Position numbers and translations under genes: made by a program. A stretch of 64,000 nucleotides of DNA, from the IMG/VR virus record IMGVR_UViG_3300047408_000067, positions 26,616 through 90,615 of that record, one strand, 5' to 3'. The notes under the pieces are model-generated. The model was not told where the DNA came from, made no database searches, and saw only the letters and a program-made list of their open reading frames with translations. This DNA is from a virus. The first letter of the stretch is position 1. Each line of letters begins with the position of its first letter. Positions 1 through 64,000 of the stretch are shown one piece after another.

Positions 1-69
1 ACAGGCTGGCACAATCCTACGTGCCAGCATCATCTTGCTCTTGCCCAGGTAAGTAAACATACCTAACAC

Positions 70-99
70 ATACTACAGCTTAGCGATGTCTAAATGCAA
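70..99 (-). promoter_or_regulatory. sigma70-type promoter pointing out of the window
   Basis: TTGCAT-N18-TAGTAT on minus strand, just downstream of a terminator; same pattern as other promoters in this window. Confidence 0.5.
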
Positions 100-108
100 G
101 TGCCACGA

Positions 109-137
109 GAAAAGGGCAGGGGTGCTATCCCCTGCCC
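109..137 (-). terminator. intrinsic terminator
   Basis: 9-bp stem GGGCAGGGG/CCCCTGCCC, 6-nt loop, followed by TTTT on minus strand, 12 nt after stop of 150..1163. Confidence 0.75.
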
Positions 138-149
138 AACCCCCGCTAG

Positions 150-1163
150 TTAGTCGGCGTCCGCGTCCTTGGCTTTCCAGATGCGGTACGTGCCCGCCTC
201 CTCGTTGTGGCGCATGACCAGGCCCAGGTCGTCGGCGTGGTTGTAAATCCAGCCGATGTTCATGCTGGTGTAGTTCTGGTCCTTCTCCGACAGCGTGGTC
301 TTGGTCGACTTGGCCCATGCACGGTGCAGGCGCTTCGCTTCCGTAATCACGTTCTCGGGCTTGCCAGCGCCGTCACTGTCGGCCAGCTCAGCCTTGCTCA
401 CCAGTTTCAGCGCCTGATACACGAAGTAGCGCTTGGCACCGATGGTGGACGGGTTACCCCACCCGCTGGTGTCGACCTTCGGCACTGCGGCTTTCTTGAC
501 CGCGCCGTTGGCCTTCGCCTTGGTTGGGCGTGCCTCTGGCTCGTCCTCTTCCTCGTAGTCCGCAGCCGCACGCTTGGTGCTGGTCTTGGCCGCGACCTTG
601 GCGACTGCCGCTTTCTTGGCAGGCCGCGTAACCACGACTTCCTCTTCCTCCTCGTCGGGGACTTCGTCCTCGTCGTCCTCATCGTCCTCGACAACGGGGG
701 CCTTGGCCTTCACTGGCGCGGCTTTCTTGGCAGGCGCAGCGGTGGCTTTCTTGGCGGCGGGGCGCCCGACGACTTCCTCTTCCTCCTCGTCGTCATCCTC
801 GTCGTCCTCATCATCTTCCTCGTCCTCGTCGTCCTCGTCCTCGACTACGACGCGCTTGGCCGTGGGCTTCGTTGGGGCCTTGGCTGCGGCTTTCTTGGCT
901 GTGGGCTTGACAACGACTTCTTCCTCCTCGTCGTCCTCCTCATCCTCGTCGCCTTCGTCCTCCCCATCGGTGTCCTCGTCCTCTTCCTCTGCGTCTTCCT
1001 CCTCGTCGGTCTCCTCAGCCGCCCCGCTGGACTGCTCCATTGCTTTGGCGCAATCGGCGTGGTACGGGTCGTCGTCGATAATCACTGGCTTGCCCGTGGC
1101 GATTGGTTTGTCACACAGCGTGCAAACCACTGGTGTCTTGCTCTTGCTCTTTGCTTCGGCCAT
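150..1163 (-). CDS. Zn-finger + long acidic/basic low-complexity protein with C-terminal putative winged-helix domain
   Basis: N-terminal CTLC...HADC; alternating D/E blocks and KKAAAK blocks; globular C-terminus; strong codon bias; AGGAG upstream. Confidence 0.8.
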   Translation of the reverse strand: MAEAKSKSKTPVVCTLCDKPIATGKPVIIDDDPYHADCAKAMEQSSGAAEETDEEEDAEEEDEDTDGEDEGDEDEEDDEEEEVVVKPTAKKAAAKAPTKPTAKRVVVEDEDDEDEEDDEDDEDDDEEEEEVVGRPAAKKATAAPAKKAAPVKAKAPVVEDDEDDEDEVPDEEEEEVVVTRPAKKAAVAKVAAKTSTKRAAADYEEEDEPEARPTKAKANGAVKKAAVPKVDTSGWGNPSTIGAKRYFVYQALKLVSKAELADSDGAGKPENVITEAKRLHRAWAKSTKTTLSEKDQNYTSMNIGWIYNHADDLGLVMRHNEEAGTYRIWKAKDADAD

Positions 1164-1179
1164 TAGCCCGCTAAACTCC

Positions 1180-1563
1180 TTAGAATGGCTGGTCGTACTT
1201 CAGACGCTTTAGTATCTGGCGGTCACGCACCACACCAGCGATGGTGGTACGTAATGTACAGGTAGGAGAACACACCCTCAGCTTTCCGGCTTTCTTGTGC
1301 GCCGCAATCTTAGCCTTACCCGCTACCACTGACGTTGCAAGCTCTTGCGCTCTTGTGCGCATTAGCTCACTACGCATATACAGGGGGACGGCTTTGCTTG
1401 GCACACTACACTTTACCAGCCCAGGCTTCCCTTTGGCAAGGTGGGGCCTGAGCAATGAAGGTGGCTTACTCGCCGCGCTTACGAACGCATCGGCGGGTAT
1501 ATACTTGACAATCAAGATGATTGCCACAACTAACAGCAATCCGAGTTTGGCTTCTGTGTCCAC
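1180..1563 (-). CDS. hypothetical membrane-anchored basic protein
   Basis: N-terminal hydrophobic stretch LGLLLVVAIILIV; abuts upstream stop. Confidence 0.6.
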   Translation of the reverse strand: MDTEAKLGLLLVVAIILIVKYIPADAFVSAASKPPSLLRPHLAKGKPGLVKCSVPSKAVPLYMRSELMRTRAQELATSVVAGKAKIAAHKKAGKLRVCSPTCTLRTTIAGVVRDRQILKRLKYDQPF

Positions 1564-1863
1564 CTATATCTTCTGCAGTTCTGCCTCCATTAGCTGGAGG
1601 ATACCTTCAGCTTCGTATTGGCCGTCGATGTGTCCAAAACTGCGCGTGCTCACCTCGGATAAGATACTCATCATACCAGTGGTTTCCGACCAGAAATGCG
1701 GCCGGTCCTGGTACTCGAGGAACGTGTCAAACGTCGGCCGCAACATTGTATCCACTGTTGCGTATAGCGTAACCACACACTCCACGGTATCTACTACCAA
1801 GTAGGTGTCGGGGCTATCCTTGCCCTGGTACACCTTCTCACTCGGCTTGCTACCTATATGCAA
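1564..1863 (-). CDS. hypothetical protein
   Basis: Start moved to TTG at 1863 behind AGGAGGT. Confidence 0.6.
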   Translation of the reverse strand: MHIGSKPSEKVYQGKDSPDTYLVVDTVECVVTLYATVDTMLRPTFDTFLEYQDRPHFWSETTGMMSILSEVSTRSFGHIDGQYEAEGILQLMEAELQKI

Positions 1864-1936
1864 GCTAGACCTCCTATTTACTTGTTCAAGTGCGCTGCCC
1901 CCACTTGGGGCCAACAAAAACAGTATGCCACCAAAG

Positions 1937-2296
1937 TTATCCGTGCGGCAATCCCAGTGGAGCGTCAAAGACGAAGTTCGTTGGGAACGGCTCAAACCCA
2001 CCCTGCTCATTATACACCAAAATGACAAAGGGGTACCCCAGTCTTTGGCGTAGAGCCTGAACAGCTACCACGTTGAAGTAGGCATGTCCCGTTACCAGGA
2101 AGAATATCCTACTGGAAGGCCAGATCCTCTCCACGCTGGCACGTATCTCGGCGGTCACATCTAGTATGTAATCTCGCGTTAGTGGCCGCCGAGCTAGCAT
2201 GGATAATGGATAGAGAACTACCTGGTCCTTGAGCCACTCCTCAAGGACCGCCTTATCGTGGTGGTGTGGTGTTGCTGAGACTACCGTTAGCACCAC
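1937..2296 (-). CDS. hypothetical alpha/beta protein, weak resemblance to stand-alone CARF-type domains
   Basis: GTG start at 2296; pattern LTVVSATPH...IFFLVTGH...LRQRLGYPFVILVY. Confidence 0.55.
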   Translation of the reverse strand: MVLTVVSATPHHHDKAVLEEWLKDQVVLYPLSMLARRPLTRDYILDVTAEIRASVERIWPSSRIFFLVTGHAYFNVVAVQALRQRLGYPFVILVYNEQGGFEPFPTNFVFDAPLGLPHG

Positions 2297-2411
2297 TGAC
2301 CTGCTGTTGGGTCCGTGCTTTCTCCAGCTTCGCTCGCGTACGGTTTGCCTTCGCCATCTGTCGGCCAAGTTTGATCTCCAGCTTCTCCAGCTTGGAGGTT
2401 TGGTCAGCCAC
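2253..2411 (-). CDS. small basic coiled-coil protein (52 aa, not in ORF track)
   Basis: GTG behind AAGAAGGTG; MADQTSKLEKLEIKLGRQMAKANRTRAKLEKARTQQQVSGANGSLSNTTPPR; fills the gap between neighbours. Confidence 0.6.
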   Translation of the reverse strand: MADQTSKLEKLEIKLGRQMAKANRTRAKLEKARTQQQVSGANGSLSNTTPPR

Positions 2412-2874
2412 GTTTCACCTTCTTACGCCGCACAGGCGCGACCTCTTCCTCTTCTTCCTCGTCGTCTTCCTCGACCTCGGCTACCTCTTCCTCCTCATCA
2501 TCGTCTGGCTCCTCCTCCTCACGCTTGGTAGCAAACAGCATGAGTACTTCGCCAAGCTCGTCATCATAGTCGGTGACAGCAGTTAGGTCATACCCGCGCA
2601 CCCGTAGGGGTTTGCGGACACCCTCGCGGATTTTGACCTTCTCGGTTTTGCTGGCGACAGGGATGACCACTGCTTTCTCGCCCAGCTCCAGCCTGATAAG
2701 CCTGCGCACCAGTTTCTCGTACTCTGGGTTGCGCGACCCAGGCGAGCGCCCCTTTGGCACGTCATCCCTGCGGATGGTGCGGGCAACGACAATCAAGCCG
2801 TTCTTGGGAGCAGCCTGCTCTGGCTCCTCATCGTCCTCTACAGGACGCCGTTTCTTCCTATGGGCTATGACCAC
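2404..2874 (-). CDS. hypothetical protein with acidic/basic tails
   Basis: GTG at 2874 behind AAGGAGA; C-terminal E/D tract followed by RRKKVKRG. Confidence 0.75.
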   Translation of the reverse strand: MVIAHRKKRRPVEDDEEPEQAAPKNGLIVVARTIRRDDVPKGRSPGSRNPEYEKLVRRLIRLELGEKAVVIPVASKTEKVKIREGVRKPLRVRGYDLTAVTDYDDELGEVLMLFATKREEEEPDDDEEEEVAEVEEDDEEEEEEVAPVRRKKVKRG

Positions 2875-2912
2875 TTGGTTATCTCCTTGCTGGCACTTTT
2901 TGCCATAAGGCA

Positions 2913-2942
2913 ACTATACAGCAGCAGGCTTCCCATTTGCAA
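2913..2942 (-). promoter_or_regulatory. sigma70-type promoter
   Basis: TTGCAA-N18-TATAGT, intergenic. Confidence 0.65.
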
Positions 2943-2962
2943 GTTGCAGTTTTGCAGTGGAG

Positions 2963-3220
2963 TTAGTAGTCTCTAGGGATCATGCCAGGAATCTCTTCAG
3001 GGTCCTGAGGGCGTTCACGAGCCAGTTCTATTGTGACGGCCCCATCCTTGCGGATGGTAGCAGCATTGCTCATCCTGGTCCACTTCGTGGTGAGCTTCGA
3101 GTACTCGTCTTCACTCACGTAACCGAATATACGTATCGCTTCGATTATAGACAGTACATCGTTCTCAGCACACGCCTGCTGGACCATCTTCAAGAACGGA
3201 GCTAAACGGTCTCTAGCCAT
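2963..3220 (-). CDS. hypothetical protein
   Basis: 85-aa ORF overlapping end of TS homologue. Confidence 0.6.
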   Translation of the reverse strand: MARDRLAPFLKMVQQACAENDVLSIIEAIRIFGYVSEDEYSKLTTKWTRMSNAATIRKDGAVTIELARERPQDPEEIPGMIPRDY

Positions 3221-4368
3221 TTACGTACCTGTTCATAGGGTACCCCGTAGGATGATAGTTCTAGATACGCTGCTTGAATCAGGTTCGAATACTTCTCTGG
3301 GTCTTTGTTCCAACGGTACTGACAGAAGTTACGCATCATCGGTGCCCTGAGCTCTGGATACTCAGGCAGACCTTCGAATGCTCTTTCGTCGTCGTGTTGC
3401 TTGAAGTCACGGTACGCCTGCAACGTTTGTATCACAGCCCGCCAGTACGGACCTATCACGTTCTCCAATCGTTTGAAGTCGTCGTGGTGGTACTCTATCT
3501 GTTCGCGGATGTTGCGCTCTGCCCTGGTTAGCTCAGTGGCAACTAGCGGACCAGTCTTCATCATTGGCGGTGTGGCTTCGAAATACTGGTACAAGTCAAA
3601 CGGCTTGACGTCTTCGCACTCTCGGTACTTTTCCCGATACACGTGGAAGCTGTCCTGCACTATGAACATATGTCCCATTGGCACATGCAATGACGCAGCC
3701 ACCCACTCCTGGACGTGGCTCCACTGCATAACGTTGTACGGTATCCCCCATACCGCATCGTTGCTACGAATGATTTGCATCCAGTCCAGCCTGCCTTCTC
3801 TTATCATGGCATGGGCATAGACGTTGCAAGCTCTGTCATTTGTCTGGGCCTGGTAGTTATCCCAATACGGGTGGCTGAGAACAATACTAGCCTGTCTGCT
3901 GTCGGGGTCTGCCACCAGGGTCTGGATTACATGCTCAAGCTGGTCTATTCCAGAATAATCAAGGCTCTTCCTAGCACCGTAGTCATAATGGCGCATTCTA
4001 TCCCCATACGCCGCATTGAAACCAACTACATCACGCTGCCAATGGGGTGTACCTCTTGGGCCATCACCCTGGATGTCGATGATGCTACTGTTGTAGAAGG
4101 CCAGCGCCTGAGCATCATTCTGCCCCGTGATAATATGCATCGCTTCAACAAGGGCAAACGGCAGATTGATCATTCGACCCATGCAGGTCGTAACACGCTT
4201 TCGTGGGTCCAATATAAGAGCCGTGGTGGGGTGTAGTTCCCTCGTCGTCTTACCCCTTGGAGAGGTCTCGGTACCTTTTGCCATGAGGGTCTTACAGATG
4301 TCGGCGTAGTAGTCGTTTACACCCACTGCCGAGAAGTGCCATGCCTGGGGAATATCAGTTATTGTCAT
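3202..4368 (-). CDS. thymidylate synthase homologue, probable dUMP hydroxymethylase
   Basis: SPRG, AYGDR, DQL...DPDSRQA, catalytic Cys (DRACN), RSNDAVWGIPYN (Asn = dUMP-type), SFHVY; long C-terminal extension. Confidence 0.85.
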   Translation of the reverse strand: MTITDIPQAWHFSAVGVNDYYADICKTLMAKGTETSPRGKTTRELHPTTALILDPRKRVTTCMGRMINLPFALVEAMHIITGQNDAQALAFYNSSIIDIQGDGPRGTPHWQRDVVGFNAAYGDRMRHYDYGARKSLDYSGIDQLEHVIQTLVADPDSRQASIVLSHPYWDNYQAQTNDRACNVYAHAMIREGRLDWMQIIRSNDAVWGIPYNVMQWSHVQEWVAASLHVPMGHMFIVQDSFHVYREKYRECEDVKPFDLYQYFEATPPMMKTGPLVATELTRAERNIREQIEYHHDDFKRLENVIGPYWRAVIQTLQAYRDFKQHDDERAFEGLPEYPELRAPMMRNFCQYRWNKDPEKYSNLIQAAYLELSSYGVPYEQVRKWLETV

Positions 4369-4384
4369 AGCTTTGTGTGCCTAC

Positions 4385-4840
4385 CTACATTGTAGCAGCT
4401 AAGACTTCTGTATGCCAAACAGGGAAGTACACGTTGGACTTATAGGTATGACCATACCTATTTGCTATCCGCATCTTGCCTTTCCGCAGCCTGCCCTGCT
4501 TGACCAGGTCTTCTAGCATTTGCCATAGACTGTTCTTGTTCTGGAACGTTGTGACCAGTACCAGCTCTTTTGCCGTAAACGGTCCTAAGACCATAGTGGC
4601 ATATTCGCAGCACTGCTGATACAAATCATCCAAGGATTTGTCGCGGCCAGATCTCCTCTCGTCAAAGGGTACTTTGCGTTGACAGTCATTGATAGTGCGG
4701 GCTATGTCGTAGCTCAGTGGTATCTGGAACGCGGGACAGTAGTAACCCTCGCCTCTTTCACGAAGCAGCTTACAGTCGAAGCAAGAGCTAATCCGCCAAG
4801 ACACCTGCCCACTCTCGTAGTTTTTGGTAGTCCTCTTCAT
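4385..4840 (-). CDS. Cys-rich + winged-helix putative DNA-binding protein
   Basis: CFDC...C...C N-terminus; FTAKEL...LWQMLEDLVKQGRL wHTH-like pattern. Confidence 0.6.
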   Translation of the reverse strand: MKRTTKNYESGQVSWRISSCFDCKLLRERGEGYYCPAFQIPLSYDIARTINDCQRKVPFDERRSGRDKSLDDLYQQCCEYATMVLGPFTAKELVLVTTFQNKNSLWQMLEDLVKQGRLRKGKMRIANRYGHTYKSNVYFPVWHTEVLAATM

Positions 4841-5171
4841 ACATGAAGATCCGCCAGTACAGATACTTACCCCTACGGCCTAATGTCCTGCGGTGGTACA
4901 CAGCACATATCGCGACGCTGTCAGGGAGCGTCACAACCGCCTTGATACCCCGCAGTATGGCACGCACACTACCGTAGCCCCCAAGCGAGTCGGTCCTCTT
5001 GATCTGGAACGCGTAGAGCTTGCGACCTATCCACACGTTGTCCAGAATCGACCTGCTCTGGCTGCTCCGTATCGCGACCAGGTGGTACGGGAGCTCCTCC
5101 CCTATCCTGCGTATCTCGTTCTCCTTGGTCTGGCCCCAGGCTTTTCTTGAGCCTTTTCTTGTCCACGCCAT
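4788..5171 (-). CDS. Hjc-like PD-(D/E)xK nuclease / Holliday junction resolvase
   Basis: G..KENEI...IRSSQS...D......FQIK pattern. Confidence 0.55.
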   Translation of the reverse strand: MAWTRKGSRKAWGQTKENEIRRIGEELPYHLVAIRSSQSRSILDNVWIGRKLYAFQIKRTDSLGGYGSVRAILRGIKAVVTLPDSVAICAVYHRRTLGRRGKYLYWRIFMYEEDYQKLREWAGVLAD

Positions 5172-5185
5172 GAGGCTTACTCCAA

Positions 5186-5716
5186 TCAGGATGGTACGAA
5201 GCAGGTTCTGCAGGTCCAGGGAAAGAACTTTGAAGACGGCCGTCTTTCCATAAGCCGTGGAGCTCTAAGAAGAGACGCCCTTCCATCACAGAGGGGGCAC
5301 CTAACACGAGGTATACGATTGTGTGCCCAGAATGTTCGCCTATGACGTTCGCTAATCCCTTCAGGGCATCCAAGGGACGCCGGGATTCCAAGTTTAGGAG
5401 AACGTAGAGTGGACTTGCAATGCACGCAGGTCCACACGTCTTGGTCAGGGGTTTGGGCCATGAGGCCCCATTGGTGATAGCGGCGCTTTGTGATCCAGGT
5501 ACGCTTTCTGAGGAACTCATTGTATGCTAGCGTCACTCCTTCCGGTGGAAACTTGATTACACAACCAAGGCATCGCTTGGGCGTTACCTTGATACCCTGA
5601 TAGTACGTGAGTAGGATGAAGCATGGACGGCCACACACCACACACGTTCTGCTCTGGCCGCTTTTGGACAGAGTGTAGTTGCTGTTCTTCAGGATGTGGT
5701 CCTCCACTTCAAACAC
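5186..5716 (-). CDS. multi-Zn-ribbon hypothetical protein
   Basis: CVVC, CLGC, CVHC, CPLC, CRTC motifs. Confidence 0.65.
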   Translation of the reverse strand: MFEVEDHILKNSNYTLSKSGQSRTCVVCGRPCFILLTYYQGIKVTPKRCLGCVIKFPPEGVTLAYNEFLRKRTWITKRRYHQWGLMAQTPDQDVWTCVHCKSTLRSPKLGIPASLGCPEGISERHRRTFWAHNRIPRVRCPLCDGRASLLRAPRLMERRPSSKFFPWTCRTCFVPS

Positions 5717-6278
5717 TAAGACCTCCCCATTGGTCAGCCATCGCTTCGGCTATACCAGGGAAAGTTACGCTTCGTATCTTGCCTCTGTCAACACTGGTTA
5801 CCATGTCGAAGAAGCGCGTCTGGAAGCGTTTGGGCACATACTTAGTAGGTCTCAGCAAGGGCAGGTGCCGGAGCCATAAATGTGTCTTCTTCTGCTCCGT
5901 GTCGCCAAACTGCCAGGGATGAATCATCTGGTCTGGCAGTCTAATGCGCGTGCTTATGAGACCCACAGGGTTCTCAATGCAGATATAGTATATAGGCGCA
6001 GCCATTAGCTCTCGCACAAACGCCAGTGCTTCTCGTGTCTTCGCTGGACGTCCAGGAGCACGGTACCACACTGCGCCTGATATTGCTAGGTACGTGCAGG
6101 GCGGATGCGCTACCATAAGGTCCCAGCCGTCGTGGAGTATATCCCGCACGTCTCCACGGTAGTGGTAGCCAGGGTTGGCTTCACTACGCGCCAAATCACA
6201 AGAGACAGCAAAATGGCCGCGACGCGCAAACGCATCACGTACACGACCACTAAACTCACAAGCAACCAATACCCGCAC
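5709..6278 (-). CDS. short DNA cytosine-C5 methyltransferase-like protein
   Basis: VLVACEFSG (motif I-like), AHPPC (motif IV), IENP (motif VI); only 189 aa. Confidence 0.7.
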   Translation of the reverse strand: MRVLVACEFSGRVRDAFARRGHFAVSCDLARSEANPGYHYRGDVRDILHDGWDLMVAHPPCTYLAISGAVWYRAPGRPAKTREALAFVRELMAAPIYYICIENPVGLISTRIRLPDQMIHPWQFGDTEQKKTHLWLRHLPLLRPTKYVPKRFQTRFFDMVTSVDRGKIRSVTFPGIAEAMADQWGGLSV

Positions 6279-6286
6279 ACCTACCC

Positions 6287-6316
6287 ACTATAGCCGCCTA
6301 GACTACTCCCCTGCAA
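6287..6316 (-). promoter_or_regulatory. sigma70-type promoter (leaderless or near-leaderless mRNA)
   Basis: TTGCAG-N18-TATAGT ending 8 nt before GTG at 6278. Confidence 0.6.
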
Positions 6317-6350
6317 TCTAGCTTTGAGTAGGTTTTGAGCAGTCCGTGAG

Positions 6351-6911
6351 CTAGGTGCCGCCACCCCGCCCTGAAGCAACGCGCATTTCTGCCATCCGCC
6401 ACATGCTCTCTCGATCCAGGGCATTGACGTACATCTGGAAGTCTTTGGTTAGGGCGTCAAGTGCTTCTTCCAAACGGATAAGGTTGTCTAACTCTCGCTC
6501 CAAGTTGGCAATGCGCTTGCTCGCCTGCACCTTACCCCAGAGTGCATCCACGTAGACTTTGCTGCTACGCTCGGGGGCAAATATGCGGAAGAGGCGCTTT
6601 TTGGATCTGTCTAATATACGCTCTTGCGCTTTCTTCTCACCCCTAGTTATCCCGAGCAATGCGTTCACTCGTGCAAATTGTGCTGCCCAATACGACTGTA
6701 GCGCACGTAGCTCACGCGGCTGAATCATTGTGATGTCGCTGGGAAATGCGTTGTCCTCAGTTATCTCGGGCATCTGCGCCGGAAACGGTATGCTCAAGCG
6801 CGCCAGAGTCTCAAGTAACTCGGTGCGCGGTACAACCAGTTCCAGGCTGCGGATCATACGTGGGGTCAGCGGGGCTACCGCCGCGAGGTTAGTATGGTCT
6901 TTAGTCGGCAT
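6351..6911 (-). CDS. helical coiled-coil hypothetical protein
   Basis: Amphipathic helices; AAGGAG upstream; in recombination gene block. Confidence 0.7.
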   Translation of the reverse strand: MPTKDHTNLAAVAPLTPRMIRSLELVVPRTELLETLARLSIPFPAQMPEITEDNAFPSDITMIQPRELRALQSYWAAQFARVNALLGITRGEKKAQERILDRSKKRLFRIFAPERSSKVYVDALWGKVQASKRIANLERELDNLIRLEEALDALTKDFQMYVNALDRESMWRMAEMRVASGRGGGT

Positions 6912-7092
6912 TTATCCACTCCTTGCCGCAGTCTTGCATGGGGCATCTAGCCAGCACCCCATCCGGAAGGTCGCTACCCCTAAATGTCTCAACGACGCTT
7001 CCGTCGTGTGGACAGACCAGTGCTACGACGAACCCACGCCGGTTCGCTATCAGTTGTGCCGTTACGAGCTTCTCCTGGTCTGCCTGGGTCAA
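6901..7092 (-). CDS. small Zn-ribbon protein
   Basis: Probable TTG start 7092; CPHD...CPMQDC; start uncertain. Confidence 0.45.
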   Translation of the reverse strand: MTQADQEKLVTAQLIANRRGFVVALVCPHDGSVVETFRGSDLPDGVLARCPMQDCGKEWINAD

Positions 7093-7477
7093 CGGTATAC
7101 TCTTCTCTTGGAAGTGCCCGACTGCGCTTCCTAGCGAGCTTCTCCGCCAGTTGAAGTCGACATACCCTGCAACCGGATAGACCTTCAAACGTCTTGGGGT
7201 TCTGGTGTTTCTTGTAGATACCCTTGAGGTGCCAGCAGGCATGGCAGAGTACTAGATGCCTCTTTCCAATTTGATGGTATTGCGGTACGTCCTTGTCGCT
7301 GCCGTTAGTGTAGTACCACTTGCGTTCCAGGCAGACATTGCAAGTGTAGTTGCTAATCTGGTCGAGTGTTGCGTCTCTAGTGGGGTAGAATTTTCCAGGA
7401 TTCTTGGCTTTCCATTTCTCACGCTCTTTGTAAAGCTGGAGCCAATACCTCTTTTGCCACAAAGCTAGGGTAACCAT
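6989..7477 (-). CDS. Zn-finger hypothetical protein
   Basis: CNVC, CHAC, CRVC; TACAAT -10 box 10 nt upstream of ATG. Confidence 0.65.
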   Translation of the reverse strand: MVTLALWQKRYWLQLYKEREKWKAKNPGKFYPTRDATLDQISNYTCNVCLERKWYYTNGSDKDVPQYHQIGKRHLVLCHACWHLKGIYKKHQNPKTFEGLSGCRVCRLQLAEKLARKRSRALPREEYTVDPGRPGEARNGTTDSEPAWVRRSTGLSTRRKRR

Positions 7478-7507
7478 GTATGCCTACATTGTACCCGCTG
7501 GGACGGT

Positions 7508-8326
7508 CTAGCCGCCAGCTTGCGTGATACGTAGACAGTTCAGGCTTTGACGGCAATTAGCGAACATACGATCCCCAGGCTGAACGTGGCCCTTGGAATC
7601 CATAGTGCAGCCGTGCTCTGGCAGCGTACCTTCCTGACGGTGCTTACGCAAGATCTTGTACTGAGCACGTAGCTGTGCGATCAGCTCTGGGTCCCGATTG
7701 ATGGGCAGCTCGAAGTACTCTTGCGTATTCTTGTTCTCGAACCAGAGGATCCCTTTGTTGATGTGGAGCGCCTGCATGTAGTTGTGCAGTTGCCAGCGGT
7801 ATCCCTGTAGATGCTCTGGTAGCTTGTGCGTTCTCTCCACTTCCTTGAAGGTAGCGTCGTTGGCACCCTTGACATCGATGACGTAAATTTCCCCACCTAT
7901 TTCCACCACGTCATCAGGTGTGCCCGCCACATACCACGGAAGATACTCTACAAGCTCCTCTTGCGCGTGTACAGTTAGGTACCCTGCCCGTTGCATACGC
8001 AGGAATATTGTGTGCCATCTAAGATGTCGCCAGTGGCCGTCGTCAAATAGACTGTTGGTACGTGGGTTCTCGTCTATCTTCCCTGGCATACCATTGATAG
8101 CAAGCATCTGCTCGCGTAGGCAGCGCTTAGACCCAGATGGGCTGAAGTAAGTGCGCTGTCTCGGTAGCTTACGGGCCAGAAGTAGTTTGGCTGCGAACGC
8201 AGCTTCCGTCTTACTAAAGTCACCCAAATCCTGGGTGATCATAAACTGGTCTACTAAGGGCGTCAGTATCTTAGTCGGGTCACGCCTGTTCTTCAGGTAC
8301 TTCTTTATGTCAAAGCCAGGAGACAT
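7508..8326 (-). CDS. Cas4-like PD-(D/E)xK exonuclease
   Basis: FSPSGSKRCLRE, G...H, GTPD...IDVK, QLHNYM, C-terminal Cys cluster. Confidence 0.8.
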   Translation of the reverse strand: MSPGFDIKKYLKNRRDPTKILTPLVDQFMITQDLGDFSKTEAAFAAKLLLARKLPRQRTYFSPSGSKRCLREQMLAINGMPGKIDENPRTNSLFDDGHWRHLRWHTIFLRMQRAGYLTVHAQEELVEYLPWYVAGTPDDVVEIGGEIYVIDVKGANDATFKEVERTHKLPEHLQGYRWQLHNYMQALHINKGILWFENKNTQEYFELPINRDPELIAQLRAQYKILRKHRQEGTLPEHGCTMDSKGHVQPGDRMFANCRQSLNCLRITQAGG

Positions 8327-8645
8327 CTCTACACTGCCTGCAAGAGTCCCTGTTGCACCCGTCAGTTTTGACAGGGAAACCCTTCTTTCTTAGGAACATA
8401 CTGTCACATTTGCTCAACAGGTGCGGGCTTGGGACCAAGATGATACGCTGCTCCGTCTTGGTGTCCTTGGTTTTGAACCACACCTTGCGCTTCGTCAGAA
8501 ACATCAGGCGGTAGTAGCTCTCGTACATCTCGTGGATCCAGGTGCTGCGCTCCCCCACTGGCATGTTCTTGGGCAGTATATATACCCACTTCAGGGTTTG
8601 AATGCTCGTGGGATCTCCCTGTATTGGAAACGCTCTCGCTTGCAT
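8310..8645 (-). CDS. hypothetical protein with C-terminal Cys motif
   Basis: ATG 8645 behind AGGA (start uncertain); CNRDSCRQC at end. Confidence 0.45.
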   Translation of the reverse strand: MQARAFPIQGDPTSIQTLKWVYILPKNMPVGERSTWIHEMYESYYRLMFLTKRKVWFKTKDTKTEQRIILVPSPHLLSKCDSMFLRKKGFPVKTDGCNRDSCRQCRDVSWL

Positions 8646-8781
8646 AGCAGTCCTGACATATGATGATCTGAGGCAGTGTGCAGCCAGACGGTCCCCGCCA
8701 CATGACACACGTCGCTCTTGGGTAGACAATAACCTCACACTCTATACAGCGTAGATTATAGTGTCTGTGGTAACCTGCCAC
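8404..8781 (-). CDS. Zn-finger hypothetical protein
   Basis: CIEC...CQDC; C-terminal half overlaps the next gene out of frame. Confidence 0.5.
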   Translation of the reverse strand: MAGYHRHYNLRCIECEVIVYPRATCVMWRGPSGCTLPQIIICQDCYASESVSNTGRSHEHSNPEVGIYTAQEHASGGAQHLDPRDVRELLPPDVSDEAQGVVQNQGHQDGAAYHLGPKPAPVEQM

Positions 8782-9071
8782 TACCCTACCAGTGTACCAC
8801 GGCGAGCGTTCTTTATGCGCGCTTGAATCGCACCAGTGTAGATCACGAACTTCTCAAACTGATCTTCCAGGTAGGCCAGTTCTTGAATCAGTTCGTCACG
8901 GGTGGGATGTTGGAAACCCTGCATACGTGAGCTTTCGATGTCGTCCTGACACATGACCACAAACTGTTTGAGAGCGTCGTAGCATCCCTGGAGAGACCCG
9001 TGGGAGGTCCCTGGCAAGATGGAAATATTGCACGACGGACAGACCAAGGGCGCAGTATCATGATCATTCAT
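8781..9071 (-). CDS. hypothetical protein (CPSC..H....C plus coiled coil)
   Basis: ATGA overlap with stop of 9068..9409. Confidence 0.6.
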   Translation of the reverse strand: MNDHDTAPLVCPSCNISILPGTSHGSLQGCYDALKQFVVMCQDDIESSRMQGFQHPTRDELIQELAYLEDQFEKFVIYTGAIQARIKNARRGTLVG

Positions 9072-9409
9072 GAGATGGCCAGATTTTGGCGATGGACCAT
9101 TTCGGCTGGCAGGACCACCAGGTCTATAGGAGAACCCTCTATTTGGTGAAAGGTAATCTGTATACATGGTGCCAGACCTTCTTTGGAAGCTGCACGTTGA
9201 AGCAGTTTCCAGTCTGCCACGCGAATGCTAAATGATAGGCGTTCGGTCTCCTTGTTGTCCGTTAGTAGCTCGTCGTCCTTGACGTCAAACTTGGCATGCC
9301 AGAATCTACCTGATGACGGCTGAGCACGGCCCACTCGTGCTTTCGCCCATGCCTGTTCGTGACGCTTGTTATCCTTCGTGGGCTTATCTGCCCACTTAGG
9401 ACGACTCAT
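9068..9409 (-). CDS. phage resolvase-like PD-(D/E)xK nuclease
   Basis: HE..WAK...GRAQPSSG.....DVK......DNKET..SFSI; close to recA. Confidence 0.65.
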   Translation of the reverse strand: MSRPKWADKPTKDNKRHEQAWAKARVGRAQPSSGRFWHAKFDVKDDELLTDNKETERLSFSIRVADWKLLQRAASKEGLAPCIQITFHQIEGSPIDLVVLPAEMVHRQNLAIS

Positions 9410-9713
9410 CGTCAGGCGCTGGATGCATGTGCATCATCTCGTGCTGGAGCTTGGCCTGCCACCACATACCATGCCAGTCTCGCGCGAGGATAAACGCCTT
9501 ACTGTAGTGAAATCCAGACGCCTGCAATTTCTCGAAGTACATGTGAAACATCTGGGCCAGTTCGTCCAGCCCTTGCCCCACTTGATCGCCTTCGTGCGTC
9601 GTGCTCAAACCGCGCAGGAATTCCTCAACTGCATCACCGATCGGTTGGTCGTCTTTTGGTTCTTGTTTCCTAGGCATTCGTTGGCCAATCTGGATCTGGA
9701 ATCGGTGCAACAT
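9396..9713 (-). CDS. hypothetical protein
   Basis: Co-oriented overlapping ORF; start may be 9677. Confidence 0.6.
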   Translation of the reverse strand: MLHRFQIQIGQRMPRKQEPKDDQPIGDAVEEFLRGLSTTHEGDQVGQGLDELAQMFHMYFEKLQASGFHYSKAFILARDWHGMWWQAKLQHEMMHMHPAPDDESS

Positions 9714-9957
9714 CGCCCGTCATAGCGGGTAGTATGTCGGCACTATGGGTAAGTATAACACCCTGAACGTTGGCAGTACAATCAGCGTGGTTGACCATGT
9801 GAGTGACAGTTTGCAGGTTATCTGTGATGTCCACCATAAGGTCTTGGACCATCTGCTCACTGACTTCAGGCCCCAACGTAAGTTGGATCAGCACTTCACC
9901 AGGGTCGGGTGCTGGCACCACTGATTGGGGTGCTACTTCAATGTCTTTAGTCGCCAC
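9670..9957 (-). CDS. hypothetical acidic protein
   Basis: GTG behind GAGGA overlapping recA end. Confidence 0.6.
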   Translation of the reverse strand: MATKDIEVAPQSVVPAPDPGEVLIQLTLGPEVSEQMVQDLMVDITDNLQTVTHMVNHADCTANVQGVILTHSADILPAMTGDVAPIPDPDWPTNA

Positions 9958-10984
9958 TCTGTCCTCGCATCTTCACTGCCGCTTCTAGCAGACGTGCCAG
10001 CTTGGGTTCGCGTTCCAGCTTGTTGAGGAAGGCCAAGCGCATCGCAGGTGGTGTCCACTTGGTACCGTAGCGGAGGCCAGTTTGTTCTACTACACCGACT
10101 TCCAGCCCTAGTTGTAGTAGTTCGCTGTATCGATCCACCGCACGTAGCTCGAAAAGGTACCGGAAAGAACCGTCTCTTTCCGCGTTCGCGCCCGTTTTGT
10201 CCTTCTCAACGCGGACCCGTACGACACGTCCAATAGTACCATCTTTCTCAACGACCTTACCGTTTTCAACTTTGCGGGTCTTTCCTTTGATTGCCTCACC
10301 CTTTCGAAAATCGACACGTTGAGAAGCAAAGAAACCAAACGCTCTTCCACCGACGGGTTTTTCTGGGTTGCCATAGTGAACCCCGACGTTTTCTCGCACC
10401 TGGTTTATCAAGACGACAGCAGTTCCGCCAGAGTTTACAGCGTTCCACTTGCGCGCCATCTTGCTGGTTAGCTTCCCCATTTTACCCATTTGGGAAGCCT
10501 CTGCGGATTCCTCCAGCTCGTCCTTTGGTACCAGTGCGGCTATACTGTCCACCCCAACTACTTCGAATTTACCTGAGCGTATGAGTGTCTCACCAACATC
10601 GATTATCTCCTCGCCCACTTCCAGGTCGCCAACCATAGTGAGCGCGCTCAGGTCTATTCCCAGGCGGGCCGCGTGCAGAGGATCGAAGCTATGCTCCGCA
10701 TCCATCAAGGCGCAGTTGAGTCCCGCCTGCTGTGCCAGCGCTATTGTCCTGTACAAGGCATGACTCTTCAGGGCTGCATACTGGCCGTAGAATTCGGTTA
10801 TACGACCCAATGCGATCCCGCCACCCAAGAGAAAATCCAGAGTCAGTATCCCAGTCGAGATTCTCCGGATCTGGAACTTCGGGTCCGATGCGCGGAAGAG
10901 CACCTGCTTCCCGAACCTCTTCTGCAATATCGTCTGCACTTCCGCTAGTTGTGTGGGCGCAAGTGTGGCAGACTTCGACTTCAT
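9947..10984 (-). CDS. recA: RecA-family recombinase
   Basis: ISTGILTLDFLLGGGIALGRITEFYG, Walker A variant GQYAALKS, DAEH, VDSIAALVP, INQVRE, GG.A..F. Confidence 0.92.
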   Translation of the reverse strand: MKSKSATLAPTQLAEVQTILQKRFGKQVLFRASDPKFQIRRISTGILTLDFLLGGGIALGRITEFYGQYAALKSHALYRTIALAQQAGLNCALMDAEHSFDPLHAARLGIDLSALTMVGDLEVGEEIIDVGETLIRSGKFEVVGVDSIAALVPKDELEESAEASQMGKMGKLTSKMARKWNAVNSGGTAVVLINQVRENVGVHYGNPEKPVGGRAFGFFASQRVDFRKGEAIKGKTRKVENGKVVEKDGTIGRVVRVRVEKDKTGANAERDGSFRYLFELRAVDRYSELLQLGLEVGVVEQTGLRYGTKWTPPAMRLAFLNKLEREPKLARLLEAAVKMRGQSGD

Positions 10985-11087
10985 AGACCACCTTCTTCAG
11001 TTGCTCTTCCGTGCGGGGTTCTAGACACGTGAAGCAGCGATGCAGTGGCGCAACTGCTCTGCGCTTCCTCAGAAAATCTAACATCAT
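10689..11087 (-). CDS. small Zn-finger protein overlapping recA 5' end
   Basis: GAGAGGA RBS; CFTC...CHTC; second Cys pair lies inside recA. Confidence 0.45.
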   Translation of the reverse strand: MMLDFLRKRRAVAPLHRCFTCLEPRTEEQLKKVVYEVEVCHTCAHTTSGSADDIAEEVREAGALPRIGPEVPDPENLDWDTDSGFSLGWRDRIGSYNRILRPVCSPEESCLVQDNSAGTAGGTQLRLDGCGA

Positions 11088-11102
11088 CAGTACATTCCTC
11101 CT

Positions 11103-14100
11103 CTACTTCGGTATCGGGTACTTCGCATCTTCGAACACAATGCTGTTCCTGTCAACTTGTCGCTTGCCATACACCAGAACGACTCGTCCTTTGAACAGAT
11201 TAGCGCCATGTTGTTCCCACCATTTCGGAAACACCACCACGTCCCAGGTACCCAACCCGTCGTATTTGACCTGGACGAAACCCATCTTGTAACCATTCTT
11301 CGTAGTGATTTCACGTACCCTATCCACTTGCCCGCCAACCCAACACCATTTATCCTGAGAGCTTGTTAGGGACTTCAGGTTCAAGGGCCTGCGAACCTTG
11401 CGGTCTAGAACAACGCGGTATTGATCTATGGGGTGGCTAGTCACATACGTACCCAAAAGTTCAAGCTCGGTTTGTCCTCGGTCTTCGTCTCCCTGTGTGC
11501 CAATGGTTTCAAAGGCACCTACTCTGCGTAATAGTTCAATGACGCGGACGTTGCATCTTCGTCGTGTTACTGTCCTCCTCAAATGTTCCTCGGAGGTGAA
11601 TGGCCTGTTCTCTACTAGCTCAGCGCAGGCTGTAACCCCTACACCCTTTATAGCAGTCAGGCCGTAGCGGATGCCACGTTTACCTTCCACGACAAATCCT
11701 GAACCTGACTTGTTTACGTCGGGTGGAAGGAAGCTAAGTCCAAAGAATAACTTCGCCTCGTCTATGTAGACAGGGTAGTCATCCTTATTGGCATAGCTCA
11801 GCAGGGTACAGAAAAACTGTGCTGGATAGTGTGTCTTGAGCCACGCTGTCTGGTACGCTAGTTTCGCGTATGCTGTCGCGTGGGCGCGGTTGAAGCCGTA
11901 CCCTCGGTAGTTCCATATCATGTCCCATATCTTTGTGGCTATTTCTAGGGTGCAACCGTTGTGCAATGCCCCTTGGGCTGCTCCCTTGGATTTGCCACTG
12001 AGCTTGTCGTAGAGTTCGCCCCCATTGAAGAACAGTGGCTTGAGTTCGTCCCATATGTCACCCTTCTTATACTTGATGGCCTCTTTCAGCTCGTCTACAA
12101 GGTGGTGATCGAATCCTCCGATTTGAAGTCCAATCTCCATGACTTGTTCCTGATATAGAACAACCCCCTGCGGTAAGATACGCCTGAGCCGTTTGTCTGG
12201 TAGCCTACGCCTGAGGTCTGTAGTTGCACCATCACGGCCTTCTCTATACTGCTCCACGAACTGGTTAGCACCACCGCGCCCGAGGGCCATGACAGCAATA
12301 AGGTCCTCAAAGCTCTGGAGTTGTAAATCTCGAACAACCTGCCTGGAAGTACCACCTTCAACCTGGAATACTCCCGAGCACGCACCTCTATTGAGAGTGG
12401 CCCAAACCGCTGGATCCTCGTACTCATACATCTCCGCAAATGGATCTTCCCCTATCAGATCAATGCAGTCTTGTATGACATCCAGTGTAGTCAGGCTCAG
12501 GATATCAAACTTCACCACACCTAGCCGCTTGAGACCGTCCATATCATACTGAGTCACTACAGCCGCTTGACCACGCCCCTGTCCACGCCCAACCATCATC
12601 GTTGGGACCAGTTTGCGTAGGTCGAACGCTTGGTCTGCAATAACTATGCCAGCAGCATGCTTGCCTTCGCCTGTGATGAGGTCCTGAGCTGTCGTAGCCC
12701 ACTCATAAAAGCTAGGGTAACTAACCATAGCCCCCTTTAGTACAGGGTGTAGATGCTCGTCTTGAAGCAGTTCCTTTAGGTCGCCACTAGCCTTCAGGTT
12801 GACGATGAGTGCTGCATCTGGCAGAGACTTACTTGCCGCAAATTGCTCGTTGCGCGGATACCCCAACGCCCCCAGGATGCGTTGTACTGTGCTCCGTGGG
12901 CCACCCCTGCCGAACGTACCTACTCGTTGGGATTGGTACGGTGCTTGATTATATCTGCTAAGTAGGTATTTGACGACTTCTTCGATCCTGCTGTGCGGGA
13001 AATCAACATCGAAGTCCGGGAGGCTTGGGCGCGCCGGATTGAGAGCACGCTCAAACATAAGATCATACCGCACAGGATCCACATCAACAATGCCCATAAG
13101 ATAGGCTGCGAGTACCCCCGCCATACTGCCACGGCCAGGGCCGACACGAATCCCACGAGACCTAGCCCAATCAATATAGTCGCGAACAATAAGAAACTCT
13201 TCTTCGAACGTACTGCCGAAGATGACGCCAAGCTCGTATTGTAGACGAGTCCGGTACGTCTCAATATCCTTTGCCAGCCCTCCACGTCTCTCCAGCACTC
13301 GCAACCTCTTTTCGCAGATTGCGCGCATATAGTCAGCAGACGATACTTCCGTATTCTCTCTTGGAGCAACTGGGATGTGCCAGCTTCTTTGCTCCAGTTC
13401 TGGGATACTGAGCTGTATATCGTCTGTGTACTCTCGTATAGTGCGCTGGCTAGCTGCCCATACTGCGGGTTGGTCTGCCCAGAGTGCTCGCATTTCAGAC
13501 GTTGTTTTGAGATGATATCCTGAGCCATCAAAGTGGAATCTGGTCGAATCCCTCCAAAGGGACATCGTCTGGCATGCCAGCCATATGTCGTGTACCGAAT
13601 GGTGCGATGCTTCAACGTAATGGCTGTCGTTGGTGATGACCAGTGGGAACCCGTACTTGTCGTGCCACCTGATAAGCCTGTTGTTGACCTTCTCCTGGTC
13701 ATCGTTAGCCCGCCTGTCGCCAGTGTTCTTCAGGTTATAGTCATGCCGCTGTAGCTCGAGATAGAAGTACGGGAACAGTTCCCTGAAATACTGAGCATAC
13801 TGGAGGGCCGTAGCGTTCTGGTTGGCTAGGATTAGCTGCGGTATTGGACCATTGAGACAAGTCGAGCTGGCGATAAGGTGTCGTCGGTCTTTCCGCGGTA
13901 TTGCTTCCAGCGTACTATAATCGACACGAGGCTTATAATAGAAGTGGCTAGGATCGTTCGCGGTACTGCTAAGTTCGCACAGTACCTCGTACCCTCGTCT
14001 GTCACGAGCAAGCAGTACCAGATGGTGCCGCCTAGGACCCTCTTTCTTGCCGGTCTCAGGATCAACTGTTCTGGTACGGTCAGTACAGTCATCGCAAAGA

Positions 14101-14306
14101 TAGAATTCCTGCCCCACAATAGGTCGAACGTCAGCCTTTCGGCACGCCTGGTAAAACTCAGGAACTCCAGACATGCGTCCATGATCTGTAATTGCGAGAG
14201 CTGACTGCCCATCATCTTTGGCTTTCTGGACCAGATCCGGTATGCGTGATAGCCCGTCTAGCACGCTATACTCTGTGTGGTTGTGTAGGTGAACGTATTT
14301 ACTCAT
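11103..14306 (-). CDS. dnaE: DNA polymerase III alpha subunit (family C)
   Basis: PHP motifs HLHNHTEYSVLDG, TDHG, NDSHY; GPGRGS; catalytic PDFDVD; KFDIL; YGFNRAHA; OB fold; start moved to MSKYVHLH. Confidence 0.95.
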   Translation of the reverse strand: MSKYVHLHNHTEYSVLDGLSRIPDLVQKAKDDGQSALAITDHGRMSGVPEFYQACRKADVRPIVGQEFYLCDDCTDRTRTVDPETGKKEGPRRHHLVLLARDRRGYEVLCELSSTANDPSHFYYKPRVDYSTLEAIPRKDRRHLIASSTCLNGPIPQLILANQNATALQYAQYFRELFPYFYLELQRHDYNLKNTGDRRANDDQEKVNNRLIRWHDKYGFPLVITNDSHYVEASHHSVHDIWLACQTMSLWRDSTRFHFDGSGYHLKTTSEMRALWADQPAVWAASQRTIREYTDDIQLSIPELEQRSWHIPVAPRENTEVSSADYMRAICEKRLRVLERRGGLAKDIETYRTRLQYELGVIFGSTFEEEFLIVRDYIDWARSRGIRVGPGRGSMAGVLAAYLMGIVDVDPVRYDLMFERALNPARPSLPDFDVDFPHSRIEEVVKYLLSRYNQAPYQSQRVGTFGRGGPRSTVQRILGALGYPRNEQFAASKSLPDAALIVNLKASGDLKELLQDEHLHPVLKGAMVSYPSFYEWATTAQDLITGEGKHAAGIVIADQAFDLRKLVPTMMVGRGQGRGQAAVVTQYDMDGLKRLGVVKFDILSLTTLDVIQDCIDLIGEDPFAEMYEYEDPAVWATLNRGACSGVFQVEGGTSRQVVRDLQLQSFEDLIAVMALGRGGANQFVEQYREGRDGATTDLRRRLPDKRLRRILPQGVVLYQEQVMEIGLQIGGFDHHLVDELKEAIKYKKGDIWDELKPLFFNGGELYDKLSGKSKGAAQGALHNGCTLEIATKIWDMIWNYRGYGFNRAHATAYAKLAYQTAWLKTHYPAQFFCTLLSYANKDDYPVYIDEAKLFFGLSFLPPDVNKSGSGFVVEGKRGIRYGLTAIKGVGVTACAELVENRPFTSEEHLRRTVTRRRCNVRVIELLRRVGAFETIGTQGDEDRGQTELELLGTYVTSHPIDQYRVVLDRKVRRPLNLKSLTSSQDKWCWVGGQVDRVREITTKNGYKMGFVQVKYDGLGTWDVVVFPKWWEQHGANLFKGRVVLVYGKRQVDRNSIVFEDAKYPIPK

Positions 14307-14691
14307 GGGGCCAAGACGCTGCTTCCTCTTGCGTAGCATCACGAGACGGTGCCTTGGTTGCTCTACTTTGGCTGCCGCCCATAGTATATTGTACCTTATC
14401 GCCACCTGCGGATGCACACCTGTACGCATGAGGCATCGGGACCTGCTCGTCCAAGAACATCCACGCACTGCACTCCACGCAGGCAGCAGATGGACGCACT
14501 AGATTCTGGTGGCTCACTGACTCAGTACCAATTTGCAGATACTGAAGGCAGTGGTTACACCAGATCTTACCCTTGGGGGCGTCTTCTCTTGGCTGGAGTA
14601 TACTTCCTGGGGTGTATCTTTCGTGCAGCAAGTAGCTCCCTGGCTTGTTCATTATCACTGGTAAGAAAGAGTCCTGTTGTGGGATCGACAT
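14299..14691 (-). CDS. Zn-ribbon hypothetical protein, start unresolved
   Basis: WCNHC...CVEC; N-terminal part overlaps 14567..14767. Confidence 0.4.
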   Translation of the reverse strand: MSIPQQDSFLPVIMNKPGSYLLHERYTPGSILQPREDAPKGKIWCNHCLQYLQIGTESVSHQNLVRPSAACVECSAWMFLDEQVPMPHAYRCASAGGDKVQYTMGGSQSRATKAPSRDATQEEAASWPHE

Positions 14692-14767
14692 AGCCCTCTA
14701 TTCCTCGCGCTTTTAGTTGCTGGTCAACGAACTCGGACGGTAACATCAAGCCATTGGGAGTAGGCAT
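14567..14767 (-). CDS. hypothetical protein (66 aa)
   Basis: TGATG overlap with the 3D-domain gene; MPTPNGLMLPSEF... Confidence 0.55.
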   Translation of the reverse strand: MPTPNGLMLPSEFVDQQLKARGIEGYVDPTTGLFLTSDNEQARELLAARKIHPRKYTPAKRRRPQG

Positions 14768-15126
14768 CACCACCCCCATCGCATAACGGTAACCCAAGCG
14801 TAGGTTCCGTAAGCTTTCTCTACGTTCTCTATGCCCCATGCGTAGCTTGGTGCCCACACATCTACTTGGTACTTGCTGAGATAACCAGTGTCTTCACACG
14901 TGACTACCCAATCGTCCTCTACGAATTTGAGCTGAGTACCAGCAGGAAAGTAGCTTCCGCAAGCCGCCGCACCGAGATGGGTTTGGTTGCCCCATCGCAT
15001 CGTGCCACGGACATTATAGAACGTCAGTCGGACGTGTTCCTGCCACAAGCCTTCGTCATCTGCATGCGCTATAGGCGTGACTGCGGATAACATGATAGCG
15101 AGCAGGGCTGCGCGCAAAACTGCCAT
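14767..15126 (-). CDS. secreted 3D-domain (MltA-like) cell-wall protein
   Basis: Signal peptide ending AHA; LTFY...G...AA...FPAGT.....EDTG.....VDVW. Confidence 0.7.
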   Translation of the reverse strand: MAVLRAALLAIMLSAVTPIAHADDEGLWQEHVRLTFYNVRGTMRWGNQTHLGAAACGSYFPAGTQLKFVEDDWVVTCEDTGYLSKYQVDVWAPSYAWGIENVEKAYGTYAWVTVMRWGW

Positions 15127-15132
15127 GTAGGC

Positions 15133-15161
15133 AGTGTAACATTTCTGTAACTAGGATGCAG
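15133..15161 (-). promoter_or_regulatory. extended -10 promoter, leaderless transcript for the 3D gene
   Basis: CTGCAT-N17-TACACT with TGn; ATG follows 6 nt later; no SD. Confidence 0.55.
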
Positions 15162-16077
15162 GTGTGTACTTACGAGTAGCGGATCTACTAGGTGTGCCAT
15201 CCGGATTGGCATGGTATCTGGCACGAGAGTACTTCTGGAACTCACACAGGGAGTGTTCTACGCCGCGCAGGGTCATCTGGTATCCTGGCCAGACTTGATG
15301 CCATTCAACCAGTCTATCAATCCCCTCAATAAAGGTCTCCTGCCTAGCCTGTAGAAACGCGATATAATCTTCCCATTTGATTCCAGAGTTACGCGCACCC
15401 CAGATCCAGAGAATCCCACGCTTACACCCAGGTCCGGCGTTGACCCAATCATTCTCACTAAAGTCCACAAGTCTAGAATAGTTGACGTCAATGGCAAGCT
15501 CGTACGCCAAGAACCGCCCGAACCCTTGTGTGTCATTGAAGATCTGCCATACCTGTTTCAGCGACTTCGCAGACGTAATAGCCCGTAGTAGTGCTGGTGT
15601 TTGCTTTTGTAGCCTGCCCACTAGCCAGCAGATGTTCCTGATTTTGTCTGGAAAGCCACCAAACTTCACGCCAGTAACAGTAAAGGCATCCGTAAACACC
15701 CGACTGCCGTGATTCTCGTAGGCGTTTAGATATCTGGCTGCCCGCTCCCAATCCCAAGCTCCCCACCGTGTCATCTTGCAGCGCAACCACAGGAACCTGA
15801 AGGTATCAATGTCGTTGAACAGTCTGTACACCATGATGGCGAACAGCATGTCTTTGTCATCCTGTATCCGCAGTATGTTGCGGATGAGGAAGATGGTACC
15901 TTTGTCCAGTTCTCTGTAGACGTTGGTGAAGAAGTATTGCTTCAGTACAGGGTCGACAGTCCAAGGGGCTGGCATTTGGAGTTCCATGCGTCTGTAGTAG
16001 ATTGCTTGTCTTTCAACAACAAAGTTCCAGAACGCAGCCATCTTGTCTTGTCGGTAGGCAGGCAGTATGTTGGGCAT
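15151..16077 (-). CDS. 5-hmdU DNA kinase (aGPT-Pplase1 family)
   Basis: FWNFVVERQAIY, PWTVDPVL..Y.FTNVYRELDKGT, YRLFN, G.G.FLAYE...D..Y, NAGPG..RG, EHSLCEFQKY. Confidence 0.85.
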   Translation of the reverse strand: MPNILPAYRQDKMAAFWNFVVERQAIYYRRMELQMPAPWTVDPVLKQYFFTNVYRELDKGTIFLIRNILRIQDDKDMLFAIMVYRLFNDIDTFRFLWLRCKMTRWGAWDWERAARYLNAYENHGSRVFTDAFTVTGVKFGGFPDKIRNICWLVGRLQKQTPALLRAITSAKSLKQVWQIFNDTQGFGRFLAYELAIDVNYSRLVDFSENDWVNAGPGCKRGILWIWGARNSGIKWEDYIAFLQARQETFIEGIDRLVEWHQVWPGYQMTLRGVEHSLCEFQKYSRARYHANPDGTPSRSATRKYTPAS

Positions 16078-17078
16078 TAGATGAATGCTAGATGGGACTT
16101 ATCGTCCGCAAGCTCCTCGTTCATGACGTCGTGGTAGACGTGGAATCTGCAGTCATAGAAGTCACATTCTGGAATGATAACTCGCTGCATGGCTGCGCGG
16201 TGTGATTCACTATACCAGAGATCGCGGAATCCATTACCTCCATTTGTGGAGAGTGCGCCAATGGAGATATCCTCAATACGGTCCTGATAGTAACAGCACA
16301 CCCACACTGTGCCGAGTGCGTCGATAACAGTGTGTAGCGGGGAAAGCCAACATTGTCCATTCTGATGAGTCTTAGCAATACCACCGAAGACTCTTCCAGG
16401 GTATCTAGCTCCAAGCTCCTGAATGGTATCTTGAATAGCCCGCTTGTCTTCCTCAGGTAGGAGTTCAGGATCGTCGTTGCAATGGCGCTTCGCCTTGATG
16501 CTAACGTAGTCAACTCCGGCATCTAGTATCTCCTCCGTGAGGTATTCGACTGCTGCCACACTGCTGCTACCAAGCAGGATTTTCCCACCAATCCTACAAC
16601 TAGAGTTCCTACTATCACGTTCCTGGACAATTCGTCGAACGTTGTCCAGTTGGTTGACAGTATAAACAGAGACCCGAATGTAGCGGCTTCCAGCATAAGC
16701 CAGAACATGAACACAAGCATCTGGGCGGGTTCCGTTCGTGATCATCCCGAATTGGAGATTATTGCTAGCGACGATATCAACAAGATCGCGAAACCTAGGG
16801 TGAAGAGTAGGTTCTCCACCTCCGGAAAACTCAAGGGACTCGCCGCCCATCTCGCTAAAATCACGAACGAAACTATCAAAGACGCTGACACCAAGGCTTG
16901 CAGGTCGTGCATTCTCAGCGTTAGAGATGCAGCCAAAACAGCGCATATTGCAACTGTACGTAGGATATACGATCGCCATTGTGGGGGCAACCATCTCATC
17001 GCGCTTGAGCTTGACCGCATCTTTGCGAAAGCTGAGTATCTTGGTGCGTAGATCTACTGGTGCGTATTGCGGAATCAC
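16077..17078 (-). CDS. radical SAM enzyme with SPASM/twitch domain
   Basis: CNMRCFGC, FSGGGEP, ITNG; C-terminal C...G.V.VCC...IG...LW...C....C; GTG start behind GGAGG overlapping GT stop. Confidence 0.9.
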   Translation of the reverse strand: MIPQYAPVDLRTKILSFRKDAVKLKRDEMVAPTMAIVYPTYSCNMRCFGCISNAENARPASLGVSVFDSFVRDFSEMGGESLEFSGGGEPTLHPRFRDLVDIVASNNLQFGMITNGTRPDACVHVLAYAGSRYIRVSVYTVNQLDNVRRIVQERDSRNSSCRIGGKILLGSSSVAAVEYLTEEILDAGVDYVSIKAKRHCNDDPELLPEEDKRAIQDTIQELGARYPGRVFGGIAKTHQNGQCWLSPLHTVIDALGTVWVCCYYQDRIEDISIGALSTNGGNGFRDLWYSESHRAAMQRVIIPECDFYDCRFHVYHDVMNEELADDKSHLAFI

Positions 17079-18538
17079 CCGAATGCCTCCAACCATGCCC
17101 TTGCCACGCCGCTAACAAACTTCATCCATCTCCCGTCTTGTGTAGGTTGAGAAGACAAGACTTGCAGCAGGGCTTCGCTACCCATAGCCGCAATTTCTGC
17201 CTGTGCCTCTTCCTCTAGTTCTTCTTCGTCTTCCTCTGGCTCAACGTCTGCCACTGCTAGTGCGGCGACTGGTATGTTTCGGGAAGTGAATACCTCTTGA
17301 CGCTCAACCATTTCGATTTCAGGAATGGGATCATCACAGACGTTATCCCAAAAGCTAGGGCTAACGACACCAGGGTGATGTCCATACTCCAGTCCGTTTT
17401 CAAGGTGGTCGAGTATCGTTGCCGCGTGTACCCTGGCATCACTGTACTCCCGCACAAACTCGATTGCTCTGTAGGCTATGCGCCGTTGAAGGCGTACATC
17501 TGCCATCAATTCGTTGAGTCTTTCGGCGATGCCTTGAGAAGAAGGTGGTAGTCCCCACGTAACGTCGACCTGGGACAGCGGACTCCACCTGTGTTCTTGT
17601 ACTCTTGTGGAGACGGCAGATACACAGCCATACAGCATGGCTTCGAGCATGACGCAGGACGTCTGGCCGTCGAACCTCTGTCCGCCAATAGAGCCGCTGA
17701 GATCCACGCTAACGTTATGCTGGCGATAAATACCAGGAAGTTCTGCTGGAAGCTGCGCCCCCCAATATTGGTGATCAGCTCGCCCACGGCCACGGCGCTG
17801 AGCAACGTGGTCAAGACCAATGCCATCTTTCCAACCCGCACCCACCTTGTTCCTGGCATTATGGTACTCGATGCCAGCGTTGTACAGATCAACAGGATAC
17901 TCAATGTTGGGTAGGGCCTTGATGAACGGATAGATACCTTTCCATTTCTTCCATTGCGGCATCCAGCAAATTGCGCCAGTTTTGTCTGGTAAGCACAAAC
18001 CCGCCTCTCTGGTATCTAGGGGGGTTGGCAGAAACACGAAGTGTCCGGGCAGCCTCGCCAGGGAGTCGTACTTGGATTGATAGCACGTAAACATGTGAAG
18101 GCTCACCAAGTCCGACACTTGACGATACCACGGGTAGTAGCTGTCCCACAGGTTGTCGTGAATCATCACCATGATTGGCAGGCCCGCGTCGGCTGCTTCC
18201 TGATACAGCATCATCCACGACATATCACCAGTGTTGGACTTGATATCATGTGGGCATGGCAGCATGAACATGACCACGTCGTAGTCGCGCAGTAGTTGAC
18301 GATACTGTCTCCTGGCCTCGTCTCCCTTGTAGGCCAGTTGCCTAGCGGGTAGCCTGTAGTACCTGTGGTTGACCATCGTAGGGGCGTCTGGACTAAGGCT
18401 GCGCACCTTACCTGCCCTGCTAGCCCAATAGTAGTCGAACGTGCAACCGATAGCCTCTAGACCATACTGCAACCCTTCGACTATGCGGTTTATCCCACCA
18501 CGCTCTATGATTTCAAAGTCAATTACCAGGAATCTCAT
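17075..18538 (-). CDS. GT-B fold glycosyltransferase (GT4-like), putative DNA glycosyltransferase
   Basis: N-terminal RGGI..IV.GL..GL...G; WKKWKGI; MLEAMLYGC; acidic C-terminal extension. Confidence 0.8.
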   Translation of the reverse strand: MRFLVIDFEIIERGGINRIVEGLQYGLEAIGCTFDYYWASRAGKVRSLSPDAPTMVNHRYYRLPARQLAYKGDEARRQYRQLLRDYDVVMFMLPCPHDIKSNTGDMSWMMLYQEAADAGLPIMVMIHDNLWDSYYPWYRQVSDLVSLHMFTCYQSKYDSLARLPGHFVFLPTPLDTREAGLCLPDKTGAICWMPQWKKWKGIYPFIKALPNIEYPVDLYNAGIEYHNARNKVGAGWKDGIGLDHVAQRRGRGRADHQYWGAQLPAELPGIYRQHNVSVDLSGSIGGQRFDGQTSCVMLEAMLYGCVSAVSTRVQEHRWSPLSQVDVTWGLPPSSQGIAERLNELMADVRLQRRIAYRAIEFVREYSDARVHAATILDHLENGLEYGHHPGVVSPSFWDNVCDDPIPEIEMVERQEVFTSRNIPVAALAVADVEPEEDEEELEEEAQAEIAAMGSEALLQVLSSQPTQDGRWMKFVSGVARAWLEAFG

Positions 18539-19080
18539 ACGGGTAGTTTATCACCTATTGGGGTCTGGTTCAAGGCGACTTCCTGCCGTATATCGATGTC
18601 CTGAACCTGGTACAGTAGATAGTCAGCAGCGGACTCGAGGCTGTCCAGCACTACAAGACTCATAGCCCGCCATGCCGCATAGTCTACGATCCCGCCCGTG
18701 AGATCCACAGTGATAACAGGTTTGCCCCAAGCATAAGCAACACCGATTTCGTGAGCAGAGTCAATTGACGTGTATCCTGGGTAGATGCAAGATAGCACAA
18801 AGTCACTATCGTGGATGAGACGTAGGTTGCGAGGAATGTAGAAGCCAGCTCTGCTGGTAGCCACCCCATCGCGATAAGCATTCGGGGCACGAGGATGAAG
18901 CCACAGTACACTACCAACGAGCCGATCGATATCCGCACGAGGGCGAGTATAATCCGGAGGGACTTTCTGCGCGGCCCATACGGCTCCAATGGTTTCACGT
19001 ACCAGATCCCTGTACAGCGTCTCTAACTGGTGTCGCCATCCAACCTGCATAGTGCCCGACGTGTATGGGCTGACTATCAC
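18535..19080 (-). CDS. nucleoside 2-deoxyribosyltransferase-like / nucleotide N-glycosidase
   Basis: Y.SG.M...WR; LHPR; IHDSDFVL; S...AHEIGVAYAWGKPVI. Confidence 0.75.
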   Translation of the reverse strand: MIVSPYTSGTMQVGWRHQLETLYRDLVRETIGAVWAAQKVPPDYTRPRADIDRLVGSVLWLHPRAPNAYRDGVATSRAGFYIPRNLRLIHDSDFVLSCIYPGYTSIDSAHEIGVAYAWGKPVITVDLTGGIVDYAAWRAMSLVVLDSLESAADYLLYQVQDIDIRQEVALNQTPIGDKLPV

Positions 19081-19505
19081 TCCTGCTTGTCCCTTCTATC
19101 GTCATCATCGTCGACGAAATTGAGACCAAACCACGCCAAGCACATCATGGTCCGGATAAGGACGTCGTAAAACGTGCCCGTCAGTTTGTCCTTATCCCAC
19201 TTCATGACAGCGCCACTTTCGCTAGCAGAATCAAGACGGTACAGCTTGTCTTTCAGGTCTACCAATGCCGTGATAGGCCCATCTTTCTGCCACGCGTCTT
19301 TGTACTGCTGGTTTTTCTGATACACCAGCGTGTCGTAATCTATCAGCGCCATTGCTAACTGTGAATTGATCTCGGTCAGCCACAGTTGTGACTCATAGCG
19401 CTCGTCCGTCGGGTCTAGCCCAAGGACGTGCTCTGCGAACTGGTCCAGTAGCCACCCTTGCTTGATGTCTACCCGTTGCATGTCTGCTGGTGTAACGATC
19501 TTCAC
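19077..19505 (-). CDS. Nmad1/DUF1599-like all-helical nucleotide-modification-associated protein
   Basis: QKNQQYKDAWQKDG.....DLKDKLYRL....TFYD; GTG start behind GGAGG. Confidence 0.65.
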   Translation of the reverse strand: MKIVTPADMQRVDIKQGWLLDQFAEHVLGLDPTDERYESQLWLTEINSQLAMALIDYDTLVYQKNQQYKDAWQKDGPITALVDLKDKLYRLDSASESGAVMKWDKDKLTGTFYDVLIRTMMCLAWFGLNFVDDDDDRRDKQE

Positions 19506-19519
19506 GATTGCCCTCCAGA

Positions 19520-19550
19520 TAAACAAACGGGGCAGGTACCGTGCCTACCC
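19520..19550 (-). terminator. possible terminator/processing hairpin ahead of the modification operon
   Basis: GGGTAGG/CCTGCCC stem followed by CGTTTGTTTAT on minus strand. Confidence 0.35.
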
Positions 19551-19585
19551 ACCCCGCTGTTTCCCACCCTATGTGCGGGTCTAGA

Positions 19586-20695
19586 CTACGCTTCCTGCAA
19601 CGCTGCTACCCTGCGGCGTTCCCGCTTGGGCATAACACGGTGACAGGTCTCGCAGATGCTGTGATGCTGAACAATGTTGCCGCCCACCCGCATCAGCCTG
19701 CGGACAAGGCTTGGATCCTCGAGCACCCGACTGTAGTTGCTCGCCACGTAGGTCACGTGGTTTGCCAGTTGGTACAGGTTCTCCACAGGGTGGTTGACCA
19801 GCCTGTTGCGGATCATATCACGAACAGCGGGTGGGATGCCAAAGTCCTGAAGCATGGCAGCCAGCTCTTCGTCCGTATGGGTGCCGACCGCCACGTCCTT
19901 CAACGCCTTGAAGCGGTCCACTTCAGTCTCCACCTTGTTGAGGATGGTGGGTACGTTGGTGGTGATCCACTCCTTGTCGTCGGCCTCGTCGGCTCGCTTG
20001 GTGTAGTGCATGACGTTTTGGGTGCTGGTCATCCCGTTCGTACACACCAGTCGTTCCCAATAGCCAGATAGATCAAGACCGAGACCAGTACCACCAGGGG
20101 CACTGTATCCGTACGGGCTAACGTACAACTGGACTCCGCTAGCCACGATGTCGTTGACCTTAGCACCCTGATTACCGCCCTCCAGGCGCTGGTAATCCTT
20201 GCCGCCCATGTTGTATTCACTGCCGCCCACCAGGGAGATGTACTGGCGATCTTGCGTTCCCCAGACCTTGTAACCCTTGACGTGCTTGCGGCCACCCATT
20301 GCACGTTCTACGGTGCGCATGTAGTCGAGCGGGTCGCGTACTTCGACCTTCCCGTCAATGATGGCTTGAATCTCACCCTCACGAGTAAGTGCCTTCAGGT
20401 TGCCCTGGCGCTCCCTGAAGCTGTAATCGAGCAGACCCACAACGTGTGCTTGCGCATCGGTGCCCATGTACTTGAGCATGCTGTTGGTCTGTAGCCCGCT
20501 AACGCGGAACAACGTGTCCCAGGCGCTTGCGCCCAGAGGCATTACGTCGTCCTTGTTGCCGAAGCGGTACTGCACCTTGCCGTTGGTACCGACCTGGAGG
20601 CCGTAGCTGTCGTCTGGGGCAAACTGGCGTTCCTCAAGCCCGCTAAAGGGCAGGAGCGTCTGCAGCGCCGTTTCACGATCAACCATCTGTGTCAT
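19586..20695 (-). CDS. DUF932-like protein
   Basis: G....S..G.....RLVCTNGM motif; helical C-terminus NLYQLANHVT. Confidence 0.65.
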   Translation of the reverse strand: MTQMVDRETALQTLLPFSGLEERQFAPDDSYGLQVGTNGKVQYRFGNKDDVMPLGASAWDTLFRVSGLQTNSMLKYMGTDAQAHVVGLLDYSFRERQGNLKALTREGEIQAIIDGKVEVRDPLDYMRTVERAMGGRKHVKGYKVWGTQDRQYISLVGGSEYNMGGKDYQRLEGGNQGAKVNDIVASGVQLYVSPYGYSAPGGTGLGLDLSGYWERLVCTNGMTSTQNVMHYTKRADEADDKEWITTNVPTILNKVETEVDRFKALKDVAVGTHTDEELAAMLQDFGIPPAVRDMIRNRLVNHPVENLYQLANHVTYVASNYSRVLEDPSLVRRLMRVGGNIVQHHSICETCHRVMPKRERRRVAALQEA

Positions 20696-20702
20696 TGTTG
20701 TG

Positions 20703-20906
20703 CTATGCCACTGCTTTCTTTTTGGTAGCCTCGGGACGCAGTTTGGTGATCTTTACCACCTTGGTCCCGCACTTGGTGTGATTACCTTCGATCATGCCAC
20801 GCTTGTTGGGTGTTACGCGGTACCTCCCTCGCAGGTTCTTGACCTTGACGCGGCACTTCATGCAATACCCATCGTATAGCTCTTGGCCTTCTTCTAAGAC
20901 TGCCAT
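20703..20906 (-). CDS. small basic Zn-ribbon protein (DUF5679-like)
   Basis: GYCMKCR...G.HTKCGTK; ATG behind GGGAG. Confidence 0.7.
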   Translation of the reverse strand: MAVLEEGQELYDGYCMKCRVKVKNLRGRYRVTPNKRGMIEGNHTKCGTKVVKITKLRPEATKKKAVA

Positions 20907-20940
20907 TACTTCTCCCTGGGCTGCATGGGCCGACAAGTAC

Positions 20941-20970
20941 AGTATAACCCACTGGACCGTCGGCCTGCAA
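20941..20970 (-). promoter_or_regulatory. sigma70-type promoter
   Basis: TTGCAG-N18-TATACT. Confidence 0.65.
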
Positions 20971-21012
20971 CCCCACTTAGATTACCTTGTCTGCTCTATC
21001 CGATCGAAAAAC

Positions 21013-22026
21013 TCAGCGTCTGCTGCCGAGGGGGCGTTTCGCGCTGGACGCGGGACGGGTTGGCGCTTTGGTAGTCTTCCGCCGTGGAGCTTCTTCCTCT
21101 TCGTCTTCGTCCTCATCCTCGTCTTCATCACCATCCTCGTCCTCGTCCTCGTCGTCCTCCTCTACTACTGCTGCTGCTTTGCGCCCTCTTGCGGTGGCTG
21201 GCTTGCGAGCCGGGCGCTCTTCTTCTTCAGCTTCCTCATCTTCTTCTTCGTCTGATTCTTCCTCTTCGTCATCCTCGTCCTCGTCGGGTTCAACCCGACG
21301 GCTCTTGGTAGTGGTGGCCTTGCCCTTGGCTACCGTCTTACGTGGGGGAGCCTCCTCCTCGTCCTCGTCTTCCTCCTCCACGTCCTCCACGTCCTCATCA
21401 TCATCTTCGTCACCGATGCCCTCGGCGCGGGCCTTCATGGCGCGGCCACCACCGTAGTAGCTCTGAGCCTGTTGGTCGAGATAGCCTTCAATGTCGATCA
21501 GCTTGAGGTTGCGCTGGTCGAAGGCCTCTTTCTCCTCGGCTTCGATATGGTACTTGGTGTCGGTGCCTTCGCCGGTCCGAGTGATGCTGTAATCGCGGTC
21601 CATGATGGTGCCGCGTCGCTCGTACTTGATGATGAGGTTCTCGACCATTGCACCCGTGAGCTTGAGAAGCCGCACCTGCTTGCTATCGCGGTCCCACACG
21701 TTGACGTACCAACGCTTACCCGCACGGATGTCGCCGTCCAGGCGGCAGTTCTCGATGCACGGGACATACGCACCGTTCCCGCCTCCGCCCCCAGGGACAT
21801 AGTGCTCGCCGTACTCCACCCACGGATTGCGCTTGTTGAACGGCTCGTGCAGGAAGCGCACTGTTCGTGCTTCGCCTTCCTTGAACGTCAAGCGCACATT
21901 CGGCATCTGCTTTGCCGAGTCTCGCATGCTCTTGGCATCTTCGTGTGCCACGGTACGCACCTTGATGGTCTTGGGTGCGTCAACTTCGCTCTTGCCGTTA
22001 CGGGCAAACGTGCTTTTTACTGCCAT
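21013..22026 (-). CDS. gp32-like single-stranded DNA-binding protein with very long charged tail
   Basis: VRFL...H......C...C; DRDYSITRTGEGTDTKY; next to primase; RBS GAGGA before ATG 22026 (longer start 22131 possible). Confidence 0.75.
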   Translation of the reverse strand: MAVKSTFARNGKSEVDAPKTIKVRTVAHEDAKSMRDSAKQMPNVRLTFKEGEARTVRFLHEPFNKRNPWVEYGEHYVPGGGGGNGAYVPCIENCRLDGDIRAGKRWYVNVWDRDSKQVRLLKLTGAMVENLIIKYERRGTIMDRDYSITRTGEGTDTKYHIEAEEKEAFDQRNLKLIDIEGYLDQQAQSYYGGGRAMKARAEGIGDEDDDEDVEDVEEEDEDEEEAPPRKTVAKGKATTTKSRRVEPDEDEDDEEEESDEEEDEEAEEEERPARKPATARGRKAAAVVEEDDEDEDEDGDEDEDEDEDEEEEAPRRKTTKAPTRPASSAKRPLGSRR

Positions 22027-22137
22027 ACTGTCCTCGTCTTCGTATACATTTCTACCAAATCCTCTTGAACGCGGCTGGTCTACACGAGTAGACGCTTCCC
22101 TCCTGTGCTCTGAGTACTCTAGCCTAGCCATACCTAA

Positions 22138-22166
22138 AGTGTACTTGTCCCAGCTTTGCGGAGCAA
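22138..22166 (-). promoter_or_regulatory. sigma70-type promoter
   Basis: TTGCTC-N17-TACACT. Confidence 0.5.
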
Positions 22167-22168
22167 AC

Positions 22169-23140
22169 CTAGCTTTTGAAGGGGTCGTAGTCTGGTTCTA
22201 CCAACGTCGTCCAATGCACCCGCCTCTGAAGCATCCTACGCATAGTTTGCTGAGACAGCTCATTGGGATCTTTCCTGCTTACTTGCCATTGTACCACAAA
22301 CACCAGCGGTACACGCTCGGCCAAGTCCCTACACATTTTGAATTGTGCGATATGGCCTGCGGCATCGTTATCGCAGAATACGGTTACCTCATCGAATCGT
22401 TCTGCGATAAGGTCCAGTTGTTCCCTGGTTAGCCCTGTGCCGAGGGTGGCAACGAAGTTGTCGTGTCCGTACTCGTATGATCGAAGTGCGTCTTTAGCAC
22501 CCTCAACAACAACGACTGAATTTCTATCAGGGTTGACGTACGGCAGTCCGTACAGGACGTGGCGTCTATCAAAGTCCTTAGAGTAGAGATATCTTGGGCG
22601 TTGTACCTCGTTGACCGCTCGTCTGATGATACCGACCCACTTCTCTCCCGCTCGTACTGGAATGACCGCGCGTTTAGATCCTCCATCATATCCCAGGTCA
22701 AAACGTACGATAGTCTCTCGATCGAAGCGTCCATACGGCTGTCCATTATGCAGCCACCATGAGCTACCCTTCCTGTATTTGGTTATGTCTACGGTTTTGA
22801 ACCGATGTCTAGGAGGGTGCAGGATTGCGTCTAGCTGCGCCAGGGCACGGTTGCGCACGCTTACTATGTCCAGTGGGCTGCCGTACTCGCTGATAACGTC
22901 TACGGCTTCTCGGTAACTGGTGCGTTGGGTAAGCATTACCAAGCGCGGCAGGTTACCGCGCTCTCCACACACCCAACAGTGCCAGAGGCCAGTGCGCGTG
23001 TTTATCTCCAGGTTAGGTGCGCCCGTCTCACCATGGAATACGCACAGGGTTACGAACTCTTGCTGTATGACCTCCCCATCTAACCTGAGTCGTTCCAGTA
23101 CCTGCGGCACATTGACGTCTAGGTCATCCAGGTCGGCCAT
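22169..23140 (-). CDS. DnaG-like primase (Zn-finger + TOPRIM)
   Basis: CVFH...WHCWVC; VVEGAKD; ATLGT; DNDAAG; KDPNE. Confidence 0.9.
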   Translation of the reverse strand: MADLDDLDVNVPQVLERLRLDGEVIQQEFVTLCVFHGETGAPNLEINTRTGLWHCWVCGERGNLPRLVMLTQRTSYREAVDVISEYGSPLDIVSVRNRALAQLDAILHPPRHRFKTVDITKYRKGSSWWLHNGQPYGRFDRETIVRFDLGYDGGSKRAVIPVRAGEKWVGIIRRAVNEVQRPRYLYSKDFDRRHVLYGLPYVNPDRNSVVVVEGAKDALRSYEYGHDNFVATLGTGLTREQLDLIAERFDEVTVFCDNDAAGHIAQFKMCRDLAERVPLVFVVQWQVSRKDPNELSQQTMRRMLQRRVHWTTLVEPDYDPFKS

Positions 23141-23143
23141 AGG

Positions 23144-24448
23144 CTAGTCGTCCGACTCTTCTTCTTGGGCCACGGGGCGGCGACGGCTGCTGCGCGCTGC
23201 GGTGTCTTCCTTGATGACGCCGTTGTCGATGTCCAACTCGAACTTGATGGTGTCACCAGTGCGCCCACGGCGGTTCTTCTTCACTACCATCTTCAGATCA
23301 CCAGCTCGGTAGCGCAGCGACAATACCTGGTCACTGTCCGCACCAAGGGCGTCTGTTAGTGAGATGTGGTCCAGCTCTGGTGCATCCTGCGCATCGACAC
23401 CCTTGCGGTTGGCCTGTGCGTTCAAGACAAACGGGATGTCGAACTGGCGGGCTATGTTGTGCTTTGCCATGCGGCTTGTCTGCACTGCCTGAATCCAGTT
23501 GTCTCCACCGCGTACCAAATCGTTGCCCACACCCAGACCGAAGTAGTCAAAGAACGCAATGTTCGGCTCGTGCTGCTCGCACTTCGCCACCATTGTCGCC
23601 ATTGAGAAGCCGCCCTGCGCATTGGGGGTGATAAAACTGGACTTCAGTTGCTGGCGTGCCTTGATGAGAAACCGTCGGTACTTCTTCAGATCCAACGCAC
23701 CCATCATCATGCCCATGTTGCTGAAGCGGTCAGCGAACTCGTCTTTGGCACTCGCCGCCAGCTTGTTGTTGAGCAGCGTTTGTACCCGCATACCGATCTG
23801 GGCTGGAGACATCTCCAGGCTGGCATACAGGACTTTCGCACCAGAAATGACCGCGTTGGTCGCAAAGTACAGAGACATCCACGTCTTGAACTCACCCTGG
23901 CGTGCCACAATGGTGATCAGGTCGGGTGCCTGCATGCCGCCCGTTTGCTTGTCCAGGCTTGGTATCCCAAAGGGGTACCCAATGGACTCGCCAGCAGCTA
24001 CCTGATCGTGTGCCCGCTTCACGTGGTTGTACGTGTGCTGCCAGTTGTTGAGGATGTCGATGTCCTCGCCCTTGGAGTACAACTGAAGTATCTGACGGAT
24101 ATCGCCTTCGAGTTCGGTAGCCAGCACCGCAGGCTCGATACGTCCGAGACGTCGCATTGCCTTCTCGAACATCTTGCCCAGGTCGTAGTCTGCTTTGCTG
24201 CGCTGTGCCTGCGCTACAAGCAGTTCGATTTCGTCTGGGTCCATTGCGTAGACACGGAAGTTAGGAAACCGCACCTTGAAGGTTTCCTTGTTCGTAGCCC
24301 TGTGCTCTTGAAGCCAGATCCACTCTGCCTTGCGACGCATGAACAATGCGTCGGTAACACCCATACGCATAACTTGGGACACACCACGCCCTGGTCCACG
24401 GGTGTGCCGTACAATAGCGCTAATCAATAGATCTTCGTTAGTAGCCAC
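23144..24448 (-). CDS. DnaB-like replicative helicase
   Basis: ARQGEFKT Walker A, SLEMS, FDY, AQANR, KNRRG; GTG start behind GAGAGGG. Confidence 0.9.
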   Translation of the reverse strand: MATNEDLLISAIVRHTRGPGRGVSQVMRMGVTDALFMRRKAEWIWLQEHRATNKETFKVRFPNFRVYAMDPDEIELLVAQAQRSKADYDLGKMFEKAMRRLGRIEPAVLATELEGDIRQILQLYSKGEDIDILNNWQHTYNHVKRAHDQVAAGESIGYPFGIPSLDKQTGGMQAPDLITIVARQGEFKTWMSLYFATNAVISGAKVLYASLEMSPAQIGMRVQTLLNNKLAASAKDEFADRFSNMGMMMGALDLKKYRRFLIKARQQLKSSFITPNAQGGFSMATMVAKCEQHEPNIAFFDYFGLGVGNDLVRGGDNWIQAVQTSRMAKHNIARQFDIPFVLNAQANRKGVDAQDAPELDHISLTDALGADSDQVLSLRYRAGDLKMVVKKNRRGRTGDTIKFELDIDNGVIKEDTAARSSRRRPVAQEEESDD

Positions 24449-24496
24449 TATGCCCTCTCTTGGCCTCTTGGTCTCTGCGTGGTTTTGCCACCCCAC

Positions 24497-24526
24497 AGTA
24501 TAGCATTCTCTGTAGCTGAGATGCCA
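24497..24526 (-). promoter_or_regulatory. extended -10 promoter for helicase-primase
   Basis: TGGCAT-N18-TATACT with TGn. Confidence 0.55.
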
Positions 24527-24534
24527 ACTGGCTA

Positions 24535-25374
24535 CTAGAGGCCAAGATAGACTCTTAGCATGTTTCTGTCATACTCGTCCTGAACTCTTGCGGATTCTTT
24601 CAATCGCTGCTGTTTCAACCAGGGGAATACGTACGCGTCGTCGTACTCGTCCAGTATCTCCTCAGATATCTCCATATCCTTGATGTCTTGATAGAATCTG
24701 CCGTAAGTAAAAGTGTGCAGCCCGTCCGGCTGCCGCTTGCACCGATAAAAGGCAATCTGAATGAATGCCTTCAGAGCAAGAGGGTCACCGCCAAATCGAT
24801 GGCGTAGGAGACGAGCAGCACCAACATCCTTCTTCCAATCAAGCTTAGGTGTTTCCCCAAACCTTAGCCTGAAGACAAAGGAGAAGTAGCAGACGAAATC
24901 AGGCCCAGTCCACTTCTCTGCCCTATCCCAGTGACGTCTAAACCTCTTGAAGGGAGAATTACTAGGTTTCGCAGTCTTATATACGTCTATCGCTTTATCG
25001 AATATGCTCTGTATACGCGCTATCGAGTGTGCATTATCCCCTTGGGTATTCCTAGGGTTTTCAATATACCTAAAGGGGCTAACTCTTTTTTGAACGACTT
25101 TCTGAACTTGGTTGGTAATCCCTCCTTGGTTGCCCCTGGGTCCATTCTGGTTGCCCCTAAAAGACGGGACACCATACTTCCTGGCTCTATGCCCTGCCCC
25201 TGCTTGAAGGATTTCCAGACTACCGTCTTCGATAAGATTCCTCAGGGTCTTCTTGGTATACTGCTCCGACCAGCCGAAAATCAACGCTATCTCACTGGCG
25301 CTAACCCTGACTGTACCCATCGCGTTACAGTGTTCTTCAAACCATACCAGTACGAGACGTTGATTTCTGGTCAT
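24535..25374 (-). CDS. putative replication initiator / winged-HTH DNA-binding protein
   Basis: SASEIALIFGWSEQYTKKTLRNLIEDG HTH; directly upstream of helicase; start moved to MTRNQ. Confidence 0.6.
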   Translation of the reverse strand: MTRNQRLVLVWFEEHCNAMGTVRVSASEIALIFGWSEQYTKKTLRNLIEDGSLEILQAGAGHRARKYGVPSFRGNQNGPRGNQGGITNQVQKVVQKRVSPFRYIENPRNTQGDNAHSIARIQSIFDKAIDVYKTAKPSNSPFKRFRRHWDRAEKWTGPDFVCYFSFVFRLRFGETPKLDWKKDVGAARLLRHRFGGDPLALKAFIQIAFYRCKRQPDGLHTFTYGRFYQDIKDMEISEEILDEYDDAYVFPWLKQQRLKESARVQDEYDRNMLRVYLGL

Positions 25375-25479
25375 AGACCAGAGATTACCCTTGCCCTCAA
25401 AATTGCCATACCAAACTATAGCACCCACGACGTTCCTAGGGGCATCTAAAAAAGTAGATCGTGAGTTCAAGCTTGTAGA

Positions 25480-25509
25480 TTGCTTCAGACAAACAAAGTA
25501 GGCTACAAT
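25480..25509 (+). promoter_or_regulatory. sigma70-type promoter
   Basis: TTGCTT-N18-TACAAT, 12 nt before ATG 25522. Confidence 0.55.
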
Positions 25510-25521
25510 AAAAGCACTGCA

Positions 25522-27036
25522 ATGGCAAGACAATCCAAGCAAGTAATCCATGCGACGGTAGGAGGCAAGCTGGTCCTACCACGATCCCAAGTCCCACGTG
25601 AGTTATTTGAGGCGTTATTGACGCATCTCACGTGGGACAACCCTGAGTACAAGGACAGGCAATTCCGCGGGTTGCAAACCCGATACTATGACCGTGCGAA
25701 ACAGACGTGGGTGGAGATTCCTCAGCATATATACGGGTTGACGCTAAACGATGACGATCAGACGTACGAGATAGCTAGAGAATTCGTTCCAGAGTTCGAA
25801 AGACTGGCGAACGAACGGGGGATAGAGATCGAATGGGAAGATCTGCGGGTCACCCATACTCCCAATCCGTTACCACACGGAATAGAGCTCTGGGAGCCCC
25901 AGAGACCCGCTGTTCGAGACCTGCTAAATGATGATTACGGACATCAAGGCGTTCTTGAGGCACCATGCGGGTCGGGGAAAACTGTTATGCTGCTCTACGT
26001 CGTGGCTGAACTTGGACAGCCAACGCTCATTCTCGCTCACACTGATGATCTTCTCAAGCAATGGCAAGATTACTGCCGCCGTCTTCTGGATTACACGCCT
26101 GGACTGATCCAGGGCGATACTTACGACATAAAGCAAATCACGCTTGCCAGTGTAATGACACTTGCTCGTAGAGAGCTAACCCCCGAGTTCCTCAACCAGT
26201 GGGGCATGGTGATACTGGACGAAGCACACCACTGTCCGGCCCAATGCTTTCAAGAAGTGATGACGCAGTTTCCCGCTTACTATCGGTTTGGCGCTACTGC
26301 TACCCCACGGCGTGAAGACAACCTCCAGGGACTTCTGTACGCGATCTGTGGCCCTGTTATTGCCAAGGTGCAGCGCAGGGCACTAAAGGACGCGGGCCTT
26401 ATCGTAGACCCTGTCGTGATAGTACATGAAACAGGCTTCACTTTCCCATACAGGGACATGCGCCAATGGCATCCTATGGTGCGTGCTCTGATAAATGATA
26501 GGCGGCGCAATGCCCAGATCATCGAAAACATCATCGCCGACCACGACAGCGGTAACCACGTTCAGCTTGTCCTATCTCAGCAAATCGACCACCTCGCTCT
26601 CCTGGCAGGGGCTTTACAAAAACGTCGCCCTGACATTTCCCAAGAGCTCCTTATCGCCGGCGGGACTAAGACAGATAAGTACGGACGTGTCACACGCAAT
26701 ATCCGTCGTACAAAGGCGCAAAGGACGGAAGCTATCGACGCTGCTAGAAAGGGCCATCTGCGCGTACTATTTGGAACTAAGCTGGCAGATGAGGGCCTCG
26801 ATATCCCGCGCCTCGACAGGCTTCACCTTGTGTTTCCCTCAAGGGCACAAGGCAAGATTTCGCAACAAGTTGGACGAATTCAACGTAGACATCCAGGAAA
26901 GAGAGATGTTATCGTCCGCGATTACGTGGATGAGCCTAGAGTCCTTAAGAGCCAGTGGTTCGAGCGAAGAAAAGCCTACGTAGAAATGGAGCTGGAAATT
27001 GTCCGTGCGAATCAAAGGGAGAGCAGAACTGCTTAG
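25522..27036 (+). CDS. superfamily 2 DEAH helicase
   Basis: APCGSGKT, DEAHH, ATATP, EGLDIP, QQVGRIQR. Confidence 0.92.
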   Translation: MARQSKQVIHATVGGKLVLPRSQVPRELFEALLTHLTWDNPEYKDRQFRGLQTRYYDRAKQTWVEIPQHIYGLTLNDDDQTYEIAREFVPEFERLANERGIEIEWEDLRVTHTPNPLPHGIELWEPQRPAVRDLLNDDYGHQGVLEAPCGSGKTVMLLYVVAELGQPTLILAHTDDLLKQWQDYCRRLLDYTPGLIQGDTYDIKQITLASVMTLARRELTPEFLNQWGMVILDEAHHCPAQCFQEVMTQFPAYYRFGATATPRREDNLQGLLYAICGPVIAKVQRRALKDAGLIVDPVVIVHETGFTFPYRDMRQWHPMVRALINDRRRNAQIIENIIADHDSGNHVQLVLSQQIDHLALLAGALQKRRPDISQELLIAGGTKTDKYGRVTRNIRRTKAQRTEAIDAARKGHLRVLFGTKLADEGLDIPRLDRLHLVFPSRAQGKISQQVGRIQRRHPGKRDVIVRDYVDEPRVLKSQWFERRKAYVEMELEIVRANQRESRTA

Positions 27037-27433
27037 CTGGCTGCGGCGTAGGAAGGATCTTGACGACAAGCGCAAGGTTCTCACCCGCAGCATAGACAAC
27101 ATCAACACCTGGGTACTTGCATACTATGAACGGCACAACCTTACGGAGGTCGCAGACCCAGAGACCAAGACCAAATGGCAGAAGCGCCAGGGTACCACCC
27201 AGATCTGGAACGATGAAGCACTGAAGGCATTGCTTCGCCGCCGCAGGGTGCCAGAGGAACTGGTCTTTACGCCAGTAACCACAGAGGTGCGCAACGACAA
27301 GGCCGTCTTCCAGCTAATGCAGGATGGCATTCTCAGTATCGAAGACATCGAAGGCGTCAGCACACTACAGACGCACAAACCTTATATCATGGGGTTGAAC
27401 AATGCCAAGCAACACGCCGATCAAGAAGACTAA
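26999..27433 (+). CDS. hypothetical protein (loosely Gam/Gp157-like)
   Basis: N-terminal coiled coil then beta/alpha; co-oriented overlap. Confidence 0.6.
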   Translation: MSVRIKGRAELLSWLRRRKDLDDKRKVLTRSIDNINTWVLAYYERHNLTEVADPETKTKWQKRQGTTQIWNDEALKALLRRRRVPEELVFTPVTTEVRNDKAVFQLMQDGILSIEDIEGVSTLQTHKPYIMGLNNAKQHADQED

Positions 27434-27629
27434 CCCCCTGGACAATGGCGACCGCATAGGCGTAAGCTTTGGGGTTACCATCAACATGGGTGACTACCAG
27501 AGTCTGAAGGTAGAAGCTTGGGCAGAGGGTACCAAGCGGGAAGGAGAAACATCTGCATCCGCGTATAAGCGCCTATTCGATCTGGTAGAAAAGCAAGCCA
27601 ACGACAAAGCGGCGGAGTACAAACCATAG
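27402..27629 (+). CDS. hypothetical phage protein
   Basis: VSFGVTINMGDYQSLKVE beta motif plus helix. Confidence 0.7.
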   Translation: MPSNTPIKKTNPLDNGDRIGVSFGVTINMGDYQSLKVEAWAEGTKREGETSASAYKRLFDLVEKQANDKAAEYKP

Positions 27630-27631
27630 GC

Positions 27632-27660
27632 TTGCATTCCTGACAAATCCGTGCTATAGT
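27632..27660 (+). promoter_or_regulatory. extended -10 sigma70-type promoter
   Basis: TTGCAT-N17-TATAGT with TGn; leader contains AGGGA/TCCCT and CAACC/GGTTG stems. Confidence 0.7.
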
Positions 27661-27732
27661 TCATCTGTGCAGCAACCGATCATCAGGGAAATAGGTCTCC
27701 CTAATCTATTGTGGTTGTTGAGGAGAATCGAA

Positions 27733-28176
27733 GTGGCAAAGAAAAGTACGACAGCGACCGCTAATCGCAAGGTGGCGGTTGCAGAGGAAGAGGACGACGA
27801 GGAAGAGGAAGTAGTAGTAGTCTCGGCAAAGAAGAAGACTGCTGCTCCCGTAGCCAAGTCGGCCACCAATGGCAAGGCGACCACCAAGGCCGCTGTCACT
27901 AAGAAGGCCGCCAAGAGCAACGATGAAGAGGGTGCTTACGCCCCCAATGCCAACAGTATGCGTGATTTCATCATGCGTTCTATGAGGCGGGGCGGCACGT
28001 CTACTGAAATCAAAAAGCGTGCGGCACGGTTTGCTGAGAAGAAGGGCGTGGACGAGCTGTCCGACATCAAGGCGTACAAGAACTTTGACGTCGCGTTCTT
28101 CGCCAAGTTTCTCGAGACCAAGGGCTTCGACGTGAGGATCGACGAGGAAGCGGACAGCTATCTACTTACCACCTGA
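27733..28176 (+). CDS. charged low-complexity protein with C-terminal domain paralogous to 150..1163
   Basis: GTG behind GAGGAG; EEEDDEEEEVVVV and K/A-rich blocks. Confidence 0.8.
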   Translation: MAKKSTTATANRKVAVAEEEDDEEEEVVVVSAKKKTAAPVAKSATNGKATTKAAVTKKAAKSNDEEGAYAPNANSMRDFIMRSMRRGGTSTEIKKRAARFAEKKGVDELSDIKAYKNFDVAFFAKFLETKGFDVRIDEEADSYLLTT

Positions 28177-28194
28177 TTTCAGGGCTGTTATAGT
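28166..28194 (+). promoter_or_regulatory. extended -10 promoter
   Basis: TTACCA-N17-TATAGT with TGn; inverted repeat CCTGA-TT-TCAGG in spacer. Confidence 0.55.
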
Positions 28195-28196
28195 GT

Positions 28197-28325
28197 GGAT
28201 CTAAGGAGGTCCCATCTGGCAGGGACGATAGGCTTTTGCGCAACGAAACGGAATCTTGTCGCTGGCCTGCCAGCATCCTTTGATACCAACATCCCCGTTG
28301 GTGATTGCCAACGGGGTTTTGTTTT
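28197..28325 (+). ncRNA. candidate structured small RNA (~125 nt)
   Basis: Bounded by promoter and terminator; nested stems AAGGA/TCCTT, CTGGCAGG/CCTGCCAG, GACGA/TTGTC; no ATG ORF. Confidence 0.4.
28293..28325 (+). terminator. intrinsic terminator
   Basis: CCCCGTTGG-TGATTG-CCAACGGGG then TTTTGTTTT. Confidence 0.75.
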
Positions 28326-28333
28326 GCTATAGT
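28305..28333 (+). promoter_or_regulatory. extended -10 sigma70-type promoter overlapping the terminator
   Basis: TTGCCA-N17-TATAGT with TGn. Confidence 0.65.
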
Positions 28334-28338
28334 ATTGG

Positions 28339-28398
28339 GTGCTAGCAGGCGAATACTTTCTCTTCGCCGGGACGACATTCGCCTGCTAGCACTTTTTT
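28339..28398 (+). terminator. 16-bp hairpin + T6: terminator/attenuator or tiny RNA
   Basis: GTGCTAGCAGGCGAAT/ATTCGCCTGCTAGCAC perfect stem, 22-nt loop, TTTTTT. Confidence 0.7.
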
Positions 28399-28416
28399 GT
28401 CAGGAAGGAGGATGGT

Positions 28417-28554
28417 ATGTTCGAGGACCCGAAAGCACCAGATCCAAGGCCGGAGCCGCAGCCGCAGCCAGGACAAGAGCCTCGCCCGCGTCCAGATCCA
28501 AGGCCAGAGCCTGCACCAACGCCGGAGCCACAACCAGCTCCGCCTCCGCACTGA
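28417..28554 (+). CDS. 45-aa proline-rich peptide (not in ORF track)
   Basis: AAGGAGG RBS; MFEDPKAPDPRPEPQPQPGQEPRPRPDPRPEPAPTPEPQPAPPPH; 20 Pro. Confidence 0.65.
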   Translation: MFEDPKAPDPRPEPQPQPGQEPRPRPDPRPEPAPTPEPQPAPPPH

Positions 28555-28570
28555 TCCGGTCACCCACCGG

Positions 28571-28617
28571 AAAAGAACCCCGTGATATGGGGCGGTCCCG
28601 TCACGGGGTTTCTTTTT
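28571..28617. terminator. bidirectional terminator at the convergence of the two transcription directions
   Basis: AACCCCGTGA/TCACGGGGTT stem flanked by AAAAG and TCTTTTT. Confidence 0.75.
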
Positions 28618-28732
28618 GTCCTTTTTTCTGGGCATGGAAAGACCCCCTACTCCTCGTTGCTAGCGGCGGGCAAGCACCGCAACGGTTTCAGGGGTCTTTC
28701 CTCCCCGCCGTGGCATACGGGGATCTAGAGGG

Positions 28733-28888
28733 TTAGGTTAGAGCAGCCAACACATAGAATGCTAGGCCAGCCCAACCCAGAGCGTGTCCGTAGGAGTGAT
28801 CCCAGTTTGGTCGCCATGACCAAGATGCCATTGCCGCCAGCACCAGCAGTACGAGTGATACAACGAGAACGATTTGATGTAGAGCCAT
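28733..28888 (-). CDS. holin-like two-TM membrane protein (51 aa, not in ORF track)
   Basis: MALHQIVLVVSLVLLVLAAMASWSWRPNWDHSYGHALGWAGLAFYVLAALT; TGATG overlap with peptidase stop. Confidence 0.6.
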   Translation of the reverse strand: MALHQIVLVVSLVLLVLAAMASWSWRPNWDHSYGHALGWAGLAFYVLAALT

Positions 28889-29316
28889 CAGGCCTCCAAC
28901 CAGACTACGCTGAATGGACCTAGCCGCTGGAATTCCTCACGGCTAAGTGATTCCCATACTCCACGGTAGCCAGGTGCAGAATTGGCTAACCATAGATTGT
29001 TGCCATCCTGTCCCCGTATGGCAACCCAATGATACCAATTACCTCCCGACATCATGCCCGTTGTTTCGCCAGCTATGGCCCAGACTGTTTCGAACGTCAA
29101 CCATCCCTGGCTAGACACCTGGTCGTATTCTGCCAGTACCCGCCTTAGCTGCGAGCCACTACCATCCATCAAACCATACGTGGCATTGATGTTTTCTGGA
29201 TATCCGATCTGAGATACACACTGGTCTTCGGTAGCACGAGGATCCAATCCTGTGGCCCGAAGTACCCAAGCCAATGCACACGCCGAGCACGTCCAGTTGT
29301 TGTGCTGCGTCGGCAT
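28888..29316 (-). CDS. C39-like papain-fold cysteine peptidase, probable endolysin
   Basis: Q...WTCSACALA, HWVAIRG, LWLANS (Cys-His-Asn); last in late operon next to a TM gene; N-terminus may come by frameshift. Confidence 0.75.
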   Translation of the reverse strand: MPTQHNNWTCSACALAWVLRATGLDPRATEDQCVSQIGYPENINATYGLMDGSGSQLRRVLAEYDQVSSQGWLTFETVWAIAGETTGMMSGGNWYHWVAIRGQDGNNLWLANSAPGYRGVWESLSREEFQRLGPFSVVWLEA

Positions 29317-29336
29317 CGGAGTAAGTGGTTCCCAGA

Positions 29337-29540
29337 TTACCCTTTTGGGAGTGACTCCGCATCTGATTCAGTTAGCGGAGGGTCAGGCGTAATGGTACCC
29401 TGTAGGCCAGGGTCGAGAGCGTACAGAAAGGCCTCTACGGAGCCTTCCCCTACCCACTTGCCCTGTACTGCTGCTGCTAGTGCCGCAGTAAACAGAGACT
29501 GCTGTTGCTGTAACTGAGTGATCTCTGCGGACTCAGCCAT
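29337..29540 (-). CDS. 67-aa protein, possible N-terminal module of the frameshifted lysin
   Basis: AAGGAG RBS; ends C CCA AAA GGG TAA. Confidence 0.7.
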   Translation of the reverse strand: MAESAEITQLQQQQSLFTAALAAAVQGKWVGEGSVEAFLYALDPGLQGTITPDPPLTESDAESLPKG

Positions 29541-29839
29541 TAGACTGCTCCTTGTACGCCGTTCATTCGCACGGCCTCCGGTAACTCCATGAACGGAGGT
29601 GGCTCATGAGTTGTGATTGTGATCTCGGTGGCATCCTCTTCGAACCTGATGCCAAAGTCTGGTGGCAGCTTCACATCCTGCTGGTCTGCCACGAAACTAA
29701 CCAGATCGCGTACTTCCTTCTCGGCAGCCTTGGCGGCCTGAGTAGCTGCTTGGACGATTGCATTAGCCTCGTCCGACCTGCCTACCGCGTAGGACAGCCT
29801 CTTTGCCGTCTTCAGGTTCAGTTTCAAAACGATTGTCAT
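29540..29839 (-). CDS. hypothetical protein
   Basis: AGGAGG RBS; coiled-coil segment. Confidence 0.7.
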   Translation of the reverse strand: MTIVLKLNLKTAKRLSYAVGRSDEANAIVQAATQAAKAAEKEVRDLVSFVADQQDVKLPPDFGIRFEEDATEITITTHEPPPFMELPEAVRMNGVQGAV

Positions 29840-29848
29840 TTTGGCCTC

Positions 29849-30907
29849 CTAGTGCCATCGACCCGCTGTTGGTACGAAATAGAGACCCACGAAAAACGTC
29901 AGGTCCCCAGAGCACCAATACGTGTTCGTTGAACTTACTTGGATATAGTCGCCTGCGTTCAGGTCGCGGTACTGAGCGAAAGCCCAATTTATACCTGTGT
30001 TCCGGTAATAGGCGATTGCGAGCGATGTACCACCCTGGTTTATTCCATTCAGGTAGGCACTACAGTACAGGGTCTGGTCGTCCGAGGTAGGTCCAATGTT
30101 TCCAGCAACACTCCAGTAGGCTACCCAACGACCTGGTCGGTCCGTATAGATCGCATTGCTTGTGGCCGTCGATCCGGTGAACGACATATGGACACCTTGG
30201 CTATATTGAATAGCCACTGGTGGATCCGGGACTTGAACACGATTGTATGCAGCTTCCCAACTTTCACCGTTGGGCCACACACGACTTGGACCCCAGGCGC
30301 TATTGGCTCGTGCCTGCCACGTCTGCATCTGCGAGAGCATGTCGTTGTAGTAGCCGACGTAGGCATTGTAGTTCTGCTCCCACGTCGAACCATTGTTCCA
30401 GACACGACTTGGTCCCCAGTAGTAGTCTGCCTGTCCACGCCAATACTGAGCACTCTGGCTCCAGTAGACGGCATTGGCACCCTGCCCAGGATAACTGAAG
30501 CTGTAGCCCTGTGGGTCATGAGAATTCCGCCACTCGGTACCCCACATGGCGTTCCACTGCTGCGCGGTAGTAGACCAGAACTGTCCTGTGGCATACCCTG
30601 TTGGATGCGATGCGCCAAGACCACTGTTCGTCTGTCCAGCAGAGTTGTCCCTGGCGTTGGCAAACTCCGTGTTGTACATTGGCACCCACTGTCCAGCAGT
30701 GGTACTCCATAACTGTCCACTTGCCCACCCCGTAGGATGCTGCCCCGTGGAGTTATCTCTGGCATTGGAGTACTCGGTGTTGTACATGGACTGCCATTCG
30801 CCAGACGTGGCCGACCATCTTTGCCCAGACGTCCATCCGATTGGATGCGAACCTGTACTGAGGTCGTTGGCTTGCGCGACCCAATAGCCCAGATTCTGGT
30901 ATGTCAT
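29849..30907 (-). CDS. tail fibre-like protein with Trp-rich repeats and C1q/BclA-like C-terminal domain
   Basis: ATGA overlap; three HP.GW..GQ.WS repeats, two WGPSRVW.NG..WE..YN repeats; beta-sandwich C-terminus. Confidence 0.65.
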   Translation of the reverse strand: MTYQNLGYWVAQANDLSTGSHPIGWTSGQRWSATSGEWQSMYNTEYSNARDNSTGQHPTGWASGQLWSTTAGQWVPMYNTEFANARDNSAGQTNSGLGASHPTGYATGQFWSTTAQQWNAMWGTEWRNSHDPQGYSFSYPGQGANAVYWSQSAQYWRGQADYYWGPSRVWNNGSTWEQNYNAYVGYYNDMLSQMQTWQARANSAWGPSRVWPNGESWEAAYNRVQVPDPPVAIQYSQGVHMSFTGSTATSNAIYTDRPGRWVAYWSVAGNIGPTSDDQTLYCSAYLNGINQGGTSLAIAYYRNTGINWAFAQYRDLNAGDYIQVSSTNTYWCSGDLTFFVGLYFVPTAGRWH

Positions 30908-31758
30908 ACCACCCTCCACTGGATGCCGTTGCTCTTGAAGGTAAAGGAGTCCGGGGATACCACCACGCCGTTCTGCACAGCACCAGTAGTCAGGTTAGCA
31001 GAGCCACCGATAATCGTGGTTCCTCCGGTAGCTGTACAGTTGATGGTACCTGCCTCAGCCGCAACGGTTATGGGGCGCTCAGTTATTGTTGGGTCTGGAA
31101 GGATAAGTGCTTGTGGAGATGCCAGATAGCCGAAAAAGAACAGCTTGCCAGCAAGCATCACTGCTGTGATGTTAGGAGCGTTAGAGCGCAACGTGGTGTT
31201 GCGGAACATGCTCTCTGGGTCACTACCAGCGCTAGGGTGCAGGTAGGCCAGCGCAGTACCGCCAGATGGGGCCTCCAGAGCCACACCAAACGCTGCGGAG
31301 CTACCCAACGTGCTACCTGCTGCTACAACGCTGGCATCCTGTGTGATGAGGTACTGAAGCCTGCTGATACCAGTGACTTTGGTACGCACAAAACCTTCCA
31401 TCGCCACACGTCCCACTGCTCCAGCGGCAATGTTTGCGACTACCACACCAACAAAGGGACCAGCCGCTCCTACAACTGGCAAGACGAAGCTGCGGTCCGC
31501 GTTGGGATCCAACATCACCACATCGCCAGGTACTCTGGCAGCACCAGAGTTATTGACCATGTCCTGGCTCAACCCGCCAGTAAGTGTGATGGTGTTGAAA
31601 CTCCAGCTTCCTGTGATGACCTCGTTGAAGTCAAAGAAAGTGGAGCGATCACTCAACCCAGAGTTGAATCTGGTGGTATCCCGCACACCAGCATTAGGTG
31701 TTGGGTCATCATCAGTGACCTCGGGAAGCAAGAATCCGTGTCGTACTGTTGTCTGCAT
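30904..31758 (-). CDS. baseplate-proximal tail fibre protein
   Basis: Follows YmfQ-like gene; N-terminal T.RHG.LLPE..D anchor; G/A/V-rich beta. Confidence 0.6.
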   Translation of the reverse strand: MQTTVRHGFLLPEVTDDDPTPNAGVRDTTRFNSGLSDRSTFFDFNEVITGSWSFNTITLTGGLSQDMVNNSGAARVPGDVVMLDPNADRSFVLPVVGAAGPFVGVVVANIAAGAVGRVAMEGFVRTKVTGISRLQYLITQDASVVAAGSTLGSSAAFGVALEAPSGGTALAYLHPSAGSDPESMFRNTTLRSNAPNITAVMLAGKLFFFGYLASPQALILPDPTITERPITVAAEAGTINCTATGGTTIIGGSANLTTGAVQNGVVVSPDSFTFKSNGIQWRVV

Positions 31759-32412
31759 CTATTGAAACCTCAGATCTGCCCAGGATACGTTACCGATGTC
31801 TGCCCAGGTGTTGTTCCACATATTGCTTGCGTCACCGTGCCAGGTCACTTCGCTATAGGTGATGGTGTAACCCAGATGCGATGGCTTGATGCGCTTCACC
31901 ATCAGATCAATATTCGTCTGTACGTTAGGTGGAAAACCCTTTGGCTTGAGGATACGGATTTCGAAGCTGTAGCGCCTTAGATCAGCAGGTGGCAGATCGA
32001 ACTTTTCAACGATTACAATCTCATCGGCGTAGTTAGCGATCTGAGAGTGTATGTATGCAGGTGTAGGGGTTGCCGTGGACTGCATCCTAGCCAAGATACC
32101 AGCCCTGCGTTCTGGCAATGTCAGTGTGTTATCAGCAGGCGCACTGAACATCTCTTCCCAGAGCGTCATTGCCTGTTCGTTGGCAGTACGCACAAACCAT
32201 GCCGAATGCATCGGTTCTAAGTTAGCAGTAAGGGTCTGGTTGAGCGCTGCCTGGATTTCACCATCACGCATGAAGCGTGTGAAGCGATCAATGGGGTCAA
32301 ACTCAAACCCCACTGCCATGAGGAACTGCTGCATGAAGTCGTCTTCTTCCCAGTATGTGGGAAGATTCTCCATGAGGATTTCTCCCCATCCGTAGAACTG
32401 GTCTTCTCTCAT
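31759..32412 (-). CDS. baseplate wedge protein, YmfQ/DUF2313-like
   Basis: LPTYW, TA...LWE, ERRA.ILA, IKPSHL. Confidence 0.8.
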   Translation of the reverse strand: MREDQFYGWGEILMENLPTYWEEDDFMQQFLMAVGFEFDPIDRFTRFMRDGEIQAALNQTLTANLEPMHSAWFVRTANEQAMTLWEEMFSAPADNTLTLPERRAGILARMQSTATPTPAYIHSQIANYADEIVIVEKFDLPPADLRRYSFEIRILKPKGFPPNVQTNIDLMVKRIKPSHLGYTITYSEVTWHGDASNMWNNTWADIGNVSWADLRFQ

Positions 32413-34055
32413 ACAGCCGTTACCGTCCCTGCCACTGGTTTTTCCGTACCTGTTACTGTGACATCCGCAGTGCTAAACGTCGATGCCCCTGCCCTGCGGA
32501 TACCGTAGCCCGTCGAGTACATGTTGAAAGTATCGATACCCTTGATGCCTTCAAGCGCTGCTTGCTGGACACGATAGAATAGCACAAATCCATCGTCGCC
32601 ACCAACAGGCATTGCGTTGAGGTAATCGATGATAGCCTGTTTCACATCCTGCTGCACAGCCGCCAGACTGAAGCCATCCTGGACAGTAAGTGTGAATCGC
32701 GCCTCTACCAGTACCGCTACAGCAGCCTCTACCGTTACGTGCGCACCAATAGGTCTACGAGTCTCTATATAATCGTACACCTTGCTCACGGTAGCAGCAT
32801 TCGAGATAGTGTTATCGGAGTTGATGATCACCACTTTGACGGTACCGTAGCCGTTCCACTCTTCGATCACACTAACCGCACCCAGGCTAGTACCAGGAGT
32901 CTCACGTGCCCAGATCTGATAGTCTGTGTCGTTACCGCCAGCAGACCTCTGGCGCACAGTAAGTAGGAATCGCGACAAGAACAATCTGTCCGACTCCATA
33001 TCTACGCCGTTGATTGCCGCTACGGGGTTGACCACGTGACTAACGAAAGCCACAGGTGTTGTCAGTCTGTTGATAGCTCCTGCCAGTACATTGCCCGCTT
33101 TTCCAGCTCTAGCTGCCTGTACTGCGACACCAGTGAAGATCCTGTAGGTGGACGTAGCGTCAGGAATACCACCAGTATCCCACTCTGCAACGTTTAGAAC
33201 CTGAGCAGTGTTATTGATGACCTTCCGCCACTGCCCAATTCCCTTGCCCAGAGTAATCAAGACATAGTAATCTTTCCACTGGTCTACTGTCCACGCCGCA
33301 GTATTGTCCGACAAGCTAGTTGTCGTAGCGCCAGATACCAGACCAGGAGAAGCAACTTTGAAGATAATAGGCGCAGTTTCCAAGCTGTTGAATACCAGAG
33401 GTCGGTCTCTAGTATTCGGTACAGCCGTAGTGCTGAAACCTATGGTGTTAGGGATCACAGTGTTGTTCGCAGCCGTGATCTCCATCACTGTAGTTGCGAA
33501 ACTGGCAGTGTTGCGCAGTACACCGTGCTCTTCAGCACGTAGGTCTAGTAGAGCTCCACCCATGAACTGCGCAAAGCCCTGTGGGAACAGATCATCCAGG
33601 CGCTTGTAGATCCGCTCAAACTCGGGAGACTGTGCAGCAGTCATATCCCAAGGAACTTGACCCTTACGCTTGTCGTATGGTAGCCCATTGGGTGCTATCC
33701 CAACGCGGTCCATAATGCGACTCTGGATGATGTCTGTTGTATTGTTTGTCTGGAACGGCCGTACTGGCAGGTTCACACTGATACGGAACGCACCATCTAG
33801 CTGTGCAACATCCTCACCACCATTATCAACCAGGACCGAGTAGAACCCGATCGGGACAGTGTTGGCGGGCACAGTTGCATGCAGCATCTCGCTGGTCATC
33901 ATTGCGATGTTCGACAGCGAGTATTCGATGGGCGGATCTTCTGGTATGATCAGTCTTGCGGTGGTGGTGGTGAGAAAACCAGACCCAGTAATCTCCAGCG
34001 TTGTGTCGGAGCCAACCTGAGTCAACGAAGGGGTTACTGTGTAGATGTTTGTCAC
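32409..34055 (-). CDS. baseplate J-like protein with N-terminal IPT/TIG-like domain
   Basis: LDLRAEEHGV.R, G.AGNV.AG.I, G.D.ESD, GGNDTDY..WA, GYGTVKV, RPIGA.VTV. Confidence 0.9.
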   Translation of the reverse strand: MTNIYTVTPSLTQVGSDTTLEITGSGFLTTTTARLIIPEDPPIEYSLSNIAMMTSEMLHATVPANTVPIGFYSVLVDNGGEDVAQLDGAFRISVNLPVRPFQTNNTTDIIQSRIMDRVGIAPNGLPYDKRKGQVPWDMTAAQSPEFERIYKRLDDLFPQGFAQFMGGALLDLRAEEHGVLRNTASFATTVMEITAANNTVIPNTIGFSTTAVPNTRDRPLVFNSLETAPIIFKVASPGLVSGATTTSLSDNTAAWTVDQWKDYYVLITLGKGIGQWRKVINNTAQVLNVAEWDTGGIPDATSTYRIFTGVAVQAARAGKAGNVLAGAINRLTTPVAFVSHVVNPVAAINGVDMESDRLFLSRFLLTVRQRSAGGNDTDYQIWARETPGTSLGAVSVIEEWNGYGTVKVVIINSDNTISNAATVSKVYDYIETRRPIGAHVTVEAAVAVLVEARFTLTVQDGFSLAAVQQDVKQAIIDYLNAMPVGGDDGFVLFYRVQQAALEGIKGIDTFNMYSTGYGIRRAGASTFSTADVTVTGTEKPVAGTVTAV

Positions 34056-34519
34056 CGAACTGTCCTTGCGAAACTGAATTCTTTCTCGTGGCCCGAAACG
34101 GACACCACACGGAAAGTGATGTACAGTGTGTCGCCTCGGACAATCGCATTGAACTGGTCTATTGCGCGTATCAGGTCAATAGGTGCCAATGCCTCCCGCA
34201 CGTATGTTTCGGAGATACTTTGGATAGCCAGGTCGCTCAAGTTGCGCCCAATGATGACCCAGAAGTCCGAGCCAAAGTTCCTGTCGTAGGCAGCATACGT
34301 CAGACGCTCAGTTACGAGCGACTTGACTATAAGCTGCTCCAAGGTCATAGCAGGGTTGGCAAGCACAAATTCGCCCGCGTTGTTGAACACCAGGAGCTGG
34401 CCTCCAGGTACGTCAAAGTTCAACATTGGTGCTGCGCCCCATGTAGGTTGGGTACCAGGGTCTACGACGTCTACAGTAAACGCTGGATCCTCAAACCTTG
34501 GTACGGTAGTTACTGGCAT
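34052..34519 (-). CDS. XkdS/DUF2634 gp25-like baseplate protein
   Basis: Q.IVKSL.TER..Y.AY..NFGSD, VREAL; directly before baseplate J. Confidence 0.8.
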   Translation of the reverse strand: MPVTTVPRFEDPAFTVDVVDPGTQPTWGAAPMLNFDVPGGQLLVFNNAGEFVLANPAMTLEQLIVKSLVTERLTYAAYDRNFGSDFWVIIGRNLSDLAIQSISETYVREALAPIDLIRAIDQFNAIVRGDTLYITFRVVSVSGHEKEFSFARTVR

Positions 34520-34857
34520 TAGACCCTCGTGTGCATCTCCACAAGCCCGTTGACGTTGGATCTCTCGGCAGCACTGAAGATGGCATCAATGAAATCGAGC
34601 AGGTTGCGGTCAACCATACCCCATGCCATTGCTTCGATCTTCTGCCTCAGGTGGTCGTAGTCTGCATCCTCCAGTTCGAGAGTGTCGGTGCTCGCATCCA
34701 GTTTGTCAAGGATGCGAATACCTCTACGCAGTTCGTCGATGTGTACCCCGCGCTGAGGATCTAGTGGCTGACGAATGACAGTGCGGATAGCATCACTGTA
34801 GTCGATGCCTGCTGCACCCTCCGACGCTTCAATTACGCGCAATGGAATCTGTTTCAT
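34519..34857 (-). CDS. hypothetical protein, possible fibre chaperone
   Basis: AGGAG RBS; LELEDADYDHL motif; follows fibre genes. Confidence 0.65.
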   Translation of the reverse strand: MKQIPLRVIEASEGAAGIDYSDAIRTVIRQPLDPQRGVHIDELRRGIRILDKLDASTDTLELEDADYDHLRQKIEAMAWGMVDRNLLDFIDAIFSAAERSNVNGLVEMHTRV

Positions 34858-34882
34858 TGGATTCTCCTAATTATTTGTAGAC

Positions 34883-35767
34883 TCATGGATTAGCCTCAAC
34901 CGTCCAACCAGCACCGCCGCCCGTATTATGCCCAATGGAATAGGTGTTAGCCGCTGTTATCGTGTAGTATGACTGCATACCGTATACAGTCGGGACAGCA
35001 CAGGCGGGCTGAGTACAGTTGATCACCGACCACGTACCAATCTTGGTAACCGTTGGGGTGATCACCTTCTGCACCTGCCAGTTCGTCATGAAGTGCCAGT
35101 TCGAACTGGCCCCCGCGTATCCAGCTATAGCGAGGTCACCAGTACCTGGGACACCGACAACTTCGTAATACCGCAGACATCGAGCCAAATCATCTGCCGG
35201 ATGGAGTGGCGCGTAGTCCGCCGCCACGGAGCCAACTACCAGCATGGCTTCATCGAACCAAATGTTGTCTGTTGTTCCACCACTACCCAACCTCACGGCT
35301 ATATAAGTAGCGTCGGTGGGCACCGTCCCAGTCACACGTAAGGTCGTGACCGCAGACGACGGGGCCGTTGCTGCCGGACTTATCGGATTAGTGCCGTCCG
35401 ATACAAGCTGTAAGAAGTGCCCACCAGCCACACTGGTGAACGTCTTGACCGAGACAGAGACGGTCTTGCCCCGTAGTGATCTAACAAGACCTGGCTCCAG
35501 CTTCTGCTCGATGAACGCCCATCCACCAGACACATGGGTATACACCAGCTTGGCACAGGCTGTTCCAGACACCTGATACGTAATCTCCTGTACGACCTGG
35601 CATGACGACACACTGATAAATAGCTGCCAACGGTCAGCAGTCCATGCCTGATGAGTCAGGAAAACCCCGACACCACGTTGCCAGATCTCAAAGCCTCCAT
35701 TGGTCAAGAGGTTCTGGCGCGCAGTGTCACTGCGCAGCTCAGCATTCGGTACCTGTTGGAAAGTCAT
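34883..35767 (-). CDS. receptor-binding/fibre protein paralogue 3
   Basis: NLLTNGGFEIWQRG..DRW; PLHPADDLARCLRYYE; ends VEANP. Confidence 0.75.
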   Translation of the reverse strand: MTFQQVPNAELRSDTARQNLLTNGGFEIWQRGVGVFLTHQAWTADRWQLFISVSSCQVVQEITYQVSGTACAKLVYTHVSGGWAFIEQKLEPGLVRSLRGKTVSVSVKTFTSVAGGHFLQLVSDGTNPISPAATAPSSAVTTLRVTGTVPTDATYIAVRLGSGGTTDNIWFDEAMLVVGSVAADYAPLHPADDLARCLRYYEVVGVPGTGDLAIAGYAGASSNWHFMTNWQVQKVITPTVTKIGTWSVINCTQPACAVPTVYGMQSYYTITAANTYSIGHNTGGGAGWTVEANP

Positions 35768-36663
35768 GGGTTGGCCTCGGCAGTAATGCAGTTCCCGGCT
35801 GTGCCGTTATAGGTATACATATCCCCCGCTGCATTGGAGCTTATTTCCACACGAATTCCCCAAAGCGTTGCGGCAGCAGCGTTAGGTTGAGGTGTGTTGG
35901 CGACGTTCCATGTTCCGACCTTGGTCAGCGTCGGACTGACGGCTTTTGTGGCTTTGAAACCGTAGCTTACGTCGTGATACTGACCTGCGGCAGTCGCCCA
36001 AACACGCATCCAAAACTCGCCGCCGCCAGGAACACCAACAACTTCATAATATCGCTGACATCTAACAAGATCATCCGCCGGATGCAAGGGTATATAGTCG
36101 GCTGGCTGGGAGCCAATTACCAACATAGCATTGTCGAGATATACGGTAGCTGATGCAGTCCAATAAATGATTGGCACCACCATCGTCGCATCGTTAGGAA
36201 TGGTGCTTGTAGCCGTAAGTGTCTGGTAGACACCGCCCCCGCTATTGTTGGGGGATGTTCCAGACACACCACCAGTCCCATCAGAGTACAGATAGAGATG
36301 CACAGCGTTTGCTACACTGGACTTCACTCGTATCGAGTAACTCAGCGTCCTGCCACGAACCCAATAGATCTCAACACCCTCGATGAATTGTCGTATCTGT
36401 GTGGCACCAGCCCCGTTCCCAAGCGTAAACGCCACTGCGGCACATGCTTGACTGCCTGTGTCATTGTTACTGGTGTCCCGACTAACAGACATAGAGTCCG
36501 TTCCGGTGATGAACGTTTGCCACCGATCAGACGTCCAGATCTGCCCCGTGGTCCCAAACGGCCCATTGCCGCGCTGCCAGATCTCAAACCCGCCATTTGT
36601 GAGCAGGTTGGCGCGGGCAGTATCCGAGCCAAGTTGTCGGTTATCAAGCAGCGGCGTGGGCAC
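35764..36663 (-). CDS. receptor-binding/fibre protein paralogue 2
   Basis: NLLTNGGFEIWQRG..DRW; PLHPADDLVRCQRYYE; ends AEANP. Confidence 0.75.
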   Translation of the reverse strand: MPTPLLDNRQLGSDTARANLLTNGGFEIWQRGNGPFGTTGQIWTSDRWQTFITGTDSMSVSRDTSNNDTGSQACAAVAFTLGNGAGATQIRQFIEGVEIYWVRGRTLSYSIRVKSSVANAVHLYLYSDGTGGVSGTSPNNSGGGVYQTLTATSTIPNDATMVVPIIYWTASATVYLDNAMLVIGSQPADYIPLHPADDLVRCQRYYEVVGVPGGGEFWMRVWATAAGQYHDVSYGFKATKAVSPTLTKVGTWNVANTPQPNAAAATLWGIRVEISSNAAGDMYTYNGTAGNCITAEANP

Positions 36664-36667
36664 TAGA

Positions 36668-36952
36668 CTACCAGAGTCCTACCAAGCGATTGATGAACGT
36701 CATGTCCACAGCTTCGAGTGCTGTATGTAGCCCGTTGATGGCAGACTTGATCAGTGTCTCATCATCAGGCGACATATTGTATGGTTCGGCTTTGAGATCA
36801 ATACCCGCCAAACCATCGTAGTCATGGGTGATCATCTCCTTGATATCGATAAAACTACGCAGGTGAGTACCGATTGCGTAGTTGACATCATATGAACTAC
36901 CAGGAGCTAACCCTGGTGTCGTCTTGCCGTAGATTGGCGGAGGTATGGTCAT
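36668..36952 (-). CDS. hypothetical protein, paralogue of 46008..46304
   Basis: PYNMSPDDETLIKSA motif; AAGGAAG upstream. Confidence 0.65.
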   Translation of the reverse strand: MTIPPPIYGKTTPGLAPGSSYDVNYAIGTHLRSFIDIKEMITHDYDGLAGIDLKAEPYNMSPDDETLIKSAINGLHTALEAVDMTFINRLVGLW

Positions 36953-36961
36953 TGATCTTCC

Positions 36962-38311
36962 TTATCCTGGATATGTTGGTGTCGGAACAAAATAGGCAGT
37001 GATTGTGTACGAATCGTACTTGCCAGACGACGGGGCCGGAGTGATATAGAGCTGAGTTGTGGAATTGACACTTGGGCAGTTGACCATGCCCGCGAAAGTG
37101 TAGGTCATAGTCGGTGGAGGAGTACCACCCTGGATGTCAAAATTCGGGAAGACAACTCCTACACCACCACCATTGACGAGGATCTGCGCCTGCGGCCAGT
37201 TGTTACCACTAGGATGACTGAAGCTAGCGATGGTAAATTGGGCGATGACGATCCACTGTCCAACACGAGGCATAGCGACAGCAGTGAAAGCCTGATTACC
37301 ACCGTTGAACGCCACAGCACCGCTGCTAGCGGATACTGAGACTGGTGTAGCGCCGCTACCCGGAGGGCCTATAGAGGCAACGGGCCACCAGCGCATGTAC
37401 CAGTCGCCACTTGTACCTGCGACGTAAACTGGTTTTCCACCCTGGACGTCGGCGGTCATGTTGATGTACGAACCGAAGACGTATCCACCCGCAGCCATAG
37501 TCAAATGGCCGTTATGGGTCATCGAGTTCAGCGTACCACCTGAGATAGTCTTGTTAGCACACACCTGAGCGGTACTGGTATCGAGCAAGTTGAAACCCGT
37601 AGCGTAGTTCGTCGGTCCACCCGCTGGTAAGCCGATGCCTTGCCCCGAGATATTGTTATAGATGCCGTAGCCAGTAGTGCCAACTCGGAACCAGTCGACA
37701 TTAGTGATCGCATTAGTGGCGATGCTGCCGTTAGCAGTCAGAAGGCCAGTAACTGTGACCGCTCCGTTGGCAGAGAGTAGACCGCCGACAGTAAGTGGTC
37801 CAGGTACCGAAATCAAACCAGCAAGAGAAACCGACAAGCGCGATGTCACCGTAGCAGGGTTGGCACTCGCAGGGGCCGAATACAGATCGACGCCAGCTCC
37901 ATGTGCTACGATCAATCCGCTACCAACACTCGTGTCGTAGTGCATCCAGTTGGTGCCGTCCCAGTAGAGGTTGCCGCCCATATGCGTTCCGCTCTTGGAC
38001 ATCAACATCAGGTACTGTGTCGGAGACTCTACTGCTAGACTAGCATTGGTAGCACCACGCGGGATAATCTGCCCCGCACTACCAACAGCACCAATCAAGA
38101 GGCTGTTATTGACCGTCAGCGCACCAAGGGTAAGTGGATCAGGTACACTGCTACTGCCGCCACCACCCAATGCCGTCTCGACGCCTGCTGAAGTTAGCTT
38201 GTAGAAGTTGCCGTCCGCCTTGGGGTACAGCTTTAGCGAACCAGACGGGGGAGCGGCTGGCGTACTCGCCACAATCTGTTGGATTGGAGCGTTGACCTGT
38301 TGGCGGCTCAT
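36962..38311 (-). CDS. tail fibre protein with C1q/BclA-like C-terminus
   Basis: G/T/V-rich beta repeats; N-terminal motif shared with 39578..42187; ends YFVPT like 29849..30907. Confidence 0.7.
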   Translation of the reverse strand: MSRQQVNAPIQQIVASTPAAPPSGSLKLYPKADGNFYKLTSAGVETALGGGGSSSVPDPLTLGALTVNNSLLIGAVGSAGQIIPRGATNASLAVESPTQYLMLMSKSGTHMGGNLYWDGTNWMHYDTSVGSGLIVAHGAGVDLYSAPASANPATVTSRLSVSLAGLISVPGPLTVGGLLSANGAVTVTGLLTANGSIATNAITNVDWFRVGTTGYGIYNNISGQGIGLPAGGPTNYATGFNLLDTSTAQVCANKTISGGTLNSMTHNGHLTMAAGGYVFGSYINMTADVQGGKPVYVAGTSGDWYMRWWPVASIGPPGSGATPVSVSASSGAVAFNGGNQAFTAVAMPRVGQWIVIAQFTIASFSHPSGNNWPQAQILVNGGGVGVVFPNFDIQGGTPPPTMTYTFAGMVNCPSVNSTTQLYITPAPSSGKYDSYTITAYFVPTPTYPG

Positions 38312-38712
38312 TTCGTATCTCCTGGCGAAAGTGCTTGTATAGCAGCATCATCTAGCACCCAACGTTCCTCACCATCAGTTGCCGCCACACGCGCTTTGAC
38401 CTGAGCAGTAGCTTCTTCCAGACTTACCGCTGAACGAGCTCGACCTAGAGGACGCATCGCTAGTTGTACGTGCAACATCTGGCCGTACAACGCATCAGCT
38501 CCTCCACCTGGGGGCCACGTTGAGACAGAGCCACAGCCCTCAAAGGGGCATGGTACGATAACTGCATCCTGATTTGGTGAGCCATCAATGTTGGTACCAT
38601 AGGTCACGGTTGCAGGGTCGAGTATCCCACCGTGTGGCTCCGGACGTGCATCGTCATGGATGTATGTCCACATACCATCAGGGTTGTCGAAGCTCGTCGG
38701 TCGGACGCTCAT
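38308..38712 (-). CDS. hypothetical protein in fibre cluster
   Basis: ATGA overlaps both sides; CPFEGC motif. Confidence 0.65.
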   Translation of the reverse strand: MSVRPTSFDNPDGMWTYIHDDARPEPHGGILDPATVTYGTNIDGSPNQDAVIVPCPFEGCGSVSTWPPGGGADALYGQMLHVQLAMRPLGRARSAVSLEEATAQVKARVAATDGEERWVLDDAAIQALSPGDTK

Positions 38713-39581
38713 GGGTTTGCCTCCACGGAAAATCCTATGGGTTGTGGATTGATATAATACGGACCAGCCGCAGTTGCTGTAAGTGCCCATCGAGACATGG
38801 TAGGAGTAGTTGCGTCGTTGACTATGGTTGTCACGTTGCTAGCAACTCCAGTCCACTGTCCAAGTTGCGTGATAGTTGGGGATATTGGCTTGACGACCTT
38901 GTACGGCATCGAATAGTAGAAGACTTGGCTAGCAGCACCCGAATAGCCTGAGAAGATGAGCGCCGTACCGCCACCGATAATTTCATAATATCTAAGACAA
39001 CGCGCCAGTTCTTCTGCCGGATGCAGTGGCACATAGTCGGCGGCAACCGCGCCGATCACCAACGTAGCTTGCCCTATCAGTGCATTACACGATGCCGTCA
39101 TGTACATCTCAAACCAAACTGTCGTGGCGTCAGTAGGGACAGCAATCGTGACCGTTAGTTTGGTCCACACGCCTATCGGGCAGAAAGCTCCAATGTTTTG
39201 AGCATTCGTCCCGTCCGACGCTAGATTGAGCCGCATCGCGTTCGCCTGATAACAATACATCCAGGCACTCGCCGTAATAGTCCGGCCTCGCAGGTCGCAA
39301 TCTGTCATCTTCAGGATTTGAAAAATCGACCCTGCGGCATTCCCGTAGGTGAACACGTCCTGCAAAATATTGCTCACCGCCCCGCCGAGTGTACTGCTCT
39401 GTTGCGAAACGCTGTGTGTACCTCCAGTTCCTCCCCCACCTACGCCCCATCGGTCCGCACTATAGCCTGTAGTGAATGGTCCGACACCTCGTTGCCAGAT
39501 CCTAAAACCGCCATTGGTGAGCAAATTGCTCCGAGCCGTATCTTGCCCAAGCTCGAGATTGGTTGCTTGCTGACGGCTCAT
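38709..39581 (-). CDS. receptor-binding/fibre protein paralogue 1
   Basis: ATGA start MSRQQATN; NLLTNGGFRIWQRG; PLHPAEELARCLRYYE; ends VEANP. Confidence 0.75.
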   Translation of the reverse strand: MSRQQATNLELGQDTARSNLLTNGGFRIWQRGVGPFTTGYSADRWGVGGGGTGGTHSVSQQSSTLGGAVSNILQDVFTYGNAAGSIFQILKMTDCDLRGRTITASAWMYCYQANAMRLNLASDGTNAQNIGAFCPIGVWTKLTVTIAVPTDATTVWFEMYMTASCNALIGQATLVIGAVAADYVPLHPAEELARCLRYYEIIGGGTALIFSGYSGAASQVFYYSMPYKVVKPISPTITQLGQWTGVASNVTTIVNDATTPTMSRWALTATAAGPYYINPQPIGFSVEANP

Positions 39582-42187
39582 CGGCGGAGCTCCTGCACGT
39601 ACAGCCACTGATAGTAACCCGTCTGAGAGTTTAGTGTACCTGAGTTCGTGCTCCAGTAAAGCTGGATTACCGGACTACCAGCCGCCAAGGTCACTGTAGC
39701 CAGAATTGGAACTAGGAAGTTGCCACCAGCAATCGGAGACGAACAGGCACCAAAACGAAGATTCTGGTCGACCCCACCAATATAGATGTGAACCGTGGAC
39801 AACACACCGACCACGCTATGATAAAGTTGGATCATACCCTGAATAAGCAATGGGCCACCAGTGTAACCCGTCAGTGTGAGACCAGTTCCAAATCCAGAAG
39901 GCATCGGCACAGCCGTAGTCGAGGTCGTATTTCCCAATGGCGCTAACTGAAGAACCCAAATACCGTGGATAGCACTCGCAGCAAGCTTAGCAGTGGTAAT
40001 CTGAGCATCAGCAATATCTGCCGCTAAGATCGTACCATCGATGATATTTGCGTTCGACACCGAGTTTGCGGCAAGCTTAGCATTTGTCACTGCTCCATCG
40101 GCAAGATCCGCCGTGGCAATGCTTAGATCTACTATATCGGTCCCACGCCAGGGATAACCTGCCAGCTTGCTCGTAGCTATACTACCGTCTGTAATCCCTG
40201 CACCGTTGTAAGATGTAGGTGGAACTACCGTCTGTACGGCATACTCGACGACGACTCGCTCTGTACCACTGAAAGTATCAGTAAACGTCAATACCGTTCC
40301 AGCAAAGGAATAGTTGCCGCTGGATGCAGACTGCACTACACCGTTTCGTGCGACCATCAGGATAGACTGCGGTACCTGGCTCAGTGTTAGTGTGCTTGCG
40401 GCAGCGGCAGGCATAAACTCCTCGTGGAGTGATGCAGATGGCCCCATTGCGCCAACGGCACCTACAGCCCCTACGACGTAAGTGATCAGGACGCGCTCAC
40501 TGCCGTTGAATGCATCTGTAAACGTTACTACTGAGCCAGCGAAACTGTAGTGCCCATCTGTTCGAGATTGCACTGCTCCGTCGCGTGTGACCATGATAAC
40601 GTCTGCTGGAGTCTTGCTAAGGGTAACTGTTGTCGCTGCCGCCGCAGGCTTGAACTCCTCGGTAACCGCAGCCTGTGGAGTAGCACTACCACCAGCAACG
40701 TAATCTACCGAGATTCGTCCATCTTCGGAAGCTTGGATCGCTGCGCTTAGTGTGAGGATCACTCCAGATATCGAGTAATGGCCTGCACTTTGATACTGCA
40801 CCACACCACTACGAGTCACCAGCGGTATGCCCGTCACGATTGTCGGCAACGTGATGGTTGATTGCCCAACACTCAGGGTAGTTTCAAAGTGTGCTGAGTA
40901 AGCCTGATAGTTGAACGGAGAAACCATGTACTCTACATGCACGTCATCTGCCGTCAAAGCTGTGGTAAACGTGATGACACTGCTTGAGACAGTATAATCC
41001 CGCGTTGCCATCAAAGACTGACCGTTTACAGACACGTCCAAAATGGAAGCTGGAACTACAGGGAGTGTAACCGTACTGGCCGTCACTCCCTGTGCCTCAT
41101 ACACAGCAACCGAGTTGGAACCACCACCGCCGCCAGTCCCTGCTGCTGTCCAACCGACGTCATAGTTGGTGGCGGTGTTCTTGGCTAAGACTTGTCCAGT
41201 AGTCCCTCCAGTGGGTATTGCCCCTGGACCTACAAAACTGGTACCAGCGTAAATCGTACGGGGGCGCTGGTTACTCAAGCCAAAGTCTATTGTGTTGTCA
41301 GCAATCGGGAATAAGATACCACTGCCGACCACGACCCACTGCTGAGTTCCCCCTGCACCAAGATACAGCGCACCTGCCCCAATTAGTTGAAGATTCCGCG
41401 CAACACCAGTTCCCATTTGGGCAGTTCGGATATAAAGATTATTAGCTGTCCAGTCCAGGGACAAGCGCTCCCAATTCGAAGCATCAGTGTACGTGTTGTA
41501 GATACTCAGCGTCTGAGGATTGGTCCCGTTGCGCTGCTCAATAGTGTGGGAAGGGGACTGAAGTATTGATGTCGTGAGTGCCTTAGTGTATACTTGTCGG
41601 AGATACCACCCACCAGCAAGTCCCAGGTCGTATACGCCGTCCCCTATTGGAGACAGGTACGTGTTGGTCATAGCCCATCTGTTGCCACCAGCCGTCCAGA
41701 ACTGGATGTTAGTACCGCCCGCTAGGTTTAGTGACGGAGCCGCAGAACGAATCCAGTCCGTGTACAGATTACCTGCGGTATAGATATCCCGCGGCCTACT
41801 GGCTCCGCTCGCGCCAATGTCATAGGTGTTGTCTGGCGAGAACGTAAGGTTCTGCGTCAGCGGCATGGTGATACCACTACTAGCGCCGATTGGCTGATAC
41901 AGTGTGTCAGCCTGCGCCTTGGTCAGATAGCGTGCGTCAGCCTGGGCCAGCGTAAGACCACCCATGATGGTCTCAGTGCCCGCGGAATCCAGCTTGTAGT
42001 ATTGCCCATCCGACTTGGGATAGAACCGCATCGAACCAGCAGGCGGGTTAGCAGGCTTGACAATCTGGGCTTGCTCAACGTAAGACGGCGCTAACAGTGC
42101 TCCAGGCAGCGTCAATGGAGCAGCCAGCTCTGTATTATCCCAAGGGATATCCTTGAGCATGATGTTAGCAACACGTTGTCTTGTCAT
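39578..42187 (-). CDS. long tail fibre protein with four tandem ~75-aa beta modules
   Basis: P..DNTYD.G repeats, four TL...P....V..G..Q....Y....TF modules, DG.VT.AKLA repeats. Confidence 0.75.
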   Translation of the reverse strand: MTRQRVANIMLKDIPWDNTELAAPLTLPGALLAPSYVEQAQIVKPANPPAGSMRFYPKSDGQYYKLDSAGTETIMGGLTLAQADARYLTKAQADTLYQPIGASSGITMPLTQNLTFSPDNTYDIGASGASRPRDIYTAGNLYTDWIRSAAPSLNLAGGTNIQFWTAGGNRWAMTNTYLSPIGDGVYDLGLAGGWYLRQVYTKALTTSILQSPSHTIEQRNGTNPQTLSIYNTYTDASNWERLSLDWTANNLYIRTAQMGTGVARNLQLIGAGALYLGAGGTQQWVVVGSGILFPIADNTIDFGLSNQRPRTIYAGTSFVGPGAIPTGGTTGQVLAKNTATNYDVGWTAAGTGGGGGSNSVAVYEAQGVTASTVTLPVVPASILDVSVNGQSLMATRDYTVSSSVITFTTALTADDVHVEYMVSPFNYQAYSAHFETTLSVGQSTITLPTIVTGIPLVTRSGVVQYQSAGHYSISGVILTLSAAIQASEDGRISVDYVAGGSATPQAAVTEEFKPAAAATTVTLSKTPADVIMVTRDGAVQSRTDGHYSFAGSVVTFTDAFNGSERVLITYVVGAVGAVGAMGPSASLHEEFMPAAAASTLTLSQVPQSILMVARNGVVQSASSGNYSFAGTVLTFTDTFSGTERVVVEYAVQTVVPPTSYNGAGITDGSIATSKLAGYPWRGTDIVDLSIATADLADGAVTNAKLAANSVSNANIIDGTILAADIADAQITTAKLAASAIHGIWVLQLAPLGNTTSTTAVPMPSGFGTGLTLTGYTGGPLLIQGMIQLYHSVVGVLSTVHIYIGGVDQNLRFGACSSPIAGGNFLVPILATVTLAAGSPVIQLYWSTNSGTLNSQTGYYQWLYVQELRR

Positions 42188-45100
42188 GTTGTCTGCACCG
42201 GATTGAATTGATCTGTTGAATCTTTGTATGCCACTGCGTCTAGCCCACTACCGTAAGTTTGAAATTCCGTATTGTCCCATAATAACACAGGGAAACCAAC
42301 AGCGTAAGTAAAAGTAGATCCGTTCCAGAGTACCAATGCTACGTTGATCACTCTACCGTGTGTAGTCGATCCTCCATTAGCCCTGGCGGTAAGACTATGC
42401 TTGGTGTTTATCTTAGTCGCTACCGTAAAGGATGCACCGTGGGTTATACCTACTATCAGTCGCTTACCACTGACGAAAGCAGTTGTAATCGTACGACCTG
42501 AAGATAATACAACGATGGGCTTCGCCCGCTGTATATTGCCCGCAACGCTAGCTGTACCCGTAATAGAGACACTCAGGGGGCGTCTACGGGTTATCTGCCC
42601 TGCCGTTACTGCCTTACCCGCACTTATATCGGCGAGATAAGGTACGCGACTCGGGAAACCTACTGCGATGGCTCTACCAGAAGAAACTACTACAAAGCTA
42701 CGGGTTACGTTGATGAAAGCTGTAGTAGTCGCAATACCTATAGATGGTCCAGCCTGTATGGTAGCTTGAATGAAATCAATCAGGCCAGTTGCGGTCGAAG
42801 AACCAACCGAAGTTACAACTAGTGATTTCTTCCTGGTAAGGGTAGCCGATGCAGTAGATATGCCAACAGACGCAGCTACCAGAGATCGTCTTGCAGTAAG
42901 TTGCCCAGATGCACTAGCTACACCATCAGATTCAACGGTTAGGTTGCGTAGTCTGGTTATCGTAGCTATAGTAGTTGCGACGCCAGATATAGAACCTGTG
43001 AAGTTGACGTTCTTCCTGGTGAGTGTAGCTGTCGCAGTAGCCGTACCTGCGACGGTTGCCACCAGAGATCTTCTACGTGTTGGTGCGCCTGCGACTGTAG
43101 CTACACCTGAAACCGTGGCGGTTAGACGTCGCTTGGCAGAAGGCTGTGCGGCATCTATTGCCACACCTACCGATGCTGCTATCAGTGAACGCCGTCTAGT
43201 CGGTGCGAGAGCAACAGTAGTACCTTTTCCAGCCGCACTACCAATAAGATCAATCTTCCAGGGATTGCCTATACCCTTGGCATAATGTTCATTGAGTTCA
43301 ATAAGTGCAAGTGGTCTGTTGTAGATCGCAATCTCATCAACGATACCATTGATAAAATCAGCATTGTCCCAACGCCGACCAAAGCGTAACCCTAGTCCAG
43401 GAGACAAGTATGTTCCTGGCTTGGTTGAGTCACTACCAGTCAAAACACCATTGACGTACAGACGCCCTGTAGTACCATCATACGTAAAGACGATATGCGA
43501 CCAAGTATTATCAACAAGAGTAGTAACGGGCGTTATAATCGCCCAACCTACACCACCTTCGTGGATAGCCCCCTTGATATTGCGCGTACCGCCGTCGAAC
43601 CACAATGTGTAATTGATATTCGAAGCATTATATTGGTCAGCAATCAAGCACGGCAACAAAGCCGATGTACCTTGAACCCCCAGACAATAGAACCATACCT
43701 CAACACTAAAGATAGCAAGAGGTAATGCTTTGACATCAACCTCTGCGGTGGTTGTTCCAGCCCCACCCTGGAAATAACGCATGTCTCCAGGTAAATTGAC
43801 GTCAGCGTAGTTATTTCCGATGCCAGCACCATACGCTGTAACGGTTCCAACTACCGTACCTGTACGACCATTACCAGTGTGATCAAAGATGTTTGGCCCA
43901 GGTTCATCAAACGTCCAACGGCCAACCAATCCCGACATGCGTTCGACCGACACACCATAAGGATTGCGCGCTTTGACCCCCAACGCATAGTGGTTCTGGA
44001 TAGTCGCATCTGGCAAAGTAGTGCTATAGACCGCAACTTCGTCTACTTGACCATCATTAGTTGTGGTGCCAGCAGGATCGGTACCAATACGAAACTTTGC
44101 TCCCGCTGGAGTATTCAAAGTACCAATACCAGCTAAACGACCGCAATCTTCCCCATTTATCATCAACAGCGTTTGACCGTTGACGTAAGCACCTACAAGA
44201 TGATGCCAAGCACCGACTGCCAACACACGAGTTGAGATCGTAGCGTGCCAGGTATCGGTATATACATACCAATAAACCTTGCCATCACTGCCAACATACA
44301 TGATGTGTCCGCCAGTATTGGCAGTGTTGCGTCGATCACATACGCTGAAGGCATTGGTCCACGAATCTGCCTTGACCCATCCCTCAACTGTGAGTGCGCC
44401 ATTAGCACTTCTGGCTGCATAATGGGCAGCAATCTGTGTAGGAGTAAGAGCATAGTTATAGACTGCTGCGTCGTCAATGGTTATGTCAGTTACTGTAGCG
44501 CCATCTACGCGCCCAAGCTGACAACCACTACCAGATAGGGCACCTGTAGTAATGGCTGGAACAGCCGTAGCTGTCCGCCCCGAACCCTGTTGGATACCAT
44601 TGATATAGATACGTTGGATACGTGTGCTCGGCCCCTCAAACACCCATACCATGTGATACCAAGTGTCCGTCAGAAGCCCAAACCCATTCGAGTAGTCGTC
44701 AAACCAGAAACCCAACTTGGCAATCTGGTTACCGTCGATCACACAATGGACAAGTTGGTCAGGATTATGTCCATCACCACAACTGAACAGTTGTTTGTCG
44801 CCGCCAGTCCACGCCCCATTGGACTTGATCCACATCTCAACGGTAAAGCCAGTCGTACCATTGAACGCAGTTAGTAATGGAGCTTGGACATATGTCGCTT
44901 GGAAGCGCGTGGCGGTATCACTATCAGCCAATGCGCTGGTCTGACCACGAATGACAGTACCACCAGTGAATGTGCCTGTCTTGGTATTACCACTGGAGTC
45001 ATTGGCAGCAGTACCAGATGGTTCGTCTAGTCGCCAATAAACTTGCGGTGCATCTCTTCTTACAATACCATAATATGTATCAGGAGTAGGTGAGAAATCT

Positions 45101-46002
45101 GGGATATCAACATAATCATCAACACCATCAAGATTTACCGACGTACCAGCGGCAGGATCAGTTATTGCTCCAATAGCTCCCAACGTAGGGTTGCCGACAT
45201 ACGTACCATTATGTCTTCCTAGTTTACTAGAATCAAAGGCAATGGTGCTACCTGGACGCTCTCCAAGTCGCCAATAACCAGTCAAGTTAGCATTACCAAC
45301 GACAGCAGCACCATACGCGTCGGAGGGTGTGCCACCAAGGATGATCCCATTGCACAGTGCTTGACCAGTGCTAACGCCAATCAGTGTCGGATCAAGCAAA
45401 AGAAACGCAATGCCTGTCTTGAAAGCATTGGCAGGGCTGAGTGTAGGATTGAAAGCAGGGGCCTGTGTATTTTGTGCGACCGTGCTATTATTGTGGTAGA
45501 GAGCCAACCACATAGCCGACCCCTGGTTCACCTGGCTGTCTAAAGTCAGACCTGTGGTGTTTCCCAGAGATGATAGTGACAACCATATATAGGCGAACTG
45601 CTCGTACCGTCCACCTCCAAGTGCGCCAGTCGCAGTCGGCCGCGGCACAGGCATGACTGTATCATTGTTGGTATTGCTGGCAGACTGACTAGCATCTACT
45701 GTCACCCGCCCAAATTTCGCGTAGTATGCCTGCCCTAGATAAGCACTCGCCGCACTTGTGATAAAGTCCTTGGTCAGTCCTGCCGCCTGGATTGCCGAGA
45801 AAATACTGAGATTGCTGGTGCCAGTTGTCTGACTACTTACCAGTGTCCACCCGGTCGGCGCAGAGGGACCAGTCGCACCCAACGAAGCTATGTATGCTAG
45901 TAGTAAATCACCGTTCTGTATTGAAGTCGAAAAGCTAACGGTGATAGTTCCACTAGCAGAGAACGAGCCACTGGAACCCCCTGGCGTGCGAAGCGTTGGC
46001 AT
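42184..46002 (-). CDS. LamG/concanavalin-A-like lectin-domain virion protein with C-terminal 20-aa repeats
   Basis: Three YWRL.E/TVE.W/WHH.V/DE.A.Y..AL sets; about 15 basic beta repeats. Confidence 0.8.
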   Translation of the reverse strand: MPTLRTPGGSSGSFSASGTITVSFSTSIQNGDLLLAYIASLGATGPSAPTGWTLVSSQTTGTSNLSIFSAIQAAGLTKDFITSAASAYLGQAYYAKFGRVTVDASQSASNTNNDTVMPVPRPTATGALGGGRYEQFAYIWLSLSSLGNTTGLTLDSQVNQGSAMWLALYHNNSTVAQNTQAPAFNPTLSPANAFKTGIAFLLLDPTLIGVSTGQALCNGIILGGTPSDAYGAAVVGNANLTGYWRLGERPGSTIAFDSSKLGRHNGTYVGNPTLGAIGAITDPAAGTSVNLDGVDDYVDIPDFSPTPDTYYGIVRRDAPQVYWRLDEPSGTAANDSSGNTKTGTFTGGTVIRGQTSALADSDTATRFQATYVQAPLLTAFNGTTGFTVEMWIKSNGAWTGGDKQLFSCGDGHNPDQLVHCVIDGNQIAKLGFWFDDYSNGFGLLTDTWYHMVWVFEGPSTRIQRIYINGIQQGSGRTATAVPAITTGALSGSGCQLGRVDGATVTDITIDDAAVYNYALTPTQIAAHYAARSANGALTVEGWVKADSWTNAFSVCDRRNTANTGGHIMYVGSDGKVYWYVYTDTWHATISTRVLAVGAWHHLVGAYVNGQTLLMINGEDCGRLAGIGTLNTPAGAKFRIGTDPAGTTTNDGQVDEVAVYSTTLPDATIQNHYALGVKARNPYGVSVERMSGLVGRWTFDEPGPNIFDHTGNGRTGTVVGTVTAYGAGIGNNYADVNLPGDMRYFQGGAGTTTAEVDVKALPLAIFSVEVWFYCLGVQGTSALLPCLIADQYNASNINYTLWFDGGTRNIKGAIHEGGVGWAIITPVTTLVDNTWSHIVFTYDGTTGRLYVNGVLTGSDSTKPGTYLSPGLGLRFGRRWDNADFINGIVDEIAIYNRPLALIELNEHYAKGIGNPWKIDLIGSAAGKGTTVALAPTRRRSLIAASVGVAIDAAQPSAKRRLTATVSGVATVAGAPTRRRSLVATVAGTATATATLTRKNVNFTGSISGVATTIATITRLRNLTVESDGVASASGQLTARRSLVAASVGISTASATLTRKKSLVVTSVGSSTATGLIDFIQATIQAGPSIGIATTTAFINVTRSFVVVSSGRAIAVGFPSRVPYLADISAGKAVTAGQITRRRPLSVSITGTASVAGNIQRAKPIVVLSSGRTITTAFVSGKRLIVGITHGASFTVATKINTKHSLTARANGGSTTHGRVINVALVLWNGSTFTYAVGFPVLLWDNTEFQTYGSGLDAVAYKDSTDQFNPVQTT

Positions 46003-46007
46003 GAGAC

Positions 46008-46304
46008 CTAGACGAAGATACCTGCCATGCGTCGCGAGAACGCACCAAGGTCACGCGCTGTATCCAACACATCATCGCCCTGGTAGATACGCGCCAACAG
46101 AGCTAGGTCAGACATACCACTTTTGAGGATCGCCACATCTTCAGGAGTGTAGTTGAAAGGTGGGTCCAACAACGTCTGGTCTGGCGTCTCGTCCAAATAC
46201 TGTTTTAGCTTGAGCACCATTGGTGCCCACTGCTCGATCATACGGCACACCTGACCAGCAGTGGCATCCATCTGGTTCTTGTCTACGGGGTACCCGACAG
46301 CCAT
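46008..46304 (-). CDS. hypothetical protein, paralogue of 36668..36952
   Basis: PFNYTPEDVAILKSG motif. Confidence 0.65.
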   Translation of the reverse strand: MAVGYPVDKNQMDATAGQVCRMIEQWAPMVLKLKQYLDETPDQTLLDPPFNYTPEDVAILKSGMSDLALLARIYQGDDVLDTARDLGAFSRRMAGIFV

Positions 46305-46307
46305 GCC

Positions 46308-46709
46308 CTAGTCCTCCGTAATGGTCAGGGCGTTAGCAGCGAATCTGGGGATGTCACCGACGTTCATTACTGTGCTGGTACAGTCACCCCAATACAGTTG
46401 GTTACCAGCGCTAGCGGCGTCCATGATAGCCCAACCGACGACCGTGTAGGCTGAACCAGTTACGGCAGGAAATGCGATCTCGATGTTGTTGGCTATAGAC
46501 GAAGCCGAGCGCGTCCAGGCTGCTGCGGCTACCGCTTGTCGTGCATAGCCTGAGCCAGCAACCTCTGTACCTGCCGATGGATCACTAGGTACTACCGTAT
46601 AGAGTGCAACGTAGACTGTAGATAGCGCTGTTAGTGCAGGCGCGGCACCACCCTTGAAGAGATGGTCTAACAAACGCTGTTCGAGGGCATCGGTTTTTGA
46701 ACCAGCCAT
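46308..46709 (-). CDS. virion structural protein (fibre/whisker base type)
   Basis: YVALYT..P....G.EV.G.GYARQ, I.DAASAGN.L.W; AAGGAG RBS. Confidence 0.7.
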   Translation of the reverse strand: MAGSKTDALEQRLLDHLFKGGAAPALTALSTVYVALYTVVPSDPSAGTEVAGSGYARQAVAAAAWTRSASSIANNIEIAFPAVTGSAYTVVGWAIMDAASAGNQLYWGDCTSTVMNVGDIPRFAANALTITED

Positions 46710-46718
46710 TGCTTCTCC

Positions 46719-47894
46719 TTACGCTGGTGGTGGCGGAGTACCGCCAGGATCGATTGACGTCATGACAGTTTGCAGATAGGAACGCAGTTCAGTGTCTACC
46801 ATAGCGCCCTGTGCTGTTGCTGATGAAGGTGGTGGTACTCCGCCTGGATCAAGCTGCGACATCAAGTTCTGAACATAGGTGCGCAGTTCTGCATCTGCTC
46901 CAGCCATCGTACCAGCGCCGTATGAGATTATTACACGCTCGGAACCATCGAACGCATCCGTAAAGGTGACTGTATTGCCTCCGCCAGTCAAGGCATAATC
47001 ACCATTTACGTAGGACTGAATAACACCTCCACGCGCTACCATCAACAGCATGATCGCAGTAGTGCTCAGGGTTACTACCGTACTACCAGCAGCAGGAATG
47101 AACTCCTCGTGCGCGCCCGTAGACGTAGCACCAGTCGCACCCATGACACCCTGTGGACCCTGAGCACCAGCGGGGCCAGTCGCACCTACAGGGCCAGGAA
47201 TACCCTGCGGACCAGTAGGTCCACCAAGTCCAATAGGCCCTTGAGGGCCTGTGTCGCCTTTAGGACCGCCAAGACCAGTGGGACCAGGATTACCCTGTGG
47301 ACCAGCAGGTCCAGCCGGACCAGGAGCAGTGCTGTCCGCACCTGTAGGGCCTCTAGGACCAGGTGGACCAGCAGGACCCGATGGTCCGGGCGGCCCAACA
47401 ATAACGTCTTCAGCAATGCCGGAATTATTGACAAAGACGTTATCTCCATTGACGTTCGTTGTGCCGCCTACAAGATTGACGGTTATTACACCAGTTATTG
47501 GATCCTGGATAACTTCTAAACCAGCAAACTCCCCACCATTGCGGTCACTGTTCAGGCCATACCGAGCACGATATATAGTCGGCTTATCAAGTCTGGTCTT
47601 GAACAGGATTACCCATTTCCTCTTGGACAATGGGGCCAGGACTACTGTGTCGCCCTGAGTAAGCATGAGATCTTCAGGTATCAGCAGGTCACCCTTGGCT
47701 TCGTTGAAGATCATCGGCCCACCCAGAGAACTTTCGCCATCCATGGCTATAGTGATCTCTGGTAAGCTGGTCTGTACTACACCTGTCCTGAGTACTAGCC
47801 CAACGCCCGTCTGCGCATTCAGTTTGTCCTCCGTGTCTGCAATAGTACGGAGGACGTCTAGTAACTTCTGCGGCCCGTCTATTGTAGGACTCAT
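46719..47894 (-). CDS. XkdR-position baseplate spike-like protein with collagen segment
   Basis: N-terminal G.V....P.I...L..GD.V.L; follows hub; about 29 Gly-X-Y triplets. Confidence 0.7.
47125..47397 (-). repeat. collagen Gly-X-Y coding repeat
   Basis: [34 protein letters not shown]...GATGAT; ends approximate. Confidence 0.9.
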
Positions 47895-50116
47895 ACTGTT
47901 AGAGGAATCCTATTGATTACAGTTTGTTTCCAGCTAGGCCACTGTGGTCCTGGACACTCTGTCTGGGAAGCATCCTTGTGACCTTCAATGGTTAGCTTCT
48001 TGCCCAACTGCTTCTGGACCCAACCAATCGCCTGCCCCATCGCTGTCATCTGGGCATCATTAGGCGCTCCATTGCCAGCGAAGCAGATACCGACGTAGTG
48101 TTGGTTTCTACCAGGACCATTACTGTGCCAGCAAGCTACGGTAAGTTGATTCCCCAATACCGTCTTACCATCTGCTTCCACAAACAATGTGTATGCTATC
48201 CCTGGGAACGGCACTGGCACTCCAGGTTGCCCTCTTGCTGCCTCGGAAGTCTGATACTGTGCCACTGAGAATGCTGTGTCGCTTGACGAGCCAGCAGTGT
48301 AGTGCAGGGTTACACCGCTGATATCTGCTACATTTCTAGAATCGTAACTAGCCTCGTGGTTAGTGGGTAGTGATCCACTCATATCCACTGGTGCCCAACC
48401 TGTTTCTGCCTTCGTCCCAGCAGACATTACCAGCGCACGAACTTCTGCCATCTTGGCATCGAATACGCTCTGGGAAATGCCGCCACCAGCACCATCCCAG
48501 TTAGGATAGACGTGCCACTGTTTGAACCCTGCTTCACCACCACCAGCACCCTTCCAGACACCATAGGCAGCTCTAGCATTTGCAGGTGGATTCGACAGCA
48601 CTTCCATACCACCATACGTTGACCAGTGGACCTGATTGATCTGCCACAGACCAATGTCCTGGGATGGGCTAGGTACAGACATATCGCAGTTGCCGCATTC
48701 GAAGAGACTGATGGTGGTCATCTTGATTGCATCGTCGCCAGGAGCAAAGCCTACACTGACTGCCAGTGCATAGCGATCTGGGATACTAACCGAACCAGAC
48801 ATCTTGGTCCAGTTTCTACCAGATGGGGCACCCGTAGTACCCGTAGTAGACCCAAAGAAACCACCAGCAGCAGCTCTCTGTGACTCCGACTGTGGTCTAG
48901 CTGCATACTCCTCTGGCAGCTTGTCTTCGATGTTCACCGTAAGAGACATCGAAGCCTCTTGGTCGGTTACAACGTGACTACCAGACTTGACGAAGTATTT
49001 GCCAACAAGACCAGTGATCTCGTCCTTGATGTGTACTGCATCACCAGGGCGCATGGTGTTGATGTTGAAAGTGGTGATCGTACCTGTGTTCTCAAATTTG
49101 CTGATCTTGTTATACAGTTTCATGCCCTGCTGCTCTGCGTTGGCTTTGTCGTTGCCAAGATCCAGGGCAACTTCCCCAGGGGCCTGCAAGTTGACAGACT
49201 CAACAAACATACCATACTTGTTGATCTCTGCAGAGTTACCAGACTCAATAATATCTTGTGCAGGGAACTGAAACTGTAGTGTGGGTATGCCAGCCAGAGC
49301 ATCACCACCTTCTAAGAGACCAGCGGTACTCCCATCGCCATTACTGCCGCCCTTGTAGATCCTAACGACGTTGGAATAGTTCTCCATACTAAAGTTGTTC
49401 TGGCTCGAGAAGATATTGCCAGGGTTGTTCTCCCAGGACTCAGGCCCAGGGATAAACTCGCCGCGATGGAAGTTCCAGACGCCAGTTGCATCTACGCGGT
49501 TTACCAGTTCTATCTTACCGTCTTTCTCTTGCAGCAGAAACTTGGCGCTAGCATTGATGTCTCGTGTGTAAGACAACGCAGATACCCACATGTCCCACAC
49601 GGTACGGTTCATGAACGGTTCGCGCTCTAGCTGTACGCCAGTGTCTGCTATATCACCTAGTGGAATGCCATAGTAAGCTGCCGTCCTGGTGATGAACTGA
49701 CTGGCAGTTTCGTCTTCCAGCATAACGGTGTCTTTGTTCCGCATGATGTACCACATGACGTTGTAGCCTGTGGCTTTCAGCGTACCGCCGTTATCACTAC
49801 TGATATTGGTAGCAGCAATGTAGATGTGCTTCAGGAGCTCCCAGTAGATCTCTAGACTGCTGCCAACTGGCCGTACCGCATAACCGTACAGCTTGACCCT
49901 ATCACCTGGCTTGATCTTGTGTGCGATGTCCTGGATATGGACAAAAGTCAGACTGTAATGCTCGGCAGGTTGGTCAAGGTCGTAGTCCCACTGGATTGAA
50001 GACACCAGTTGCGATAGGTCCTGGCTTGTACTGGTATCAGCATCAACTACGACTATCTTATAGGTGTCTATCTTCAGATCAACTACGTTTGGTGTCTGGC
50101 TTTCAAGCAGAGGCAT
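47891..50116 (-). CDS. XkdQ/YqbQ-like baseplate hub fused to lysozyme-like and amidase_2 domains
   Basis: GD.V.I.D..TG..G.Y.V.S.SH hub end; FECG...GLWQIN...NP..NARAA; TLHYTAG...AY...WH...N...GI...GHKD...CPG. Confidence 0.85.
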
Positions 50117-51654
50117 CAGCGTCTAATGCCGCCTGTTCGCGGTACTTCCACTGGCGTATTGGCTGGAACATTACCTGTAGACGGCGCATCTGGGTTTGGT
50201 GTCGGGTTCAGGATAGCGCCCAGGTCATTGAGAGGACTTGGATGGATAGGCGGACTGATAACCGAAGGTAGAACCCCACCATCAGGAGCCAAGATATTAC
50301 CCTGAATGGTATTGGTCATTGTCGTCGTTGGACCAGCCGTAACTGGGATGTCCTTGTAGTATTTTACACCACTACCAACAGGAAGCTGAGAAGTGTACGG
50401 GTTATAGTTGTTGTCCGTCACCCACTGGTTCAGCTCCAGCATGCTCGCCATAGTGTTAGGTCCAGATTTGGCAAGTCGGAACACTGCATCTTGGAACGTC
50501 TCACTAAAGGCAGCATGCGGACCACCAGGATCTCTAATACCCTTAGCAGGTTGACCCTTGATGGTGTCCGTCTCAATGGTAATCGTGGTATTCCTTTGAG
50601 GACCAATGAACGGCGGTGGCACATCGGGATCTGGTTCAACCGTTACCGCCTCAGGGCTAGGATCTTGAACAGGAGGCGCACCTTCTTGTTGTGGTGTCAG
50701 ATCTGTTGAATCTATGCCACCACCAGGACGCCGTGGGTCTTTATACCATCTGTCCTTACCAGCGTCTGGATTAGGTGAAGTAGATACTACTGGAGCACGG
50801 TACCTTTTGCACGAGATCGTGTAGTAGATGTCGTCGATCTCGCCAGCTTTGTGTCTGTAGTTGAAATTAGTGATAACTATCTGGTCATTCCAAATGCCGC
50901 CACCAACGATAAGCATACAGTTCATCTTGAACCGCATGGTCCAGATAATACGTGCTGTCAGGGACTTTGGGTCTTCTAATTCTGTAGGGGAAACGTTGCA
51001 GTAGTCCGAATCGTAGTGGCGCGGAAAGAAACTATCCCAACTGATAGTCTCCATCGACTGGCCGCCAGGGAGGATGATCTCCCCAAGCCCTACTACCCGA
51101 GGCGTCCAGTACTCATGGGTGAAGTCGGCACCAAACTCCTCAGGCATAACAGGGATCTTGATGTCGCCACCGTATGCACCAAGGATGGTGATATCCATGG
51201 TGCCACGCTGTTCGTAATCACCAAGCGTTGGACTACCATCGTCTTCAACGCATGGAGTCCATTCATGGAATACATTCTCGGTACCGTCTGGTGTAGTCGT
51301 GACCTTCGTAAATATGTTGGTACCACCAGCCGTACCTGCGCCTGGGACACCGTTGTGAAGCCAGGGGGCGTATCCTGGAGGAGGTTCCTTCTTGGTGCTT
51401 AGCCCCCATACGTCTGCGTCGGTACCAAGCCCACCAGTCTTCATGGTCCCATCGGGCCACTTGGGACCAAACTTCGGACCTACTACATCAAATGTGTCAA
51501 ATTGGACGTCACCCTGCCAGTAGGTGCTCTTCTTCATCGTAAGACCCAGAGAACCAGGATAGTTCTCTGGATCAGTGGCGTTGGGGTCAAAGTAGGTAGA
51601 TTCGTCTACCTTTACGGCATCGAAACCTTCGCCGGTCTCTGGATTCATTGTCAT
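50116..51654 (-). CDS. XkdP-like tail tube initiator with degenerate LysM
   Basis: IPVMPEE, GLGEI, ISWDSFFP, GE..DIYYTI....YR; Pro-rich linkers. Confidence 0.75.
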   Translation of the reverse strand: MTMNPETGEGFDAVKVDESTYFDPNATDPENYPGSLGLTMKKSTYWQGDVQFDTFDVVGPKFGPKWPDGTMKTGGLGTDADVWGLSTKKEPPPGYAPWLHNGVPGAGTAGGTNIFTKVTTTPDGTENVFHEWTPCVEDDGSPTLGDYEQRGTMDITILGAYGGDIKIPVMPEEFGADFTHEYWTPRVVGLGEIILPGGQSMETISWDSFFPRHYDSDYCNVSPTELEDPKSLTARIIWTMRFKMNCMLIVGGGIWNDQIVITNFNYRHKAGEIDDIYYTISCKRYRAPVVSTSPNPDAGKDRWYKDPRRPGGGIDSTDLTPQQEGAPPVQDPSPEAVTVEPDPDVPPPFIGPQRNTTITIETDTIKGQPAKGIRDPGGPHAAFSETFQDAVFRLAKSGPNTMASMLELNQWVTDNNYNPYTSQLPVGSGVKYYKDIPVTAGPTTTMTNTIQGNILAPDGGVLPSVISPPIHPSPLNDLGAILNPTPNPDAPSTGNVPANTPVEVPRTGGIRR

Positions 51655-54600
51655 GGCGCAACCTGTCCAGTTTGACCGACTACCGAACCGCCAGTAGACA
51701 GTTGTCTCAGCATATCTGCCATCTGCCCCATCAATGCCCTGATGTCTGTGTTGCCATCCATATGCTCAACGGTCATCAAGCTCTGGATATTGATTACTGT
51801 GCCGCCACCAGCAGCTCCTGGTCCTGTACCTGTTCCTGCAGAACCCTGGATTGCCGCTATGTCTGCCTCTGTTACGGGGCCTTTTCCAGTGCCTGTAGAA
51901 CCTAGCCCGTAAACAGCACCCAGAGACGGACCCATCGCCATCATTTCTTCTGGCGTCATCTCTGCCTTGCCACCGTACTTGCTGAGTACAGAGCCAGACG
52001 GACCTACGTTGAACTTGTTGGTTGCAGGATCCCAACCACCAATCTGGAAGTAGTGGCCTGGGAAGTTACCCTTCGGTCCAATGTTGACGATGCCTGGGAT
52101 ACCAGCCTGCGCATTGTTGGCTAATCTACCCCAATCAATGCTACCACCCTGGTAGACTTCGCTCTGCAGACCCATCTGGCCTAGTGCAGCACCGAGCGTA
52201 GCTACACCTCGGGTACCACCTACATTAGCTGGATCACCACCCTGAATACTGGTGACAATCGCGTATGCTTCCTTCAGGCTTGGGTTGCGTCCGTATGCCT
52301 TGGCGAAGAACGCTGCCGCTGCGGGACCACAAGCTGCCTGAGCCTGTTGATTTGTCAGCTCACCAGTGTTCAATTGGTCTGTAAAGCTAGCCGCAAGACC
52401 CTTGCCAGTCCCAGTACCTGTTGTGGTAGCAGTCGTACCAGAACCAGTTATCCCACTAATAGCTCCCCCACCACCAGCGCGGATAAGTACGTCTCTGATC
52501 TGGGTTAGCAGAGGAACAGCAAGACTATTGTCAAAGCCAGTTGCAAAGACCTCTGCCATTGCTACACGCTCTGGGGCAGCAGTATCATCCACTGCGCCAG
52601 CGCCTTGACCAGTGGCAGCATGGGTCATCTCCCAGAGCTTGCCACCAGCCATTCTACCAAACATACCGCCGCCAGCACCAAGCAAGAGACTCATGATTGG
52701 GCTAAGAACGGCTCCACCGATGAGCGCACCGCCCACACCACCGCCAACAGCACCAATGCCGCCACCAATGGCTTCCCATCGTTCCCTGTCGTTCTGGGCA
52801 GCCATGATTTCGGGTAGTGCTGTAGCGCCCGCTAGTAGAGCACCACCACCTAGCTTACCAAGTCCCTTGAGTCCACCAGCTAGAGTACCTGGTGTTCCCG
52901 GCTTGAAGGCTGGACTACCACCTCGGAAACTAGCCCATACCTGGAAAGCCTCCATGATATCCTTGGGACTTCTCAAACCACCATACGGTGATGGGATACC
53001 AGTCTTACCAAAGATAGGCGAAGAGCCAAACCGTCTTGCACCTGCGACCATTGCTGCACTGGTGATAATGGCTCCAGCAGCAGGTAGTGCATACTGTCCA
53101 ATTCCACCGCCACCATCGTCACCACCAGCAGCCGCTCCAGTCAGAGCTGGAATACCTAATGCTAAAGCACGACTAGCTCCCTCGGGTACCCTACCCTTGG
53201 TGACGTAACGGATAGCAATCGCTTCGGCAACCATCTTGGTAAGATCGCTCTGCACAAAAGCCTTGAACATCTCTGGAAGTGTCTGTCCAATACCAGAGAT
53301 AAAAGCTTCGGAGAATGCTCGTCCTGCCTCGACAAGAACGTTGTCCTTGCCACCCCTGAAGAAAGATGTAACTGCCTCGCCAATAAACTGTCCGATATCT
53401 CGTCCAACATTCTTTAGCTGTTGCTGCCCACCAGACCTGAACCAGTTGGTGAACGAATCCATAAACGCGGTACCCATCATCCGCATCTTGTTCAACAAGC
53501 TGGAATTCTGGAAGTCTACATTTGTAATCAGATTGGTGATCAGGTTGGTAATCGGATCAACACCAGCAATCATAGGAGCTTCGATGGATTCGAACAGCTT
53601 GGTCTTTAGAGCGGTTACCGCTGCATCCATCCTAGTTTGTGCGTCTGCAAAGCTCTTAGACCTCTGTTCCAAGCCACGGTTTACCGCACCACCCCTGCTA
53701 GCTTCGTAATCTTGCTGTGACCTTTGAAGCTGCTCTACAGAAGTGTTTTGGAAACCACGTACAGCTCGCATATCTTGGAAGTATGCCCCCATGAGCTGAC
53801 TTTGTCCAGCTACACGTAGAGCATCTTCCTCGCCCTTGTTGCCCAGACGACGCTGATTGGCAACATATTGATCAACCATCGGGCCACGAAGGTCAAAGAT
53901 CTTGCGCAACTGTACCAGGGTACCCAATGGCCCCTGATTTAGCAGGTTCTCAGGGGCAAGACTCATGTCGTTGCCCATACCCTGCCGTTTCCTGATGTTC
54001 TCCCAGGAAGACACCAGTTGCTTCTGCTTGCCAGTCATCTGGGACACGTCTTTGAAGATGTTGGCAAAAGACGTGGCTGCCTGTTCTGCTGGCATTGTCT
54101 GAGTCATTGCCGCAAAGGCAGCGAACGACTCATTCATAACACTCATCTTCTCTTCAGCAGTGGTGTACCGTTGGATCAATGGCCCCATCGCAGCGGTTAC
54201 ACGCGGGAGTGTTGCTTCCAACTCCGAGAACTTCACTGTACCAACATCGGTAATGGCAAACAGTGAATCGGACACATCGGCTACGTGTTCCATTGTCAGG
54301 CCATAGGTGGACATGACCTGAATAAGTGTGGTTGTAGCCTCTTTGGCATCTGTTCCAGTAGCGCGAGCAATACGTGCGGACTGGTTAGTAAGCTCAAGCG
54401 CTACGCTAGCATCGTAAGCTGCCCTACCCATCTGCTGCAATGCTTCTGTATTGGGCTTGATAGCAGATACGCTAGATGCCGCAGTCTGTAACAGTTCCTT
54501 CATTGATTCGGTAGCTACACCCTGCTGGATAGCTACCATCTGGACCTGTGTATTGAACGTCTTGAATTGGTCTTCACTCAGACCCAACAAGGCATTGGAA

Positions 54601-55019
54601 ACACGCATCTGGTCCTGCCATGCAGCACCAACTTTGATAAAGTCAGCAAAGGATTCTACAGCTCTTTGGGGTAACTGTACAAGAGGCAGCAAAACAGAGA
54701 ATAAGAGCATGGACTTCGTCAAGTCCATGATATTAGACGTCAAGCCACGTGTGGTCTTGCTGTGTTGGTCTAGCTGCGACCTACCCTTCTCGATATTAGC
54801 AACAAGACCACCAAATCCCTGCGAAGCATTGCGCATGACAGTGGACAAACCCTGTACGGCGCGAGAAGTGCTTGTTGTGGATGTGGCAAACCTACTCATT
54901 GCCGCTGAGGCACTGATAACAGTGCGCTCGACGGCAAGATACATCGAGGCTAGGCGGTCAAGGTTCCGCTGCCCGTTGATGACAACGTCGATAGCAGCTA
55001 CAACTCTACGTACCGCCAC
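51651..55019 (-). CDS. tape measure protein with C-terminal C39-like peptidase domain
   Basis: TP901-type helical core (VSD.LF...DVG...F.EL); Gly-rich hydrophobic segment; Q....ACGPAAAA...GHY. Confidence 0.9.
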   Translation of the reverse strand: MAVRRVVAAIDVVINGQRNLDRLASMYLAVERTVISASAAMSRFATSTTSTSRAVQGLSTVMRNASQGFGGLVANIEKGRSQLDQHSKTTRGLTSNIMDLTKSMLLFSVLLPLVQLPQRAVESFADFIKVGAAWQDQMRVSNALLGLSEDQFKTFNTQVQMVAIQQGVATESMKELLQTAASSVSAIKPNTEALQQMGRAAYDASVALELTNQSARIARATGTDAKEATTTLIQVMSTYGLTMEHVADVSDSLFAITDVGTVKFSELEATLPRVTAAMGPLIQRYTTAEEKMSVMNESFAAFAAMTQTMPAEQAATSFANIFKDVSQMTGKQKQLVSSWENIRKRQGMGNDMSLAPENLLNQGPLGTLVQLRKIFDLRGPMVDQYVANQRRLGNKGEEDALRVAGQSQLMGAYFQDMRAVRGFQNTSVEQLQRSQQDYEASRGGAVNRGLEQRSKSFADAQTRMDAAVTALKTKLFESIEAPMIAGVDPITNLITNLITNVDFQNSSLLNKMRMMGTAFMDSFTNWFRSGGQQQLKNVGRDIGQFIGEAVTSFFRGGKDNVLVEAGRAFSEAFISGIGQTLPEMFKAFVQSDLTKMVAEAIAIRYVTKGRVPEGASRALALGIPALTGAAAGGDDGGGGIGQYALPAAGAIITSAAMVAGARRFGSSPIFGKTGIPSPYGGLRSPKDIMEAFQVWASFRGGSPAFKPGTPGTLAGGLKGLGKLGGGALLAGATALPEIMAAQNDRERWEAIGGGIGAVGGGVGGALIGGAVLSPIMSLLLGAGGGMFGRMAGGKLWEMTHAATGQGAGAVDDTAAPERVAMAEVFATGFDNSLAVPLLTQIRDVLIRAGGGGAISGITGSGTTATTTGTGTGKGLAASFTDQLNTGELTNQQAQAACGPAAAAFFAKAYGRNPSLKEAYAIVTSIQGGDPANVGGTRGVATLGAALGQMGLQSEVYQGGSIDWGRLANNAQAGIPGIVNIGPKGNFPGHYFQIGGWDPATNKFNVGPSGSVLSKYGGKAEMTPEEMMAMGPSLGAVYGLGSTGTGKGPVTEADIAAIQGSAGTGTGPGAAGGGTVINIQSLMTVEHMDGNTDIRALMGQMADMLRQLSTGGSVVGQTGQVAP

Positions 55020-55252
55020 TAGCCCAATCCCTTCGCTGTTCTGACTCTAGCCAGCATTCCCTTGATGTTCTTGGCAGATGATGCCTCGCTACCGCCGCCC
55101 TTGAACTTTCCGCCCGTGATGACAGACGCATAGACGAGCGCCCGCTCGCCACGCGGCAGGTTGTAGACTTCGTTAGGAAATCTGCCTGTTTCAATGAAGA
55201 TCCTAGCTAGCAGATTGGTCTCTGGGTGCGCCTCAATCAGAGCTTTTGGCAA
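55019..55252 (-). CDS. downstream tail-chaperone ORF (gpT-like), probably reached by frameshift
   Basis: P.EV..LP.GERA..YAS; overlaps upstream chaperone in the +1 frame. Confidence 0.65.
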   Translation of the reverse strand: MPKALIEAHPETNLLARIFIETGRFPNEVYNLPRGERALVYASVITGGKFKGGGSEASSAKNIKGMLARVRTAKGLG

Positions 55253-55796
55253 CCTCCACGAGGTCTTCGTGGAACCCGCTTAGCTCGAGGATCGCGTTGG
55301 AGACGTAGAGCATCAGGCCAGGTTGGTTCTTGTAGATCTCCAAAATGAGGCGGTCTTCCTGCGACGTACGCATCTTGTATTTTGACATCACTTTGGAGTC
55401 TCTGTGATTAGGCGTTTTTACCCCATACGCCACCACCAACGCCTGGAATTTCTGGCCGTCCATCTGCTTCTGGAGGCTGCCAGATCCCGTGTTTTTTACC
55501 ACACGGCTACTGCGCTCGATCAGTTGGCTGTGCTCAGGGCCTGTGAGGTTCGTGATAACCCACGGTGCCCTGAAACCGTACTGCGTCATGTCCAACTGGT
55601 CGTTGAACTTCTTGTCCGAGTCATAGGCGAGTAGCTCCTCCAGAGGATCAACTGGCTCGCCTTGGTACTCCCGAGCAGCTTCCTCTGGAGAGAGCTCCAC
55701 GTTGACGTCGGGCCTCGCGGGAATACGCCGCATGGGGGTGCGGACGTCTGAGGCCTGGACGCCATCTTTGTTTGCAGTTACGTCTTGTGTAGTCAT
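55233..55796 (-). CDS. tail assembly chaperone (XkdN-like)
   Basis: Between tube and TMP; V..PN..D, PG.......ILELSGF..D.VE.AK. Confidence 0.8.
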   Translation of the reverse strand: MTTQDVTANKDGVQASDVRTPMRRIPARPDVNVELSPEEAAREYQGEPVDPLEELLAYDSDKKFNDQLDMTQYGFRAPWVITNLTGPEHSQLIERSSRVVKNTGSGSLQKQMDGQKFQALVVAYGVKTPNHRDSKVMSKYKMRTSQEDRLILEIYKNQPGLMLYVSNAILELSGFHEDLVEVAKSSD

Positions 55797-55818
55797 TGCC
55801 CGCTATTACCTTTGATGA

Positions 55819-56292
55819 CTAGTTGCAGTCGCTGCCTTCGGTCTCCCACTCTTGCAGGTCGCCGTCGATGCAGGAAAGCATGTTGTGGTTGATGAACGTG
55901 AACGGAATGGCCTCTTCAACCAGTTCGTCCACCTGGAAACCGATCGGCACCTCCCAGAACTTGACACCGAGCAGCTCGACAACCTCAGAACCGAACGACT
56001 CTGGGTCATCCAACTCGTAGCGGATGAGAGCCGGGATCTGGCGGCTACGGCTGTGTCTCTGGTAGGCACCTACTGTGCGCAGGAAGTGGCTGGTCACCTT
56101 GAAACCCGTGATGGTGCCATCACCTGCTGTGCCAGTCGCCTTGTAGCCCGTCTGACGTGCGCCAGCTAGACGTACCTCACGACGGTTGATTGTGATTCGG
56201 CCCTCGACGCGCTGTACCTGGGTTTGCCACACACCATCAAGGAACAGTTCGCCGTAGGAGCCGTTGATAGTACGATCTGGATTTAGTGCCAT
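55819..56292 (-). CDS. tail tube protein (XkdM-like)
   Basis: INGSYGELFLDG, G.GTI...KV.S, LDDP...G.E.V.L.GV.F, EE.IPFTF. Confidence 0.9.
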   Translation of the reverse strand: MALNPDRTINGSYGELFLDGVWQTQVQRVEGRITINRREVRLAGARQTGYKATGTAGDGTITGFKVTSHFLRTVGAYQRHSRSRQIPALIRYELDDPESFGSEVVELLGVKFWEVPIGFQVDELVEEAIPFTFINHNMLSCIDGDLQEWETEGSDCN

Positions 56293-56294
56293 CG

Positions 56295-57782
56295 CTATGT
56301 ACCAACCTTCACGGTGACAAGGATGACGTCGATGGTGTCAACCACGGTCATCGTAATGTCAAGGTATAGTCGTTCACCTTCTGACGCATAGGTGGCACTG
56401 AGGGCCACCGTGTAGTTATTGCGGATGGCGCGTTGCCCCGCCATCACACGCAGAAAGTCGCGCACCACACCAACTATGGCATTCTGACCATCCGTGTCGT
56501 TGGGGACTTTCCCGATGTAGTTCGTGCGCGCAGCCAGCTCGATTGCTGCTGCAATAGCGTCGCACGTATTGACAATCGAGACCTTCTTGAAGCCCTGAGG
56601 AATTGGGTTGCCGTCAGCAGCGTAGCCAGGGACCACCAGGGTTGTCACTCCCTTTACCACGTTGAACAAGAGACCTGCCTTGCCCAAGACGGTGACACCA
56701 TTCTTGATGAGAAGGTCAACCGTGCTGCCCTTGTTCTTGGCTTCGAGCGAAATCACCTCCTGCAATGGGTAGTATGTCATTCCCTGGCCCAACGGCAGGG
56801 AAGCACGAATACCTGCAATCTGGGCCGCAAATGCCGAGCCGCGTTTGGTCAACAAGTTACCAGCGGAATCAGTCTGGTTTGCACCAGGATAGACGTACTG
56901 GCAAGCTTCGCTGTTGATACCAGCCGCACTGGCCTGAGCAGTTGTGGCACTCTCGGCAAGATCACTGCCCACAACCATCGCTACGCGGTAGCCATCGGCG
57001 CGCAGGTCTCGCAACCAGGAGGTAAACGTCGCTTCGATGCCAGGCAGGTCTGCGTTCTTGATGTCGCAGGTGAAGACGTCCCACTCGTCTGCTTCCAACG
57101 CAATGGTGGTGAGCAGATCGACGTAGTTCTGCATGGTTGGTGGAGAACCGTTGCTACCGCTGGTCATCGGCAGGGAAATGGTGGCTGGAATGCTGTTTCC
57201 CTCGGCAACCAGTGTGGCGGTGACCCAATAGTTCGCAGGATCTGCGTTGACGAGGTCCACCAAGTTCTTCATGTGTCCTACCGTGCCGCGATTCACACTG
57301 GTGGTCCATACAGCCATCAGTGTCGCGCCAACTGTGAATAGGATGTCTGTCTTGGTGACGTCGCCAGGATTGGGTCTGGTCTGCACAGTAAACGAGTTAC
57401 CGTACACGCCAGCGTTCTTTGCATCGAACCTAATGGCAGTAACGGGTGTTCCAGCCGTGTCTTGTAGGTTGATCAGCGACTTGGCAGCGCTGGCACCCAT
57501 GATGCGGTACATACGCAGCTCACGCGCTCCGCCAATGAACGCTTGACGTCCCGCGTAGTAAGCATTGTTCGGTGCAGTTTCGTCGGCAGTGTAGTAGTTG
57601 ATCAGATCCGAAAAGCTGTCAACAATCTGTACTGCGTTGGCTGGACCCCACGACGACCGGACAATCATCGACACTCTACCGCGAACACCTGTGGTAATCG
57701 CAGCAATAGCATCAGAGATGAAGTTGACGTACAGACCCGGACGAGTCGGGGGTGCAGCAGGAGTCCACGGACCACCTGGCAT
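56295..57782 (-). CDS. contractile tail sheath protein (XkdK-like)
   Basis: RPGLYVNF, WGP, G.YGN, NYIGKVPN..DG. Confidence 0.92.
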   Translation of the reverse strand: MPGGPWTPAAPPTRPGLYVNFISDAIAAITTGVRGRVSMIVRSSWGPANAVQIVDSFSDLINYYTADETAPNNAYYAGRQAFIGGARELRMYRIMGASAAKSLINLQDTAGTPVTAIRFDAKNAGVYGNSFTVQTRPNPGDVTKTDILFTVGATLMAVWTTSVNRGTVGHMKNLVDLVNADPANYWVTATLVAEGNSIPATISLPMTSGSNGSPPTMQNYVDLLTTIALEADEWDVFTCDIKNADLPGIEATFTSWLRDLRADGYRVAMVVGSDLAESATTAQASAAGINSEACQYVYPGANQTDSAGNLLTKRGSAFAAQIAGIRASLPLGQGMTYYPLQEVISLEAKNKGSTVDLLIKNGVTVLGKAGLLFNVVKGVTTLVVPGYAADGNPIPQGFKKVSIVNTCDAIAAAIELAARTNYIGKVPNDTDGQNAIVGVVRDFLRVMAGQRAIRNNYTVALSATYASEGERLYLDITMTVVDTIDVILVTVKVGT

Positions 57783-58093
57783 TATGGGGTCTCCTCAGTT
57801 GCAAATTGGTTGTCAGGTACAGCCATCATCTGGTCAATGGCACCCTGTACCTGAGACTGTGTGTACTGTGCGTCCTGTTCGAGGTATTCCGAAGCGAACA
57901 CCGCGTCGATGACCCAGGCTGGCTGATTGTACAGCGGCATCGAGTACAGGCGGTGGTCTGCGTAGCCCAATGGTGTGGACGTTAGCTCCGTCTGCCTTGC
58001 AGCAGCTTGAGCATCCTTCTCCGCCTGTGTGGGCGAAGGACCCTCTCCATTGTCTTGTGGATTATCCGAAATGTTCGGGGGTGTTCCTGTCAT
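57782..58093 (-). CDS. small acidic protein (YqzN/YkzM-like position and pattern)
   Basis: LYNQP.WVI.A.....YT..QV...I; between terminator protein and sheath. Confidence 0.6.
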   Translation of the reverse strand: MTGTPPNISDNPQDNGEGPSPTQAEKDAQAAARQTELTSTPLGYADHRLYSMPLYNQPAWVIDAVFASEYLEQDAQYTQSQVQGAIDQMMAVPDNQFATEETP

Positions 58094-58977
58094 TACTGTC
58101 CCTCAACGATGATTGTGAAGCTACCACTGCTATTGACCTCAGTTAGAGCTTCAATGTATTCGATCGCTGGTAGCTGTACCCGATCATGCTCCTGTTCTAC
58201 GGTGGTCTGCAGATTGATGTTTCCTGTAAACACGCCGTTTTTGACTTCGTCCTCTCTACTGCTGGCCGCAAAGGCTGTGACCCTCAGGTGCTGCCAGCGT
58301 ACCCTTACTGTATCACTTGGCTCCACAGGAGCTGGTCCAGTGCCAAGTAGATCCCTTATCACCAGTTCTGGGTACAGCACTCCGGTCCTGTTTGGTAGGC
58401 TTATCGATGCTTCCCTGTGCCCATCTACATAGACTATGAACTGCTTGAACAGAGGTGAGCTATAGGGTACCCTGAGAACACGCACCCTGATAGCATTGTT
58501 GGGATCCGCAACCACAATATCTAACGGTACACTGGCAGCGCTTTCGTTGTCACAGATATCTACCGCACCAACGCGCACGGCGTATGTCCCTGGCGCAAGG
58601 TTTCCATCTCCAGAAGGAGCAGCGATAGGAGGTGGATACTGCCAGTCAAACCGCCATGCTGGTATGAGGTTGACCAGTCGGAAACGTGGCCCTCCTTGTT
58701 TCATAGAGCGCTCGAATGCGCCAATTCTGTCCATTACGTCAGCGCGGTTGTTACCGTAGTAATCTATCGTCCAATCGACCACCTGCCTGTATCTGCGCGA
58801 CGTTAGCTGCTCATCACGGTGTGTTAGGTAGCTAACGCGCCAACTAGGTCTTACGAGCGTTACAGGACGATCTTCAAGTACCCGCGTTTTGCTGCCAACA
58901 GGGTATAGATTCCAGATAGCATGCTTCACTGAGTGAAACTGCTCGTCTAGATCTAATGTAACTGTTGACCTAGGCAC
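58093..58977 (-). CDS. tail terminator-like protein with inserted Fn3/Ig-like domain
   Basis: Position; RPSW, IDYY; insert GTYAVRVGAVDICDNESAAS. Confidence 0.65.
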   Translation of the reverse strand: MPRSTVTLDLDEQFHSVKHAIWNLYPVGSKTRVLEDRPVTLVRPSWRVSYLTHRDEQLTSRRYRQVVDWTIDYYGNNRADVMDRIGAFERSMKQGGPRFRLVNLIPAWRFDWQYPPPIAAPSGDGNLAPGTYAVRVGAVDICDNESAASVPLDIVVADPNNAIRVRVLRVPYSSPLFKQFIVYVDGHREASISLPNRTGVLYPELVIRDLLGTGPAPVEPSDTVRVRWQHLRVTAFAASSREDEVKNGVFTGNINLQTTVEQEHDRVQLPAIEYIEALTEVNSSGSFTIIVEGQ

Positions 58978-59731
58978 GACGTCTGCCCTTGTACGGCTGC
59001 CTACGTCTGCCAGTTTGACCCTCGAACGCAGACTGGATGGACCCCTCTACGATGTCATCTATCTGCCCCTCGGTCTTGGCGATACCCTCTTCGATGAAGT
59101 GTACACCTTCCCAATGGGCCTGTATCGGAGGCATTTTTCTGTTGCCATATGGGAAGATCCACATGGTGCCGCCATCGTTAGCCAGCCCTGCATATGGCAA
59201 GAAGGTCCCAACCTCGGCAGTCCAGACATCACCTTTGAGACGCTTGATCTCCGTAATGGCACCCATCTGGACCTGTACCATTTCGCCGACGTCTGCGCCC
59301 TCTTCACTCTTGGGACTACCAGTTACGCCGTTGTTAGCACACCATTCCTCGTGTAACTCTTGGATAGGCGTCTTGTCTGCTGGACTGACCTCGCCACGCA
59401 TGGAATCTGGCGTATATTCACCCCACGCCGCCAGCAACCTGCCCTGGGAGAACTCAAACGGCTCACCAGTGCTTTCCCTAGAGGTTCTCCTACCAGTAGG
59501 CATATGCCTGCGAATGGCGTCTTTGGTGTTGTACGTCAGAGCATCTGCCAGCGCTATTGCAGAATCTCTATGCACTACTACTAGACGGGCGTTCAATGCC
59601 GCCATGTCCGCGATAGCACCCTCAAAGTCTGCAATCTTGTCCTTGGCGTAGGTAACCCCGCCCCTGCTAGCGCGACCTCTCTGAGTAAACGTCTGCCCAG
59701 AGCTCTGATACATCGCTATGGAATTAGCCAT
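58970..59731 (-). CDS. neck / tail-completion protein (HK97 gp10-like)
   Basis: GRL..AW, EVGT..PYA...NDG, G.HFIE.G. Confidence 0.7.
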   Translation of the reverse strand: MANSIAMYQSSGQTFTQRGRASRGGVTYAKDKIADFEGAIADMAALNARLVVVHRDSAIALADALTYNTKDAIRRHMPTGRRTSRESTGEPFEFSQGRLLAAWGEYTPDSMRGEVSPADKTPIQELHEEWCANNGVTGSPKSEEGADVGEMVQVQMGAITEIKRLKGDVWTAEVGTFLPYAGLANDGGTMWIFPYGNRKMPPIQAHWEGVHFIEEGIAKTEGQIDDIVEGSIQSAFEGQTGRRRQPYKGRRRA

Positions 59732-60090
59732 CAGCGTGTTACCCCCGCTTGACAGTTGACTTCGTAGTGGTGCAGGCCAAACAGATCGTCTGCCTCGTCA
59801 ATGGAGAGAATGTCCCAGCGGATGGTGTTCTGCACGATCCAGTTGTCTTCGTTGAAAGTAGTGGGGTACAGCAGTCTGTTGTCCTGGATGAAGATGATGG
59901 CACGCCTCAAGCCCTGTGCCCCACCTGTAGCCGCAGACTCGATGCTGCGTCTGTACAAGATACTGTCCACTCTACAGGGCACACCAGGGAAGACAATGCC
60001 CTCTGTGTCTTCGGCATCTTCTACCTCTGGGTCTGCCCGTCTAGGTCCCCAGATGTCGCAAACCCTGTCCAACAACGCCAGAATAGGCAT
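59731..60090 (-). CDS. head closure protein
   Basis: VPCRV, WDI, HHYEV; position after adaptor. Confidence 0.7.
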   Translation of the reverse strand: MPILALLDRVCDIWGPRRADPEVEDAEDTEGIVFPGVPCRVDSILYRRSIESAATGGAQGLRRAIIFIQDNRLLYPTTFNEDNWIVQNTIRWDILSIDEADDLFGLHHYEVNCQAGVTR

Positions 60091-60935
60091 CAGGCTGGAT
60101 CCTGTACCCTGAACCAGTGATGTGTGCCGAGCAGTATGCCGCGACGGATCTCAAGGTCGGTGAAATCATGCCACGGGCGCACTTCCACGCCCACATACTG
60201 CGGAGTAAGTATGTACCCAGGCGCAGGTGCCAGCTCTGGGAAGACCTGCGTGGTCTTCATGTGGATCATGGAGCTTGTGCCGCAGGTGTAGTAGCCCATG
60301 ATGGCAAGAGGCTCTGCACCGAAGGCATATGGATCGTTGTAGGTCGCGGTTGTAGTGCCCCCGCCGCCAGTGTTTAGGGTATAGCTGTAGGAGCCTATCT
60401 TTTCGCTCTGGACACCACTTACCCGCCTGGCCCGTATGGCACCATCGCTTGTAAGGTACAGTTGCTCCACGACCATCAGACAGGCTATTCTAGCCATTAC
60501 GTTCCAGTTGGGCTTACCCTCGGTACAAAACCCCCCGTACTGAAGGCTCCAACTGTACATCAAGGCTTCTGCTCGCCAGATGTAGTTCCACAGTTTAGTA
60601 TCACTCATGGCTGCCAACGCAGGAAAATCTGTGTTGGAGCGAATGTATGCTGGAGTGAGAATCCCCAGAGGCCCTTCGGCAGGAATACCTTGAAAGGGTA
60701 GCGACTTATCGCTCTCCTCACTTGGTGCCTGGAAGTAACTGGCACGGTACCAGGACGTCTGTTCGCCAGTTTGGTCCTGGTACTCGTAGTCAGTCTGGCT
60801 CATTGTCAGTTGGATAGTCCCGATGGGAGGATCCGCGAAGGGCGCATCCTGGGCAACATCGCGGTAGATATTGATTGTGTCGTAATCTACTATAATGTCG
60901 TTGATGTTCATTACGCGGATGCCCAGGATGATCAT
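60090..60935 (-). CDS. head-tail adaptor with N-terminal beta (Fn3-like) domain
   Basis: VQSEKIGSYSYTL adaptor motif; N-terminal INIYR...YEYQD....WYR. Confidence 0.7.
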   Translation of the reverse strand: MIILGIRVMNINDIIVDYDTINIYRDVAQDAPFADPPIGTIQLTMSQTDYEYQDQTGEQTSWYRASYFQAPSEESDKSLPFQGIPAEGPLGILTPAYIRSNTDFPALAAMSDTKLWNYIWRAEALMYSWSLQYGGFCTEGKPNWNVMARIACLMVVEQLYLTSDGAIRARRVSGVQSEKIGSYSYTLNTGGGGTTTATYNDPYAFGAEPLAIMGYYTCGTSSMIHMKTTQVFPELAPAPGYILTPQYVGVEVRPWHDFTDLEIRRGILLGTHHWFRVQDPA

Positions 60936-60936
60936 A

Positions 60937-61053
60937 CTAGCTGGCCTTCTTCGCGCCCTGGGTCCCCTTGAGAGGACCCATCTTCACACCAGGAACTCCA
61001 GGCTGCTTCGAGCCGCCCGACTTGGACGGTTTGCTGCCGACGGTCTTCGCCAT
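60937..61053 (-). CDS. 38-aa Lys/Gly-rich basic peptide (not in ORF track)
   Basis: GAGGAG RBS; MAKTVGSKPSKSGGSKQPGVPGVKMGPLKGTQGAKKAS; exactly fills the gap. Confidence 0.65.
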   Translation of the reverse strand: MAKTVGSKPSKSGGSKQPGVPGVKMGPLKGTQGAKKAS

Positions 61054-61668
61054 CTACGTCGTCTCCTCGTGCTCTTCGGGAACGTTCTGGTGCTGTGCGC
61101 GAGATCTGCGCGCGGGAGGACTCCCGCCGCCGCCAGCTTGTCCCGTTGCCAGTTCGTTGTTCTTCTCGATCTCTTCCTTGGCAGATGCCCTGCGCTTGGC
61201 AACCACCTCAGGCTCGTCGCGGTCCTCGCCAGGCTCGGCGAGCTTCTTGTTGATGGCGCCGATCATCTGGTCGCGGTCGGTGTCCTCTGGGAAGTTGAGG
61301 CCGAGGCCCTTGGCCTTCTTGCGCAGTTCCTGACGGCTGAGTACTTCCAGTGGCGCTTCGCTGATTTGGATCGGGTCCACGGGCGGCATGCCAGGACTCT
61401 GCATACCCATCAAAACCCGAGCTACCACGCCCCTCTGCTGGATAGGAACGAGGTCCTCGTCGTCGTCAGGCGTGTACTCCTTGTACATCACCTGCCCGTA
61501 CTTCTCGAGCTGCTCTTCTTCGGTCAGTGGTGGGTTGGTCTCCGAGAACCCCATCGCGCTGCCTTCGACGACATCGCCCTCTTGGCAAACGTTGACGCCG
61601 ATGGTGAGGCCAGCCGTACACTCGTAGTAGTCGGCGTACTCGACTTCGTTCTGTGTTGCTTCTGCCAT
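61054..61668 (-). CDS. acidic protein with Rho-N/HeH-like motif
   Basis: LSRQELRKKAKGLGL......RDQMIGAI; follows MCP. Confidence 0.7.
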   Translation of the reverse strand: MAEATQNEVEYADYYECTAGLTIGVNVCQEGDVVEGSAMGFSETNPPLTEEEQLEKYGQVMYKEYTPDDDEDLVPIQQRGVVARVLMGMQSPGMPPVDPIQISEAPLEVLSRQELRKKAKGLGLNFPEDTDRDQMIGAINKKLAEPGEDRDEPEVVAKRRASAKEEIEKNNELATGQAGGGGSPPARRSRAQHQNVPEEHEETT

Positions 61669-61671
61669 GAC

Positions 61672-62673
61672 CTATCCTACCGTTGCAATGCCGACGTTGT
61701 CGGGCTTGGGGAGGATCGGGATGAACGGGTACTCCTCGAGAACTACCCGCGTGCTGGGATCCTTCTCCTTCCAGGACTTGGTGTACTTGCCAGTGTTACC
61801 TGACGGTGCCTCGTCGTCCGCGGTTGGCCCCTCCATGATACCGTATGCAGCCCGATCCTCGGCCAGCAACAGGATCTTGTTGTTGGGGATGAACAACTGC
61901 GTGCTCGGCGTGCCAGGAACCGTCCAGTCGTCGGTGTAGGTGTTGTCGTACGTCACCCAATCGACACCCGCCAGCCCCTGAATGACACCCGTCTTCAGGA
62001 ACGAGTCACGCATCTCGTTGCTGAGCAGTTGCTGGATCTTCTGGTTCGCGAACACCGTGGCGTACATGGTGGTGCTGTTGAGGAAGACGCGCCGCACCGT
62101 GGTATTGCTGTCGATGAGAATCTGCAGCTTCCACGCGTTCATGTTCGCCAGGATGTTGCTGTTGACCAGGTCCGTCCACAGTGGCGAAGGGGTGAAGAGG
62201 TGGTTGGCTGGGATCTGGTAATTGACGTTCACACGCGGGGCGTCGGGGCGATTGACGACCAGGGTGCCCGTGATGAGCATCTGCCAGGTTGCCCATTCGA
62301 CGAATCTTTCGATGCCGTCGTCCAGGTCCGAAACCTCTTCAGCCACCTTTGCCTCTGCTGCACTCCGGGCGATGTCGCCAGGTGTGCGCAGCCAGTGGAT
62401 AGCGGTCGGCGTGAAGACCTTCTTGTCGCGCATGTAGATGAACGAGCCAGCCACTTGCCCCAGACCGCGCTGTGGTCGGATGTGGGCTTCCTGGTTGGGC
62501 ACGTTCGGCTTGGACATGAGCTGATTGCCCTGGACGATATCGTACGCCCAAGTTGGGAACGGGTAACCCGTCCTTGCGCCCATCAGCTGAAGGCCGAGCA
62601 TGTTCTGCGGGAACGGCTTGCGGCGAACAAAGCCGTTGAGGACCGTCGGCTGGAGAAGACTAATTTCTGGCAC
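61672..62673 (-). CDS. major capsid protein (gpE-like, HK97 fold)
   Basis: L...I....EW...Q.L..G, W......I, W...DP.......P.P; follows decoration gene; AGGAG RBS. Confidence 0.85.
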   Translation of the reverse strand: MPEISLLQPTVLNGFVRRKPFPQNMLGLQLMGARTGYPFPTWAYDIVQGNQLMSKPNVPNQEAHIRPQRGLGQVAGSFIYMRDKKVFTPTAIHWLRTPGDIARSAAEAKVAEEVSDLDDGIERFVEWATWQMLITGTLVVNRPDAPRVNVNYQIPANHLFTPSPLWTDLVNSNILANMNAWKLQILIDSNTTVRRVFLNSTTMYATVFANQKIQQLLSNEMRDSFLKTGVIQGLAGVDWVTYDNTYTDDWTVPGTPSTQLFIPNNKILLLAEDRAAYGIMEGPTADDEAPSGNTGKYTKSWKEKDPSTRVVLEEYPFIPILPKPDNVGIATVG

Positions 62674-62682
62674 CGTTAGCTC

Positions 62683-63087
62683 CTAACCCGTGACGATAAC
62701 GGCGTCAAGATTGATGTGAATCTTGCTGCCAACGAAGACGGTTGCGATCTGGCCTGCTGTGTACAGCTTCAGCAGCTCCGAGTACTTGAAAATACCCGTG
62801 AGATAGACGTCGCACACCTGCTGCTCGGTAGCACTGGTGTAGACGTAGTTCGCTGCTACGAGCTCCGCGGCTTCCGTGGCAGGCAGTACCGGACGATACT
62901 GGCCCGTGCCGCCATCGCGAATCAACCCCATACCAGGGACGATGGCGGGCGTACCCGGAGCAACGCTGGCAGCACCCGAGATCTTGCACTGGAGAGCCGT
63001 GCTGCGAAGGATCTCGACAGGGTTGACGACGGCGATGTTGGTTACCGTGCCGTAAGCACGGGTGTTTCCGGTGGGGACTGCTGGCAT
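62683..63087 (-). CDS. head decoration protein
   Basis: Between scaffold and MCP; PG..L......G.Y, VY..G.F....L. Confidence 0.7.
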   Translation of the reverse strand: MPAVPTGNTRAYGTVTNIAVVNPVEILRSTALQCKISGAASVAPGTPAIVPGMGLIRDGGTGQYRPVLPATEAAELVAANYVYTSATEQQVCDVYLTGIFKYSELLKLYTAGQIATVFVGSKIHINLDAVIVTG

Positions 63088-63090
63088 CGT

Positions 63091-63999
63091 CTACTTCCTC
63101 TTGGCCGCGAGGCGGTCCTCAAGCTCGGGAACCAGATTCATGTAGCGCTCGGCCTCCTCGGTGGCCTTGGCTGGCTCCAGGAACTTTTCCATCGCATTGC
63201 GCCCTGGCTCCTGGGGAATGCCGTCGCCGCCAATCTCGCTGAGGTCGACGTAGGGCTGCATGTCCTTGGTCAGGTCGTCGAAGAGCTCGTGGTTGGTGTT
63301 GAACAGCTTGACGTAGCTGTCGCGCTTCGCAGGGGGTAGCTTGCCAGAGTCCACCAGCTTGTCCACCGCCGTGTTGGCCTTGGTGTCGTCCAGTTCCTGG
63401 CGAATGGCAGTGATGGCTGCTGTGTTCTCGGTGTTCTGCGTCTTCAGGGTGTTGTACCCCGCGAGAACAACGTCGGCAATGTCCACGCCGTTTTCGAACT
63501 TGAAGCCCGCATCAGCAAACTTCTTGCGCGTGCGGGCCAGGACAGCCTGACTGCCGAACGCATGCTCGACGGCCTCGGCGGTGCTGTCGTCTTCTTCGCT
63601 CAACGTGAGACCAAACTCTTTGTTGAGCTTTGTAATCAGATCCGCGTACTTCATGTCGCCTTCCTCAATGTCGTCATCTTCCTCGACGTCGTCCTCTTCT
63701 TCGATGTCTTCGTCTGTTTCCGGGTCTGCTTCGTACCCAACGAAGAAAGAACGACCTTGATCCTCGTCGTTTTCGGCAGGGCTGTCATCGAATTCCCACA
63801 GGACGTCGCTAAACAACCCGATATGGTACCTGTCCTGCGCTTGTCCCTCACCGAACTGTACTGGAGGCATCTGCTTGAAAAACGGACGGTTGGTAAGACC
63901 GCCGCCGAACAGAACGTTTTTGACCGTCTTGCCGTCTGATCCAGTAAACGAGCCAATCTCGGCGCTGAAGTAGCGGTAGATGTCCCGCTCCAACAGGCT
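63091..63999 (-). CDS. Mu-I-like prohead protease/scaffold, 5' truncated by window edge
   Basis: YRYFSAE, VL.GGGLTNRPF; acidic linker then helical scaffold; frame open to edge. Confidence 0.8.
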   Translation of the reverse strand, partial: SLLERDIYRYFSAEIGSFTGSDGKTVKNVLFGGGLTNRPFFKQMPPVQFGEGQAQDRYHIGLFSDVLWEFDDSPAENDEDQGRSFFVGYEADPETDEDIEEEDDVEEDDDIEEGDMKYADLITKLNKEFGLTLSEEDDSTAEAVEHAFGSQAVLARTRKKFADAGFKFENGVDIADVVLAGYNTLKTQNTENTAAITAIRQELDDTKANTAVDKLVDSGKLPPAKRDSYVKLFNTNHELFDDLTKDMQPYVDLSEIGGDGIPQEPGRNAMEKFLEPAKATEEAERYMNLVPELEDRLAAKRK

Positions 64000-64000
64000 G

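Follow-up and report, generated by a model that had tools for sequence, protein, structure and literature searches.

On balance, we think that a five-gene operon, part of the replication module in a complete phage genome of 90.6 kb (90,615 bp), directs kinase-independent glycosylation of hydroxymethyluracil (hmU) in DNA, followed by tailoring by a radical SAM enzyme. This reading draws on the gene families present, on the absence of a kinase and an amino-acid transferase, and on the recurrent association of the genes in other phages. To our knowledge, a DNA kinase and a transferase for amino acids or diamines open every solved pathway of thymidine hypermodification. Both enzymes are missing here and from the many relatives of the operon among uncultured phages, and glycosyltransferases (GTs) are present instead, which points to sugar-bearing thymines of an uncharacterised family. 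We analysed a window of 64,000 nucleotides (positions 26,616 to 90,615 of IMG/VR record IMGVR_UViG_3300047408_000067), with the following features:

3202 to 4368, minus strand: thymidylate synthase (TS) homologue, predicted dUMP hydroxymethylase
15151 to 16077, minus strand: aGPT-Pplase clade 1 protein (Pfam PF18723, "HMUDK_hel"), HhH DNA-glycosylase-like, 308 aa
16077 to 17078, minus strand: radical SAM protein with a twitch-like (shortened SPASM) auxiliary-cluster domain
17075 to 18538, minus strand: GT-B (GT4-like) glycosyltransferase, candidate DNA hmU glycosyltransferase
18535 to 19080, minus strand: nucleoside 2-deoxyribosyltransferase (NDT)-superfamily protein
19077 to 19505, minus strand: Nmad1/DUF1599-like small helical protein
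19526 to 19558, minus strand: terminator-like hairpin

The operon comprises five minus-strand open reading frames (19077–19526, 18535–19080, 17075–18538, 16077–17096 and 15151–16077), and its junctions read as GTGA, ATGA, GTGA and TAATG overlaps, in agreement with a preliminary description of overlapping stop and start codons. The radical SAM gene likely starts at the GTG at 17078; its longest frame opens with an ATG at 17096, the use of which would turn the third junction into a 22-nt overlap. Likewise, the longest frame of the first gene opens at 19526, but the likely start is the GTG at 19505, which is preceded by a GGAGG box and is the coordinate at which the operon had already been placed to end. 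The five-gene order is kept in 5 of 7 related IMG/VR loci, that is, in all loci spanning the whole block (the remaining two end inside it), and in the most distant syntenic relative the GT is just 55% identical.

The last gene had been labelled a 5-hmdU DNA kinase, a label that we reject. Its 308-aa product matches PF18723 (E 7.2e-68, 229 bits against a cut-off of 25, profile positions 4–275 of 281) and PHROG 2396 (E 2e-57). PF18723 is the former aGPT-Pplase1 (aGPT-Pplase clade 1), and its current name, HMUDK_hel, invites misannotation of such proteins as kinases. A motif scan found no Walker A motif ([AG]xxxxGK[ST]) in the protein, and its model (pLDDT 90.8) is built entirely of helices, without β-sheet. 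In a structure search with VIA, the PaMx11 enzyme PUGT (8z2n; Z 10.9, rmsd 4.0, 220 residues aligned) was the top match, followed by HhH glycosylases; the top 41 rows were all PUGT, DUF2419 queuine-salvage enzymes or DNA glycosylases (one being an unnamed Pyrococcus protein), after which Z fell to 3.7. The phage Sonora counterpart is a stand-alone gene adjoining a separate P-loop kinase. Residues C278, E279 and K282 are invariant across 34 aligned aGPT-Pplase1 sequences, and Cys278 and the Glu align with the Cys and neighbouring Glu of clade 2 transferases, which are essential there according to the sections of Lee 2021 cited here. Judged by its sequence, the product is a paralogue of the clade 2 transferase that had been reported missing. 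Table 3 of Lee 2018 lists aGPT-Pplase1 as conserved in the four studied TS-type thymidine-hypermodifying phages.

We searched the complete genome for the enzymes of the established route. The P-loop 5-HMUDK family (PF18748) gave no candidate at E ≤ 10 in a profile search that recovered the phage Sonora kinase, our positive control, at E 2e-15, and Walker A motifs occurred solely in helicases, RecA and two unlikely ORFs. For aGPT-Pplase2 (PF18724, the amino-acid:DNA transferase), the only signal in the genome was a 14.5-bit echo on the 308-aa protein, below the 26.2-bit cut-off, so that the earlier statement of its absence holds genome-wide. With no 5-hmdU DNA kinase in the genome and the supposed kinase gene being a transferase paralogue, glycosyl-phospho-hmU built on kinase-made 5-PmdU, as previously suggested, is unlikely. 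More generally, it is highly improbable that hmU in DNA is phosphorylated here and the phosphate then kept or displaced to yield glycosyl- or glycosyl-phospho-hmU: the current Pfam name does include "kinase", and phosphate is present in SP-15-type bases in published descriptions, but PF18723 is the helical HhH part, whereas the kinase activity of SP10 gp186 is assigned to the other, P-loop half (Lee 2021, section 15; Lee 2018), and kinase and GT do not co-occur in any of the 77 loci described below.

To place the operon in a wider context, we compared the gene neighbourhoods of 77 aGPT-Pplase1 loci, which were drawn from the best 80 matches to an aGPT-Pplase1 alignment and are phylogenetically non-independent. 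A TS gene was present in 56 of them, TAGT in 27, the GT-B cluster holding orthologues of this GT in 11 and a radical SAM/SPASM cluster in 13. Thirty-eight loci were GT-bearing and 15 kinase- or ADDT-bearing, with none carrying both (Fisher p 1.2e-5, a value that ignores kinship among loci). Fifty records were searched over their full length; the 18 of these that bear a GT all lack PF18748, as do L002, L008 and phage LuckyBarnes, the last of which encodes TS, TAGT, TAGT and PF18723. Among transferase-bearing records, Pplase1 accompanied TS homologues in 26 of 27 and TET/JBP in 0 of 5. Other uncultured phages, unrelated to one another, share the order GT-B, radical SAM, Pplase1. One locus with this order, L116, has a GT that joins the cluster of ours through intermediates only, with no direct BLAST match, and it additionally encodes HAD/APH-like and cytidylyltransferase genes, a trio that Pyle et al. 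showed to be required for heptosylating 5hmC in DNA. Two further loci (L152 and L119) combine Pplase1, GT-B, radical SAM and TS, and in L165, TS, Pplase1 and TAGT occur with a radical SAM gene that is of the same type as the one described here (27% identity, E 6e-33). The idea of a sugar-bearing thymidine made without aGPT-Pplase2 is thus reinforced by GT-B homologues or TAGT beside Pplase1 and TS in many unrelated contigs, often with radical SAM/SPASM genes; the kinase mechanism attached to it does not hold.

Pplase1 was found alongside every decoration type and is therefore unlikely to set the decoration. This bears on an alternative in which aGPT-Pplase1 would first attach a small metabolite with a hydroxyl or amine group to hmU (unphosphorylated, or activated by an unrecognised enzyme), the GT-B would glycosylate this linker and the radical SAM enzyme would reshape it, resulting in a linker-plus-sugar thymidine resembling those of SP-15 and YerA41. 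The shared Cys and Glu of clades 1 and 2 and the match to PUGT are consistent with such a transfer, as is SP10, which in Table 3 of Lee 2018 has a clade 1 domain only, fused to its kinase; linker-plus-sugar thymidines are also described in SP-15, YerA41 and Carin-5. However, section 16 of Lee 2021 reports M6 gp55 as dispensable in a lysate reaction making the glycinyl-thymidine intermediate (we take gp55 as the clade 1 copy, since a table in that paper lists gp51 as clade 2), and the profile and Walker A scans reveal no activating enzyme in the genome. We consider this alternative unlikely.

Glycosylation is attributed to the third gene, whose GT-B label is borne out by its predicted fold. No Pfam, PHROG or NCBIfam profile matched the protein, although PF00534 is present in one homologue (58% identical). 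In the AF2 model (pLDDT 76.3), two Rossmann-like domains superpose on solved GT-B enzymes; the protein also has a disordered acidic segment and, at its C terminus, a conserved helix. Foldseek matched the model to GT4 enzymes (E 4e-11), and VIA placed residues 1–382 equally close to PimA (Z 26.3), T4 DNA α-glucosyltransferase (AGT; Z 26.2, rmsd 3.2, 333 residues aligned) and TarM (Z 26.1). A tblastn search of 50,697 GenBank phage records returned no homologue. DNA is a candidate acceptor on the strength of gene context. Instead of DNA, the GT might modify a small molecule, a polymer of the host envelope or a protein of the virion; it would then sit in the operon by chance, and the DNA would contain hmU or T only. 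PimA, TarM, BshA and HepE, which include lipid and cell-wall GT4 enzymes, match the fold as well as AGT does, and JGI annotators labelled some homologues cell-wall glycosyltransferases. Nevertheless, overlaps (ATGA and GTGA) couple translation of the gene to that of both neighbours, synteny is held down to 55% identity, and BLAST finds related GT-B genes beside Pplase1 and TS in other lineages; an acceptor other than DNA is very unlikely.

The fourth gene was correctly described as a SPASM/twitch radical SAM enzyme: it matches PF04055 (E 3e-12, 47 bits against a cut-off of 29.5) and PF13186 (21.6 bits against 21.5). A CX3CX2C motif (CNMRCFGC) and four C-terminal Cys are invariant in 15 aligned radical SAM sequences, and four such ligands suggest a single auxiliary cluster. 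By sequence, the closest solved relative is DesII (E 2e-4), and NCBIfam gives weak matches, confined to the shared core, to DesII (E 6.5e-7) and BlsE (E 1.2e-5), both of them sugar-nucleotide radical SAM enzymes. Bacterial relatives (~33% identical) adjoin B12-radical SAM genes, not sugar genes, which counts against our reading; the earlier idea that the enzyme oxidises the sugar is a conjecture. Among the same GenBank phage records, which include M6-like phages, tblastn retrieved homologues in only two uncultured phages, at 22% identity.

The hmU itself would come from the TS homologue, which lies 11 kb downstream of the operon on the same strand and is not adjacent to it. It matches PF00303 (E 1e-21), and its closest solved relative is the CMP hydroxymethylase MilA (E 2.4e-17). 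Section 28 of PMC13326640 characterises dUMP hydroxymethylases by the catalytic Cys, Asn at E. coli position 177, Asp169 and a residue other than Leu at 143. Read against TS and MilA alignments, the motif DRACN...RSNDAVWGIPYN keeps the catalytic Cys and the Asn177 and Asp169 equivalents, with Asp in place of Leu143. These residues fit a uracil-specific hydroxymethylase, the dUMP-type activity predicted earlier for this gene. The protein is 27–36% identical to TS genes adjoining aGPT-Pplase1 elsewhere; in the 13 of 57 related sequences that could be parsed by regular expression, Asp occupies 143 and 169 in all 13 and Asn occupies 177 in 11.

The first two genes may act on nucleotide pools. For the Nmad1/DUF1599-like assignment, support is transitive: a Pfam search including PF07659 gave no match on this copy, whereas PF07659 matches 4 of 7 aligned family members (best E 5e-12). 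An Atlas lead of 0.88 points to DUF1599 clusters, the L002 orthologue is linked by BLAST to ORFs of L110 and L130 (E 8e-7 and 7e-5), and K56, N57, Y60, W64, K79 and R82 are invariant in the alignment. The deoxyribosyltransferase-like label of the second gene has moderate support: PF05014 scores below its cut-off (E 2e-4, 21.8 bits against 28.8), yet Atlas connects the protein to viral NDT clusters (0.93, 201 shared features), and the Glu of its HEIG motif aligns with the catalytic Glu of PDB 6evs in a weak match (E 0.089). It may be a (deoxy)nucleotide N-glycosidase that helps to shape the pyrimidine pool.

Together with MilA as the nearest solved relative of the TS homologue and the weak DesII and BlsE matches, this gene set recalls early steps of mildiomycin or blasticidin synthesis (a MilA-type hydroxymethylase, a MilB-type N-glycosidase, a glycosyltransferase and a radical SAM enzyme), in which the product would be a free modified nucleoside and not modified DNA. 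The NDT superfamily does take in MilB-type hydrolases. Against this, where MilA has Asp at the specificity position, the TS homologue has Asn, and its nearest relatives among the fetched loci include TS genes from kinase-bearing clusters (L098 and L104). Moreover, aGPT-Pplase1 has a DNA-glycosylase fold, the NDT-like gene is limited to this lineage by locus comparison, and the radical SAM matches extend over shared core only. A nucleoside-level pathway therefore seems very improbable.

We thus return to glycosylation of hmU in DNA, for which we propose a pathway whose substrates, step order and product are all predictions. The TS homologue would produce 5-hydroxymethyl-dUMP, the Nmad1-like and NDT-like proteins would bias the pyrimidine nucleotide pool, and the phage replisome would incorporate hmU instead of T. 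Searches of the genome recovered neither a dCMP deaminase family nor a dUTPase family, so complete replacement of T is not assured. The GT-B would then move a sugar from a host NDP-sugar onto the hydroxymethyl group of hmU in DNA, comparable to the T4 glucosyltransferases on hmC and JGT on hmU, and the twitch-type radical SAM enzyme would remodel the sugar or its linkage on the polymer. Finally, aGPT-Pplase1, as a Cys-dependent HhH enzyme, may attack C6 of hmU or a derivative, a role tied to TS-made hmU rather than to a particular decoration. We would only tentatively, and with considerable doubt, extend this to a general function: aGPT-Pplase1 as the common kinase-independent enzyme of all phages replacing T by TS-made hmU, with Cys278 used at C6 to open hmU, or a glycoside of hmU, to an exocyclic methylene; here, together with the radical SAM enzyme, it would give an O-linked sugar on hmU a new linkage of greater stability or convert it to an oxidised sugar, and in its other role it would restore thymine from undecorated hmU. 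If such a linkage conversion occurs, the product would be a class of DNA base without a described example. Free of kinase and transferase, the operon offers a clean setting for learning the function of aGPT-Pplase1.

As described for M6, PaMx11, ViI, PhiW-14, SP10 and SH-Ab 15599, in the published sections cited, these phages share with ours a TS homologue as hmU source and an aGPT-Pplase clade 1 gene; 5-HMUDK/amino-acid:DNA transferase phages also have Nmad-family genes in cassettes within the replication module and, in some clusters (M6), a radical SAM gene. Unlike them, our genome lacks PF18748 and PF18724 and has a GT-B in their place. T4 AGT and the phage DNA glycosyltransferases of Pyle et al. 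share the GT-B fold and, in those accounts, the tie to a pre-replicative TS-type hydroxymethylase. In contrast, sequence identity is 12–14%, and the Asn retained at the specificity position of the TS homologue makes hmU rather than hmC the predicted acceptor here; our GT is also coupled to radical SAM and aGPT-Pplase1, each with 0 occurrences in the main text of that paper. The base J pathway (JBP and JGT) has the same predicted core, a kinase-free glycosyl-oxymethyl-uracil in DNA. There, however, hmU comes from a dioxygenase and not from a pre-replicative TS homologue, JGT has a GT-A fold according to Pyle et al., and no radical SAM or Pplase1 step occurs. SP-15, YerA41, Carin-5 and Pbunavirus F8/14-1 are described as having thymine derivatives with sugars or sugar-derived groups, but have PolA-UDG or PB1-type replication modules and other candidate genes. 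New glycosyltransferases that act on DNA, and a radical SAM enzyme that does so, would be of interest for phage counter-defence, restriction-resistant DNA and modified-genome sequencing.

Terminator-like sites in the region numbered 4, with a shuffle mean of 4.4 and thus no excess over shuffles. One of them, a hairpin of 13 pairs (7 G-C) with a T-rich tail, identified by consensus match alone, lies just upstream of the operon, between it and the upstream 369-aa gene.

The window spans bases 26616-90615 of a 90,615-bp IMG/VR record that carries direct terminal repeats and is estimated to be complete. Five minus-strand ORFs, encoding in order an Nmad1-like protein, a deoxyribosyltransferase-like (NDT-like) protein, a GT-B glycosyltransferase (GT), a radical SAM enzyme and a 308-aa protein, have on one side the gene for DNA polymerase III alpha (11103-14468) and on the other a block comprising a 369-aa gene, a putative SSB-like gene, a primase and a DnaB helicase. 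In minus-strand reading, successive genes meet at GTGA, ATGA, GTGA and TAATG, the third junction becoming a 22-nt overlap with the upstream ATG of the radical SAM gene. A GGAGG box precedes GTG 19505, the most likely start of the first gene. Just upstream of the operon lies the following feature:

19558-19526, terminator-like hairpin of 13 pairs

A scan of IMG/VR with an alignment of the GT returned seven loci, all from the same phage lineage. The five-gene order is identical in all five loci that span the whole block, including the most distant, L008, whose GT, radical SAM and 308-aa proteins are 55%, 61% and 37% identical to those of the window. We conclude that the operon announced in the preliminary description is real, because its ORFs and junctions were read directly and its gene order is kept across the lineage. 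In this PolIII-alpha-type lineage, the operon includes NDT-like and Nmad1-like partners.

The fifth gene had been taken for a 5-hmdU DNA kinase, an assignment we abandon. The 308-aa protein matches PF18723 (HMUDK_hel; E 7e-68), a search for a Walker A motif in it found none, and its model (pLDDT 90.8, from 34 sequences) contains helices only. The structures resembling it are PaMx11 PUGT (Z 10.9), queuine salvage enzymes of the DUF2419 family, and glycosylases (Ogg, EndoIII and AlkA), with Z falling to 3.7 beyond rank 41; solved structures retrieved by sequence were designed repeat proteins only and uninformative. In Stenotrophomonas phage Sonora the matching protein is a stand-alone PF18723 protein of 320 aa, annotated as alpha-glutamyl/putrescinyl thymine pyrophosphorylase, and its gene adjoins one for a separate 211-aa P-loop protein that matches PF18748 (5-hmdU DNA kinase). 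The M6-type cassette is listed in the SN1 genome note as Nmad5, aGPT-Pplase1, nucleotide kinase, rSAM, PLP enzyme and aGPT-Pplase2. The Pfam name HMUDK_hel is probably accounted for by a kinase/aGPT-Pplase1 fusion: SP10 gp186 has the kinase at its N terminus and aG/PT-PPlase1 at its C terminus (Lee 2018, Table 3), and the kinase domain alone, after C-terminal deletion, still phosphorylates hydroxymethyluracil (hmU) (Lee 2021, PMC8989533 section 15). Two of the homologous loci fetched here carry the same fusion as gp186, as single ORFs of about 584 aa (L117:7185-8939 and L131:7212-8963) whose N-terminal part is PF18748 (E 3e-21 and 2e-23) and whose remainder clusters with aGPT-Pplase1.

Across 34 clade 1 (aGPT-Pplase1) sequences, Cys278, Glu279 and Lys282 never vary, and Glu274-His275 is near-invariant. 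Cys278 lines up with a cysteine of a clade 2 (aGPT-Pplase2) protein; clade 2 enzymes cannot work without that residue and a Glu close to it (Lee 2021, PMC8989533). The 308-aa protein is a paralogue of the amino-acid:DNA transferase (ADDT). The aGPT-Pplase and Nmad domains were reportedly defined by Iyer et al. in 2013.

Whole-genome profile searches returned no candidate for PF18748 and, for PF18724 (the ADDT family), only a 14-bit echo on the 308-aa gene, in line with the earlier report, in which no aGPT-Pplase2 was recognised. The operon therefore lacks both the kinase and the ADDT, the two enzymes with which every solved pathway begins. Set beside these searches, the kinase-based route first proposed for this operon is highly improbable.

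The labels given to the other four proteins held up, the NDT-like one with moderate support and the Nmad1-like one transitively. The 487-aa GT has no Pfam, PHROG or NCBIfam match, and its model, built from 18 homologues (pLDDT 76.3), adopts a GT-B fold that matches GT4 enzymes in Foldseek (E 4e-11) and, in VIA-align, PimA (Z 26.3), DNA-bound T4 alpha-glucosyltransferase (26.2) and TarM (26.1). Residues 421-467 are acidic and disordered (pLDDT <50) and are followed by a conserved C-terminal helix. The 339-aa protein matches Radical_SAM (E 3e-12), with a SPASM score at the Pfam cut-off, and has a CX3CX2C motif along with four C-terminal cysteines that never vary; we read its C-terminal domain as a putative one-cluster, twitch-like domain. 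Its "Pizza" matches among solved structures, found by sequence, were dismissed as spurious. The 181-aa NDT-like protein scores 21.8 bits against Nuc_deoxyrib_tr, below the 28.8 Pfam cut-off, has an Atlas score of 0.93 to viral deoxyribosyltransferase clusters, and its HEIG glutamate lines up with the Glu of a solved N-deoxyribosyltransferase. The Nmad1-like protein of the window has no DUF1599 match of its own and keeps its label through homologues: an orthologue is linked by BLAST to small ORFs in other hypermodification loci, and PF07659 matches four of the seven members of their joint alignment (best E 5e-12). Searching the genome for the DUF1599, dCMP deaminase and dUTPase families gave no match.

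A likely source of hmU is encoded at 3202-4368, where a thymidylate synthase (TS) homologue matches PF00303. Among solved structures, MilA, a CMP hydroxymethylase, comes closest to it (E 2.4e-17), ahead of ordinary thymidylate synthases (E 7e-9). At the positions discussed in PMC13326640 (section 28), the catalytic Cys is kept, and position 177 is Asn, as in thymidylate synthases for dUMP, whereas MilA has Asp there. Position 169 is Asp, so the protein is not a 5-hydroxy-dCMP synthase. Three residues ahead of the Cys stands Asp rather than Leu, as in MilA. The homologue is 27-36% identical to TS genes that flank aGPT-Pplase1 elsewhere, kinase-bearing loci included, and a predicted dUMP hydroxymethylase is a reasonable call. 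A mildiomycin-like reading of the gene set was weighed and rejected as the main reading.

To see what aGPT-Pplase1 tracks, we used a second set of 50 records picked through the clade 2 transferase. It occurs in 36 of them and in 26 of the 27 that carry a TS homologue; the five records with Tet_JBP have neither aGPT-Pplase1 (0/5) nor TS (0/5). When the set is limited to records of 90% completeness or more, aGPT-Pplase1 occurs in 9/9 with TS and 0/2 without. Because of these TS and Tet_JBP co-occurrence counts, we conclude that aGPT-Pplase1 goes with pre-replicative, TS-made hmU regardless of decoration. M6 gp55, presumably the clade 1 copy of that phage, is dispensable when the glycinyl-thymidine intermediate is made in a lysate (Lee 2021, PMC8989533 section 16). 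Together with the TS co-occurrence, this suggests that aGPT-Pplase1 acts on hmU itself. Section 4 of the same paper states that these phages turn hmU, before packaging, into a hypermodified base or back into thymine, and we infer that aGPT-Pplase1 may be the enzyme returning hmU to thymine.

A gene-neighbourhood survey, proposed in the preliminary description as a check, was run. Scanning IMG/VR with the clade 1 alignment confirmed at least 552 relatives, of which the best 80 loci were kept; ORFs were clustered for 77 loci (74 foreign, L002 and L008 of the phage's own lineage, and phage LuckyBarnes), and cluster representatives were named by Pfam.

Genes found near aGPT-Pplase1 (loci out of 77)
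TS homologue: 56/77
TET-associated glycosyltransferase (TAGT): 27/77
HD-domain 5'-deoxynucleotidase-like: 20/77
Radical SAM/SPASM cluster: 13/77
GT-B cluster, including orthologues of this GT: 11/77
ADDT: 11/77
P-loop kinase: 11/77
FkbM methyltransferase: 7/77

A glycosyltransferase is present in 38/77 loci and a kinase or ADDT in 15/77, and no locus has both (Fisher p 1.2e-5, which is descriptive since the loci are not independent). When 50 records (47 foreign aGPT-Pplase1 records plus L002, L008 and LuckyBarnes) were searched whole, PF18748 was found in 14, and in 3/8 of the records at least 90% complete; it was absent from 18/18 GT-bearing foreign records, as well as from L002, L008 and LuckyBarnes.

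The gene orders of five viruses are telling. L152 has aGPT-Pplase1, GT-B, radical SAM and TS; L119 has aGPT-Pplase1, GT-B, one gene of no assigned family, radical SAM, TS and HD; LuckyBarnes has TS, TAGT, TAGT and aGPT-Pplase1. L165 combines TS, aGPT-Pplase1 and TAGT with a radical SAM gene of the type found in the operon (27% identity over 346 residues, E 6e-33). In L116, a complete 109.7-kb virus record with no PF18748 kinase, a single run (4087-8945) encodes a HAD/APH-like protein (weak matches), a cytidylyltransferase, GT-B, radical SAM/SPASM and aGPT-Pplase1, and resembles this module with a supply of sugar nucleotides added. According to Pyle et al., a HAD/APH-like enzyme, a cytidylyltransferase and a GT-B are all needed to heptosylate 5hmC in DNA; the upstream pair of L116 resembles that heptosylation pair, its first gene weakly (E 0.0025-0.006).

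We consider it somewhat probable that hmU in DNA is glycosylated without a kinase. The GT-B would draw the sugar from a host NDP-sugar and the radical SAM enzyme would remodel it once attached. aGPT-Pplase1 would perform a Cys-dependent step, and the nucleotide pool would be shaped by the Nmad1-like and NDT-like proteins, a job seemingly held in other lineages by HD nucleotidase genes. In the main rival, which we regard as unlikely, aGPT-Pplase1 would be a transferase acting ahead of the GT and adding a linker for the GT to glycosylate. A predicted GT-aGPT-Pplase1 complex scored 0.00 against a mark of 0.32 and, run without controls, counts neither for nor against binding.

Sugar-bearing thymidines are already known as a kind: chemically in SP-15, YerA41 and Carin-5, with sugar-derived thymidines in Pbunavirus F8 and 14-1. 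For Carin-5, a proposed block holds sugar-modifying and glycosyltransferase genes of putative function. Pyle et al. made a bulk count of associations between GT and ThyS. The terms "radical SAM" and "Pplase" are absent from the main text of Pyle et al., as is "glycosyltransferase" from Lee 2021 (PMC8989533). The background sources used were PMC8989533, PMC13326640, PMC13458397, PMC5889632, PMC9476957, PMC11955845, PMC13229309, PMC13697223, PMC12686479, PMC11472151, 10.1101/2023.12.21.572611 and PMC12191111. A literature search covering main texts found no paper on GT, radical SAM and aGPT-Pplase1 together; such contigs may appear in supplements, and might figure in Lee 2021 Fig. 2 and supplements or Pyle et al. 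Fig. S9-S10. The kinase-free set of GT, radical SAM and aGPT-Pplase1 is a new variation. Against 50,697 GenBank phages, tblastn found no relative of the GT or of the L116 GT; for the radical SAM protein it gave no more than two records, both uncultured, and for that of L116 one uncultured record; blastn of the operon for cultured-phage relatives gave nothing.

In bacteria, the radical SAM enzyme has relatives of about 33% identity; 78 of their loci were retrieved and 44 analysed. They were set aside, as they say nothing on its substrate. Their commonest neighbours are not sugar genes: one or two B12-binding radical SAM genes stand beside them in 24/44 loci, and a 190-aa protein of no assigned function occurs in 17/44. 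These relatives (L011-L050, MAG contigs) come from Desulfarculaceae, Hydrogenedentota, Nitrospirota, Zixibacteria and other MAGs, and their radical SAM/B12 gene set is unrelated to the operon.

Several further minus-strand features were observed in and around the operon:

17075-17365, minus strand, GT residues about 390-487, outside the GT-B core, with an amphipathic C-terminal helix kept lineage-wide
14767-15126, minus strand, 119-aa ORF 21 nt past the aGPT-Pplase1 stop, with an N-terminal hydrophobic, signal-like segment
21013-22131, minus strand, 372-aa protein between operon and primase, whose very long tail alternates between acidic and basic tracts
19586-20695, minus strand, 369-aa gene upstream of the operon

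The GT C-terminal region might serve to dock a partner. The 119-aa ORF, which has no Pfam or PHROG match, is conserved behind the operon in L002-L006 at 46-82% identity, with no copy found in L008. It may lie on the operon's transcript but looks unrelated to DNA chemistry. The 372-aa protein has no Pfam match, and its putative SSB-like label comes from outside the present tests. The sole match of the 369-aa gene is PHROG 1362 (function not assigned); DUF932 proteins of similar size, with L010:7625-8626 and L151:14786-15814 set beside it for comparison, lie near aGPT-Pplase1 in 8/77 loci, including LuckyBarnes.
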